From: Hypanus sabinus
Taxonomy: Eukaryota
Direction: 5' to 3'
Assembly (NCBI RefSeq): GCF_030144855.1
Contig: NC_082726.1
Span: 30,938,001-31,002,000 of the forward strand
DNA length: 64,000 bases
The notes under the pieces are model-generated. The model was not told the DNA's origin and did not search any database. It worked only from the letters and a program-made list of their open reading frames with translations. The position numbers and the translations under genes were made by a program. Positions 1 through 64,000 of this stretch are shown one piece after another; position 1 is the first letter of the stretch, and each line of letters starts with the position of its first letter.

Positions 1-700
1 CTCTTCTTCTCACTTTATACAAACGACTGCATCTCCACAGACAAATCCATAGAAAATCCCAAAGTTCTCGCATGACGCAACGATAGTCGTCTCATCTGTA
101 ATGATGTTGTGACCTGCTATCAATGAGAAGTAGACCACCTCGCAGCATGGTGTCCTCGTAACAACTTGGAGCTTAATCCTATTAAGATAGTGGAGATGAG
201 GACTGACTTCTGACAACAAAACCCCTACTTACCGCCCCCCCTTAAAATGAATAATCAGGCTGCCTGTAGTCGAGTCATTTAAATTCATGGGGATTACTAT
301 TACCAATATATTGAAGTGAGACCAGCCGTTTTGCTCTAATCTAGGAAAGCTCAGTAAAGAATGTTCTTCACCACCATTATAGGAAAAGGAACATCTTAGA
401 GTGTATCCCAATGATTTTTTATGCAGCCATTGTTGAGAGTGTTGTAACCACTTCTATCTGCATTTGGCTTCCCACCGCCTCCTCCCTCTTCAAGTCCAGT
501 CTCAGCAGAGAAGATCGAGTGTCAGCAGGAGACATTAAAAGACCTGTTCATCACCAGAGTGGAGACCTGAAAAAAAACTACTGCTGATTCCATCCACCCT
601 AGCAGTCACCATATTTATCAAATTGCCATCACAGAGACACTGCCTTCACCACCAGGAAGGGATACATGTCATCTCCAAAGCTTCTCAATACAACTCACTC
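1..700 (+). mobile_element. Degraded Rex1/Babar-type non-LTR retrotransposon, C-terminal part of RT
   Basis: Opens with LFSLYTNDC, followed by degenerate KFxDDxTIV-like and NNLELN segments that resemble the RT ORF at 23914-24906; frameshifted. Confidence 0.65.
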
Positions 701-747
701 ATGAGTTATACCTAACTGTCCCTACACAACAAATGGTCTTTCCTGCT

Positions 748-868
748 CCATGGAAAGAAGTACTGTTGACATTTCGGGATATAGATGCTGCCTGGCCTCC
801 TAAGTTCCTTCAGCACTTTGTGTGTGTTACTTGGATTTCCAGCATCTGTAGATTTTCTCTTGTTTGTC
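748..868 (+). repeat. Penelope-derived short repeat fragment
   Basis: Contains atagatgctgcctggcc...cagcactttgtgtgtgtt...ttccagcatctg, shared with about ten other copies in the window. Confidence 0.75.
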
Positions 869-1084
869 TTTCCTGCTCTCCTTGTTTCGCTGATAGTTAT
901 TGAATCTGTTCATATGTTCCCATTTATTTAAGCTTGATTCTTGACGTTTGCGGATGTGACCAATTCCTCATGGCTTTTTGCACCATTAAATTGATGCTCG
1001 TTACTGTGTTGTAGTATTGTCCTGTGTTTTATGCTTGGTATCAAATCACAGTCAATTCTGGTATGTTTCACATACTGACAATAA

Positions 1085-1452
1085 AGTGATTCTTATGGAA
1101 AATCTGGCACATCCTCTCCATCACCTACTGAATACGAGGCGGGGCACCCTTTCAAACAGACTCACTCAGCTCCGCTGTCACAAGAATGGTAACAGAAAAT
1201 CTCCCCCACCAAATGCAGTAACATATAAAGCAGTTCATCTGTGTTCTACACATCATAGTACAATAGCCTCTGCTTCATTGTTATGGTGAATTATTGCACA
1301 TTGGTAAATTACATATTGTGTATATTATTATTCTGTACTTTATTATTAGTTAAGTCTGCACACTGCTCAGTGTGTTTTTAAATGTTACTGCTGTAACAAA
1401 AGAATTTCCTCCTCGGGATCAATACAGTGTTTATTATTACTATTCTGATTCT
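1085..1452 (+). mobile_element. Rex1-type LINE 3' end
   Basis: ILMENLAHPLHHLL...TLSNRLTQLRC matches the C-terminus in ORF 26251-26499 (ILDNVSHPLHNVL...STFSQGLIPSRC); ends in an attctg-repeat tail. Confidence 0.65.
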
Positions 1453-1645
1453 GAGAATGCACTCAATTACAAATCAGTGAGTATTGATGTGCATAGACCC
1501 CCTCTCTTCAGCCTCCTCAGAAAGTAAAGAGTTTACTGATTATGAATGTCCTGAATTCAATTCCCACTGAATGCAGACGGCCATTCAGTGTTGGTACATT
1601 TAATTTCACTAATCTTCAAAGGGCAGGGAAATCCTACCTGCTATG

Positions 1646-1669
1646 TATCTATCTATCTATCTATCTATC
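1646..1669. repeat. (TATC)6 microsatellite
   Basis: Direct reading of the sequence. Confidence 0.95.
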
Positions 1670-1763
1670 CCTAATATCGTGATATTGACTGGTGACCTGA
1701 AATAAAGTATCAAATAAACACAATTTCTATCTTTCTCTAAAAAACTTATTTTGAAAGCTTTAT

Positions 1764-1950
1764 TACACACACAAAATGCTGGTGGGAACACAGGCCAGGC
1801 AGCATCTATAAGGAGAATCACTGTCGACGTTTCGGGCCGAGACCCTTCGTCAGGACTCTCCCTATAGATGCTGCCTGGCCTGCTGTGTTCCACCAGCATT
1901 TTGTGTGTGTTGTTTGAATTTCCAGCATCCGGCAGATTTCCTCGTGTTTG
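1764..1950. repeat. Inverted pair of Penelope-derived repeats flanking a hammerhead motif
   Basis: acacacacaaaatgctggtgg...ggcagcatctata (1764-1810) is the reverse complement of tatagatgctgcc...ccaccagcattttgtgtgtgt (1863-1910). Confidence 0.85.
1821..1857 (-). ncRNA. Minimal type I hammerhead ribozyme motif
   Basis: Minus strand reads aguc-CUGACGA-a-GGGU(CUCG)GCCC-GAAA-C-GUC-gacag: both core boxes, stem II, short stem I and a GUC triplet. Confidence 0.75.
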
Positions 1951-2769
1951 AAAGCTTTGTTAGTCCGGTTTTATCGGCACCAGTTTCCAACCTGCCTGTC
2001 CCACTGCCAGCGATAATCTGAGGGTAAAGATTAAAAGGGTTTGCCAAAACTGTTCTTGGATATCCAACTAATAGAGTGTGAGATCTTTTCTCCTACCTAA
2101 ATAAGTTGCTGTTTGCTCGCAGGTAAACTTTATACTGTAAATCTCGCCACGAACATATTTTAATAAAATAATATACTAGCGATATTCTGATCCTAATCTT
2201 TAAATTAGACAAATAAAATGGTTCTAAGCCACTTCTGGTTTAAAACCATTAACAAAAGCAACTTTTACTTCCTTATTTTAAAATAACCACTGCACTGTTT
2301 GCATATCAGGATCATTGACTCTTCCCCGTTTCAACTTACTGCTGACGGCTTAAGAGAAAAATTAATCGGGCAACATTTCCTTGACTCTCGAGCTTAAAAC
2401 TATAATGTTCTCAAACTGGATTTCAGGGAAACCACTGATGGATATTTGCGCAAACCACAACGGCCCCGAGCCACTCTTGGGCAGAGGTCTATCGCTTTAA
2501 TCGCACAATTTCCGCAATAGATTCAATCGACAGTGCATGTTAAAATGTGAGAAATGTAAACGTTGTCCGCAAATACTTTAAAAACTTCACAAGTTGAAAA
2601 TTATGACCAGAAAGTGCCAAAATATATGCCTAGATCCAGGGTGTTTCACTTGCCCCATTATCTCAGCCGCAGTGAGGCGATTCTATGCACTTTCCGGGCA
2701 AATAGTTTACCCAACCGCTATAGGGAGAGGGGTCAAGTCTGAGTTAACTCAGCGTTTAATTTAATAGAC

Positions 2770-3250
2770 TATGGTATGATCGTCCTGACACCGACGGTCC
2801 TGGTCGGGGCTAACGTGGACTGAGGTGTCCTGGGAATCTCACTCCTTAATTCCTCCGGACTCATGGCCCCAGGACACACACACAAGCGCCGCGAGTCCCC
2901 TAGGGCGGGGATGAGGCTAGAGGTGAAGTGGGTTACCTGAGGCTGACATGGTCCCGGCAGCGGCCGCTCTCACCCACCCAGCCCGACAGATGGGGCATCA
3001 CACCGGGCCGACTCGGCAGCCCGGCCTGTTGTGTCCGGACACTCGGTGGGGTACGGGACAGAGCTGCACCGCTTCTCTCCTCTCCGCCGCTTCTAATTTC
3101 CTACTCTGCTTCGCCGGGGCCGTCACTTCCTCAGAGGTGGCGGCGCTGTTCCCACGATCGTGTTCCTTCCCCGCCCCCTCATTCACCTCCTCCCCCGGTC
3201 CTGCTCCTCCCCCTCCGCGTTCCTCTACTCACCCTTCGCCCCTTCCTTCA
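2770..3250 (-). promoter_or_regulatory. CpG-island promoter and 5' UTR of a minus-strand gene
   Basis: High GC and CpG density against an AT-rich background; GGAAGTGACG ETS/CRE-half composite at 3121-3130 (minus strand); GC box gggcgggg near 2903. Confidence 0.7.
2937..2949 (-). CDS. Putative first coding exon (MSAS plus 1 nt) of an unidentified gene continuing toward or beyond the window start
   Basis: Minus strand gggaccATGTCAGCCTCAG|gtaacc: good Kozak context and a canonical CAG|GTAA donor inside the CpG island. Confidence 0.5.
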
Positions 3251-3654
3251 CCTCTAAACTCGCTCATCCTCCTACCTCCTTCTCTTCCCATCCCTTCACC
3301 CTCCTACCCCATCTATTCACCTTCACCCCCATCCCCACCCCCACAGGCCAAACACAGAAGAAACTATAATGCACACTTCACTAACTTGTGATTGGCCTGT
3401 CAGGGTTCATTGCACTTTCAAACAGTTCAACTATAGCGTGTTTTTATTAGCTTGCCAGATGTCACTGGCATGGTACTCCCTTTGCTTTACTTCCTTCAAA
3501 AGCATGGCGGTGAGCCCCTTCCTCCATCAAATGAGATTTTTATGGTGAAGGTGGTCCACTCTCCCTCAACACAGCAATGAAGGACTTGGTGAATGGGAAA
3601 CACTTGGTGTTCACTTGTGCTCTATGGTGGTATAGGCAGCGAATATCCCCACTT

Positions 3655-4265
3655 TCAACTCTTTCAGAATTAGGTTTATTATTACTGACATATGTCATGA
3701 AATGTATTGTTTTGTGGCAACAGTACAGAGCCAGACACAAAAACTACAATGAGTTACAAAAATTAATAAATAGAGAAATATCAACATGGTGTTTGTGGGT
3801 CCAGAAATTTGATGACAGGGGGAAGCAGCCATTCCTAAAACGTTCAGTGTGCATCTTCAGGCTTCTGTGCCTCCTCACTGATGAGAAGAGGAAATGGCCC
3901 AGGTGGAGGTGGTCCGTAGTGGTGGGGAGGGGGACTTGGGCACGTGATGGAGCCTCCAACCATCTGTAGCCACTTTTGATCCTGAACGTTGGGCTCTTCA
4001 TCCAAAGCAGCGATGCAGCCAGTCATAATGTTCTCTGCTGTCCATTCGTAGAAATTTGCTAGAGTTTAAAATGACATACCAAATCTCCTCAAGTTCCTAA
4101 TGAATTATAGCTATTGGCATGCCTTAGTGATTACGTCAATTTCCTGGGCCCAGGGTAAATCCTCCGAGTTGGAAGTGACGAAGACCTTTTCACTTCAGAC
4201 TGGTGTGTATTCTCCCGACTTTTCCTTCTTGGAGTCCACAATCAGTTCCTTGGTCTTGCTGATGT
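3655..4265 (-). mobile_element. Rex1/Babar LINE 3' fragment
   Basis: Minus-strand FLFSSVRRHRSLKMHTERFRNGCFP (compare GRRFRSLKTRTARFGNSFFP at 22697-23038); tail near 3660. Confidence 0.7.
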
Positions 4266-4469
4266 TGAGTGCAACACCACTCAACCAGCCCTGTGCAGCT
4301 TGTCATCACAAATCAAATGAAGGTCATTGTTAAAACAGCTGGCGAATTGGGGTAGCAGCCACAAAATGCTGAAGGAGGGGGGGGCTGAGCAGATGCACAC
4401 CTTGCCGAAGGGTGACCTGCAGGCTAGTGGAGGGAAGGAGTGTCTGTCCAAGTATATAAGATATAGCAC

Positions 4470-4685
4470 CGGCTGGTGGTGTAGTGGCATCAGCTTTAGG
4501 GTGAGAGGTCCCTTGTTCGAATCCAGCCAGTTCCCTTGTACACTCTCCATCCTTACCTGGGTTGAGTGTCGAGCTAGCAACTTGACTGAAGAGGGCTCTG
4601 TCAGGTTTCAGATGCCCAAGACACGCTGCACAATGAGCAAAATGCTTGTCTCCCTGACAACTCCACAAGGAGTTAAAGAAAGAAA
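4470..4685 (+). mobile_element. tRNA-derived SINE
   Basis: Pol III A-box-like tggtgtagtgg (4477) and B box gttcgaatcc (4515); A-rich end. Confidence 0.55.
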
Positions 4686-5209
4686 GACACACACTCAAAA
4701 TATAGGAGCAGAATTAGGCCATTTGGCATCAATGTTCATGATTAAACATCCAGAGAAATCCAAAAACCAGAAACAGACAAATGCACAACTTCACAGGACT
4801 GAGATACACTGAGCAATAAACAGAGAGGCAGATGATAGGTGGAACACAATGAGACATAGGTGGCAGCAATACAGGTAATAATGAGTAATAGAGGAGCCAG
4901 AGTAGACCAGGAGAGGGGACAGGAGCACATGGCAATACCAAATCACACCCAGGGGGAAACGCAAAAAAAGACAGAGTTCAACTGGAGGTACTGATACTAC
5001 ACTAACTTTGTTTTCTACAGCTGCAAGATAACAATAGCCTGAACAATGAAGACAAATATGTCATATACAGTAACTGCTTTATCACTCTATCTACTTGTAT
5101 TGCCACTCTCTGGAAGCGACTGCATCCAAAGATCTCTCTGTACATCAAAGATAGTAACATCTTTGTTACCTGCCACTTACTGAGGAAATTCTTACATTTT
5201 AATTTTTCG

Positions 5210-5450
5210 AGATACACCATGGTAACAGGATCCTCTGATCCAATGAGTCCACATGCCCAATTACACCCATGTGACCAACTAACCTACTAATCTGTACATC
5301 TTTGGAACGTGGGAGAAAACCAGACCACCCAGAGGAAATCCACACAGGCACAGGGAGAATGTACAAATTCCTACTGACTGCAACTGAATTGAACCCTGGT
5401 CACTGATGTTCTAATAGCATAATGCTGACTGCTATGCTACCATGCCACCC
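5210..5450 (-). mobile_element. V-SINE/HE1-like SINE
   Basis: gtgggagaaaaccaga...cccagaggaaatccacac...cacagggagaatgtacaaa central domain, with a tRNA-like head (attgaaccctgg...accatgccaccc) on the minus strand. Confidence 0.7.
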
Positions 5451-5825
5451 TGGTATTTTGACCTCCCAAAATGCATCATCTCACACTTATCCAGTTTAAA
5501 CACCATTCTGCAATTTCCCTCCCAAATTTCCAATTGATCTACATCTGCTGCATCCTTTGTCAACCTTCAACACTATCCACAGATCCATCAATTTTCATAT
5601 CTTCTGAAAAATAACTAGTCAGCCCAATAGCAATTTAATGCAGATCATTAATTAATATGTAGAGTGAATAAACAACAGTGGTCCTAGCAACTTCCTTGTG
5701 GAATACAACTAGTCACAGGCCTCCAGTTAGAAAAATACCTCTCCACCACTACACTCAGTCTTCTATGACAAAGCCAATTTCTGAGGTCTCCCATTAGGTC
5801 CTGCTTCTTAAACATTCTCCTAAAG

Positions 5826-8490
5826 CAGGGGTTGGCAACCCGCGGCTCTTTCATCTCTGTGCTGCGGCTCCCTGTGGTTTTGGAAAATAAATGATGAGTA
5901 TTTAATTAAAATGCATTTTATGTTAGTTTGTTAGTTTTTGAAATGTAATTCTAAATTTGAAGATTATGGTGATCTTGTACAATCTAAATAAAACGTATTT
6001 TTTGTCGCTATTAATATACGTCACCACTGCCAATGCCTGACACCCACCAGTGCGCGATTTCTTTAATTTTTCGATCTAAGGTAGGCCAACTATGGAGAAT
6101 TCTAAAAAAAGAAAAGTGACTGAAGAAAACAGAACGTTTAATGATACGTGGGCAGATTCATTTGCTTTCACTGCTGATGAGACTGGTTTACCGGTATGCT
6201 TAATATATGCAATGAGAAACTAGCAAACAACAAAAAGTCAAAAGTCGCAAGACATTTCCAGAATAAACACGCAGCCTTTGCTCAAAAATATCCGGATGGA
6301 GATGAGAGAAAAAAAGCTGTTTCGGAATTGATGCGGAAGTTTGATCTGAGCAAAAATCATTTCAAGGAGTGGATGAAGTCTGGAAAATCAACTACATATG
6401 CTAGTTTTGTTGCCGCTCAGGAAATAGTCAGGCACGGGAAGTAGTTTACAGATGGCGAATATATAAAAGAATCTTTCATTAAGATTTCAGAACATCTATT
6501 CACGGACTTTAAAAACAAGAGTGAAATTGTGCAGAAAATCAGGGATATGCCCCTCTCTGCAAAGACTGTCAAAGACAGAACCATAAAAATGGCAGAAGAC
6601 ATCACAAGACAGCAAATTAAAGACATCAATTCAGCTGTGGCCTACTCGATTGCCTGTGACGAGTCTAAAGACAAAGGTGATATTGAACAAATAGCGCTGT
6701 TCTACCGGTATGTAAACTCTGCCGGGCCACAGGAATAACTGATTGAGTTGATACCTCTAAAGGGCCAAACACAGTGGGAGGACATCTGTGAGGCTGTCTT
6801 GAATTGTTTAAGAGCCAAAGGAATAAAGACCACCCACCTAGTGTCAGTAGCTACTGATGGGGCACCAAGTATGACAGGAGCACACAAGGGATTTGTGGCT
6901 TTACTGCAGAAGTCGCTGGACAGAAAGCTGCTGACTTTACACTGCATCTTGCACCAAGAGGCACTGTGCGCTCAAACATTTCCTCCGGAATGCACAGAAG
7001 TAATGGATGTTGTCATTCAGATTGTCAATAAAATAATGGCAAAAAGTTTAAATCACCGTCAATTCCGTTTGTTACTGGACGAGCTGGAAAGCGCATATTC
7101 TGATCTCCTGCTGCACAACAAAGACCGGTGGCTGTCAAGAGGGGAGGTGCTGAAACGCTTTGTCGTGTGTCTGGAAGAAGTGAAAACTTTCCTGTGCAGC
7201 AAAGGGCTCACCTTTCCTGAGCTGGAACAGCCAGAGTGGCTGGAAAAACTACACTTCATGGTAGACATGACAGCGCACCTGAACACGCTGAACACAGCTC
7301 TTCAGGGGAAAGGATGCACAGCCCTACACATGTTGGAGGATGTTTTGGCATTCGAGCGCAAGTTGACAGTGCTTGCCAGAGATTTACAGAAAGGTACATT
7401 GTCTCACTTCCCCAATTTGAGAGAGTTCAAACAAGCTCACGACATGATATTTGGAGTATTTACATTCTGCAATCACCACAATGTAAACATCGTTTGGGAA
7501 ATGCTTCTGTGAGTTCAGAGAGGAGAAAAACACATTATCCTTCCTGGTCACTCCCCTAAGCATCGATCCTTCCCTACTGAATACGACTGCATTGGCAGGT
7601 GTGAGTAAACCTGATCTTGAGATGGAACTGGCCGACATAGCCGACAAAAACATATGGGTGTCCAAGTTTAGACGCTTGACAGCAGACCTTGAAGATGTTG
7701 CCCGTCAGAAGGCCGTTCTTGCTCAGAATCACAAATGGAGCGATATTAAAAACCTCCTCAAACCGGACAAACTTGTGTTCGAAACTTGGAATGCTATCCC
7801 CGACATTTATGTAAACATTAAAAAGTATGCGCTTGGAGTCCTGTCGATCTTTGGATCCACATATGTATGTGAGCAGGTGTTCTCCAACATGAACTTTATT
7901 AAAAACAAACATCGCGCACGCCTCACAGATCCTGCGATCCTGTGTAAAGATGAAGGTGACATCATACAGCCCTGATGTGCAGACGCTGTGCGCTGAGGTC
8001 CAGGAGCAGAAATCCCATTAACCAAGTACGATAAATATTTTAATTGCCTATTATTTTACGTATATTCATATTTTTTCATTGTTCAGTGAAATAGTCCTTT
8101 TATTTTTCAGGTTGACAGCTGGCTGACGTTATTTTTGGTTTGCTGCTGGCGGACCATTAAGTTCGGTGTTTTTCATAAATACAAGAAGGACTCAAATAGA
8201 CGTTGAGTATTTTACTTAAAAGTAACCTTCAACCCAACGTCTTTTTTTCGGAGTTCAAAATGTTTTTGTTGCATGCAGAAATGTAATTTCATTTTCTCTG
8301 CAGGAGTTCATCGATTTCATAAATGCAACACATTATAGTTTGTTTATACATAGCATAAAGGCAAAAAAAACGTTGTATGCAGTGTTATTTCATTTTAAAT
8401 GTCAAACGGGTTTTGTGGCCCCCAGTGTTTTCTTTTCTGTGGGAAACGGGTCCAAATGGCTCTTTCAGTGGTAAAGGTTGCCGACCCCTG
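5826..8490 (+). mobile_element. hAT DNA transposon (Buster/Charlie-type), full length, inserted into a CR1 fragment
   Basis: TIRs caggggttggcaacc and ggttgccgacccctg; perfect 8-bp TSD tcctaaag at 5818-5825 and 8491-8498. Confidence 0.95.
6092..8021 (+). pseudogene. hAT transposase (GTF2IRD2/EPM2AIP1-like), disrupted
   Basis: MENSKKRKV..., CLI-C zinc finger, YSIACDESKD, VATDGAPSMTG, HCILHQEAL, RWLSRG, FGSTYVCEQVFS; several stops and frameshifts split it across ORFs 6196, 6529, 6748 and 7592. Confidence 0.92.
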
Positions 8491-8659
8491 TCCTAAAGCC
8501 TTAAAGTCCATCACCAAGATCTTGTCTACTTCATAGACCTTGGTCATGACCTTCAGCTCATCAGCCTGGCTCTCTAGAATATCCTGTGGCTGCTCAATGA
8601 TATTATTGACTCTAGTGCATACTATCTCAGAATCTGTTCTGCAGCTCTTAGACAAGCCT

Positions 8660-9510
8660 GCCTGCTCCCCTACCTGCGCCAGCTCTTCACTCTGTTCGGA
8701 TATCCCTGCTATATTCACAGTGACAGAGGGTCCTCGGTTATGAGTGACTAGCTGCACCAATACCTGCTGGCTAGGGGTATTGCTACTAGTAGGACCACGA
8801 GCTATAATCCCCAGGGGAATGGACAGGTGGAGAGGGAGAAGGCCACACTCTTAGCCCTTAGGTCAAAGGGACTGCCAGTCTCTTGCTGGCAGGAGGTCCT
8901 CCCCAAGGCACTCCACTCCATCCTCTCCCAGTTATGCACGTCCACCAATGCCACCCCTCATGAGCGACTTTTTTCTTTTCCCAGGAAGTCGATCACCGGG
9001 ACCACTCTACCGGCATGGCTGACAACCCCAGGGCCAGTGCTGCTCCAGAAACATGCGAGGAGCAATAAATATTCCCCGATGGTCACCTACTTCATGCAAA
9101 TGCCAGTATGTCTATGTGGTCTTACCTGATGGGCAGGAGGACATGGTCTGCAGGAGCACCAGACCCCTACCCTGAACACTCCATGGTAACTATGAACCCC
9201 GTACCCACCAATGTATATACCCACGAGACACTGCACACACCAAGCCCTACACAGACTCATCACGACACTCCCATACTGGGCGACACGCACACGCATGAGG
9301 GGTTACTGATGCCTAATGGGCTGGCACCTCAAGTCAGGCCAGAGCCAGCACAACCACCGTGACCACTGGTGCTACGTAGATCGCAGTGACAGACTCAACT
9401 ACCTGATAGATTTGACCTGTAAATATAATTGTCAGAAACTTCACCCCGTGGGGACTCTCTTTTAAAACAAAGGAGGGGTGAATGTGGTAAACTATGTATA
9501 CTATGTTTCC
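8660..9510 (+). mobile_element. Gypsy LTR retrotransposon fragment: integrase, PPT and start of 3' LTR
   Basis: IHSDRG and RTTSYNPQGNGQVERE integrase motifs; LCTSTNATPHERLF; purine tract aaaggaggggtgaa followed by TGT at 9483. Confidence 0.8.
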
Positions 9511-9699
9511 TTCTCCCTTAAATATGTTGATGTCTTTACTTTAATATTTTCAGTCTATTAATCTTTATGGCTACGTAGCACTCCAGAGAGACTAGGTTGC
9601 TAATACTGCCCAAATTCTTTTGAGGAACTCAGACAATTACAATGTGATGCATCAGAGGCTGTAAGGACCTTATGAACTATAACACACTATGTGCAAACC

Positions 9700-10570
9700 T
9701 ATAAAGGGTATAATTGTAAATGAGAGATTCTCGTCTGTAGCAAGAAAAGCAGCAGCAAATGTATGATTTCCCAGAGACAAGATCCCAAAAGACACTGATG
9801 GTATCTGCCACAACTGGGCCCTTCCCTGGAGGTCATTTGTGCTTCTCCAAATGGACTTTATGCAGTTACCTGAATGTATGCATTGTGATTATGCACTTGT
9901 TATCTCCATGGGTGGAAGTTCATCAAACTCAGAGAAATGACGTTATGCTAAGTTTATTACTATGAGAATTTATTCCTAGGTTTGAGATCCTTGAGAAAAT
10001 CTCAAGTGTTAAAGGCCCTCACTTTACAGGTAAAGTTATATAGGAGTTGGCAGTATAAATGTCATTTTACCTGCCCTTACATCTACAATCTAATGGGGCA
10101 GCTGAAAGGAAGAACGGTGCCTTGCCTTGAAATTTATAAGTCAGTTAAACGTTGCAATGAAACTGAGCTAAGCAGACATATCCACTGATCCTTATGACAA
10201 CGTGCTGAGCTCCAAACTGTGTAACAGACCTATCTCCACGTTAGATATAATTGGGATATCCCAGTGATCCTTCAGTTTCATTAAACAGAAGGACATCTAT
10301 ATTTTTTAGTGAAACCATGCTGTAGTATTGTACAGCACTAACACAATCTCTTAAATTTTCCATCAGCAGGTACTTCAAGGCCAGAAGATCATGCTGGCTT
10401 CAGAGTGTCAGATCTACTAACTGGGAGATTGGGTACTGGTGAGATCCTGTCAATGAAAGAACAGCCTTGAGCCCTGCTGGTCAGGTGCTTTTCAAGGTCT
10501 GCTGACTACATATACTGCTCTAAAGGTCCAAGGGAAGCTGATGTGGATCCACACATTGCACGTTAAGACA
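9700..10570 (+). pseudogene. pol: Endogenous retrovirus pol integrase domain (class I, epsilon/gamma-like), degraded
   Basis: Manual translation: LQMDFMQLP (9845), EFIPRFEILEKISSVKGPHFTGKVI, QSNGAAERKNG, GDWVLVR...LEPCWSGAFQGLLTTYTALKVQGKLMWIHTLHVK (10424-10567). Confidence 0.85.
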
Positions 10571-10619
10571 GCGTGCCACCAAACCAGAGAACTGGTGGCC
10601 AGTAGAACCTTGATGATAA

Positions 10620-10933
10620 GGACTAATTAAATGAATTAGTCATCTTTACCTGTGACTTTAATGAATCACTATACATTGTAAGTTTTGGGCAATCTGGCCA
10701 TCTGTTTCTTGTTTAAGTGCAGAACTCCCCCTTAACACTTTTAACATTTCATCCTAGTTATGAACCTGCACTGTGTACTAACCAATCAGGTTGTTGGGTG
10801 TGCTTTAGAGGGTCTACATTTTGAAAGGTATGAATCATAATGTTTGATTCCGTGTTTTATTTTAATAATGAAGGGAGCACAGGACAGCACTGCCCAGAGA
10901 AATGACTCTTGCCAGAGCAACTGTTCTGAAGGA
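10620..10933 (+). pseudogene. env: ERV env, N-terminal SU part, cut by the BEL insertion
   Basis: NQSGCWVC (10780-10803) CXXC motif directly downstream of integrase; N-glycosylation sequons NDS and NCS. Confidence 0.65.
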
Positions 10934-11627
10934 TGTTGTATCAGCAAAACCAAAACAATTGCTGCTGTTGGCGACACTACGGATTTGTCATATTTGCATG
11001 ATGTGCCCCAGCTCCAATGATTGCTCCAAAAGTCGATTCTCTTACTCAATCCTTTATTAGCAATTAGCAAACATACAGTTTTGAAGCAATGAAACTTAAA
11101 TGTACCCCAGTATAAGCTAGGTATAATTGAGCATTACTGAGCAGTCAGCAAAAGGTACGGCATCCGCTAGTCCCAATCTATAAACTGCAATGAAATAAGA
11201 AAGAAAATGAAACTTATTTCCTTCACTTTTACCACACTCATAAGACTAGTTACCATCATAAATTTTATACAGATACAACACAATACAATGCAGATAGAGA
11301 ACAGATGCATGGCTCCTATATTCCAGCTCCCTAATTATTATACCAGAATAATTCCAGCTACAGGAGACATGAAATCTCAACATTTACATAAATGTCCTCT
11401 TTTGGTAAGCAGTTTATCCTGGATTGTGATCTGCTCCTAACAAACCAGGTTGTTCCTCTTGAATGTTCATGATAATCTGTTTTGAATCACTGTTGCCAAA
11501 GCTGATTTAAGTTCAAAACTGAAGTCCTATTAACTGTCAGCTCTGGCAGAGTGTAGCTCCTTCCACCACACAGTCTCCTTTCAATGGTCCATTAACAGTC
11601 CAAGAGAGATTGTTCTGATGAAGATGT

Positions 11628-11765
11628 TCTGTCCTGATGAAGGACCTCAGTCTGAAACATTGCCTCTTACTCTTTTCCATAGATGCTGCCTGGCCTGCTG
11701 AGTTCCTCCAGCATTTGGTGTGTGTTGCTTTGGATTTCCAGCATCTGCAGATTTTCTTGTGTTTG
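11628..11765 (+). repeat. Penelope-derived repeat with degenerate hammerhead motif
   Basis: gtcCTGATGAaggacctcagtctGAAAcatt followed by the family body atagatgctgcctggcctgctgagttcc. Confidence 0.8.
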
Positions 11766-13096
11766 TTGTTCTGATTGCATAGGTCCATTATTGACATTGT
11801 GAATCACTTGCAATGGCTCCAATGCCTTAGGCACATTCACCCCATTATCAGCTCAATTCCCAATAAAAGAATGTGCTTTAGGTGAGATCATCCCTGAAGA
11901 TCTTTCTGACGAGGAATGTTCCCCTTGTAGAAAGGCATACGTTTCTGTATCGAGATGTTAGGAAGCTCACAACTGTTTTTATTACTTAAACCAACCACTT
12001 CTAGTTCTGAAATGACGTGGCTACCCACAACCTTCTCATAACCCATTGTACGTAAGAGAAGGTGCGTTTCTTTTCCTGTCAGGTTGAGCTTGTTCACGAA
12101 GCTCACTGCGCAGAACGCAAGACAGTGGTTACTTATGCTTTCCCAGATCAAGGAAGTACACTTCCTTGATCTAGAAAAGCGTAAGTAACCACTGTCTTGT
12201 TAGCCTTCTTAGACTTCACCTGAACTGGAATTACAGGAAGCTTACAATCATGATCAGCAGACCCCACAAGGCCATTAGGTACCAAGGCAGTACATGCTGC
12301 TGTGTTTGCTTCACCAATGGCTTGTTTCGAGTCTGCATTCTTTTCATCAGTTCCAGGCTTAGTTGTAGCTTCACTTTCCACAACAGTAGCAAAGCTGCTT
12401 CCTTTAGCTTGAGAACAGATCTGAGATCCAGTTTTGTTCACACGTTTACCTACTGCCGGCAATGTAATATTCTATTTTTTTTAACAAATTCTGGGTGTGT
12501 AGCAATCTTTACTTGACTTTCAATAACTTCATCAATGTAAATGAAAGTAACTTTTCTTGCAGTTTATAAACTGCTGATCTCCATTTTTCCTAACTCATGC
12601 ATGTTCTGTACATCCTCCGTGGCATCACAACAGCCACTAATAAAAAGACTGTAATCTTGAAGAGTTTTCAGGTCATCTGATTTAATATGTGGTCAAGAAA
12701 GAGCCTTTTTGCATGTATGCCACAGCAAATTTGTGCTCATCACCAAAATGTTCCTGTAGTAAAGACTTTGGATATCCTTGCTCCAGGCCGGCCTGCTGGA
12801 AACTTTTGACAAGCTCTCTGGGGTAACCTTCAGTGAACTGTTTGAGAAAATAGAGATGGTCAGCATAATTATCAGTCTTGCCTTCAATGCTATTCTGGAA
12901 AGCTCCCATAAATGAATGGATCACCACAGAAGATTTCAATCCCTCTTTGAGGCAGAGATGCAATGCATTGTTGTTGCATGACTGTGCTTGTTCTTTCCTT
13001 TTGCATCTTTATGGCCTCCAGCACAGCACCTAGGCCTTTATCATCGGAAACACAAGTCCATCAATGTCCTCAGAAGCACCTTCTACCACTGGATAT

Positions 13097-13440
13097 TGTG
13101 ACATGGACGTGGGAGGAAAACGAACCCAAGTGCAGGACTCCGACGCGGAGGCAGGATCAGGAGGCAGAATCTCTGTAGCGAGTGTAGAATCGGGACCAAG
13201 CTGAGTCAGGACCTGAGAGACTTGGTTTACAGAGAGATATGGGGCTCCTCTCTCTGAGAGTCGACCAACAATCTGGCAAGGGCTGACCGGAGCTGTCGGA
13301 GTCTTATCCTCTGGTGGTGAATGGAAACCAGGTGCTGGTGATTGAGAGGAATTGGGAAAGATTGGGAATCAAGTGAGGGGATTAAGGACCAATTAGGGAG
13401 GAAAGGGAAAAGGTGGGAAATGCCAGCCAGGACCATGACA
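13097..13440 (-). mobile_element. Probable solo LTR (Gypsy-like) inserted in BEL gag
   Basis: TGT...ACA termini with a short terminal inverted repeat (tgtgacatgg / ccatgaca); flanks gatat and gttat form a near-TSD. Confidence 0.6.
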
Positions 13441-16400
13441 GTTATGGCATAAGATTAGAGTGTCTCCTTGGTGCAGGCTGAGTATGTACACCAAGAACTA
13501 TGCCTTGGGGCTCAAATGTATCCACATTAATATTGAGTACACTGGGTTTTCCCTGCTGCATGTCAACATAGAGCCTCTCCCAAAAGAGCTGTTTAGCACC
13601 CACGGCACTTGAAGCCCTTAGCATTTAGCTCTACCCATCTTAGCTTCAATTTCTTCCTGCAACTTAAGCTGCTCCATCTTTCTCTGAAGTTGCTCTTCTA
13701 TCTGTTCCTGGTGTCTTCAAAATTGTTCTGCCGGTTCTTCCTGGTTTCTTTGAAACTGTTCTTTGTCTCTTCGAAGCTATTCCATTTTTTCTTCCAGTGT
13801 GTGTTTATCCCTCGATATTTGCTGTTTTGTGTACAACAAAGGTAAATCAGTTTCTATTCTAATGTGTGCTAATTAGGTATCAGATGTACAGGTCACTTTG
13901 CTAGCAATAGAATGTGCTGTGTGCATGTTAGACATCTTCAGCTTTATACATAGTCACAGCCTATTCTGTGGCCTTGTAAATATTTTCATTTCTTCTATCA
14001 ATCTGACCTTCAATATTGCATGATTGTTTCATTTCTCTCTTAGTCTTGACTTCAAGGTCTCTGCTTCCAGCTTGACTCATGTTGTTTCTGAATGTGCAAA
14101 CCAGAGAAAGCAATGGCAAATTACATTTTTTATCACTAATTTTTATTGCAACACCAACAAATTACATTCAATACAACCAGTTGCCGATTACATTTTGACT
14201 GTTTAACCCAGCCACCCCCAACCCTCATCACTATCCCCCTCCGCCCCTCATCCCCACATCTCCTCTCTCCCTCTCTCCCCCATCCCTCTTCCCCACAACC
14301 AATCAACTGAATAGTAGTGCATACACAGACAGAACATTCCGATTTTAACAGAAAGTCTTTTAAGTTAGATGTCAGATTTGTCCACATTAAGATTGTGTTT
14401 GGTCATGTGTCATTTATTCTTGCTGATGGTAATTCCAGGTAGGAAATGTCCAAAAAGCTCCGAAGCCAGTGAGTACTTGAAATATCATGGGGAGGTTTCC
14501 AACGCTGGACTACAATCTTCTTGGCTGCAGTCAGGCCTGCCAGCCAGACTTTGCGTGATTTTTCCGTAAGGGAAATGTGGTAGTCATCGTTTAGAAGATG
14601 TACAGTGAGGTCCATTGGTAATTGTACCCCTGTTAGTTTTGTAAGAGTACTGATAACCTTCCCCCACAAACCAAAAACCCCTGGACATTCCCATACAACA
14701 TGTATAAAAGAGCCAACGGTTCCGTGGGGGCAAAATGAGCAATATGGGTCAGGAACCAGTCCCATTTGATGTCTAATTCTCGGTGTTAAATATGCTCTAT
14801 GACAAAATTTCAAGTGTATATACCAATGATTTGGGTTCAGCATTATCCCAAATCGCATCCCTGTCTAAGTCTTGTCCCAATTCAGATATGTCCCTATCCC
14901 AGGCTTTCATTCCTGCTGTGGGCATATATTTCTGGGAGTTTAATTTATCATAGATATATGATACTATCTATCCTGGAGTACTCTGTATTGAACTTAAAAT
15001 GGGATGGTCATTTAAATCTGACCCCCCAGGGAATCCCGTAGGCTTTACAAGCTGATCTTACTCTAAAATAGAAGAAAAGAGAATTTTATCAATATGATAT
15101 CTAGGTACCAGTTCTTGAAAGCTAAGGATCGTACTTACTCCATTAATATCTTGAAGAGTAGTAATACCTTTATCCTCCCAAGTTCTGTTAGTGAATGGTT
15201 CCCCCCAGGTAGAAAATGATTATTGCTCCATACTGGAAAAGATTTGCACCATACACTTTTAAATTTTAGGAATTTTTCTGCTCTAAACACTTGTAGCATA
15301 TGGGTTAAAATTGGACCATAATACAAATCACATTTTTTGGTAGACATGCCTATAAGGAGAAAGTTCTTCAATCTTATTGGTGCTTTAGCTCTTGTTCTAT
15401 ATTTTTCCATGACGAAACTTTATCCTCCTCCAGTCAATAGCTAAGACTTTTTAATACAAATACCCAGTGATACAATTTAAAATTTGGACATGCCAATCCC
15501 CCATCTGACTTTTTGAATTGCAGAGCTGACCACCTTATATTGGGTCATTTACCGTTCCAAACATAGCATCGTAGTAAGGAGTCCAGTTTTTGCCAATATC
15601 CTGCTGGAGGCACAAGTGGGATCAGTGAGCTGATAAAATTAATGCAGAGTAAGATGTTCATTTTAATGACTGATATACGGGCTGGGACTGATGCTGGCAG
15701 GTTTCTCCATCTTTTAATATCTTATTCTGTTTTTTTCAAAATTAAAGAGTAATTTGCTTTAGCCACAGATGATAGGGAAGTATTAACTTTAATACCCAAG
15801 TAGAGGACCTCTTTTGTAACCTTAATCTGGGGAGGCAGAGTCACCTTACTTTCATCTGTATTAATCAGCATCAGTACTGATTTTGACAAACTATATCCTG
15901 GAAGAAATCCAAATTGCTCCAGTGTTTTTAAAACATAGGGGAGAGTTTGTTGAACACTTGCCATATAAACTAGTGTGTCGTCCACATAAAGTGATATCGA
16001 ATGTGATGTTGTACCTACTGTAATAGGGGAGATCTGAGGAGAGTTTCTAATTAAATGTGCAAGCCATTCAATAGATATAGAAAATACTAAAGGAGACAGA
16101 GGGTCCCCTTGTTGTGTGCCCCGTCTTACATCAAATAACTCTGAGAAACCTCCTCCCACACATACCCAGGCTGAGGGATTTGCGTAAAGTGTTTGAATCA
16201 TATTGATAAATTTATTGCTGAGCTTAAATTCTTTTAGAACTCTCCAAAGATGTGGCCATTCAAGGCGATCGAATGCTTTTTCAGCATCTAGAAATAGCAG
16301 GTCACAGACAGGTGAGATTTTATGTGTTGCACTCAGTATGTGTAAGAGCTGGCGAATATTATCAGATGCGAGACGTCCCCTGATAAAGCCCGTTTAATCT

Positions 16401-17616
16401 GGGCTGGTTATTATCCCAACTACTGGCTAAGACTTTGGAAAATACCTTGAGGTCGGCATTTATCAAGGAGATTGGACGGTAATTGGCACACACCAAGGGG
16501 CTCTTACCGGGCTTAGGTATAACTGTGATCAGGGCTATGGTTAGATCTCAATGGAAAGCGCCATTTCCAATAGCATAATTTAATGTTTCTAACCACACTG
16601 GTCCAAGAATATCCCAAAGAGCTAGGTAAGGTTCCACAGGTATGCCGTCTATACCTGGCGTACGGCCTCTATTTGTAGTTTTGACTGCTTTGAGTAGCCC
16701 ATCCAGTGTAATGGGAGAGTCTAGAGTTTTGGTGTCCTCTAATGACAATGTAGGGAGGTTTAATCCACTAAAAAACTTCCTAAAAATAAAATGACTATAA
16801 AAATAAAGTCACTAAAATGACTTGCTTCTGAAGTCATTCTCAGAAGGAACTGAGCCTCTTGTATACAGTTCTTTAAAGTAATTCTTGAATGTTTCATTTA
16901 TTTCCTCTGTTGAAGATACTACTCCATGTTTAGCACATCTAACTGCTGGTATAGACCTTTTAGCTTTCTGTTGTTTGAGCATTTGTGCCAAAAGATGGCT
17001 CGGTTTGCTGCCTTCTGCATAATACTTATGGTTGGTTATATGGATCATATATTCTGCCCTGTTTCTTAAAAAAATCATTTAATTATGCTTGTTTTGTTCT
17101 GAGCTCGTTTTCTTTCGTTATGGTGTATCTCCTTTTGAGATCATTCTCCAAAACCTTACGTTGTTCTTCTAGGGTGGAAATCTTTTGAAGCCGGCTTTTA
17201 TGTAGGTGGGCACTGAACCATATGGCGTTATTTTGTAAGAAACCCTTGATGGAGGCCCAAACCACTGTCACATCTGAGACACTATTGTTATTTAAATTTA
17301 TAAATTCCGTCAGTTTTGTTCTCAGTTGTGTTAGAAATTTGTTGTTTTTTAGAAGGGTGGAGTAAAACCTCCACCTAGTAGCCTTACTTTTAATTTTGCC
17401 ATAATTAAAAGTAGATATGACTGGGCAAAAATTCTATTGGGTGTACCAAAGGCAGCAAACTGGATGATATAAGAATGTAATCTATCTGAGAGAAAGTTTT
17501 ATGACTTGTGGGGAAGGTATAGTCTTGAGCAGATGGATTATGCATCCTCCACATATCAGTTAAATTTAAATCCGTTAGAAAAAAGGTTAAGTGCTTTGGA
17601 AGCTTCTTGAGAGCTT

Positions 17617-18303
17617 CTTCACGAGGAAATCTCCAGCTGCTGGAAATTCAAGCAACACACACAAAATGCTGGTGGAATGCAACAGGCCAGGCAGCATCTA
17701 TAGGAAGAAGTACAGTCAACGTTTCGGGCCGAGACCCTTCGTCAGGACTAACTGAAAGAAAAGATAGTGAGAGACTTGAAAGTGGGAGGGGGAGGGGAGA
17801 TCTGAAATGATAGGAGAAGACTGGAGGGGGAGGGATAAAGCTAAGAGCTGGGACGTTGATTGGCAAAAGGGATACGCAGCTGGAGAAGGTAAACGATCAT
17901 GGGACAGGAGGCCTAAGGAGAAAGAAAGGCAGAGGGGAGCACCAGAGGGAGATGGAGAACAGGCAAGGAGTGATTGTGAGAGGGGCAGAGAGAGAAAAAA
18001 AGAGGGGTAATTAATAAATAGATAGATTGATAGATAGAGGATGGGGTAAGAATGAGAGGAGGGCCATTAACGGAAGTTAGAGAAATCAATGTTCATGCCA
18101 TCAGGTTGGAGGCTACCCAGACGGAATATAAGGTGTTGTTCCACCAACCTGAGTGTGGCTTCATCTTGACAGTAGAGGAGGCCATGGATAGACATATCAG
18201 AATGAGAATGGGATGTGGAATTAAAATGTGTGGCCACTGGGAGATCCCAGTTCCTCTGGCGGACAGAGCGTAGGTGTTCAGCGAAACGGTCTCCCAGTCT
18301 GTG
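17617..18303 (-). mobile_element. 5'-truncated Penelope-like element: GIY-YIG C-terminus, 3' UTR and pseudo-LTR with hammerhead motif
   Basis: Minus-strand translation RLGDRFAEHLRSVRQRNWDLPVATHFNSTSHSHSDMSIHGLLYCQDEATLRLVEQHLIFRLGSLQPDGMNIDFSNFR; hammerhead core at 17713-17749. Confidence 0.9.
17713..17749 (-). ncRNA. Minimal type I hammerhead ribozyme motif
   Basis: aguc-CUGACGA-a-GGGUCUCGGCCC-GAAA-C-GUU-gacug; stem I aguc/gacu. Confidence 0.75.
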
Positions 18304-19586
18304 TCTTCCTCAACTATATCAAGTTCTCAAATCTGCATCTTGAGAGCTTAATATAGTTGAGGAAGATCTATCAAGGCTATTCTTTACCAAAGCATTCATT
18401 TCCAAACCAACATATAGTTGGTAGTCACTTAACTTCAGTAATTGTGAGGTAATTGAGGGAAAAAATTCAACCTCGAATAGAGTTGGGGCATATAGGCTAA
18501 TGAATGCAACTTTTTCACCCTGAATGGATGTACAGCAAAAAGCTAGACGTCCTTTGTTGTTGGCACCAGTCCTTTCAATTGTTACATTAATACTAAGTCT
18601 CGTTAATATAACTCCTTTTGTACGAGTACCATCAGCTGATGCCACACCAGGTTTATAAAAGTGGTTTTGAACCCTGGGAATGTCATTAGGTTTAAGATGT
18701 GTTTCCTGTAACAGTGCAATACTTATTTTCTTTCTGTGTAAGAAATCTGAAACTTTTGAACGCTTGTAGGTTGAGTTTAATCCTCTAACATCAAATGATA
18801 CAATAGTAAGATTTTCTAATTTATCTGGGTTGCTCATCTTCCCCTGGATCTGTTGTTGTAAGTTGGTGTTGGAGCCCTGAGTTACCCCCTTCCCACCCCC
18901 CTCCCACCACCCCTCCCATTCAACCCTTTACTTTGTAACATCTGTGGTTGTCACTTAGCAATGTCAGACACTGAACAGTAACCGCCCCCCTCACATTAGA
19001 AAAGCAAAGCGGTTCTCATAGACAATCATATCAAAGGAACAAGAAACAAAACCTGGTCAAACCTGCTAACCTATATAAGTAAAACCATTCCTGTATCAAA
19101 TATAACACATAATCAAGACCCCAACAGCTCTCTTGCAGGAGACTGTTGCTTTAATGGACGGTCGCTTAGCAATGACGCCAGTGACGCCTTACCTGGCAGC
19201 CATGGACGTAAACAAGTCTACTGGAGACATAACCCGAAATGAACACGTACAACTAAAGTTATTCAGAACAAACTGCTGTTTTCAGCTTCATTCTTGAAGT
19301 ATGACATTTGGGTGTGTTGAATATCACCTTAGAAAGTGAAAGATAAAAAGTATATTCTAGGTGGACCTGTATCACATTACCATGTTATCCTTGCACTAAC
19401 AAGTTAACTGAGCCATTGCCTCAAAACTCTGACCTGCAATACTCAGAAAAAGACTGGCCCCTTAATTAACTAAATACAGAAGTGCATGGAATGACTTTCC
19501 AATAAAAGAATAACCAGGAAACTTCACACCTAGGACGTTAACTTGCCCATGCCTGTTAGATTGCACATACAGGCTGGTCTGAGCTC

Positions 19587-20420
19587 TTAATGCAGTTCCA
19601 TCTCCTTCTGAGGGACGTGTGGACTTTGCCCAGGGTCTTCTTTCATATCTCCCAGCACCGATAACTTCAGGGATTCTTTCGCTTCCTCTGCCGAGTTAAA
19701 CAACATCTTCATGCCCTTGGTATTCACTCTCAAAATCGCCAGGTATATGAGGAACGAGTCAATCCCCTTCTGTCGAAGCTTAGTGCGGATCTCCTTGTAT
19801 CCCTGCCATTCCTGCATCATGCCGGGGCTGTAGTCGGTGAAGAACTGCAGCTGGGTGCCATCAGGGAGAATAGGTTTGGCTTTCCTCGCGCCCTCCAGGA
19901 TAGCCTGCTGGTCGGTGTACCGTAGAAGCCTAAAGATCATGGTCTGCGGTCTTGAGGTGTTGTTGGAAAAGATCTTATGTGCTCTATCGATTTCCAGTGG
20001 AGTGCTGTGGGAGTTCTTGAGCGCTGGAATCCAATTAGGCAGTATCTCCTGGAGGTAACCTCTCGGATTGTTGCCCTCAGCGCCTGTCGGTAGGTTAACC
20101 AGCCGCACATTGTTTCTCCTGAATCTATCCTCCAAGTCGTTTAGTTTCTTCCATATCTTAGTCACCTCCGCGAGACAGGAGTTAGTAACTTTCTCATTCT
20201 TGCGTAAGCAAACCTGAATGTTATCTATTTTGTTAAAGACTGCGCTAAGTTTTTTAGCATGAATGTCCGCTTGCTCCTTTAACGACCGGAGAATGGTGCC
20301 ATTCTCTGCCATATGCTTCTGTATGGGTCGAGAGCCTTTTCCAGCAACTCCTTTAGCATGTGGGCTACCGTTTCTTGTAGCGATTCCAATCTCCGTTGCC
20401 ATTGTTTGCTTAATTAGCAT
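19587..20420 (-). CDS. L1 ORF1p (coiled coil, RRM, CTD); open over 277 aa, upstream N-terminus broken
   Basis: LNDLEDRFRRNNVRLVNLP, EIDRAH, IFRLLRY, FFTDYS motifs. Confidence 0.85.
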   Translation of the reverse strand: MLIKQTMATEIGIATRNGSPHAKGVAGKGSRPIQKHMAENGTILRSLKEQADIHAKKLSAVFNKIDNIQVCLRKNEKVTNSCLAEVTKIWKKLNDLEDRFRRNNVRLVNLPTGAEGNNPRGYLQEILPNWIPALKNSHSTPLEIDRAHKIFSNNTSRPQTMIFRLLRYTDQQAILEGARKAKPILPDGTQLQFFTDYSPGMMQEWQGYKEIRTKLRQKGIDSFLIYLAILRVNTKGMKMLFNSAEEAKESLKLSVLGDMKEDPGQSPHVPQKEMELH

Positions 20421-21310
20421 AGCTATTTCCTCAGATGAATCACTAGCTTGGTGTCATCTGCTGGTATCTTGTTTCTTGGTTGAATTTGGATGTCTTTATG
20501 AGGTCATGTCTTTAGTTAGATCTTTCTCCAACTCAGCCTTGTATTAAGACCGTCCATGAGCCCTAAAGAATGTGAAAAAGGAGAGTTATATGTCAGTGCT
20601 CAGTGCTGTGCTGCCATCTTACCTCGTACCTCACTAGAAGTCCCCGTAAATTAAATTTAACTGTAGACACCGTAAGTATTTCAATTCAGAACCAAGTGCC
20701 GAACTACTCAGGCAAACACCACTACACAGCTTTCAGTCCCTAATTGGACAGGCAGCGCTGAGCATTCAAAACTGTTTCAAACCCAGACACACTGCATGAA
20801 CCAACAGATTAGATGACTGTTACTTGCCACAAGTTGCTCTAGGCTGCAGATCTTCTGACTTCATGGACACATCTGAAGGCTGATGTTCATTTGGTAAAAC
20901 TGTCGAAAAATATTTGCCTACAGAATGTAGCTACAAAACCAAATCCAAAAGTGGCAACCCTGTGGATTGGTTATATTTGCATGATGTACCTCCAACTCCA
21001 AGGATTGCTCCAAAAGTCGAATCTTTTGTTCAATCCTCTATTAGCAATTAGCAAACATACAATCTTGAAGCAATGAAACTTAAGCATACCCAAGTGTAAG
21101 CTAAGTGTAATTGAACATTATTGAGCAGTCTGTAAAAGATATGACAGCCGCCAGTCCCAAACTACAAACTACAATGAAATAAGCAAAGATATAATTTATT
21201 CCCTTCGCTTTTACCACATCCTCACTCATGTGAGTAGTTACCATCATAAACATAATAAACACATAACACTGAGTACAGTGCATCGAGAACAGATGCATCA
21301 ACTTCCTACA

Positions 21311-21660
21311 AAGGACTACACAATCCCCCTGCTCTGAAGCTGCTTCATGAGGATAAGGGTGAGGTTTGTTACTGTAATCACCAAGGGATGGGACGAGACT
21401 GAGGTAACAGTACGTGTAATGTCGATACTAGTGTCCCTCCAATTCCCATTTACTGGTTATGTGGTCATCAGATCAAACTCTGGCTGCCCTTTTAAAATGG
21501 GATTATTGGTTGAAACAAATCCAGGGAGGATTTGTTGTGTCTATGTAGTATTATATATGTACCAACTATTACACTGTATTGAATTTTTCTGTTCAGAAGA
21601 GCATGATGACACAGAACAGTCCCGGTGCACAAATGCAATAAAGTATGATTGAGGAAAGGA
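21311..21660 (+). pseudogene. env: ERV env remainder (SU C-terminal part joined to a probable membrane anchor) and PPT
   Basis: GEVCYCNHQG..*GNSTCNV...IYWLCGHQIKLWLP followed by a hydrophobic stretch; purine tract gaggaaaggaa then TG at 21662 (possible 3' LTR start). Confidence 0.6.
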
Positions 21661-22392
21661 ATGCGAGTTCCAGGGTCTAGTTAATCAGCATTGATAGCTC
21701 CCTCAGGTGACAGCACTTCCTGCAGTTGTGGTTTCCAAAACACAGAAACCAATGTGGAATTACCAAAACTCTCGATCTGCATTCCATGGGTCTGAGTCTT
21801 CTTACAATCCCACCATTCATTGCAAACCACCTTTGGCACTCACATGCTGGGTTTTGTTTTTATTGATGACAGGAATATTTTTATCAGAGCTTCCTTATGT
21901 TGGTTGTTTAATGCTGACGAGTTGATTGATTGAATGTAATGTACTAATTGTACAGTTTAACACATACAAGTTGTACTTTTGCTAGGTTTCACTTCAATCT
22001 TAGGAATGCAGCTTGCTGTTCTTCCAGGCTCCTAACTGTTACAGCATTGGTCCTCTGGCTTGATGACAGCAGTAGACTGAGGATATTCCTGTCCTAATGT
22101 TACCGAGGGTCCTGGAATACAACTTACAACAGCTGATAGACTCAGTTGCCCAAATTTTCGATGCCATATTTAACACAATGCTAATGCTACAACACAACAT
22201 AATGGAGGATGACCTTATAGTGAAGATGAGATAGTATCCACAAAGACCATATATCAGTCACTCCTACCAATATTCATTTTGGGCAGATATATCTGCAATA
22301 GGAAGATCAATAAGGATATGGGCAAGCAGTGTGATCCATTCAGCCCCTGCCATTGAGCCTGTCTGGCAGCAACACCCTCAGGAGTGGCCACT

Positions 22393-22620
22393 GTTGTGTA
22401 CTTAATATTTCAGTAATATTTGAGTCATATAGTAAATATATTGTTTGATTATTTTTGTTGTTTACATAATTTATTACAGGTTATGAGTAATAGTATGTGA
22501 GTAATAGTATATGTCATCACGCGACCACGTCATACATGTGCACCTCACTTAAACTGAAAATAAAACTAAGATATGTTCCTCTGGGCTCCTGTTAATGTAT
22601 TTTTAAAAGATGACTACTGT
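22393..22620 (+). mobile_element. Possible Gypsy LTR remnant
   Basis: Starts tgttgtg, contains aataaa, lies upstream of the Gypsy pol fragments at 25.5-26.9 kb. Confidence 0.3.
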
Positions 22621-22709
22621 GTTTCAAAGATACTAAGCTGAAGCCTACAGATATCCAGCTAAGAACTTGTATGTATGCAGAATAAAAGTCTGAGATTTGT
22701 CTTCTCCAG

Positions 22710-23260
22710 ATAGCCATAAATGCACCGTAGAAAGCATTCTTCTAGGGTGCGTCACAACCTGGTATGGAAGTTGTCCTGTCCAAGACCGGAAGAAGCTGCA
22801 GAAGATTGTGAACACAGCCCAGCACATCACACAAACCAATCTTCTGTCCTTGGACTCACTTCACACCGCATGCCATCGGAGCAATGCTGCCAGGATAATC
22901 AAGGACACGACCCACCCAGCCAACATGCTTTTTGTCTCTCTTCCCTCTGGGAGAAGGTTCAGGAGCTTGAAGACTCGTACAGCCAGATTTGGGAACAGCT
23001 TCTTTCCAACTGTGATAAGACTGCTGAACAGATCCTGACCCAGATCTGGGCCGTACCTTTCAAATATCCAGACCTGACTTGCACTACCTTACTTTCCCTT
23101 TGCTATTTTCTATTTGTGATTTATAATTTTAATTTTTATTATATTTACTATTGATTTGTACTCCAGGGAGTGAGAAGCGCAGAATCAAATATCGCTGTGA
23201 TGATTGTATGCTCTAGTATCAATTGTTTGGTGACAATAAAGTAATAAAATAAAGTAAATA
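22710..23260 (+). mobile_element. Rex1/Babar LINE 3' fragment
   Basis: CTVESILLGCVTTWYG...LPSGRRFRSLKTRTARFGNSFFP; aataaagt-repeat tail. Confidence 0.85.
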
Positions 23261-23514
23261 CAGAAAACCATAGAAGTAATTGGAAAAAAACATCAATTCC
23301 CACAAAAAGAAAAAGAAACAAAAATTTGCAAACCCTAAACCCCCCAACCTCTCCCTCGCACAAAAACTACCAGATCATCCAAACCCCCAGCTCACCATTT
23401 GCAAAAGGAAAGAATGTGCGTGAACACAAAAAAACATAGAACTAAAAAATGTCACTATGAACTATAGTCCAATCCATAAACCACAGAACATCTCCAAGCA
23501 GTGGGACTCAGAGG

Positions 23515-23650
23515 CCTCTCAGAGGGAAGTGTGTTGAACTGGCCACCCCTCTGAGGTAAGTGACACGAACCACCGGCCCTTCTGAGGGAAGCAACGTGAA
23601 GCAGAGGTCCCTCCGAGGGAAGTGACACGAACCACCAGCCTCTCTGAGAA
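23515..23650. repeat. Minisatellite of about 30-bp units (4-5 copies) within a repeat UTR
   Basis: Recurrent ctgagggaagtgacacgaaccacc-like units. Confidence 0.75.
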
Positions 23651-23913
23651 CCGTTCGCTCTCCTCTGTATTTGCCTTGATGTTTGAATCTTCCTTGATGG
23701 GCAAAAAATGCAGTTGATCATGACCCCGCATCTTATCTCTGAACTTCTCTTTGTGGTAGCTCCTGCTCGCATTTCTCTCCTGGAGTTTTCTCAGGTACAG
23801 CAGAGCGCTAGCTCACCGGATCGAATTACAGGCTGTAAGTCACAGTCTTCAATGGTTTCAAAAACAAAATTAGGATAAAAAGAATAAATAGAAGATGTAG
23901 AAAAACTGGTAGA

Positions 23914-25463
23914 GTGCCCAGAGGATGTGCAGACCAGCTAGCAGATGTTTTCACTGACGTCTTCAACATCTCCCTGAGCAGCACCACCATTCCAACGTGC
24001 TTCAAGGCCGCCACCATTGTCCCCGTGCTGGAGAAGTCTTCAGTGTCCTGCCTAAATGACTACCGTCCCGTTGCACTTACATCCATCATCATGAAGTGTT
24101 TCGAGAGGCTTGTCATGAGGCATATCAAGACCCTGCTGCCCCCCTCACTGGACCCCCTGCAGTTTGCGTACCATCCCAACCGCTCAACAGATGACACCAT
24201 TGCCACCACCCTCCACCTGGCCCTAACCCACCTGGACAAACAAGACACATTTGTTCGAATGCTGTTAATAGACTTCAGTTCAGCATTCAATGCAATCATC
24301 CCTCAGAAACTGATTGGAAAGCTGAGCCTGTTCGGCCTGAACACCTCCCTCTGCAACTGGTTCCTAGACTTCCTGACTTGGAGACCTCAGTCAGTCCGGA
24401 TCGGGAGCAGCACCTCCAACATCATCACACTGAGCATGGGGGCCCCCCAGGGCTGTGTGCTCAGTCCACTGCTGTTCACTCTGCTGACCCACAACTGTGC
24501 TGCAACACACAGCTCGAACCAAATCATCCAATTTGCCGATGACACGACCGTGGTGGGTCTCATCAGCAAGAACGATGAGTCAGCTTACATGGAGGAAGTG
24601 TTGCAGCCAATGGACTGGTGCAGAGCCAACAACCTGTCTCTTAATGTGAACAAAACAAAAGAGATGGCTGTTGACTTCAGGAGGGCATGGAGCGACCACT
24701 CCCCGCTGAACATCGACAGCTCCTCGGTAGAGATCGTTAAGAGCACCAACTTTCTTGGTGTTCACCTGGTGAAGAATCTCACCTGGTCCCTGAACACCAG
24801 CTCCATAGCCAGGAAAGCCCAGCTGCGTCTCTACTTGCTGCGAAGGCTGAGGAAAGTCCATCTCCCACCCCCCCATCCTGATCACATTCTACAGGGGTTG
24901 TATTGAGAGCATCCTGTGCAGCTGCATCACTGCCTGGTTCGGAAATTGCACCATCTCGGATCGCAAGACCCTGCAGCGGATAGTGAGGTCAGCTGAGAAG
25001 ATCATCGGGGTCTCTCTTTCTGCCATTACGGACATTTACACTACTCGCTGCATCCGCAAGGCAAACAGTACTATGAAGGACCCCACACACCCCTCATACA
25101 AACTCTTCTCTCTTCTGCAATCTGGGAAAAGGCACCAAAGCATTCGGGCTCTCATGACCAGACTATGTAACAGTTTCTTCCCCCAAGCTATCAGACTCCT
25201 TAATACCCAGAGACTGGACTGACACCAACTTACTGCCCTCTATTGTACCTATTGTCTTGTGTATTATTTTGTGCACTTTATGCAATCCTGGGTAGGTCTG
25301 TAGTCTAGTGTAGTTTTTTTTTCCCCGTGTTGTTTTCACGTAGTTCAGTGTAGTCTTTGTACTGTTTCAGGTAGCTCCATGGTCCTGAAAAAGTCTCATT
25401 TTTACTGTGTACTGTACCAGCAGTTATGGTCGAAATGACAATAAAAAGTGACTTGACTTGACT
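23914..25463 (+). mobile_element. Rex1/Babar LINE, 5'-truncated, RT largely open (330 aa)
   Basis: [39 protein letters not shown] motifs; AATAAA and (gactt)n tail. Confidence 0.92.
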
Positions 25464-25469
25464 GAAATG

Positions 25470-26950
25470 ATTGACTGTCTGGAAGATGTCACCTGAGGAA
25501 TCAATGTTCACTGGCACCATGACCAGAACTATGAAATACAACAACCAACAAGCCACACTGGGCTTGTATGTGGTAAAAAAAAACAGGAGGGCCAACATTG
25601 TGGGGGTGTAATTGGCTGAGACAGCTGAAACTTCATTGGAGATCCATATCTCCTGCAAGAGAGTCACTGGATGACACCACAGAAGTGATCAAGGATGGCT
25701 TTGGAAAACTCAAACATATCGAGGGTAAAATAGTGTTAAATGAAAATGCCAAACCTAAGTTTTATGAAGGCCATCTGTTTCCTTCTACCATCTGTGATAA
25801 AGAAGTCGGTGAGCGAGATCACATGGAGGCTGAAGGAGGTCTTTCCAAGACCAAGTGCAGTCCACGACAACACTTCTGGTCCCAGTAACCAAGAATAATC
25901 ATCTGTCTGGACTTGTGGAGATTTTAAGGTCACCATCAACCCTGTACTGGAAGTAGATCAATGCCCTCTGCCCAGGATAGAAGATATCTTTGCAAGCCTT
26001 TCTGGAGGAAAACACTTCAGCAAAGTGGACGTAGCTGATGCCAACCTTCAGATAGAGATGGAAGAAGAGTCCAAAGTGTTTCTCACCTTACGGATCGACT
26101 GACAGACATACTTTATTGATCCCGAGGGAAATTGGGTTTCGTTACAGATGCACCAACTGAGAATAGTGTAGAAATATAGTGATGTAAAGTCATAAATAAT
26201 TAAATAATAATAAGTAAATTATTCCAAGTGGAAATAAGTCCAGGACCAGCCTATTGGCTCAGGGTGTCTGACACTCCGAGGGAGGAGTTGCAAAGTTTGA
26301 TGGCCACAGGTAGGAATGACTTCCTATGACACTCAGTGTTACATCTCGATGGAATGAGTCCCTGGCTGAACGTACTCCTGTGCCTAACCAGTACATTATG
26401 GAGTGGATGGGAGACATTGTCCAAGATGGCATGCAACTTGGACAGCATCCTCTTTTCAGACACCACCGTCAGAGTCCAGTTCCATCCCCACAACATCACT
26501 GGCCTTACGAATGAGTTTGTTGATCCCGTTGGTGTCTGCTACCCTCAGCCTGCTGCCCCAGCACACAACTGCAAACATGATAGCACTGGCCACCACAGAC
26601 TCGTAGAACATCCACGGTATCGTTCGGCAGATGTTAAAGAACCTCAGTCTCCTCAGGAAATAGAGATGGCTCTGACCCTTCTTGTAAACAGTCTCAGTGT
26701 TCTTTGACCAGTCCAGTTTATTGTCAATTTGTATCCCCAGGTATTTGTAATCCTCCACTATGTCCACACTGACCTCTTAGATGGAAACAGGTGTCACCGG
26801 TTCCTTGGCCCTCCTCAGGTCCACCACTATAATAGGCGTATTTTTGGAGAAGCATCTGCAGCTGCAGTCTGGCAAAACGCTATAGGACAAGTCTGCAAGG
26901 CTGCCCAGGCACTCAGTGTAACCTGGAGGACATCATTGTTACTTCATGCA
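25470..26950 (+). mobile_element. Gypsy pol fragments (protease end and RT), interrupted by a LINE at about 26095-26825
   Basis: GPTLWGCNWL, CGDFKVTINP, PLPRIEDIFASLSGGKHFSKVD, then YNRRIFG...WQ...DIIVT after the insert. Confidence 0.8.
26095..26825 (-). mobile_element. Rex1-type LINE 3' fragment
   Basis: YKYLGIQIDNKLDWSKNT...HLYFLRRLR, HPLH...FLPVAIKL; tail near 26100. Confidence 0.85.
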
Positions 26951-28598
26951 TGAAAAGTCTCAGCCTGAAATGTCAACTGTTCACCCTTTTCCATAGGTGC
27001 TGCCTGGCCTTCTGAGTTCCTCCAGCATTTAGTGTGTGTTACTTTGGATTTCCAGCACCTGCAGATTTTCTTGTGTTTGTGATTGCCATACCAACTCCAT
27101 TGTCAAATCAGGTCGTTGTAATCCTGTCGTTCCAATCAGTCAACATGAAACAAGAAACAACACTGAAGAAGGGGGGTAGCAATCCTCATGGATTTGTGAT
27201 CAGGATTCTACAAGGTTGATTGGACTTTGCCTAAATCTAGTACCAAGCTTCACTCTATTGCACTTAGTGCAGTAGCTGGGCATGACTAGAGTGATTTTTA
27301 AAAAAAATTTTAAATGGAATTTGAAGCCAACCATCTATCTGTAGGCTGAGAGTTACATACAGAACCAGATGGGTAAAGCCAGCAGATTTCCTTCCCTGAA
27401 ATCTGCTGTTCTTACCCACCATGAATGATCCCATCCACTCCACGCATGGATCGCTTGTCCCACTTCCATCAGGGTGGATGCTCCACGCCAGGACCATCAG
27501 ATTCAAAAAACAGTTACTTTCCCCAAGCAGTAAGTCTGAACAACATCTCCACCCACTAGCCTAACCCTCTACAACCCCCACCACCACTACTTTATCATTT
27601 CCTGTCAGTCATCTTGTATTAGAGACACACCTGTACCTAGCATCATTTTATGGACATACAATCAATCTATGCATATAAGCTATCTTATGTACTTATATTT
27701 AATATGATTTATTAATGTGTTCTTTATCTTATTGTGAGTCATTTGTGCTGCATCCAACATTCCTTCTATTTTTTTTATATAGTTGCATGGACCAACCATT
27801 GCTCTGAGCAAAAAATTTTTACACGCCCTGAAAAGTGCACAGCACTATAAATGTTTTTCATTTGTAATATGCATGCTATGGATATTTAGAATGAAAATTG
27901 AAATGTCACATACTTTAGGTTTTATTAATTTAAGGACAGAATAAAATGCAATACAACAAAGAAAGCCCTTCACATTTCATAAACGTTTTCTAGCTGCGTC
28001 CAGTTCCAGCTGTGAAGCAACGAAGGCTATGTGCCAGGGAACATTTCGGTTACTGCACAGTCACTTATGCACTGGATCTGGAGTAACAATTATTTGTTTT
28101 CCTTTAGACTTGTATACTAGAAATGGCATTGAACAATCTTGAATCTTGAAAGAGATTTGTGAACCAGGTGGGAAGTTATGACAATCTATTGATCGCATCT
28201 CTGGATCAGTAATCCAGTTCCCACATGAGTGGTTCCATGCATGATGGTGCTTCTAGTTGTAATTAAGTATGCCCACTCTTCATTCCCAGCAGAATCCAGC
28301 TTCCCCATTGAAACTGGTTGTTATTCCTTTAAATTTCCAGAACCAGAGAGCTGCATTTCCAAATCATGATCAACAGAGGCTATTCTCTTGAACAAGCACC
28401 AGAATTCTACTATCAACAGCATGAAGTGATTCCTGAGATTTTTCCTGAATATCCTAACTTTCAGGATTATGTATCACTTATTCCAAGCTCTCTGCAGCAT
28501 TTGTTCCATTTCTTTCTGTCCCCTTTACTGGAAGAATATGATGTTTGGAGCCACCTGGAGATTGTGCAGAGCTGTCGAGTTGGGCGATAGGTACCAGT

Positions 28599-28612
28599 GC
28601 GCCATCTGGTGG
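28599..28612 (-). promoter_or_regulatory. CTCF-binding consensus motif
   Basis: Minus strand CCACCAGATGGCGC matches the core CCASYAGRKGGCRS, in apparently unique sequence. Confidence 0.55.
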
Positions 28613-28839
28613 TGGCACCGTGCTCATTGCAAAGTTAGTGTCATTTACAATGAATGCCTTAAATCAAGCAGTTTTCAACTCGCTGACAAAAAACTCACGA
28701 CTTGAATGAAGCCTTGCCCTCATTTCTTTCTCGCTGTCTCCAGTCACTGCATGACTTTCTGCGTTCCCTCAGCATTTTCAGTTTTAATTCAAATTTCTAG
28801 CATCTTCAGTGTCTTGCTTTTTAATGTTGCACATGAGAC

Positions 28840-31640
28840 CATAAGACAGTAAGACATAGGAGCAGAATTAGGCCATTCAGCCCATCGAGCCTGCTCTGCT
28901 ATTCCATCATGGCTGATCCCGGATCCCACTCAATCCCATACACCTGCCTTCTTGCCATATCCTTTGATGCCCTGATCGATCAGGAAACGATCAACTTCTG
29001 CCTTAAAAATGCGCACAGACATGGCCTCCACCACAGTCTGTGGCAGAGCATTCCACAGATTCACTACTCTGGCTAAAAAATTCCTCCTTACCTCTGTTCT
29101 AAAGCACCACCTGTCAATTTTGAGGCTGTGTCTTACTATCTTTTCTTTCAGTTAGTCCTGACGAAGGGTGTCGGCCCGAAACGTCGACAGTGCTTCTTCC
29201 TATAGATGCTGCCTGGCCTGATGTGTTCCACCAGCATTTTGTGTGTGGCCTATAATTTCCCTTCTTTTGCCTTCCTCTCTTCTTAAAGAGTGGCGTGACA
29301 TTTACAATCGTCCCGTGCTCTGGGACCATGCAAGAATCAAGTGATTCTTAAAAGATCATGACCAATGCATCCATTATCTCTTCAGCAACCTCTTTCAGGA
29401 CTCTGGGATGTGGCCATCTGGCCCAGGTGGCTTATCCACCATAAGACCTTTGAGTTTGTTTAGCAATTTTTTCTTGGTAATAGCAATGGCACTCACTCCT
29501 GTTCCCTGACACGCACGGACCTCTGGTACACTGCTAGTTTCTTACACAGTGAAGACAGATGCAAAGTACTCATTAAGTTCATCTGCCATTTCTTTTTCCA
29601 CATTACTACCTCACTTCCAGTGGTCCAATATCAACTCTCAACTCCCTTTTACTCTTTATATAACTGAAAAAACTTTTGGTATCCTGCTTTATATTGTTGG
29701 CTGGTTTGCCTTCATATTTCATCTTTTCTCTTTTAGCTTTCTTAGTTGCATTTTGTTGGATTTTAAAAGCTTCTCAATCATCCAACTTCCCATTCATTTT
29801 TGCTACTTTACATGCCCTTTCCTTTGCTTTTATGCAGTCCTTAACTTCCTTTGTCAGGCATAGTTGCCTACCCCTGCCATTTTAGAACTTCTGCCTCTGT
29901 GGGATATATCTATCCTGCACGTTGTGAACTATTCCCAAAAACTTTAGCCATCTCTGTTTTGCCATCATCTGCACCAGTATCCTTCTCCAATCCACCTGGA
30001 CAAGCTTCTCTCTCATGCCTCTGTAATTCCCTTTATTCCATTGTGATAGTGATACGTCTGAGTTATGCTTCTCCCTCTTAAATTACAGTATGAATTCAGT
30101 CATTTTATGATCACTGTGTCCTAAGGGTTCCTTTATGTTAAGCTCCCTAATAAGATCTGGGTTATTACACAACACCCAATCTAAGAAAGCCATTCCCTGA
30201 GTAGGCTTAAGCACAACCTGCTCTCAAAAGCCAATTTGTATGCATTCATCAAATTCCCTCTCTTGCAATCCAGCACCAGCCTGATTTCACCAATCCCCTT
30301 GCATGTTGAAGACCCCCATTCCAGTTGTGTCATTAACTTATTAAATGCCTTTTCCAGCTCCCTTCACAATCTTGACCCCACAGCTTGGCTACTGGTTAAA
30401 GGCTATATATGATTCCCATAATGGCTTTTTTACCCTTGCAATTTCTTAACTCCACCCACAAAGATTCAACATTCTCTGACCCTATGAATTTTGCCCTTTT
30501 GAATTTTGCCTCTGTACAATTTAACTCTTTGCTCTGTCTGTATTTGTACCCAATGTCCTTCCTTATATTCATGTTACACCCATCATCAACTTGTAAACCT
30601 ACTGGCTCAATCTTAGCTCTATCTTCCTGATTCCCATCCTCCTGCCATATTAGTTTAAACCAATTCCAACAGCTCTAGTAAATCTGTCCGCAAGAATATT
30701 GGTCCCCCTCAGATTCAAGTGCAATCCATCCCTTTTGTATAGGTCCTACCTGGTCAAGAAGAGTCCCAATTATCCAGAAATCTGAACCCCTCCCCCTGCT
30801 CCAGTTCTTCAACCATGCATTTATCTGCCACCCCATTCTATTCCAATCTTCACTGTTGCGTGGCACAGATAGCAATCCCAGGATTACTACCCTTGAGGTC
30901 CTGCTTCTCAGCTTCCTTTCTAACTCCCTATATTGTTTTTTCAGGACCTCCTGCCTTTTCCTTCTGATGCCATTGGTACCAATATGTACCATGACTTCTG
31001 ACCGCTCACCCTCCCTGTTCAGGATTTTGTGAACACGTCCAGAAACATCTTGGACCTTGGCACCTGGGAGGCAAACTACCATCTGTGTTTCCTTTTTGCA
31101 TCCACAAAATCACCTATCTGTCCCCCTGACTATAGAGTCCCCTATTACTGCTGCCAGCCTCTTCAGTTCTCTACACTTCTGAGCTACAGGGCCAGACTCA
31201 GTGCCAGAGACACAGCCCCTGTTACTTCCCCCAGGTGAGTTATTCCCCACCAGCCGTACTCAAACTGGAGGATATTGTTGAGGGGGATGGCCACAGGGGT
31301 GCTCTCCACTACCTGATGTACTCCCTTTCCTCTCCTGACAGTCACCCATTTATCTGTCTCCTGTAGCCTTGGGGTGACTACCTTCCTGTAGCTCGTGTCT
31401 TACTTTCCCTAACAAGCTGAAGCTCATCGAGCTGCAGCTCCAGTTCCTTAACATGGTCTCTAAGGAGCTGCATCTCAATGCACCTGGTGCAGATGTGGCC
31501 ATCGGGGAGGCTGGAAGTCTGGAAATCCCACATCTGACACCCAATTCAGAACACAGGCTCTGTAGACATACCTACTATTCTCTCTAGAGTTAAATAAGAA
31601 ATAAGGAATAAACTTACCTTACCTCCACCTGTTCTTGCCA
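28840..31640 (-). mobile_element. CR1 LINE: ORF1 SGNH-esterase domain plus partial ORF2 with large deletions
   Basis: VCLPGAKVQDV...VMVHIGTN (30675-31082); NVTPLFKKRGRQKKGNYRP; ataagac-type tail at 28840. Confidence 0.85.
29130..29248 (+). repeat. Penelope pseudo-LTR fragment with intact hammerhead core (29154-29190)
   Basis: aguc-CUGACGA-a-GGGUGUCGGCCC-GAAA-C-GUC-gacag followed by the family body. Confidence 0.85.
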
Positions 31641-31959
31641 AAGCCTTGTTGAGCCAATGCCTTACTACTCTGACTCAGACTACTCCGACGATGACCAGTC
31701 CCACGACAACCAGTCCGTTAGGCGGTACTTCTTTATAGAGACTGGGTTTCCCATTGAAAATCTTTGTTGGACATGCATGGGAATGCTCCTGTTGCATCTG
31801 TGCAGCACTCCAAACAACGACAGAACAAGTTCATTTGGCCACTTTATCTTTCCCACTTCAATCAAATGCCTCCAATTCCAATAGTTCATTTTGCTCCCAC
31901 CTTCCATTCAGGCAGCATACTCCTGATCACAGAAACTCTTGAGGTAAACTCTTGGGGAG

Positions 31960-32366
31960 CATGCCTTACGAAAACAGGTTGAGTGAACTTGGCCTTTTCT
32001 CCTTGGAGTGACGGAGGATGAGAGGTGACCTGACAGAGGTGTACAAGATGATGAGAGCATTGATCATGTGGATAGTCAGAGGCTTTTTCCCAGGGCTGAA
32101 ATGGTTGCCACAAGAAGTCACAGGTTTAAGGTGCTGGGGAGCAGGTACAGAGGAGATGTCAGGGGTAAGTTTTTTACTCAGAGAGTGGTGAGTGTGTGGA
32201 TTGGGCTGGCAGCAACGGTGGTGGAGGTGGATACGATAGGTATATGGAGCTTAGAAAAAAAGAGGGCTGTGAGTAAGCCTAGTAATTTCTAAGGTAAGGA
32301 CATGTTCGGCACAACTTTGTGGGCTGAAAGGTCTGTATTGTGTTGTAGGTTTTCTATGTTTCTATA
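31960..32366 (+). mobile_element. CR1 LINE 3' end
   Basis: TRSHRFKV...FFTQRVVSVW; ttctatg-repeat tail. Confidence 0.85.
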
Positions 32367-32683
32367 TTTAAACTAGTTCTCCTCAGACTTCTGATTTTCA
32401 ATAGGTACACTTAATGTCAGAGAATTGTATATAATATACATCCTGAAATTCTTTTTCTTCACAAACATCCATGAAAACAGAGGAATGCCCCAAAGAATGA
32501 ATGACAGTTAAATGTTAGAACCCCAAAGCCTCCCAGCTTGCCCCTCCCACACTTAAGCAGCAGCAAAGCAACAATCCCCCCTCCCTGCACCAGCAAAAAA
32601 AAACCATCAGCACCCTCCACTGAGCACTCAAGCAGCAACAAAGCATCAATAGGGACACAGACTTCCAATACCCCAAAGATTAC

Positions 32684-33524
32684 TGTTACGTACTCAGGCA
32701 ACAATAAATATATGAGTTCGGCAAGGGTTTCTTATAACAAACAACACGTTTATTAAACACAGAAAACAAACCCCCCAAAAGTAAACAAACACTACCGTAA
32801 CCGGAAACAGCTGCTGAGCGGCAGCCCAAACAGTTCGTAAAGTGATATTCCAAAAACAGTTCTTTAAAGTGGTATTGCCAAAAGTTCAATATGCTCACAG
32901 TCCATTTAAAAGGAGAGACTTTATAGGACGATTTAGGTTCTCTTTCACGTCGCTTGCTTCGATCCCCGACATCGAACTTCCCACGAAGAATTCACGAAAC
33001 AGAACGGCTTAAAGGCACTGACCTTTCCTTCTCCACTACCTTCAATCCCTTCTGGTTACCCAGGGATTAACATGAAGATAGTCAACGAAATCCTTCCAAA
33101 TAAGGATCAAACAAAGGTCGCCCCCGTTTCACCGTAGAAAGCGATTCTCCTCGATCTTTAACTTCCAACTTCGAATCTTCATTCTCCACTAATTTCCTCG
33201 AACTAACAGAATCATAAAGAACCTGCTGGCAATAACCTTTTAAACTTTAGGCATTAAATAAAAATTTCATCCTTCCACTAAACTGCGTCATCTCTTAAAA
33301 CACGCAGTGGCATGAAGTCAACCTGGCAAATCCAGCCACGAACTGCCCCTCCTCACAGAGTGGGGTCTACCTTTTATAACCTGTAAAAAAAACCCGTCAT
33401 ATGATCTCTACTGGCGGGAAAATGATGTCACCACCATCGCAAGACCATCACCTCAAGTCCAGTACAGCTTCAACCCCAGTCACATGACAAGGGCTCCTCT
33501 GTCATGTGTCACGAGTACGTAACA
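32684..33524 (-). mobile_element. Solo LTR A
   Basis: Termini tgttacgtactc...gagtacgtaaca; 4-bp TSD ttac; TATA and AATAAA motifs on the minus strand. Confidence 0.9.
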
Positions 33525-33712
33525 TTACTCATTCACCCAGTAATTTGACATACCACAGGCTCTCTCTCTCTCTCTCCCTAATAAGAGAAAAAGAGGAGCC
33601 CCATTCTACAGTGAGGGGGAGACATAACAAACAACTCGCTGATTTATGGTGTTAAAAGTTTGTTGCATTGCTTTTTCCAAGCTCAGTGCCCAATGAACTT
33701 GGGTCTCTGGGC

Positions 33713-34586
33713 TGTTACGTACTCGTGACACATGACAGTGGTACCCTTGTCACGTGACTGGGATTGAAGCTATACTGGACTTGAGGTAATGGTCTTGTGA
33801 TGATGGAGTGATGTCATTTTCCCGCCAGTAAAGGTCATGTGACAGGTTTATTTTACAGGGTATAAAAGGAGGACCCCTCCCTGTGAGGAGGGGCAGTTTG
33901 TGGCTGGATTTGCCATGTTGACTTCATGCCACTGCGTGATTCAATGTGATGACGCAGTTTAGTTGAAAGATGAAGTTTTATCTAATGCCTAAAGTTTAAA
34001 AGGTCATTGCCAGCAGTTTCTTTACAATACTGCTACTTGAGAATCAGTGGAGAGTGAAGGTCGGAGTTCGGGAGTTAAAGATCGAGGAGCATCGATTTCG
34101 ACGGTGAAACAGGTTCGAACTTGTTTGATCCTTATTCGGAAGGAATTCGTTGACTGTTCTCGTGTTAATCCCTGCAAAATAGCAGAAAGGATTGGGAATA
34201 GTTCTGTAAAGGAAAGGTCAGTGCCTTTAAGCCGATTCGTTTCGTAAATTCTTCATGGGAAAAAGGTCGATCTTGGTAACCGAAGCAACACGACGTGAAA
34301 GAGAATTTAAATCATCTTAAAAAGTCTCTCCCTTTAATGGACTGTGAGCATTTCGAACTTTTGGCAATACTACTTTAAAGAACTGTTTTTGCAACATCGC
34401 TTTAAGAACTGTTTAAGCTTCATTGCTTTAAGAACTGCTTAAGCTGCCGCACAGCAGCTGATTTCCGGTTATGTTAGTGATTTGTTTACTTTTGGGGGGT
34501 TTGTTTTCAGTGTTTAATAAACATATTATTTGTTATAAAAACTCCTGCCTGACCCATTATATATATTGTTGCCTGAATCCGTAACA
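33713..34586 (+). mobile_element. Solo LTR B, same family as A, opposite orientation
   Basis: Termini tgttacg...cgtaaca; 4-bp TSD gggc; tataaaagg at 33861; aataaa at 34516. Confidence 0.9.
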
Positions 34587-35029
34587 GGGCATACAGCCAG
34601 TAGGCAGCTCGCTGCTTTCGATCTTCCATCTCCCACAGTGCACCAGGCAGTGGCACCAACTTTGAGTTCACCCGGCTCCATAGCCACAAAAGTCCAGTAT
34701 TCTGAAGGTGCGCTAGTCTTCTAGATTGTGTCCTTGGCATATCAAGAAGTGGCCAGTCAATGAAACCCCAGGAACGGGTCCCATTTCCACAAAGAACCAA
34801 AGTCAGAGTGTAGCTTCAGGTCAGGGTCTTCAAAAGAACCCTGAAAAGGAAAAGAGATATCAAAGATAGAAATTGAGCTGTTTCTGAAGATGCAAGCAAA
34901 GGAGTCACCCTTGGGTGCCATCGTCCTCCTAATCACCGCCTGATGGGATTTTGGTGCTGATTACTTTCAATATGCCTCCTCTGATAACCTCTCTCCTCCA
35001 CATCTGGTCATCCAGTCAAATTTACCTCA

Positions 35030-35850
35030 ACACAAGAAATTTTTCAGATGCTGAAAGTCCAGAGCAACACACACAAAATGCCGAAGGAACTTAACAGGTC
35101 AAGCAATATCTATGGAAATCAATAAACAGTCAATGTATCCTGAAGAAGGGCCTTGGTCCAACATGTCAAATGTTTATTCATTTCCATACGTGCCGCCTGA
35201 CCTGCTGAGTTCTTCCAGCATTTAGTGTGTATTTTCCTCAGACCCCTTTCAGCATTTACAGTACCTCTGTTAAACTGACTATGGCCTTTCTTGGGAGATC
35301 AACACCAGGTTATCCAGTCTCCAGGTAACTAAAAATTCTAACCCCTGGAACATGCACAAAAGGCTGGAGGAACTCAGCAGGCCAAGCAGAAAAGAGTAAA
35401 CAGTCGATGTTTTAGGCCCAAACCCTTCAACAGGACTGGAGAAAAAAATGGTGGAACTGTTCATCTCAGTGCAGAAAAGATCAAAGTTAGAGTTAATATA
35501 TGCACTCAAGGAATTATATGAGTTTTGATGCAGTAATAAATAGAAATGAGTTCCATTGCCAGTAGGCCAGTAACCAGAGTACATAGATACTGGGCAAAAG
35601 ACAAAAGAGGAAGTGAAGAATTATTTTACATAATAAGTTGATCTGAGCTGAGGTGGCACATCGGGCCGGACCTCTGCTTCACAGATCTAGGTTCATCCTC
35701 AAACTTCTTTCCTCCAGTCCTGCTGAAGGGTCTCGGCCTGAAATGTCGACTGTACTCTTTTCCATAGATGCTGCCTGGCCCGTTGTGACCCTCCAGCATT
35801 TTTTGTGTGTTGCTCTAGATTTCCAGCATCTGCAGATTTTCTCTTGTTAG
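35030..35850. repeat. Cluster of three Penelope-derived repeats: inverted pair 35030-35230, minus copy ~35350-35445, plus copy ~35710-35848
   Basis: Family body plus degenerate hammerhead cores, e.g. cagtcCTGCTGAagggtctcggcctGAAAtgtcgactg at 35715. Confidence 0.8.
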
Positions 35851-36169
35851 TGATTCTAATCCCTGGTATCATTCTGGTAATTGTTCTGTGTCAACCTCAG
35901 AGTCTTTCAAAGAGCTACTCAGTTTGTCTCCTCTTCTTCATTGTGCAAAACTTCCTTTTCTGGTCTTTCTTCTGTTCTTTTTCACAAGTTACAACTCAAT
36001 AGAATCTAATACTTTTCAACTCATAACAATACAAAAAGCTGCAACCATTCCAACTCCCAATGGAACAATCCCACTAGTTCTGTACCCCTTTCCTTATTCC
36101 CTGTACCATTACCATGTATTCTCTCTCACACACGCCCATCAACTCTCACTTTGATTCCTTTCACCTGTT

Positions 36170-36295
36170 TGTACACTAGGGGTGATTTACAGTAGCTACT
36201 TCACCTACCAGCACATCATTGGAATTTGGGAAGAAACCTGAACATGTAGAGGAAACCTGCTCAATTACAGGGAGAAAATCCAAACTCCATATCTA
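36170..36295 (-). mobile_element. V-SINE-like fragment
   Basis: tgggaagaaacctgaac...gaggaaacc...acagggagaaaatccaaactcc, similar to 5310-5370. Confidence 0.55.
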
Positions 36296-36599
36296 CAGCA
36301 TGCCAACTTCTCACAACCACCTTCAGGCAGATGGCGCAGAAACACTAGGAGGTTTAAAAACAGGTACTTACAGGTAAAAAATATAATACAAAATTTTTAA
36401 AAACTAAGAAAATTTAGAACATATCAACTTAATGAAAACTTACTAATGTTATATCCTTAATTTTCTAAGCAAAGAAATAAAAGTACAGAAAAAAATTAGA
36501 TAGAAAGGTATACCAGAAATAAAAAAAACTATTGTTCATAAAAGACAGTAATGAACAGTTAGACTGCTGACTCTAAAAAAAAAGCGATCCATCAGGCAG

Positions 36600-37550
36600 A
36601 TGCAACGTAGATTTATGTAGGGAATTATTGAATAGTTAAACTTCTGATACTGATTCGGAAATTTAAAAGTCCTGCACCTCTTGAATCAAATGGAACAATT
36701 TCTGAGAGCCATTTTTCAAAATCATTCTAAGACGAGCGGGGTAACGAAGAGGGTTTAAAACCTTTATTATACAATTCCGACATAACCTTTTTAAACTTGA
36801 AGTGTTCATTCAACACCTTGGGTGAAAAATCCTCCACAACTCTGATCTTTTGGCCTTCATAATCAATCATACCTTTCCGACGAGATTCACAAATTAAAAG
36901 TTCCTTTGTTTGAAAGTCATGAAGACAGATTATCACTGAGCGGGGTCATTCTCCTGGAGGAGGTCTTGGTACTGGCAATCTACGAGCTCAGTCTGTTTTA
37001 GGTGGAGATTTTAAAATATTTGGAAATAAGTTAGCCAAAAGGTTTGCAAAAAATTCCAAAGGTTGATTGCCTTCCATTGACACTTTAAAACCCAGAATTC
37101 ATAAATTAGTTCTTCTGCTTCTATTTTCTAAGTCGATAATCTTCTGTCTTAATTTTTCATTAACCTTTGACTGTTTATCACAGATCTTTTCCAGGTCATC
37201 AGTCTTTGTGTCTAACATCGTCAAAGTGTCTTCATTCTCTTTTATCCATTTATTGTATTTACTTGAAGTTTTTTGAATAGAATCCAATTTTACATCCATT
37301 CGGTTAAATTCAGTGCTGAATTGCCAGAATTTCTGCAGGAACTCCTCCGAAAGTTCATTTTTATGCTTTCGAAGTGTCTCCATAATAGATTCCAAAGTTA
37401 TAGGAGGGTCCTCTTCTTTTTTAGTAGCTTTGGAACCCCTCATCGTAAAACAATATTGTGTTTAAAAGTAAGTTTTCAAAAAAAGTTGGAAACAGTAAAT
37501 TAAGTAGAGTAGGAGCAGCTATAAAAACATTGCTACTCCATCGACAGCCA
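36600..37550 (-). mobile_element. L1-clade 5' fragment (degraded ORF1)
   Basis: KIIDLENRSRRTNL and IRVVEDFS motifs in ORFs 37099-37443 and 36727-36936. Confidence 0.8.
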
Positions 37551-37849
37551 GTAGAGTGCTGCAGTAGAGTAAAGTTTTGGGCCAGGACCCTTCTTTATGA
37601 CTGAGAAGGAAGGGGGGAAATGCCAGAATAAAAAGGTGGGGGGAGTGGAAGGAGGCTAGCTGGAAGGTAAAAGGTGAAGCCAGGTGGATGGGAAAGGTCA
37701 AGGGCTGGAGAAAAAGGAAACTAATAGGAGTGGACAGTAGACCACAGGAGAAAGGGAAGGTGGAAGTGAATAGAAGAGTGGGGAATTGAGTGGGACATAC
37801 AATGAATTTGGAGGCCCCGGGGGAGTGTAAAAGAGGGACCTAACAGTAC

Positions 37850-38610
37850 AAGTCCAAAAGCAGTGTCACGTTTGACAGGGTAGTGAAGAACGTGTTTGTC
37901 ATGCTGTCCTTCACCAGTCAGAGCAATGAGTGTAAGAGTTGGGAAGTTATGCTGCAGTTATATAAGACTTTGCTGAGGCTGCATTTGGGGTGTTGTGTAG
38001 AGTTTTAGTTACCCTGTTATAGGAAAGATGTTATTAAACTAGAAAAAGAGAGCAGAATAGATTTAACCAGGATGTTGCCCGGAGTTGGGGCCTGAATGAC
38101 ATGGAGAGGTTGCACAGACTAGGAGACTGAGGATTGACCTGATCATAAGGGGCATCGACAGGGTGAAATCACACAGTCTTTTTCCCAGGAAAGGGGGTGC
38201 AGAAAGCAAGACTGCATTGGTTTAAGATCAGAGACGAGAGATTTAAAAGAAACATCAACGGCAGCTCTTCACGCAAATGGTGGTAAATATCTGGAATGAG
38301 CTGCTAGGAATCATGGTCAAGGCAGGAACTTTAGCCACATTTAAAAGCCACCTAGAGAAGTATATAGATAGGAGAGGATTAGAGAGCAATGGGTCAAACA
38401 CAGGCAGATATTGGCATGGGCAAAATGGTTTATTATTGTCACGTGTACCAAGGTACAGTGAAAAACTTGTCTTGGATACTGCTCATACACAGTATTTCAT
38501 TGCAACGATGCATTGAGGTAGCAGAAGGTAAAGCAGTGACATATTGCAGAACAAAGTAATACAGAATAAGATGGGCTGAAAGGCCTGTTTCCATGCTGTA
38601 TGACTCTACC
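37850..38610 (+). mobile_element. CR1 LINE 3' fragment
   Basis: VMLQLYKTLLRLHL, VVNIWNEL; ends gggctgaaaggcctgtttccatgctgtatgactcta. Confidence 0.75.
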
Positions 38611-38899
38611 TTGCTCTTCTGGACATTTGTTCTCCCCTTCAATACATCCACCCATCCTGTTTCTATGCTGTGTGATTCCATAATTCTATCACTCTCCCAA
38701 GTCTTCCTTTCCTCCCCAGTCCTCTCAACCAACGAGTAAGATCTTTGGGTCCGCTACACCCTCATTAAGCTCCAGTGTTTGCCAAAAAGTATTTCCCTTT
38801 CAGAAGTTCATGTTGACTGTGTCTAGTCCTATTAATATTTTTACCATTTCCTTTTTTTACATCGTTTTTACAGTTTTAAGATAGCACCATGTTTACTAT

Positions 38900-39447
38900 G
38901 AACTATAGAGGTTTGAGAGGTGGCACCCAGTTCTGGCTGGGTTCCATATGAGTGCTAAAAGCAAGCATGAAAATTGACGACTGTGATTGGCTGGAAGAGC
39001 TGAATGGACAATCTTTCTGGCCTTCCTTCATTTCACATGGAAGACCTCCTCGTCAGAATTGGCAGCAAAAGAAAGCAAGTTGGATTTAACTTCCAGAGAA
39101 ATAGAGAGGAGAAAGGGAACCATTCTGAGAAGATAATGTTAGAGTTGTCATGGGGATATGAGCAAAGGCCATGACTTTTGGGAAGTTAGAGGGTATGAAT
39201 ACAAAGTGTAAAGGCTGTACAGTTCGGGGCAAATTGACACATCAGCAGGTCAGGTTGTCTAATGGTGAGAAAAACTGAAATAACTAGTTCTAAGGCAGAC
39301 AGTGCAAGATACCTGAAGTTGGAGAATTCATTACTGAGTTGGGAGAGCAGCAATACGTCCAGATTTGTACTTGCACTGTTTGTCAAGGTTACATTCGACT
39401 TGACAACAACCATTCCCTCAATGTCAGCAATCAAAGGAGCTAGCCAT
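38900..39447 (-). pseudogene. Possible degraded class A GPCR-like N-terminus, TM1 and TM2
   Basis: NVT sequon, hydrophobic FRYLALSALELVISVFLTI, then NLT and HIPMTTLTL in an adjacent frame; weak. Confidence 0.2.
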
Positions 39448-39539
39448 TGTCTTCAGGAAGGGGGGGGGGGGGGGAAAGTGACGCAATGCTCCTGCTTACA
39501 ACAATGGCATTGCGGGTGAGAGGGGTGGGAGCTTCAAGC

Positions 39540-40170
39540 TCCTACGAGCGAACAGCTCCAAAAACCTGTCCTGTAATCTACAATGACAAAGAAAGCTCAG
39601 CATCACCTCTACTTCCTCAGGAGGTTAAATATATTCGGCATGCCCTCAATGTTCCCTAACCATTTTTTATCAACGCACCATAGGAGGTATCCTATCTGGG
39701 TGCATAATGTCTTGGTATGTCAACTGTTCTGTACGCGACTGCAAGAAATGGCAGAGAGTTGTGGCCCCAGCTCAGCACATCACGGAAACCAGTCTCACCC
39801 CAAATAGACTACGTCAATACTTCTTGCTGCCTGCATAATTAAAGACCCAACACACTCTGGGCATTCTCAGTTTTTCATTCACCCCTTCCCACCCATCAGG
39901 CAGAAGATACAAAGGCTTGAAAGCATGAACTACCAGGCTCAAGGAGAACTTCTGCCCTATTGTTATTGAATGGTTCCCTAGTATGTTATGAAAGACCCTT
40001 GACCTCTTTGTGGCTTTGCACCTCATTGTTTGTCTCCACTACACCTTCTCTGTAGCTGTTCCACTTTATTTTTTACCTTGTACTACTTCCGTGTACTATG
40101 CAATGATCTGGTCTGAATGAACAGTATGCAAGACAATCTTTTCACTACGTCTCAATACATGTGACAATAA
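39540..40170 (+). mobile_element. Rex1/Babar LINE 3' fragment
   Basis: KKAQHHLYFLRRLNIFG; PSGRRYKG; aataataaagcaattc tail. Confidence 0.8.
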
Positions 40171-40779
40171 TAAAGCAATTCTAATCTCAAACACTGCAAA
40201 AGGCCGCAGACCAACAGACTGAAATGAGAGTAGACAAGGATGGAGCTGTTGGAGGACATCGTGTCGAGGCCTGAGACTGGAAAACATATCCTTGCTCAGC
40301 TCCATTACTCCACACCAACTAAAGCAACAAGCAAGTTTAAAGCAGAGCAGAAAATGAACCCCGGGTTCTTCTCAGTGCCAGCCAAGAACTCCCACCAGAG
40401 ATCACCCCATCTGCCTGTGTTTGATCAGTCTCCCTCACTTCCCGCTGGAGGTGCAGGAGTCCGGGGTCCCATGCTGCCAGGTTTGAGAGTAGTGGTTGCC
40501 ATGCATCCATCCGGCGCCTGGACCAGCATCACTGACTCCGCAGCCTGTAGACTTACTGTCATGACTCTGCAGCTCATATCCTAAGTTTTACTTTTTTTCA
40601 CTATTTGCACGATTTGTCCTTTTTTGCATGTTGAATGTGAATGTGGTGTTTCATGGATTCTATTGTGTTTCTCCGTTTTGTGGGTGCCAAATCTCAAGGT
40701 TGTATCTGGCACACACACTTAATAATAAATTTGAATTTTGAACTTTAAGTTAAAGTAGTAGGAAATAGAGAGCTCTTTT

Positions 40780-40990
40780 ACCTTGCAGACTGAGCACCAG
40801 TCACCAAATCTGCTTCCAGTTTCTCCAGTGTAAAGGAGTGTACATCGGATACAGGACCCTAGATCGCTAGATTAAGGAGGTGCAAGGAGATCACTGCTTC
40901 ACTCAGAGGAACGTCTGGAACTGAGATGGTGGGAGTGGAAGTAATAAAAGAACATATAGTATCTCGTGAAGAGATTGAGGAGAATGGAAG
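40780..40990 (-). mobile_element. Penelope GIY-YIG endonuclease fragment
   Basis: Minus-strand CIRCTLLYTGETGSRFGD. Confidence 0.6.
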
Positions 40991-42059
40991 AGCAGGAAAG
41001 AGAGTGGCAAAGCCCATAACAATTAGGCCCTTTTGGCCCATCAAGTCTGCTCCATCATTCCATCATGGTTGACTTATTATCTCCCTCAACCCCGTTCTCC
41101 TGCCTTCTCCCTATAACCTTTGACATCCTTACTAAGCAAGAACCTAATAACCTCTACTTTAAATTCACTCAGTGACTTGGCCTCCACAGCCATTTGTAGC
41201 AATGAATTCCATGGATCCAAATTCAAGTTATTGGTACCCAACCATACACATGTAGACAGCTAAATGAAATGTTGTTCCTTTGAGGCTGAGGTGCCAAATT
41301 CAAAGTATATTGATTATCAAAATCTGAATGCAGTATACAACCCTGAGATTTGTCTTCCCCACAGACAGCCACGAAACAAAGAAAAGCATCAACCTCCCCC
41401 GCCCCAGCAACATGCTAAAAAAAAACCAAGTCACACAAATGACAACAGAAGAACAAACAAAAAACATAAGAATATAAAACACAAAATTGAAAGAGCCCAG
41501 GCATACTTAGTTCAGCTCAGGTTTGGTCATCTGCAGGCCACCACAATTCAAAAATGCCCAAAATAGCAACAAAAAAGGAGCAACCAAATGCCAGGGGCAT
41601 GTCATAAAATGAACTGCATCGATTAAACCTTGCCCGAGACCCCAGCTCTGGTACCACCCTCCGACGGCATCCAGGGAGAGGGAGAGAGACCTTTCAAATA
41701 CAGCGGCCTTCCTTCCGGAGCAGTGAGCAAAAGAGAGAGAGGGAGACTATCACATGCAGACACCTTCCTCTGTCAGCACCAAACGAGAGGGTGGTAGATG
41801 GCACTGAACACCTGCCTGGCCTCACAGTACATAGTCACCCACAGCGCACATAGTGACAATCCAGCACATACGGTCACAAAATAATATTAACACCACCCTG
41901 AATAGCATGGCCTGAGGACTGACAGGTTGACATAAAGTGCAAGGTGAATGTTTATGTAAAACAATGTATTGTTACAGGCACTATTCAGTAGCAATAGAAG
42001 ATGAGAAGTGACTAATGCAGGATGAAAAGTGACTAATGCAGGATGAAAGAGAGTTTGTG

Positions 42060-43090
42060 AGTTGGCAGCACGAGGGTATTCAGACGTATTCTCCGTGTGG
42101 CAGCAGCCTGGGGGAAGAAGCTGTTACCCAGCTCGGCAGTTCCAGTTCTTATGTTGCGGTACCTTGTGCCCGATGGCAGGAGGTCAGAGAGATTGAGGGA
42201 AGGATGGGAGCCCTGTGTATGCAGTGCTTCTGATATATGTTCTGAATGGAGGGGGGGAGGGAAGAGAAGAGAGGAGGGAGGGGAGAGAGAGGGAGGGNNN
42301 NNNNNNNNNNNNNNNNNNNNNNNNNNNNNNNNNNNNNNNNNNNNNNNNNNNNNNNNNNNNNNNNNNNNNNNNNNNNNNNNNNNNNNNNNNNNNNNNNNNN
42401 NNNNNNNNNNNNNNNNNNNNNNNNNNNNNNNNNNNNNNNNNNNNNNNNNNNNNNNNNNNNNNNNNNNNNNNNNNNNNNNNNNNNNNNNNNNNNNNNNNNN
42501 NNNNNNNNNNNNNNNNNNNNNNNCAACAGTCTCCACTACCTGTTTGCAGGGTCTTGCGATCTGATGCATTGCAATTCCCATCCCAGGCGGTGATGCAGCT
42601 GGTCAGGGCACTCTCGATGGTGCTGTGGTAGAATGTGTGTGTGTGGCGGGGGGGGGGGGGGGGGGGAATCCTCATTTACCTCAATCGCCTCAGGAAATGG
42701 AGGTGCTACTGTGCTCTTTTGGCTAAAGAGGTGGTATTGAGGGACCGGATGAGATCGCCAGTAATGCGCACACCAAGAAACTTGGTCGTTGATGTGCAGT
42801 TGGAACTGGTCTGCCTGCACCTTCCTGATGTCTACAATCATCTCCTTGGTCCTGTCCACACTGAGACTCAGGTTGTTGTGTTTACAGCAGTCCATGAGCT
42901 GCACTGCCTTCTCATTGTATGCTGTTTCATCATTGGTGCTTATGAGGCCAACCACTGTTGCGTGGTCACCGTACTTAATGACGTGGTTAGAACTGGATTG
43001 GGCAGTACAGTTATGTGCTAGCAGTATGAAGAGCAGTGGCTAAGCATGCAGCCTGGGAGAGGCAGGCACACCAGTGCTCAGCACAATGGA
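42060..43090 (-). mobile_element. Rex1/Babar LINE fragment spanning the assembly gap
   Basis: VGLISTNDETAY...NNLSLSVDRTKEMIVD; FYHSTIESALTSCITAW; LPSGTRYR...GNSFFPQA. Confidence 0.8.
42298..42523. other. Assembly gap (226 N)
   Basis: Run of n next to a GA-rich tract. Confidence 1.
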
Positions 43091-44579
43091 GCCAGAGATT
43101 GTGGGATTCAATCCCCTCTGGCTAAAGAAATTCCTCCTTATAAATATGTTATAAAGGGACATCCACTTACTCCGAGGCTGTGCCCTCTGGTTCTAGACTC
43201 CCCCACAATAGGAAACGTCCTCAACATTTCCACTCTATCTTGACCAGGGGTTTCCACCCTGGGGTCCATGGACCCCTTGCTTAATTGTATGGGTCGATGG
43301 CATAAAAAGGATTGGGAACCTATGATATAGGCTTCCCATATTCTAAAGGTTTCAATGAGACCCCCCCCCCCCCCCCCCACCAGCATTCTTCTAAATTCCA
43401 GTGATGGACTCTTCATCTCATGTTATCGATACGTATTGCTTATTTATTTATTATTATTCTTTCTTTTTGTATTTTCACAGTGTTTTTGTCTTGTACACTG
43501 CGTGGATAGCCAATGGCGTCTTTCATTGATTCTGTTATGGTTTTATTGAATGTACCTGCAAGACAATAAATCTCAGCGTTGTATATGGTGACAAACAGTG
43601 CCTATAAAAAGTATTCATCCCCCCTCTTGGAAGTTTTCATGTTTTATTGTTTTACAACATTGAATCACAGTGGATTTAATTTGGCTTTTTTGACACTGAT
43701 CAACAGAAAAAGACTCTTTTGTATCAAAGTGAAAACAGATTTCTACAAACTGATCTAAATTAATTACAAATATAAAACACAAAATAATTGATTGCATGAG
43801 TATTTCCCCCCTTAAGGATATTCACCTTTAGCAGATGCACCTTCAGCAGCAATTACAGCCTTAAGTCTGTGTGGATAGATCTACACAGCTTTGCACATCT
43901 AGACACTGCAATTTATCCCCATTCTTTTTTACTAAACTGCTCAAGATCTGTCAGATTGCTTGGGGATCGTAAGTGAACAGCCCTTTTCAGGTCCAGCCAC
44001 AAATTCTCAATTCTATTGAGGTCTGGGCTCAGACTTGACCATGCCCGGACATTAACATTGTTGTTTTTAAGCCATTCCTGTGTGGCTTTGGTTTTATGCT
44101 TGGGATCATTGTCTTGCTGGAAAAGAAATCTTCTGCAAAGTCACAGTTCTCTTGCAGACTGCATCTGGTTTTCCTCCAGGATTTCCCTGTATTTTGCTGC
44201 ATTCAGTTTCCAGGGCCTGCTGCAGAGAAGCATCCCCACAGCATGATGCAGCCACCATCATATTTTACAGTAGGAATGGTGTGTTTTTATTTATGTGTGG
44301 TGTTTGGCTTATGCCCAAGGTAGTGTTTAGTCTGATGGCCAAAAAGCTCAATTTTGGTTTCATCAGATCTTAGAACCTTCCTCCAGCTGACTTCAGAGTC
44401 TCCCACATGCCTTCTGGCAAACTCTAGCTGAGATTTCAAATGAGATTTTTTTTCAACAGTGGCTTTCTTGTTGCCGCTGTCCCATAAAGCTGCAACTGAT
44501 GAATCACCCAGGCAACAGACTTTGTATGTTCAGTCTCTCCCATCTCAGCCGCTGAAGCTTATAACTCCTCCAGAGTTGT

Positions 44580-47500
44580 TGTAGAGTTCTTGCTCGGGTG
44601 TAAGAGAACGCCGAACTAAACACCGAGGTAAACCGTAGTCAATGAAAACAGGATCGCAGTAAGATTAACCATTTACTGTTCACTCTTCCTCATTAACATA
44701 TGGTGAAAACTGTTGACAAAACAATACAAGATTTGTACAGCATTTGTTTCCTTCTTGATATTGCATTTACATCATAAATACTTGCAAAAGTAAAACTACA
44801 ACAACTACATTGCATTAAAGTGCAGCATACAGTCAGAATCTACCTATGCCACTGACTGCTTTAAATACACTTCAACACAAACTATCCGCAACTCTTTAAC
44901 TAATGAAAACATAAACCTTATCAACCGTCATTACTTTTAACAGAATCAGCGTTAACATTTTAATTCAACATATCGATTATCTCATGAACTTACAGCGTTG
45001 CTTCACTATGTTTCTAATGTGTAGAGGACATCTTTTCTTGTGCTGATCTCGCACATGTGAACCCCCTCCTTCCTGCTTCTCCAAGCCGGTATTTTCCCAC
45101 AGGATGCGGCGAAACCGGATGTGACGTCATCACATGCCACGATATATCACAGACAACGAATTTACTTTAAACAATCCTAACTTTAACTAGAAAATGCTAA
45201 CAAACAAAATACTAAATATTATAAACTAAAGACATGCCATAAAGGCAACACACTCCCCACTTGACCTTCACAATGAACATAATACAAACTTTAGTCTCTA
45301 AATCAATTGTTAGGTAGAAGTAGAATGACTTCTGTAACTGGTAAATTTTCACATCACCTTGATTGGTAGTTTTCAACTCAACCTTCCTGACATGTCCATC
45401 CCTGCTAGGGAATGTAGCAGTGATTCTGGTCATTGGCCAGCAGTTGCGGGCGATTTGTTTGTCCCTGAGCAGGACTAAATCTCCAACTTGAAGATTCCTG
45501 CAGGGTTCTGTCCACTTTTGTCTGTGTTGCAACAAAGGTAGATATTCCTGTCTCCAAAGAGACCAGAACCGATTTGCCAGAGCCTGGACCTGTCTCCATT
45601 GCTTTGTGCACAAATCCTTATAAGAGAAGTCCCCTGGTGGAGGGGGGAGCTCCTGCCTTCTGCGTAAGGTGCATTGATGGTGAAAGTAGGAAGGGGTTTT
45701 CCGGGTCAGAAGACACAGGTAGGAGTGGTCGTGCATTGATAATGACTGTGACCTCTGCCATTACTGTGCACAGTAACTCGTGTGTCAATCAGGTGCGTTG
45801 CTGCATCTCAGGTTTCCTTTTCAGGGTTTTTTGCAAGGGCGTGAACCGCTCGACTGCCTGCTCTTTGTTGTTTGGCAAGCACTGGCGTGGTTCTCTGAAA
45901 GGTAGTGGGGCGACCCAATTATTTGCTTCATCTCTGAAGACCTTGGTGTCCATTATTTTTAATAAAATGGTGTTTTGATCTGATGGAGCAAGTTTGTTAT
46001 CATGCTTAGTTTGAGCGAAGACTGACTGACCCAGCATCTCTTCAGTTACTTTACGTTTGTTAAAGGCTTGTCGTGCTTCCTTAATACACGTGACACTTGT
46101 GCGGAGTTGAAAAATTGAATGGCGGCCACTCTCTAGCACATTGGTCTTGAGTGTGTTAACTGTTGATTTGTGTACATTGCCAGGACACAGCTCTCCTATC
46201 ACCACCCAGCCCAGATCCAGGCGTTGCACAAAGGGGGCGTCGTGTGGTCCATTGACCTGCTGCCTAACCTTGTGCACCCGGAGACCATCTCTTCCTAATA
46301 GCAGGAGTATTTCTGCTTTTGGATCCAGTTCTAGGATGTGTTTGGCGATGTGGTGGAGATGTGGCTGGTGTAGCACCGCACTTGGCGTCGGGATCTCAGT
46401 GCGGTTATTCAAAATTTCATTGCACTCTAAGAGTGGAGGGAGACAGATGACGACTTTACTATCCAGGGACTCGAGCTGGAAGCCTTCTGCCTTCCTTCCA
46501 TAAGTTTCCACGCTGCCTGAGCAAGTTCTAAGGTAGTATGGGAACTGATTACTCTCAATGTGGAACAAGTTAGAGAACTCTGGACTGACTAGTGAGCGAT
46601 TGCTCTGATCGTCCAGAATTACATAGGCTTTGATGGCCTTGTCTTTGGCTCCCTTAGGGTACACCTTAGTGAGGCAGATCTTTGAACAAGAACAGCTTGA
46701 CTGAGTTTGACCGCAAACTTCTGTACAGCTCGAGCTGACAATGGTTGTCCTGGAATGAGCCTCTCCCTCCCCGCCGTCCTGTTGTGGGGGTGAAGGAGCG
46801 TTGTCGGTTTGCGGTAATGGGCCGGGATGCATGGCCCCATTGTGATTAGTGCTATTACATTCCGGACACTTCATGGCAATCATACACTCTCTTGCAAAGT
46901 GAGAGGTCGAGGAACAGCATTTAAAACATATTCTTTTCTCCTTGAGAAGGGCCATCCTCTCTTCAAGGGATTTTTCCCTAAATGTTCTGCATTTTCTGAG
47001 GGGGTGGGGTTTGTTATGCAATGGACAATTCTTTCGAGGGTCGTTGTTAGTTGTAAAGGCTTCAGTCTTAAGCACTGAGACAGGTTTATTAATGTTGAAA
47101 TTATTCGAAGAGGATTTATCTGGCTTGGTGTAAATTGCACTGCTTCTTGGACCCATGATGCTAGGGTCGTTTTGCTTCTTCGCCTCCTTGCACACAAACC
47201 TAGTGAAATACTCAAAGGGAGGAAATCAACCATTGTGGTCTTCTTTGTACTCTGAGGCAACAGACACCCACCTGTCCTGCAGCACAAATGAAAGTTTGTC
47301 CACGATTTGTCTAATCCCGGATGGAGTATCTAGGTATACTAGACCAGTTGAGTAGCCATCTTCTTTGGCGCCTTGAATCTCCATGAGTAAATCTCCGAGC
47401 TCCCTTAACTTAGTGTGGTTCTTGGCTGACACCTTAGGAAAATTTTCCAGACGTCAGTATAGCGCCGCTTCAATAATTTCGGGGGCCGCATAGCCCTCCC

Positions 47501-49126
47501 GAAGTCTCTCCCATGCTTTGCTTAAGGCTAGCTCGGGTTTGTTGACGTACACTGAACGTATGCGTCTCACCTGTTCGCATGATTCTTTTCCCAGCCATTT
47601 CGCCATAAGATCCAACTCTTGGGTTGCTCTGAGCTGGATTCCGTCGATAGCGTTGGTGAATGTGGAGTACGGTCATTTTCAGGTTTATCGTCAAACTGGT
47701 ACAGTCCAGAAGTGACGAGATCCCTTCCTGCTAAATACCGTGCCATGGGTTCGACTGCAAGTGGCATGCGAGCTGGGGAAATATGTCGGCAGGTATATGA
47801 CCGAGGGCATACATCTGTTATGGAATTTGCTGTTTTGAATTTGGTCTTTGCCTCTCTTCTCCTCAAATCTGGTAAGTTTGGTGTTGAGAAGTATTTGTCA
47901 TGAGCCCTTTCACTCTTGAATTCATCGCGGAGTTGCAAGGGTTAATTGTCTTCCTCAGATGGATGAGATGTAATCAGGCCTTTCTGAGACTCCTCATGAA
48001 ATGGGACATTATCGATTAAGTATGGAGAGGAAGAACGAATCTTCCAGTCTTTTTGAGATCCGACGTAGTCACTTGTGCGTTCCAATCTGATCTTTTCTGA
48101 AGTAGATTTTACGTCAACCAGATCATGCATTTCTTCAGCATCTTCTATGAACCCTGCTTCCACCTTGGCAGCTTCTTCTTCTCGTTCCAGCATCAGCACT
48201 TCTTACTCTGACGCTATCCTTGCCCTTTCCAACTGGTTTTCGGCTTTTCTGGCAGCCGCTTCCATCTTCAATTTTGCTTCTTGTTTGGCGTAGCGCACTC
48301 GCACCTTGGCAGATTCTGCTTTAGCTCTTGCATGGGCGGCCTTACTTGATGATGCCCTACTGCCCCTGTCGCTGGATGGCAACATCTTAATGCTGGATCG
48401 AGTTGTCATTGCAGCACTTGAAACACCTGATAATGCCGCCTTTTCACTGTAGTGTTCTCGCTTGGGTGTAAAAGAACGCCGAACTAAACACCGAGGTAAA
48501 CCGTAGTCAACGAAAACAGGATCACAGTAAGATTAACCATTTACTGTTCACTCTTCCTCATTAACATATGGTGAAAACTGTTGACAAAACAATACAAGAT
48601 TTGTACAGCATTTGTTTCCTTCTTGATATCGCATTTACATTGTAAATACTTGCAAAAGTAAAACTACAACAACTACATTGCATTAAAGTGCAGCATACAG
48701 TCAGAATCTACCTACGCCATTGACTGCTTTAAATATACTTCAACACAAACTATCCGCAACTCTTTAACTAACGAAAACATAAACCTTATCAATCGTCATT
48801 ACTTTTAACAGAATCAGCGTTAACATTTTAATTCAACAAATCGATTATCTCATGAACTTACAGCATTGCTTCACTATGTTTCTAATGCGTAGAGGACATC
48901 TTTTCTTGCGCTGATCTCGCACATGTGAACCCCCACCTTCCTGTTTCTCCAAACCAGTATTTTCCCACAAGACGCAGTGAAACCGGATGTGACGTCATTG
49001 CATGCCGCGATATATCACAGACAACGAATTTACTTTAAACAATCCCAACTTTAACTAAAAAATGCTAACTAACGAATTACTAAGCGAAAATATTATAAAC
49101 TAAACACATGCCACAAAGGCAACACA
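44580..49126 (-). mobile_element. BEL/Pao LTR retrotransposon, younger and non-autonomous (RT and RNase H missing)
   Basis: LTRs 44580-45252 and 48448-49126 highly similar; 5-bp TSD gttgt; PPT ggtcaagtggggag; gag zinc knuckles, protease ILDDQSNRS, integrase C-terminus FWSLWRQEYL...VGDLVLL. Confidence 0.95.
45789..47195 (-). CDS. BEL/Pao gag-protease ORF segment (468 aa)
   Basis: CPLHNKPHPLRKC, CFKCCSSTSHFAREC, CPECNSTNH, AYVILDDQSN, LLLGRD, LGWVVIG, PLPFRE. Confidence 0.85.
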   Translation of the reverse strand: MCKEAKKQNDPSIMGPRSSAIYTKPDKSSSNNFNINKPVSVLKTEAFTTNNDPRKNCPLHNKPHPLRKCRTFREKSLEERMALLKEKRICFKCCSSTSHFARECMIAMKCPECNSTNHNGAMHPGPLPQTDNAPSPPQQDGGEGEAHSRTTIVSSSCTEVCGQTQSSCSCSKICLTKVYPKGAKDKAIKAYVILDDQSNRSLVSPEFSNLFHIESNQFPYYLRTCSGSVETYGRKAEGFQLESLDSKVVICLPPLLECNEILNNRTEIPTPSAVLHQPHLHHIAKHILELDPKAEILLLLGRDGLRVHKVRQQVNGPHDAPFVQRLDLGWVVIGELCPGNVHKSTVNTLKTNVLESGRHSIFQLRTSVTCIKEARQAFNKRKVTEEMLGQSVFAQTKHDNKLAPSDQNTILLKIMDTKVFRDEANNWVAPLPFREPRQCLPNNKEQAVERFTPLQKTLKRKPEMQQRT

Positions 49127-50949
49127 GTTGTCATAGATCTCTTGGTGGCCTCCCTCACTAGTCCCCTTCTTGCATGGTCACGCAGTTTTTGAGGATGGCC
49201 TACTCTTGGCAGATTTACAGCTATATCTGCCATATTCTTTCCATTTCCTGACTCGTGCCTTTCAATAGCCTTTTTTGCAGAGTTGCTTGGAGTGTTCTTT
49301 TGTCTTTATAGCGTCGTTTTTGCCAGGATACTGACTCATCGGCAGCTGGATCTTCAGGTTTACTTTTAACACAGTCAATTGAAACACCTTGACTACAAAC
49401 AAGACTGCAAAAACAGATCTCCATTTAATTAATTATGTGACTTCTAAAACTAACTGGCTGCACCAGTGGTGATTTGGTCTGTCATATTAAGGGGGGGGGG
49501 TGCATACTTATGCAATCAATTATTTTGTGTTTTATATTCATAATTAATTTAGATCACTTTGTAAAGATCTATTTTCAGTTTGACACAGAAGTCTTTCTCT
49601 GTTGATCAATGTCAACAAAGCCAAATTAAATCCACTGTGATTGAATGTTGTAAAACAATAAAACATGAAAACTTCCAGGGGCGGGGGAGGTGAATACTTT
49701 TTATTGGCATTGTTTACATATTTTGATAATAAATTTACTTTGAACTTTGAGTACTGGCCCGGAGCCATCAAACACTCTTCAAACATTAACCTCTCCCCAT
49801 TCATTCCTGGGATCATACTCGTGAGCCTCCTCTGCACCCTTTCCTAAGACAGCACATCCATTGTTAGATAAGGGGCCCAATTCTCTAAGTACAGTTTGAT
49901 CAGTTACTTATAAAGTCTCAGCATTACATATTTGTTTCATATTTGAATCCTCTTGAAATGAATGCTAACATTGCATTTGTATTCCTTACCACTGGCTTAA
50001 TTTGCAAAGGGAAAGGTGCCCTTAAATCCCTGAAGGGCGTCGTGGCAAAAACACAATAGTATAAGCACACAAGGAAATAGCAGGCATAGACCACTTACCC
50101 CTCAAGTCTACTCCACCATTCAACATGATCATAGCTCAACCACCCGGGCCTTAATTCCCCTCTGTACCATTTTCTCATGCGCCTCAATTTGCTGGTCTTT
50201 TAAACATGTATCTACAATACCTCCTCTTATATACCCCATTGACCTAGTATGCACATTCATCTGAATGGAAAACTCCGAGCTCCTACTCACCTAAACTTTA
50301 AATGTCTCCCCTCTAACCTCATAATATTGCCCGTTAAACAAAGTCCCCCAGTAGTGGAAACATCGCAGTGTCTACCCTTCAACTTTCCAGCTCATGTTCA
50401 CAACACTGAACACACTACAGTGGTGCTCCATCACTGGTTAGACACCTGGAACTCCCCAACAGCAGCACACAAGGACTACAACTGTTCAAGTGACAGCCCA
50501 CCGTTACCTCCTCAAGGACAATTAGGAATTGGCAATGTTAGCCTAGGCATCAATTCTCAATCATACTAATGACTACAAAATTTCAAGTTTATTTGTGTAA
50601 ATACGCAAGGTATAAATGCAATGAAAATAAGCTTTTTTTGCATTAGCATTACAAGCATATGAACAAATCTAAATTGACATAAATGAAACATAATTTGCAA
50701 TGTGCAAAATAATAGAACAAAATCTATGTATCTAAATAATAACATGAGTGCAAGATTGAGAGAGAAAAAACATACCGTGGTAGTGTTAGTGTTCTTCAAG
50801 TTGTTTCGAGAACCTGATGGCAATGGGGAAGAAGCTGGTGTTGAACCAGGAGGCATGGGCTCCTGCACCTCCTCGCTGATAGACCATATGATGATGTAAG
50901 GCTCCATCATTGCCACACTCCGCACATTTATTCACGTGCACTGAAAATG

Positions 50950-51260
50950 CCGGGTGGCCAGGTGGAGTTATGTGTCTACCAAAGGAGGTATAAGTTACTC
51001 CTTCCCACAGCTAGCTGGCTTAGCCCCCCGATTAGGATCATGGGAGCAGCTGATACGTATCACAAGTCCTGGTTATGTGACTACTTTGTCAGTTAGACAA
51101 TCTCTGAAGAGTGCTGATAATAGGTGGGGTCACCTGTTTTGTAAAGACACTGCCCAGAAGGCGATGGCAAACTACTTCTGTGGAAAAATTTGATAAGATC
51201 AATGTCATGGGGACCGTAATCGCCTACATCATACACATGGTACATAATAATAATGACAAT
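50950..51260 (+). mobile_element. RTE-related SINE-like repeat
   Basis: gaaggcgatggcaaactac (resembles an RTE/Bov-B 3' motif) and (aat)n tail. Confidence 0.45.
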
Positions 51261-51904
51261 ACTAAAATACCTATTTCTATTGCTTCCTCTGTATGAACCC
51301 TTCTATTTCTGGGCATCCCATGTTATAATACAATCTGTGATCCCTGATCCTCAAGACAACTTGCTATCTGATTTCTATACTGTATTACCTTTCTTATTCT
51401 TTCCCCTACATCTAGTTCATAGTCCCTCATAGGCCTTCTTAACCAAATTGGTTGGAATCCCAATCTCCACTTTGTACAATTTCATCCCTTAGCCTCCACT
51501 CTGCTCCCACTCCAGAACAGCTACCGTTTCTCAATAAAGATGTCACCATTCTCCAGTAACTCCATAAAATGTTCAAATTAAAAGGGTAAAACAGATTAAT
51601 CAAGATATAATTAGACTTAGCAATGCCTGGTAGAATTTAATATGGATTGTGCGGACAGATACCTTTGGCAAATCAATCTAAATGGTAAAGAAAGAAAACT
51701 GCATTTTGATTTTATTGCTTTGATCCTCACAATACACAATACCAAAAAGACTGAATTAATCCTTTAAGGAATAATTTGTTCTTTTCAATGAAATATTGCA
51801 AAGGAATCCTGACTGTTTTTGCCCAAATATTGTATTAACTTACTGTTTAACGTTGATCATATTTGTGCTTTCTACCAATAGAATGTCATAGGTAACAGTA
51901 ATGT

Positions 51905-53250
51905 TCAAAGTTCAAAGTAAAATCTATTATCAGAGTACATACATGTCACCACATACAACCCTGAGATTCTTTTTCTGCAGGCCTACTTAGCAAATCTATA
52001 GAACAGTAACTGTAAACTGTAAACGTCAGGAACTGTTATCTGTAAACAAACTGTGCAAATGCGGATATAAATAAATAGCAATAAATAATGAGCACGAAAT
52101 AACAATATAATAAAGTCCTTAAATGAGTGTAGCTATCCCCTATTGTTCAAGAGCCTGATGGTTGAAGAATAGTAACTATTCTTGAACCTGGTGATGTGAG
52201 TCCTGAGGCACCTGTACCTTCTACCTGATGACAGCAGCAAGAAAAGGGCATGGCCTGGGCAGTGAGGATCTTGATGATAGATGCTGCTTTTCTATGGCAA
52301 AGTTTCATGTAAATGTGCACAATGATTGGGAGGGTTTTGCCTGTGATGTGCTGGGCCAAATCCACTACCTTTTGTAGGATCTTCCACTCAAAGGCATTGG
52401 TGTTCCAATATCAGGCCATAATGCAGCCAGTCAGCACATTTTCCACCACACATCTAAAGAAATTTGCCAAGGTTTTCAATGACATGCCGAACCTCCGCAG
52501 ACTCCTGAGGAAGTAGAGGCACTGCCGTGCATTCTTTACAATAATATTTGTATGATGGGTCCAGAATAGGTTCTTCAGGATAGTGACACCCAGGAATTTA
52601 AAGTTGTTGACCCTCTCCACCTCTGATTCTCCAATGATTACTAGCTCATGGACCTCTGGTTTCACTCTCCTGACATTGAGTGAGAGGTTGTTATTACACC
52701 ATTCAGCCAAGTTTTGAAGCTCCCTCCTCTATGCTGGTTCTTCATCCCCTTTGATACAGTGCACAACAGTGGTGTCATCAGCAGAACTTATGTTGGAGCT
52801 GTACTTAGCCACACAGCTAGGGTGTAAAGCAAGTAGAGAAGCGGCTAATCACACATCTCTGTCCAGTGCTCCTGTGCTGATGGAGACTATAGAGGAGATA
52901 TTTTTACCAATCCAAACTGACTGGGGTCTACAAGTGAGAAAATCCAGGATCCAATTGCACAAGGGAGTATCGAGACCCAGGTCTTGGAGTTTACTGATTA
53001 GTTTTTAAGGGATGATGGTGTTAAATGCCAAGCTGTAATCAATAAACAGCATCCTGATGTATCTTTGCTGCCCACATATTCCAGCGTTGTGTGAGGAACC
53101 AATAAGATAGTATCTGCTGTGGACCCATTGCTTTGGTAGACGAATTGGAGCAGATCCAAGTTGCTATTCAGACAGGAGCTGTTATGCTTCAATGCCAGCC
53201 TCTCAAAACACTTCATCACTGTGGATGTAAGTATCACAGGGTGAGAGTCA
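51905..53250 (-). mobile_element. Rex1/Babar LINE fragment
   Basis: LTSTVMKCFERL, FKFLGV...ARQCLYFLRSLRRFG; (gttcaaa)n tail at 51903. Confidence 0.85.
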
Positions 53251-54229
53251 TTTCACTTTGACAAAATAAGGGTTTCTGTTTAAAACACAACTGGCAGACT
53301 CCTGTACCGAGAAAGATCATGCTGAAAGGTATCAGTAGGCATGGTGCCTGTATCATCATCATTGGCTGAATGGTGTAATAACAACCTCTCACTCAATGTC
53401 AGGCGAGGGAAACCAGAGGTCCATGAGCTAGTAATCATTGGAGAGTAAGGAAAATGGCAATGATTTTATCCAAGTCATTTAATGAATGTGCACAATATAG
53501 ATGTGCATATCACGTGATCACAGGGCATCCTGAAATACTTCATGGCCACTGTGTACTCAGTGCTGGACTGAGCAAACACAGAATCTGATTTATGCAGAAA
53601 CATCCCACAAACAATAAGTTGGTAATCTGACAGCCTGTTTTGGTGGTTGGTTGAGGGACAATCAGTGTGTAGACCATAGAAGTGTACTTCCCTGTTCTTC
53701 TTTGACCAGGATTTTATCTGAGATTCATTCATTTGGGCAGCTTCTATTGCTCTGCCCAGGGGCTTTCAGGGAGGCAGCTGTGGATTAACAGAGCAACAGG
53801 GCTAGTAATGTCTCAGGCAGCTGACTGGAGTCAGAATTTCTGATATGTTGTTCAATTTTTCTGATCCTGAGGGAACATTCAGTATCTCAACCCTCAGTTC
53901 AGTAACTTTTAAAGACATTTCAATCCTGCCTTACAAAATTGTCAGAATGAGATGTGATAAGCTGTCCAAATCCAATGGTAGGTTCTAGGTAACCCAATCA
54001 ATGAGGAAAATCATTCCTGAAAAACCAATGTGCCTATCTGCTGGAACACTGCAATATTGCCCTTAATGAACCGCTCCTCTGCATGGTTACTGCATCCATA
54101 TTAAAGTCCACTTCCTTGTATTGAAATCCCCACACAGTCCTCCTCCTCCTATCTTTGAAACCTCACCCAGCCCAGCAATACGCTGAGATCTTTATCTTCC
54201 TCTATCCCTGGCTTCCAAAATATCTAGAC

Positions 54230-54692
54230 TCCTTTCTCCTCTTCCTACCCAAAACACAATTACCTATAACTCTTCTCTAGCATATGTATCTACTTATATT
54301 CTCCACTCTGACCTCTTCTCCTCAACTGCCTATCATCTCCCCCAGTGTCCCTCTTCCTTCATGTTCCCCATGGTCCACTCTTCACTTCTATCAGATTCCT
54401 ATTTCCCCAGCCATTTGCCTTTTCAACTTATCACCAACCCAGCTTCTTACTTCATCCCCCCCCCCCTCCCATCTGGCTTCATTTATCACCTTCCAACTTA
54501 TCCTCCTCTTTCTTCCACCACCTTATTCTGGCTTCTTCCCTCTTCCCTTCTTTTCCAGTCCTGATGAAGCGTCTCAGCCCAAAGCATCGACTGATGATTC
54601 TTTTCCATAGAGGCTGTCTGACCTGCTGATTTTCTCCAACATTCTGTGTGCACTTCTCTTGATTTCCAGCATTTGCAGAATCTCTTGTGTTT
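54230..54692 (+). mobile_element. Penelope 3' UTR and pseudo-LTR with degenerate hammerhead motif (54556-54593)
   Basis: Pyrimidine-rich UTR equivalent to the reverse complement of 17750-18060; cagtcCTGATGA...gactg and family body. Confidence 0.75.
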
Positions 54693-55399
54693 ATTACCTA
54701 TAATTGCCGAGGACTGAACCCCTAGAATTCCCTCCCAAACCCTGCCTAACCACTCAAATGGGCCAATAACCAATACCGTCAGAGGCTGGATACTTCACGA
54801 CAATCTTGCTCCCCTTCTGGCCGGACGTTTGCAACAATGCTCAAGAAGCTTGACATCGTGCAGGACAAAGCAGCCCACTGGACTGATACTGCCACACTCA
54901 CTGCAGCCTGATACAATGATGATGGTTAATTAGAGTTAGAGAACTGTACAGTACAGAAATGGGCCCTTTTAACCCACCTTGTCCATGCCAATTGTAACGC
55001 CCGTCTGTGATAATTCCATCTGCCTGCTCGAACCTATATCCCTCCAGGTACCTGCACAAACACCTTTTAAACATTGTAATTGTATCTACCTATATCACTT
55101 CCTCTGATAACTGATTATACATAACACCCACCCTCTGTGTGAAAAAAATTAACCCTCAGAAGTCCCTTAAACTTCTCTCATCCCATCTTAAATCTTCCAT
55201 TTCTAGATTCCCTGCCCTGGGATAAAACAAAAATGACTATTCCTCTCAGAATTTTATAGGAATCTACATTGTTTATTTGTTTGTTTCATCTACAAAATGC
55301 CCCATTTACTCACCCAGACCCATCTGACAGCAACTCCAAACTCTGCAATGTCTACGAGAGTACAAGTGCATGATAATATCATCTCTTTTCCACCTTTGG

Positions 55400-55760
55400 C
55401 AGTCCCTGTCAGACTCTCTCTGTCAGTACCTGCTTTGCACATCTCTTCCCACCTATCCCTCTCTGACACTTGACACTTCCCTCTGCAACTGCAGAATTTG
55501 TGACACCAGTTCCTACACCTTTTCCCTTACCTAAACAGCCCTTACAGGTGAGGAAAAGATTTACATGCACATGCTCCAACCTTGTTTATTGCATATGGTG
55601 TAGCTGATGTGGTCTCTTCTATATAGGTCAAGCAGAGCACAGAGTAGGTGATCAGCTTGCAGGGCACCTGAACTCATCCGAAAAGGCTATCCCAAACTCC
55701 TTGCTAATGCAATATCAACTCCCCTAGCATCCCATCCAGCTGTTAACCACACATTTCAGC
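55400..55760 (+). mobile_element. Penelope GIY-YIG fragment
   Basis: QVRKRFTCTCSNLVYCIWCS*CGLFYIGQAEHRVGDQLAGHL. Confidence 0.75.
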
Positions 55761-56164
55761 TACCATATGCCCCCCCCCCCATCATTCATCTGTCCCCTAA
55801 TGATTCCCATGGTTAGCAAATTAAGCACTGGTATCCTTACAGAACAGTACAGTATAGGGACAACCTCTTCACTTCCTGATTTAGCTGATATATTTAATTA
55901 AACTAATCCTATCTGCCTGCATATATTCCATATCTCTCTGTTCTCTGCATTTCATGAATCTACCCAAGAGCCTCTGAAAAGCCTCTACTGTGCTTGCCTC
56001 CATCACCAACCCTGGCAACACATTCAACACACCTTCCACTCTGTAAAATAAACTGGTCCTGCACATCTTTGAACCTTCACCCTCCCTCAATTGCATGCCT
56101 TCTAGAATATAGAACACAGAATATCACAGCACAGGACATGTCCATAATGTTGTACAGAACTAAT

Positions 56165-56885
56165 TCAACTCCTATCTTTAAGAAGGGAGGGAGGTAGAAG
56201 AAAGGAAATTATAGGCCAGTTAGCCTGACTTCAGTGGTTGAAAATATGTTGGAGTCTATTATTAAGGATGAGGTTTTTGGATACTTGAAGATGCATGATA
56301 AAATAAGCCAAAGTTAGCATGATTTTCTAAAGTGGAAATCTCGCCTGACAAACCTGTTGGAATTCCTTGAGGAAACAACAGGCAGCATAGACAAAGGAGA
56401 GTCAGTGGATGTTGTTTATTTGGATTTTCATAAGGCCTTTGACAAGTGCCATACATGAGGCTGCTTAACAAGAGCCCATGGTATTATAGGACAGGTACTA
56501 GCATGGATAGGAAATTGGTTGACTGGCAGGAGGCAAAGAGAAGGAATAAATGTGGGCTCTCTCTGGTTGGCTGTTGGTGACTGTTGGAGGGCTGTAGGGG
56601 TCAGTGTTGAGACTGCTTCTTTTCATATTGCATGTCAATGATTTGGATGAAAGAATTGATAGCTTTGTGGCCAAGTTTGTGGATGATACAATGGGAGGTG
56701 GAGGCCGTGTCATTGAGTATACTTAAGGCAGAGGTTGATAGATTCTTGATTAATCAGAGTGTCAAAGGTTATGGGGAAAAGGTAAGAGAATGTGGTTGAG
56801 AGGGATAATATATAAGCAATAACATATCAGCAGAGCAGAATCAATGGACCAAATGATCTAATTCTTTTTTATCTTATTGTCTTCC
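56165..56885 (+). mobile_element. CR1 LINE RT fragment
   Basis: TPIFKKG..GNYRPVSLTS, VDVVYLDF, KFVDDT. Confidence 0.85.
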
Positions 56886-56989
56886 TAATTAATCTAATCC
56901 CTCCTTTCTAACCATATCCCTCCTTTCTCTGCGTATTCATGTGCCTATTTAAGAGTCTCTTAAATGCTCCTATATGCTAACTGTGTTTA

Positions 56990-59900
56990 CCACCAACTCT
57001 GGCAGCGCATTTCAGGCCTCCACCACTATGTAAAAAACAACTTTGCCTTTTACATCCCCTTTGTATTTTCCTCCTCTCTTCTTCAATACATGCTCTCTGG
57101 TACTAGACAATGCAATCCTGGGATGAAAGATACTGTCTATCTACTACATGCAAGCCTCACATCATGTTATCAACTTTAACAAATTGCCCCTCGGATTCTA
57201 CCACTCCAGAGAAAACAGCCTCAGTGTGACCAACCTCTCCTCATACCTCATACCCTGCAAACCGAGCGGCATCCTGGTAAACATCCTCTGCACCCTCTCC
57301 AAAGCTTCCATATCCTTCCTGTAATTGAATGTAATACTCTCAATGTGGCCTATCCAGAATTTTATAAAGCTATACATAACTTCTTGGTTCCTGAACTCAG
57401 TCCTTCAACTTGTGAAGGCAAGCACACCACAAAACTTTCTTTACCATTATCAATCCTTGCTGCTACTTTTAGGGAGCGATGTACAGTGTCTCTACCTCAA
57501 AATCCCTCTGTTCGTCAATGCTGTTAAGCATCCTGCTGTTAACTCTGTACTCTGCCTTTATGCAGGAACTCCCAAAATGCAGCACCTTACACTTGCCTGC
57601 ATTAAACTCCATCTTCCACTTCTCTCAGCGTATCGGCAACTGATCTATGTCCTGCTGTATCCCATGCAATTCAGAATGCCAACTATCTTTATATTATCTG
57701 CATACTTACTCACCCAACCAACCACATCTTAATCCAAATATTTATATAAGAACAGAAGTCCAGTATTCTCAGACCCTCACCCAGAATAAAGCCACCCACT
57801 GCTACAGTCTGTCTTTTAGCCAATTTGGATCCAATCAGCCAAGTCACTACAGATGCCATGCATCCTAACTTTCTTGATAAGCCTGTCATGTAGGACCTTG
57901 TCAAATGCCTCACTAAATTCCAAGTGCCTCTGCAATACGTGGTGGCACTTGTGGGCTGAACCCAGCACATCTTTCGGTTGTGTTGGTTGTTAACACAAAT
58001 TTCACTGCATGTTTCAATGTATATGTAATAAACTAATGAATCTGAATTTGAATCCGTAGCTCTACCTTCATCGCCTCCTCGAAAATCTCAGATTAGTCAG
58101 GCATGACCTGTCCCACACAAAGCTATGTTGACTGTCCCTAACTAGACCTGGCTTCTCTAAATGCTCATCAATCCTATTCTTATGATTTCTGTCCATTAGT
58201 TTCCTACCACTGATGCAAGACTTACTGGTCTATATTTTCTAGGATTATCCCTTTTCGCCTTCTTGAATGAAGGAACAACATTAGCTACTCCAGTCTTCTG
58301 GCACCATACCTGTGGCTAAATGATACAAAGGTCTTGGTCAAAGCCCCAGCAATCTAATCCCTTGCATCTCTTGATGATCAGGAGTACAGTACATCCCGTC
58401 GGATTCTGGATACTTATCCACCTTAATGTTTTTCAAGAAACCCAACACTACCTCTTTCCTAATTTCAAAATGCCCTAGCACGCTTCACTCTGACCTTACT
58501 AACCTTTACATCCTTCTTCTTAATTACTGACCAAAATACTCATTCAAGATTTTGCCCACATTCTCTGTCTCAAAGCAAAAGTTCCCTCCGTTGCCTTTGA
58601 GCAGTCCTACCATCACCCTAGTTATCCTCTTGATGTGTGTGTAGAATGCCTTGGGATTCTCCTTAATCCTACTCAAAGACATTTCATGACCCTTTCTGGT
58701 TCTCCTAAGTCACATCTTGAGTTACCTTTCGGTTCCTTTATAACTCTGGAGTGCTCTGTTCAAGTCAACTTCCTAAGCCTTATATACACTTTCTCCTTCT
58801 TCTTGACTAAATTAACTTCTTTTGTCATCCAAGGTTCCTGTACCTTGCCATCCTTGTTCTTCCATCTTACTGGAACAAACCAGTACAGAACTCCGCGCAA
58901 CTAGTCATTACTTAATCTCCACACAAGTCAGATGTGGATTTGCCTGAAAACAACTTTTCCCAATTAACACTCTATTGCTTCTGTCTGATGCCTTCATAAT
59001 TTGCCCTCCCCATTCTAATACTTTCCTGCAAGGACAATGCCTATCCTTATTCATATGTATCTTAAAGCTTGAGGAGTTGTGTTTCTCAAGTGTTCACCCG
59101 CTAATCTGGCAAGTCTCATTCCCAGTACAAGAATCAGTATAGCCTCCCCTCTAGATGGACCATCCACATACTGCTACAGAAAACCCTTGTAGACATACCT
59201 AACAAATTCTGCCTCATCTGAACCTTTTGCACTTAGGAGTCACTTGTTGTCTTTTCTCATTTCCACAATCCTTCTGCATATCTTCTCCTCTGTGTCCCTC
59301 TGGCTATCGGGGGGGGGGGGGGGGTTGTAGTATTGACCCATGAAAGTGATGGCACATTTCTTATTTTGAATTCTACCCATATAGACTCTGTCAATGTGCC
59401 CTCCATTTCCTCCTGTCTGAGTACAGCTGAGATATTATCCCTGACTAGTAACATAACTTCTTCCCCTTTTATTTCCTTTTAAAACATCAAAATAAACCCT
59501 GGAACATTAGCAGCTAGTCCTGTCCCTGTTTTAAGCAGGTCTCCATTAATTGCTCCAAATGAACTTAGGACATGTACTAATTCGAAGAGAAAACAACCCT
59601 AGAGCAACACACAAAATGCTGGAGGGATTCAAATGGTCAGGCAGCATCTACAGAGAGGAATAAACAGTTGACATTTTGGCCCAAGACCCTTCATCAGGTC
59701 CAGCATCTTCAGAATCTTGTGTCAAAACAACCCTAGTTTGTCCAACTGTTCTTGACAGCTCAAGCCCTTTAATTCAAGCAGTGTTCTGATAAACATCTTT
59801 TGCACCCTCTCTAAGGCCTCCATATCCTTTCTATAATATGGCTAGAGAGGACACAAAGATTTTGGTTAAGGTCCCAGCAATCTTACCTCGTCTCTCTCAA

Positions 59901-60430
59901 TACTGGAGATAAATCCCATCAGAACTTCACCAGTTCAGATGCAACACAACCTTTTTGTAAGGCCAAGTTGCTCTCCAGCACCAGCCTTTTACCCATGCGC
60001 TCATCTGTTCAAACTTCCAATTTCTAAACTCACTAGCACATGGCACAGAGAGTATTCCAAAGATTACATAGAGGCCCTGCTTTTCAACTTTATACACAAA
60101 CTCCCTAAATTCCCTTTACTGGACCACATTTCTGTTCTTTCTTATGTAAATTAGTACCAATATGAACCATGATCTCTGGCTGCTTGTTCTTCTCTTTCAG
60201 AATGTTCGATATTTGCTCAAAGACATCCATGACAATGGCAACGACCCACCATCTGATAGTCTCGCTTGCAGCCACAGAAACTCCAGTCTGCCCTTTGACC
60301 ACTATCAATTTGGCTGAATCTGCCACTTTCTTCTGCGGTCGTTAGATAGGGGAATAGCCACTGGGAACTCCTGCACTGTCTACCTTTTCTGGGAATCACC
60401 CATCTATAGCTGGCTGAACCTGAAGGGTGA
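56990..60430 (-). mobile_element. Degraded CR1 LINE(s) with small nested repeats, including a Penelope copy at ~59600-59725
   Basis: LLVRDNISAV...ESIWVE (EN), QPEIMVHIGTN (ORF1 esterase), RT remnants at 57.6-58.3 kb. Confidence 0.75.
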
Positions 60431-62750
60431 TTATTGCCTTCCCCTTTCCTCCGCTCACTTCCCTTCCCATTCTCCTCTGACCTCCTTCTTAATCCCCAGC
60501 CTCTTCTTTTCTTCCCATTCCGCCACTGCTCTCTTCTTTTTCCTTCATATTTTCCCTTTTAGTCTCCAGCAAACACCTCTTCTCCACTTCCGTTTCCTCT
60601 CACCCCTTCCTACATTCCTTCCCCTTTCATCTCAACTCTCTCCCCCATCATTGCCCTTTTTCCCCCCTCCTATCTACATTCCTTCTTCCCCTTCGGTCCA
60701 CCTTTCTCCCCTCCCTCCCTTCATTCTCTTTGTCTCAGCCCACACGCACCAACGTTCCCCATTCTTCTTTTACCCACCCTCTCTTCTTTCTCCTTTTCCC
60801 GTTAAGTCCTTCCCTTTATCTCCTCACTTATCCCTTCCATCATTCTCTCTACCCCTCTACCCCTCTCACAAACTTCTCCTTATCCCTTGTGCTCTTCCTG
60901 TCCCAACACTTCCCCTCCCAGCTCTTCCTCTAACCTCCACTCTCCCCCATCCTCTTTACCCTCTCCTCCACCCTCCCTCATCTCACCCTCTCCCCAAAAC
61001 TCCCCTCCATACCCCTCTCCCCCACGACCCTCACCATCTTCACCTCACCCCAACCCTCCCCTTCCCCCACTCCTCATCTTCATTCTTCTCCCTCAGCCAA
61101 CCCCTTCTCTCCTCCCCCATTGATCCAACCCCTTGTTTCCCTCATCCATCATACCCAAACCACCCTTTCTTACCTCGTACCACAACCCTCTCCCCAACAA
61201 CCCTCATTCGCCTCTTCAACACCCTCTCCCCACGCCCTTCCACACAAACCTTTCCTCCCACAATCTTGAACCCTTTCTTGCCATGATCCTCTCCCCCCAT
61301 CCCTGTTCCTCTGATCTTCCTCCCCCTCTATTCCATCCTCCTCCTATCCCCTCTCTTGCTTGCTGACCCTCTTCATCCCACATTCCAATCACTCCCTTCC
61401 CCTCAAACTTATCCACTCCCCAACAATCCTGCTCCCTCACATACCTCTCATTTCCCCACCCCTTCCATACCCCCCTCTTCCATCACTCAGATCCTCCACC
61501 GTTCTCTTTCATTGTCCTTTACACCATCCACTTCCAACCCTCCCCTCCGACTGCCTTCCCACCACCCCTTCACTCCTGCCATAAACTACCCTTCTTGTTA
61601 CTACAAACCCAGCCTCTCCACTCACTGCTCCTATACTCACCCTCCCCTCCACTCTACCCTACCCCCCATCCACACACTCTCCCCGATCCTTCATTCCCTC
61701 TCACACCTTCACTTCCCTCCCCCTCTCTTGTCTCTCCAACCCCTACCTTCGGCCTCCTCCACTCCCTACCCCCTCCTCCACTCCCTACCCCCTCAATCAC
61801 ACTGGTCATTCCTTTCCTCTACACTCACCTTCCCCTATCCCTAACTCCTCAACCCTTGCCCCCACTCTCTCTTCCCCACCCCTCCCTCCCTTCCCCTCCG
61901 TATTTCCTGATCACCCTGCCATCTTGTCCCTCTCTCCCACTTCCCTTCCCCATCATCATCTTGCTCTCATCCCCACTCTCCCCTCCACCCTCACCTCTTG
62001 TCACCATCTCCACTACCCCTTCCTCAACTCCTCACCTCCCCTCCATCACCCCCACCCTCTCTACCCTTCTTTCCACTTCACTTACCCCAACTATCCCCTC
62101 TGCTCTTACAGCTCACCCTCCAATATCTTGCTCCCACCCTCCCCTCCCAATCCTCACCATTCCCTGACACCCATCCACTCCCCTCCATATTCCCCACCAT
62201 CTTCATCCTACCTCTCTGTTCTATGCCTCACTTGCTTTCCTCCTCCTTCCTTCCTCCACCTCTCACACTCCTCTCCCCCTCCCATTTCCCTGCCTTTCTT
62301 TCCCCTCGCATCACCCCTTCCCACCCCATCCTTTCCTCCCCCTCAGTCTCCCCAAACTCTTTACTACACCATATCACCCCCCCCCCCCCTTCAGTCGCCC
62401 TACACCCTTCACTCTCCGGTGTCTGCTCACACCCTTTACTGCCTCTCATCACTACATCCTCAGTCTCCCCACACGTTACTCCCCCAACCCTTCACTATCC
62501 CCTCCTTACACCCTCTATACCCCTCCCCTCATCTTGCTCACTATCCTCCGCTCCCCTCACCTCTGCCTCATTCACTCCAACAATCCCAAACCTCCCCTCC
62601 CCCGCCTTCCCATCCCCTCATCCTCTATCCCACTCTCCTTTCCCTTTACCCTCCATCCATCCCTCCAATGCCCTCTACCTTCATTCATTCCTCCCTCCCC
62701 TCTCTCTCCATTGCCTCACTCTCCCCTCCCCCATCTCCTCCCCTACCCTC
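60430..62750. repeat. 2.3-kb low-complexity C/T-rich, G-depleted tract
   Basis: Plus strand almost devoid of G, dense C runs, no fixed period seen. Confidence 0.95.
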
Positions 62751-63400
62751 AGTCACCGCCCCTGGCTCCGCGCGGTGCACTCTGGGCCTGCCCCGCCATG
62801 TTCCGCTGTGCCGCGATGCCGGGAGCGTTGTCCGGCTGCCATCGTCACTAGAGACCGAGGCTGTGCGAAGAGTGGGAGGGCCAACAGCGGGGGAGGCATC
62901 GCACAGTGCGGGGGAGCGAACTGAGAAGCTCGGCGGGGACCGAGGCCGCCACTCGGAGCGGCGCCATGGCGGCTCGGGACAGGAAGCTGCCGACCGCTGA
63001 GCGGGTGGTGAAGTGTGAGTGTCCGGGGTCTGAGGGGCGATGGGCTGGGGGGCCGGGCTCTGAGACTATGGGGTCGCGGAGCAGGGGTGGGGAGTGCGGA
63101 CAGAGGTTTGGAGGGGAGCGCTGGTCGAGGTCTGAGATCTGGAGCGGGGTTAGGGATTGGGGACCGGGGTGTGAGGGGAATCGGGAACCAGGGGTTTGGG
63201 GTTGTGCTTTGCCGGGCCTGGTTCACGTCGTGCCCCTCGGCAGGGAGAGGCCGCGGGGTTCCTGGCCAGGCTGCATCCACGGCTTGGGAGTTGGCCGCTT
63301 GTTGGGTGGCAGGCCCGGACTTTGGGCTCTGTCCTCGCTTCTGGGACTGGGGACTGCTGTTAACCCCGTTCCGTGTGCAAGGGAAGTCACCTCCGGGAGT
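62750..63400 (+). promoter_or_regulatory. CpG-island promoter, exon 1 and start of intron 1 of a plus-strand gene
   Basis: High CpG density; YY1-type ccgccatgtt at 62793-62802; switch from C-skew to G-skew across the presumed TSS. Confidence 0.75.
62966..63014 (+). CDS. Putative first coding exon (MAARDRKLPTAERVVK plus 1 nt) of an unidentified gene
   Basis: Strong Kozak ggcgccATGG and consensus donor gtgagt at 63015-63020. Confidence 0.7.
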
Positions 63401-64000
63401 CCCACAGCCTCCTTTCCCCTGAGGTTGGGGAGTCCCAGGCTGACATTATCCGGTTGGCGAGTGTGGTGTGTGGCTGAGGAGGGGTCCATGCAAGTGTCCA
63501 GTGTGCATTTAAATCCTTGGCTCTGCTCTGAGACTGGTCGTGAGGCTGTTAAGAATTCTCTTGACCTTGGTCTCAAAACTCTTGATCTTACATTTACCTT
63601 ACGTGACTTCAGTTTAAACATACTACAATGCTTGTAAAGTACATTAAGGATACTCTGAGGTTGTCAAGGCAAACACTGAGTGCACTAACAGCTATTTTGT
63701 TTCTAAGCGAAGGTTAAAATTATCTCATTAAAGTCAGAATCAGGGTGAGCTAAATTGACTCACTGTGTCACCAAAAGAGTTTGTGACTGCTTGGCACAGA
63801 GATCCACCTCAGCCTGAAGATCTAAGGCTCTGTATGTTGCTGATCTGCTATAGAGCAGTGCTGACTGGGTGTTATGTCACTTGGCTGAGATGTGAAACCT
63901 TGACCCTGCCTGATCTCACTGGTGAATGAACTATTTGAAGAGCAGAGGTGTTCTCACTATCCTGGCTAGTCTGAATAACTGAGGATGAGTTGATTATTAA

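What the first reader, a model, noticed from the sequence alone, without database searches (positions are those of the whole stretch)
9700..21970. Cryptic endogenous retrovirus (integrase plus env) not shown by the ORF track
Seen: frameshifted plus-strand peptides LQMDFMQLP, IPRF...GPHFTG, QSNGAAERKN and GDWVLV...LLTTYTALKV...WIH, then NQSGCWVC, and, after removing the BEL insertion, GNSTCNV...YWLCG...LP, a hydrophobic stretch and a purine tract plus TG at 21662. Established: these match class I (epsilon/gamma-like) retroviral integrase and gamma-type env with an SU CXXC motif. Inference: an old ERV in a probable cartilaginous fish, a group with comparatively few characterised retroviruses. 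The TM ectodomain (furin site, fusion peptide, ISD) appears deleted.
Basis: partly seen in the sequence, partly recalled or inferred. Interest (0 to 1): 0.7.

Follow-up and report, generated by a model that had tools for sequence, protein, structure and literature searches.

The report
Fossil defective retrovirus in ray genome
This is a broken 1.7-kb piece of an ancient retrovirus in the genome of a cartilaginous fish (probably a ray), split by a later jumping-gene insertion, and it belongs to a branch whose other copies lack the viral copying enzyme and likely spread by borrowing it from fuller relatives.

Summary
The remnant is real. Integrase (9.76-10.57 kb; MLV-type C-terminal domain E 6e-14) and the surface half of a gamma-type env are split by a 10.4-kb LTR element (TSD AAGGA) that holds a LINE. 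The genome has at least 124 related loci. An integrase tree puts the family among class-I-like ERVs, outside Gypsy and outside the gammaretrovirus clade, so it is probably epsilon-like.

Two first-reader details fail. The "purine tract + TG" at 21662 lies inside the U5 tail of the 3' LTR. The missing TM is a local deletion; other copies keep fusion peptide, ISD and CX6CC.

Added here: this copy belongs to a star-like branch whose copies share a protease-RT deletion (21 of 29 measurable) and a ~110-nt integrase deletion (16 of 16). A sister branch with related LTRs keeps protease or RT remnants. The best reading is an old non-autonomous ERV subfamily copied in trans, now dead and fixed across related species. 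ERVs in cartilaginous fish and defective ERV subfamilies are both known; my searches found no report of this one. The scan's notes held nothing similar.

The parts
9561..9759 (+). Start of ERV homology: end of RNase H and shortened integrase N-terminal region (carries the ~110-nt deletion of the main branch)
   Evidence: Homology to family copies starts at 9561; 194 nt to the CxxC, against 178-202 in main-branch rows and 273-320 in 11 of 12 sister rows
9760..10262 (+). Integrase CxxC and catalytic core, frameshifted, with stops; second catalytic Asp lost
   Evidence: Custom core HMM iE 9e-17; tblastn E 1e-25 summed with the C-terminal domain; 11 stops in the best single frame
10415..10573 (+). 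MLV-type integrase C-terminal domain
   Evidence: PF18697 E 5.7e-14; PDB 2m9u E 7.5e-10
10665..10933 (+). env 5' part: signal-peptide region (boundary approximate) and SU CXXC (CWVC at 10792)
   Evidence: Colinear with family copies; same motif in Env homologues P0121, P0124, P0134
10929..10933 (.). Target-site duplication AAGGA, left
   Evidence: Sequence
10934..21310 (-). Inserted short (~3.4 kb) LTR element, BEL-like (weak evidence); LTRs 10934-~11320 and ~20926-21310; younger than the ERV
   Evidence: LTR pair K2P 0.187; relatives L107 and L108 are 3.4 kb from LTR to LTR; L107 matches BEL-type protease regions at iE 3e-3 and 4e-6; no Pfam hit
14128..20678 (-). LINE (ORF1, endonuclease, RT) nested in the inserted LTR element
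   Evidence: Exo_endo_phos E 1e-3 and RVT_1 E 9e-21; absent from relatives of the LTR element
13097..13442 (.). 345-nt high-copy repeat nested in the inserted LTR element
   Evidence: Most of the 40 scored loci match only this stretch, at 82-92%
21311..21315 (.). Target-site duplication AAGGA, right
   Evidence: Sequence
21316..21567 (+). env SU 3' part, ending before the furin site
   Evidence: Env HMM iE 3e-5; tblastn to Pristis Env E 4e-4; family homology ends at 21538-21608
21568..21694 (+). Tail of the ERV 3' LTR (poly(A) signal 21637-21642, U5; may extend to about 21716), fused to SU by a deletion of TM, polypurine tract and U3
   Evidence: BLAST to LTR ends of L071, L070, L056, L016; alignment; junction bridged by a contig of organism E
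8673..9501 (+). Neighbour, not part of this ERV: piece of a younger 2.45-kb LTR element with an integrase remnant, ending in its polypurine tract and the first ~19 nt of its LTR
   Evidence: 39 other loci at 78-86%; 193-bp LTRs in L048; tblastn E 4e-12

Best explanation
Window 9561-21700 is a dead internal fragment (integrase, env surface part, 3' LTR tail) of an old endogenous retrovirus, likely epsilon-like, from a branch whose copies share deletions of protease-RT and part of integrase and which was likely multiplied by enzymes from a fuller sister lineage. Steps: (1) a class-I-like retrovirus with a gamma-type env and a tRNA-Gln primer site entered the germ line (anatomy shown; entry inferred). 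(2) A template lost protease, RT, tether and half of RNase H, and ~110 nt of the integrase zinc-binding region, but kept LTRs and primer site (shown in other copies; this copy shows only the integrase deletion). (3) That RNA was packaged, reverse-transcribed and integrated in trans at many sites (inferred); a derivative lacking the env anchor also spread. (4) This copy lost both ends, took an LTR-element insertion and then a LINE, and decayed (shown). It makes no working protein.
For: Knuckle to RNase H end is 285-611 nt in 21 of 29 measurable loci; the protease active site alone lies 2205-2976 nt from that point in 48 intact Pols. The other 8 loci (700-4825 nt) show no same-strand protease, RT or tether hit in that interval. 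A query across the junction matches end to end at about 15 loci on many contigs. The same HMMs find protease, RT, tether or RNase H N-half pieces in 10 of 13 sister loci of similar age, so the absence is not a sensitivity artefact (Pfam RVP E 3e-7 in L112, RT_RNaseH_2 E 8e-7 in L109). A DNA tree splits 18 main from 12 sister rows at SH-aLRT 100; the main branch is star-like, tips 0.13-0.20. The integrase deletion is in 16 of 16 measured main rows, including the window. Primer site matches host tRNA-Gln with 1-5 mismatches right behind the 5' LTR in 13 of 41 sequences. Eleven LTR pairs give K2P 0.23-0.31. Anchorless env in 18 of 26 informative loci, long form in 8. Orthologous contigs exist in organisms B, E, F, K; K's is ~90% identical and spans the ERV/inserted-LTR junction.
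Against: The protease-RT junction lies left of 9561 and is missing from this copy, so its membership rests on the tree and the integrase deletion. No helper was shown to act; the sister copies are themselves broken, and L120's RT frames gave no Pfam hit. Queries came from main-branch copies, so the defective-to-complete ratio cannot be estimated. The deletions are not strictly nested: L111 has main-type gag-side DNA and the short env but a full integrase N-terminus, which needs recombination or recurrence. The epsilon-like placement has only 89/80 support, used an alignment made with a class-I HMM, and had no WDSV, SnRV, foamy or class II rows. Five of the ten top HMMER hits that I looked up came from invertebrates; Pfam showed LTR-retrotransposon layouts without the MLV-type domain in them.
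Confidence: 0.8

Rival explanations
1. It is a fragment of an ordinary autonomous ERV; the deletions in other copies arose after insertion, or spread by segmental duplication or gene conversion.
For: This copy lacks the region that would show the protease-RT junction. Sister copies carry varied private deletions. One duplicated pair exists (L062/L064; top pairwise identity 98.6%).
Against: The same junction and the same integrase deletion recur on many contigs with unrelated flanks. Pairwise identity is a median 72%, about as far apart as the two LTRs of one copy, which fits independent insertions and not duplication or conversion.
Confidence: 0.12
2. The integrase belongs to a Gypsy-type retrotransposon with a captured env-like gene, not to a retrovirus.
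For: Gypsy-type proteins were among the top HMMER hits of the core profile. Best PDB core hits were foamy virus integrase, with Ty3 at E 9e-6.
Against: MLV-type C-terminal domain above cut-off. The tree separates the family from 10 Gypsy rows (99/90 and 100/98). Summed tblastn ranks coelacanth, elephant-shark, newt and turtle ERV Pols first. The TM profile hits TLV_coat proteins (E 2e-22) and syncytin and MLV p15 chains.
Confidence: 0.03
3. The TM-less SU is a host-kept secreted receptor blocker, like Refrex-1 or suppressyn (names recalled).
For: SU without TM here; anchorless env is common in the family; the locus is kept in several species.
Against: env is cut by a 10-kb insertion, holds stops and frame changes and has no 5' LTR. 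The ortholog in organism K differs by ~9% with many indels. The anchor deletion is shared by dispersed copies, which points to the template and not to selection on one locus.
Confidence: 0.02

Closest known systems
Epsilon-related class I ERVs with gamma-type Env in anamniotes (bioRxiv 10.1101/2021.11.23.469661; parts 1-3 of 6 and passages read)
   Same: Epsilon-like pol with a gamma-type env (CXXC, ISD, CX6CC); that survey reports such env in 6 cartilaginous fish, 3 with over 500 copies.
   Different: I could not assign a GTE clade (supplements closed, no reference rows). The parts I read describe no protease-RT-less subfamily; the supplements may list this family.
Elephant-shark CmiERV lineages II/III (PMC4422223; part 1 of 2 read)
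   Same: Epsilon-like ERVs in a chondrichthyan; an elephant-shark Pol fragment (XP_007890028) is the second-best match to this family.
   Different: CmiERV LTR pairs differ by 0.024-0.033; this family's by 0.23-0.31. CmiERVs are complete or near-complete. Whether that protein is a CmiERV II/III was not tested.
Defective ERV subfamilies copied in trans: IAP I-delta-1 and ETn/MusD (PMC1331978, passages), cattle ERVK D-type and recKoRV (PMC10924933, passages)
   Same: An internally deleted form keeps LTRs and cis signals and spreads using proteins of competent relatives; I-delta-1 has a 1.9-kb gag-pol deletion, a similar size.
   Different: Those are young and mammalian; the mouse and cattle cases are class II. 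This one is class-I-like, in a cartilaginous fish, long extinct, and trans action is inferred from shared lesions only.
Predicted ERV Env proteins of Pristis, Heterodontus, Hemitrygon, Narcine, Scyliorhinus and Pristiophorus
   Same: Closest Env homologues: 28-45% identity over the TM region; short SU with the same motif order.
   Different: They are largely open frames; every copy of this family examined is disrupted.

Membership tests
Retroviridae / ERV (vs Metaviridae) | Integrase groups with retroviruses, not Gypsy | tested here: met
   11 family rows inside a 69-row ERV clade (99/90), apart from 10 Gypsy rows
Retroviridae / ERV (vs Metaviridae) | env homologue downstream of pol | tested here: met
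   TM profile hits 19 TLV_coat proteins, best E 2e-22; SU piece of the window iE 3e-5
Retroviridae / ERV (vs Metaviridae) | LTRs and tRNA primer site | tested here: met
   In other copies: LTR pairs and a tRNA-Gln site. In this copy only the 3' LTR tail survives.
Retroviridae / ERV (vs Metaviridae) | RT phylogeny | not tested
   RT is absent from the main branch; no tree was made from the sister remnants
Class I ERV | MLV-type integrase C-terminal domain and kinship to gamma/epsilon Pols | tested here: met
   PF18697 above cut-off; tree. Class II and III rows were not available.
Gammaretrovirus-like (clade Jin) | Integrase within the gammaretrovirus clade | tested here: not met
   The 11-row clade holding 'Gammaretrovirus sp.' (99/97) excludes the family
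Epsilon-like (clade Mu) | Groups with WDSV/WEHV-related fish and amphibian ERVs | tested here: inconclusive
   Falls with fish, elephant-shark, newt and turtle Pols at 89/80; no named epsilonretrovirus row
Gamma-type Env | SU CXXC | tested here: met
   CWVC at 10792
Gamma-type Env | ISD and CX6CC in TM | tested here: met
   Degenerate in other copies; deleted from the window copy
Non-autonomous ERV subfamily | Same inactivating deletion in independently inserted copies | tested here: met
Non-autonomous ERV subfamily | Competent relative with shared LTRs | tested here: inconclusive
   Sister loci with RT, protease or tether remnants and LTRs 64-78% like the family's; none intact
Non-autonomous ERV subfamily | Mobilisation in trans shown | not testable with these tools
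   Extinct family; inferred only
BEL/Pao (inserted element) | BEL gag/protease domains (DUF1759, DUF1758, Peptidase_A17, DUF5641) | tested here: inconclusive
   No Pfam hit; relative L107 matches BEL-type protease regions weakly; 5-bp TSD

The most novel reading that the evidence does not exclude
A ray genome preserves an ancient defective-ERV takeover: an RT-less, integrase-damaged class I subfamily that radiated in one burst on a helper lineage's enzymes, fossilised beside that helper. It would be the first such case described from cartilaginous fish and far older than the mammalian examples, and RT-anchored surveys would miss it.
Probability: 0.5. Interest if true: 0.45.

Novelty: new member of a known kind. 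Interest (0 to 1): 0.3.

Why it matters
The locus has no likely function. The family is a datable, multi-species fossil record of an epsilon-like retrovirus in cartilaginous fish. It offers a deep-time test of the idea, modelled for cattle ERVK (PMC10924933, passages), that defective copies displace competent ones and end an ERV family. It also shows that screens keyed on RT (the method passage of PMC10435555) would not count such subfamilies. The nesting gives a relative clock: ERV LTRs K2P 0.23-0.31, inserted LTR element 0.19, split from organism K about 0.10.

Tried and rejected
The word-based homologue search with one integrase fragment found nothing. The viral-contig scan for named retroviruses gave one weak, irrelevant hit. 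Pfam found no rve or TLV_coat in the window's own frames, no gag domain in five fuller copies except one zinc knuckle, and no BEL domain in the inserted element or three relatives. The BEL frame at 45789-47225 did not match the inserted element. The ESM Atlas gave no answer. The rve search of the genome returned only a young ERV family, not Gypsy outgroups. A query with L035's gag-protease region was swamped by a SINE. No 5' part of this ERV was found left of 9561 in the window; the hits in the 10 kb left of the window fell in insertions carried by the query copies. No RNA holder was listed; this says nothing on expression. Absolute dating was rejected: the rate assumed in PMC4422223 (2.2e-10 per site per year) gives 520-700 My for these LTR pairs, too old to be credible, and PMC10587355 (passages) gives only a per-generation rate. 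TSDs of family copies could not be read reliably. A frameshift just after the SU CXXC is shared by 15 of 23 rows but also by sister L032, so I did not use it as a branch marker. Anchor hydrophobicity overlaps between long (1.74-3.03) and short (0.56-1.83) env forms; the HMM and DNA gap carry that claim. Literature searches that found no description of this family.
Full report
Observation. All quoted peptides are present. The integrase C-terminal stretch passes Pfam's MLVIN_C cut-off (E 5.7e-14) and matches MLV integrase in the PDB (E 7.5e-10). The core is weaker on its own (foamy virus integrase E 0.04) but clear against 120 class-I-like Pols and a custom HMM (iE 9e-17). A 10,377-nt element with TG...CA ends and an AAGGA duplication interrupts env at 10934-21310. 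In 18 of 24 other loci the two sides are contiguous. Relatives of the insert are about 3.4 kb from LTR to LTR; the rest is a LINE (14128-20678) and small repeats. Its BEL label is only weakly supported.

Host. The genome is 4.04 Gb. Another ERV in it has its best RT match in Mobula (75%), and all 13 named Env homologues are chondrichthyan. A cartilaginous fish, probably a ray, is my inference.

Family. Four DNA searches, each scoring only 40 candidates, gave 124 distinct loci on 27 contigs, a lower bound. I fetched 40 loci of 10 kb around hits to the window and to L024 and 13 around hits to L035. Fuller copies run from LTR to LTR in only about 5.5-6.2 kb. Their order is: LTR, tRNA-Gln primer site, a gag region ending in a zinc knuckle, the C-half of RNase H, integrase, env, LTR. 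The window copy covers only 9561-21567 of this, plus the LTR tail.

Right end. A contig of organism E bridges this junction; organism K's contigs leave it unresolved. Other copies keep furin site, fusion peptide, ISD and a degenerate CX6CC. A profile of those pieces finds 19 TLV_coat proteins (best E 2e-22) and syncytin and MLV p15 chains. Of 26 informative loci, 18 share a further ~250-nt loss of the second heptad and membrane anchor, and 8 keep them.

Class. In an 80-row integrase-core tree the 11 family rows form one clade (100/98) inside the ERV clade (99/90). They lie apart from 10 Gypsy rows and from the clade holding 'Gammaretrovirus sp.' (99/97), and fall loosely with fish, elephant-shark, newt and turtle Pols (89/80). 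The coelacanth Pol P0144, the best match by summed tblastn, was too short in the core to enter the tree. No WDSV, SnRV, foamy or class II row was available. PMC6001957 (passages) restricts the gamma clade to amniotes and places epsilon-like ERVs in nearly all jawed vertebrates, which fits 'epsilon-like'. Against: Gypsy-type proteins appear among the top HMMER hits; 65 of 148 hits carry the MLV-type C-terminal domain.

Non-autonomy. Knuckle to RNase H end is 285-611 nt in 21 of 29 measurable loci, against 2205-2976 nt from the protease active site to the same point in 48 intact Pols. The other 8 hold longer stretches without same-strand protease, RT or tether hits. A ~110-nt deletion in the integrase N-terminal region marks 16 of 16 measured main rows, the window among them, while 11 of 12 sister rows are longer (also 18 of 18 against 2 sister rows). 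Ten of 13 sister loci keep protease, RT, tether or RNase H N-half pieces, and most also match the family LTR at 64-78%. This is both a sensitivity control and a candidate helper lineage. The DNA tree separates the two branches at 100, and the main branch is star-like. Copies with two LTRs, a primer site and unrelated flanks that share lesions fatal to replication are best explained by copying in trans; that step is inferred. Whether it happened inside cells or in particles cannot be told. L111 mixes features of both branches, suggesting recombination. Search bias prevents any ratio of defective to fuller copies.

Age. Eleven LTR pairs give K2P 0.23-0.31; the inserted element's pair gives 0.187. 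Thirteen coded organisms share 31-mers with this copy; I laid 4 of the 20 holder runs. One contig of organism K spans 9908-11199 with 121 differences, across the ERV/inserted-LTR junction, and contigs of B, E and K continue into the right flank. Both insertions therefore predate that split. I give no absolute date.

What is known. Elephant-shark epsilon-like ERVs (PMC4422223, part 1 of 2) and gamma-type env ERVs in six cartilaginous fish (bioRxiv 10.1101/2021.11.23.469661, parts 1-3 of 6; supplements closed and possibly relevant) are in print. So are defective ERV subfamilies copied in trans in mouse, cattle and koala (PMC1331978, PMC10924933, passages). Seven searches found no account of this family; Repbase and Dfam could not be checked. 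The scan's own notes held one unrelated finding in this genome and none by words.

Verdict. A real but dead ERV fragment and a new member of a known kind. The family-level history is of moderate interest to paleovirologists. Interest 0.3.

Noticed in passing
window 8673-9501: Piece of a younger 2.45-kb LTR element (193-bp LTRs) that carries only an integrase remnant; at least 39 other loci. Its integrase is a long branch outside both ERV and Gypsy clades in my tree. Contigs of organisms B and K begin matching at 9504-9506 with other DNA upstream, so it is not adjacent there.
   Followed up: partly
window 10934-21310; L106-L108: The inserted element is itself a short (~3.4 kb) LTR family with gag/protease-like remnants and no RT seen, another likely non-autonomous family.
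   Followed up: partly
window ~44580-49000: Second, younger LTR element (LTR pair K2P 0.039) with a 478-codon open frame and DUF5641 (E 4e-25) but no RT hit: BEL-type and likely non-autonomous.
   Followed up: partly
window ~6000-8512: hAT-type DNA transposon copy, 94% identical to one in L016.
   Followed up: no
L021:841-3357: Remnant of a different, younger ERV (RT to integrase N-terminus, then an env tail), 75% like a Mobula protein, just upstream of a family copy.
   Followed up: partly
L072-L101: A young, high-copy ERV family with near-identical integrases and open frames up to about 1300 codons dominates the rve search (150 scored matches).
   Followed up: no
L111: Copy with main-type gag-side DNA and short env but sister-type integrase, suggesting recombination between templates.
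   Followed up: partly
window ~60300-63700: Pyrimidine-rich low-complexity tract followed by a G+C-rich stretch that looks like a host gene start; no Pfam hit.
   Followed up: no
window 23839-25222: LINE RT frame with an ALKBH8_N-like tail.
   Followed up: no
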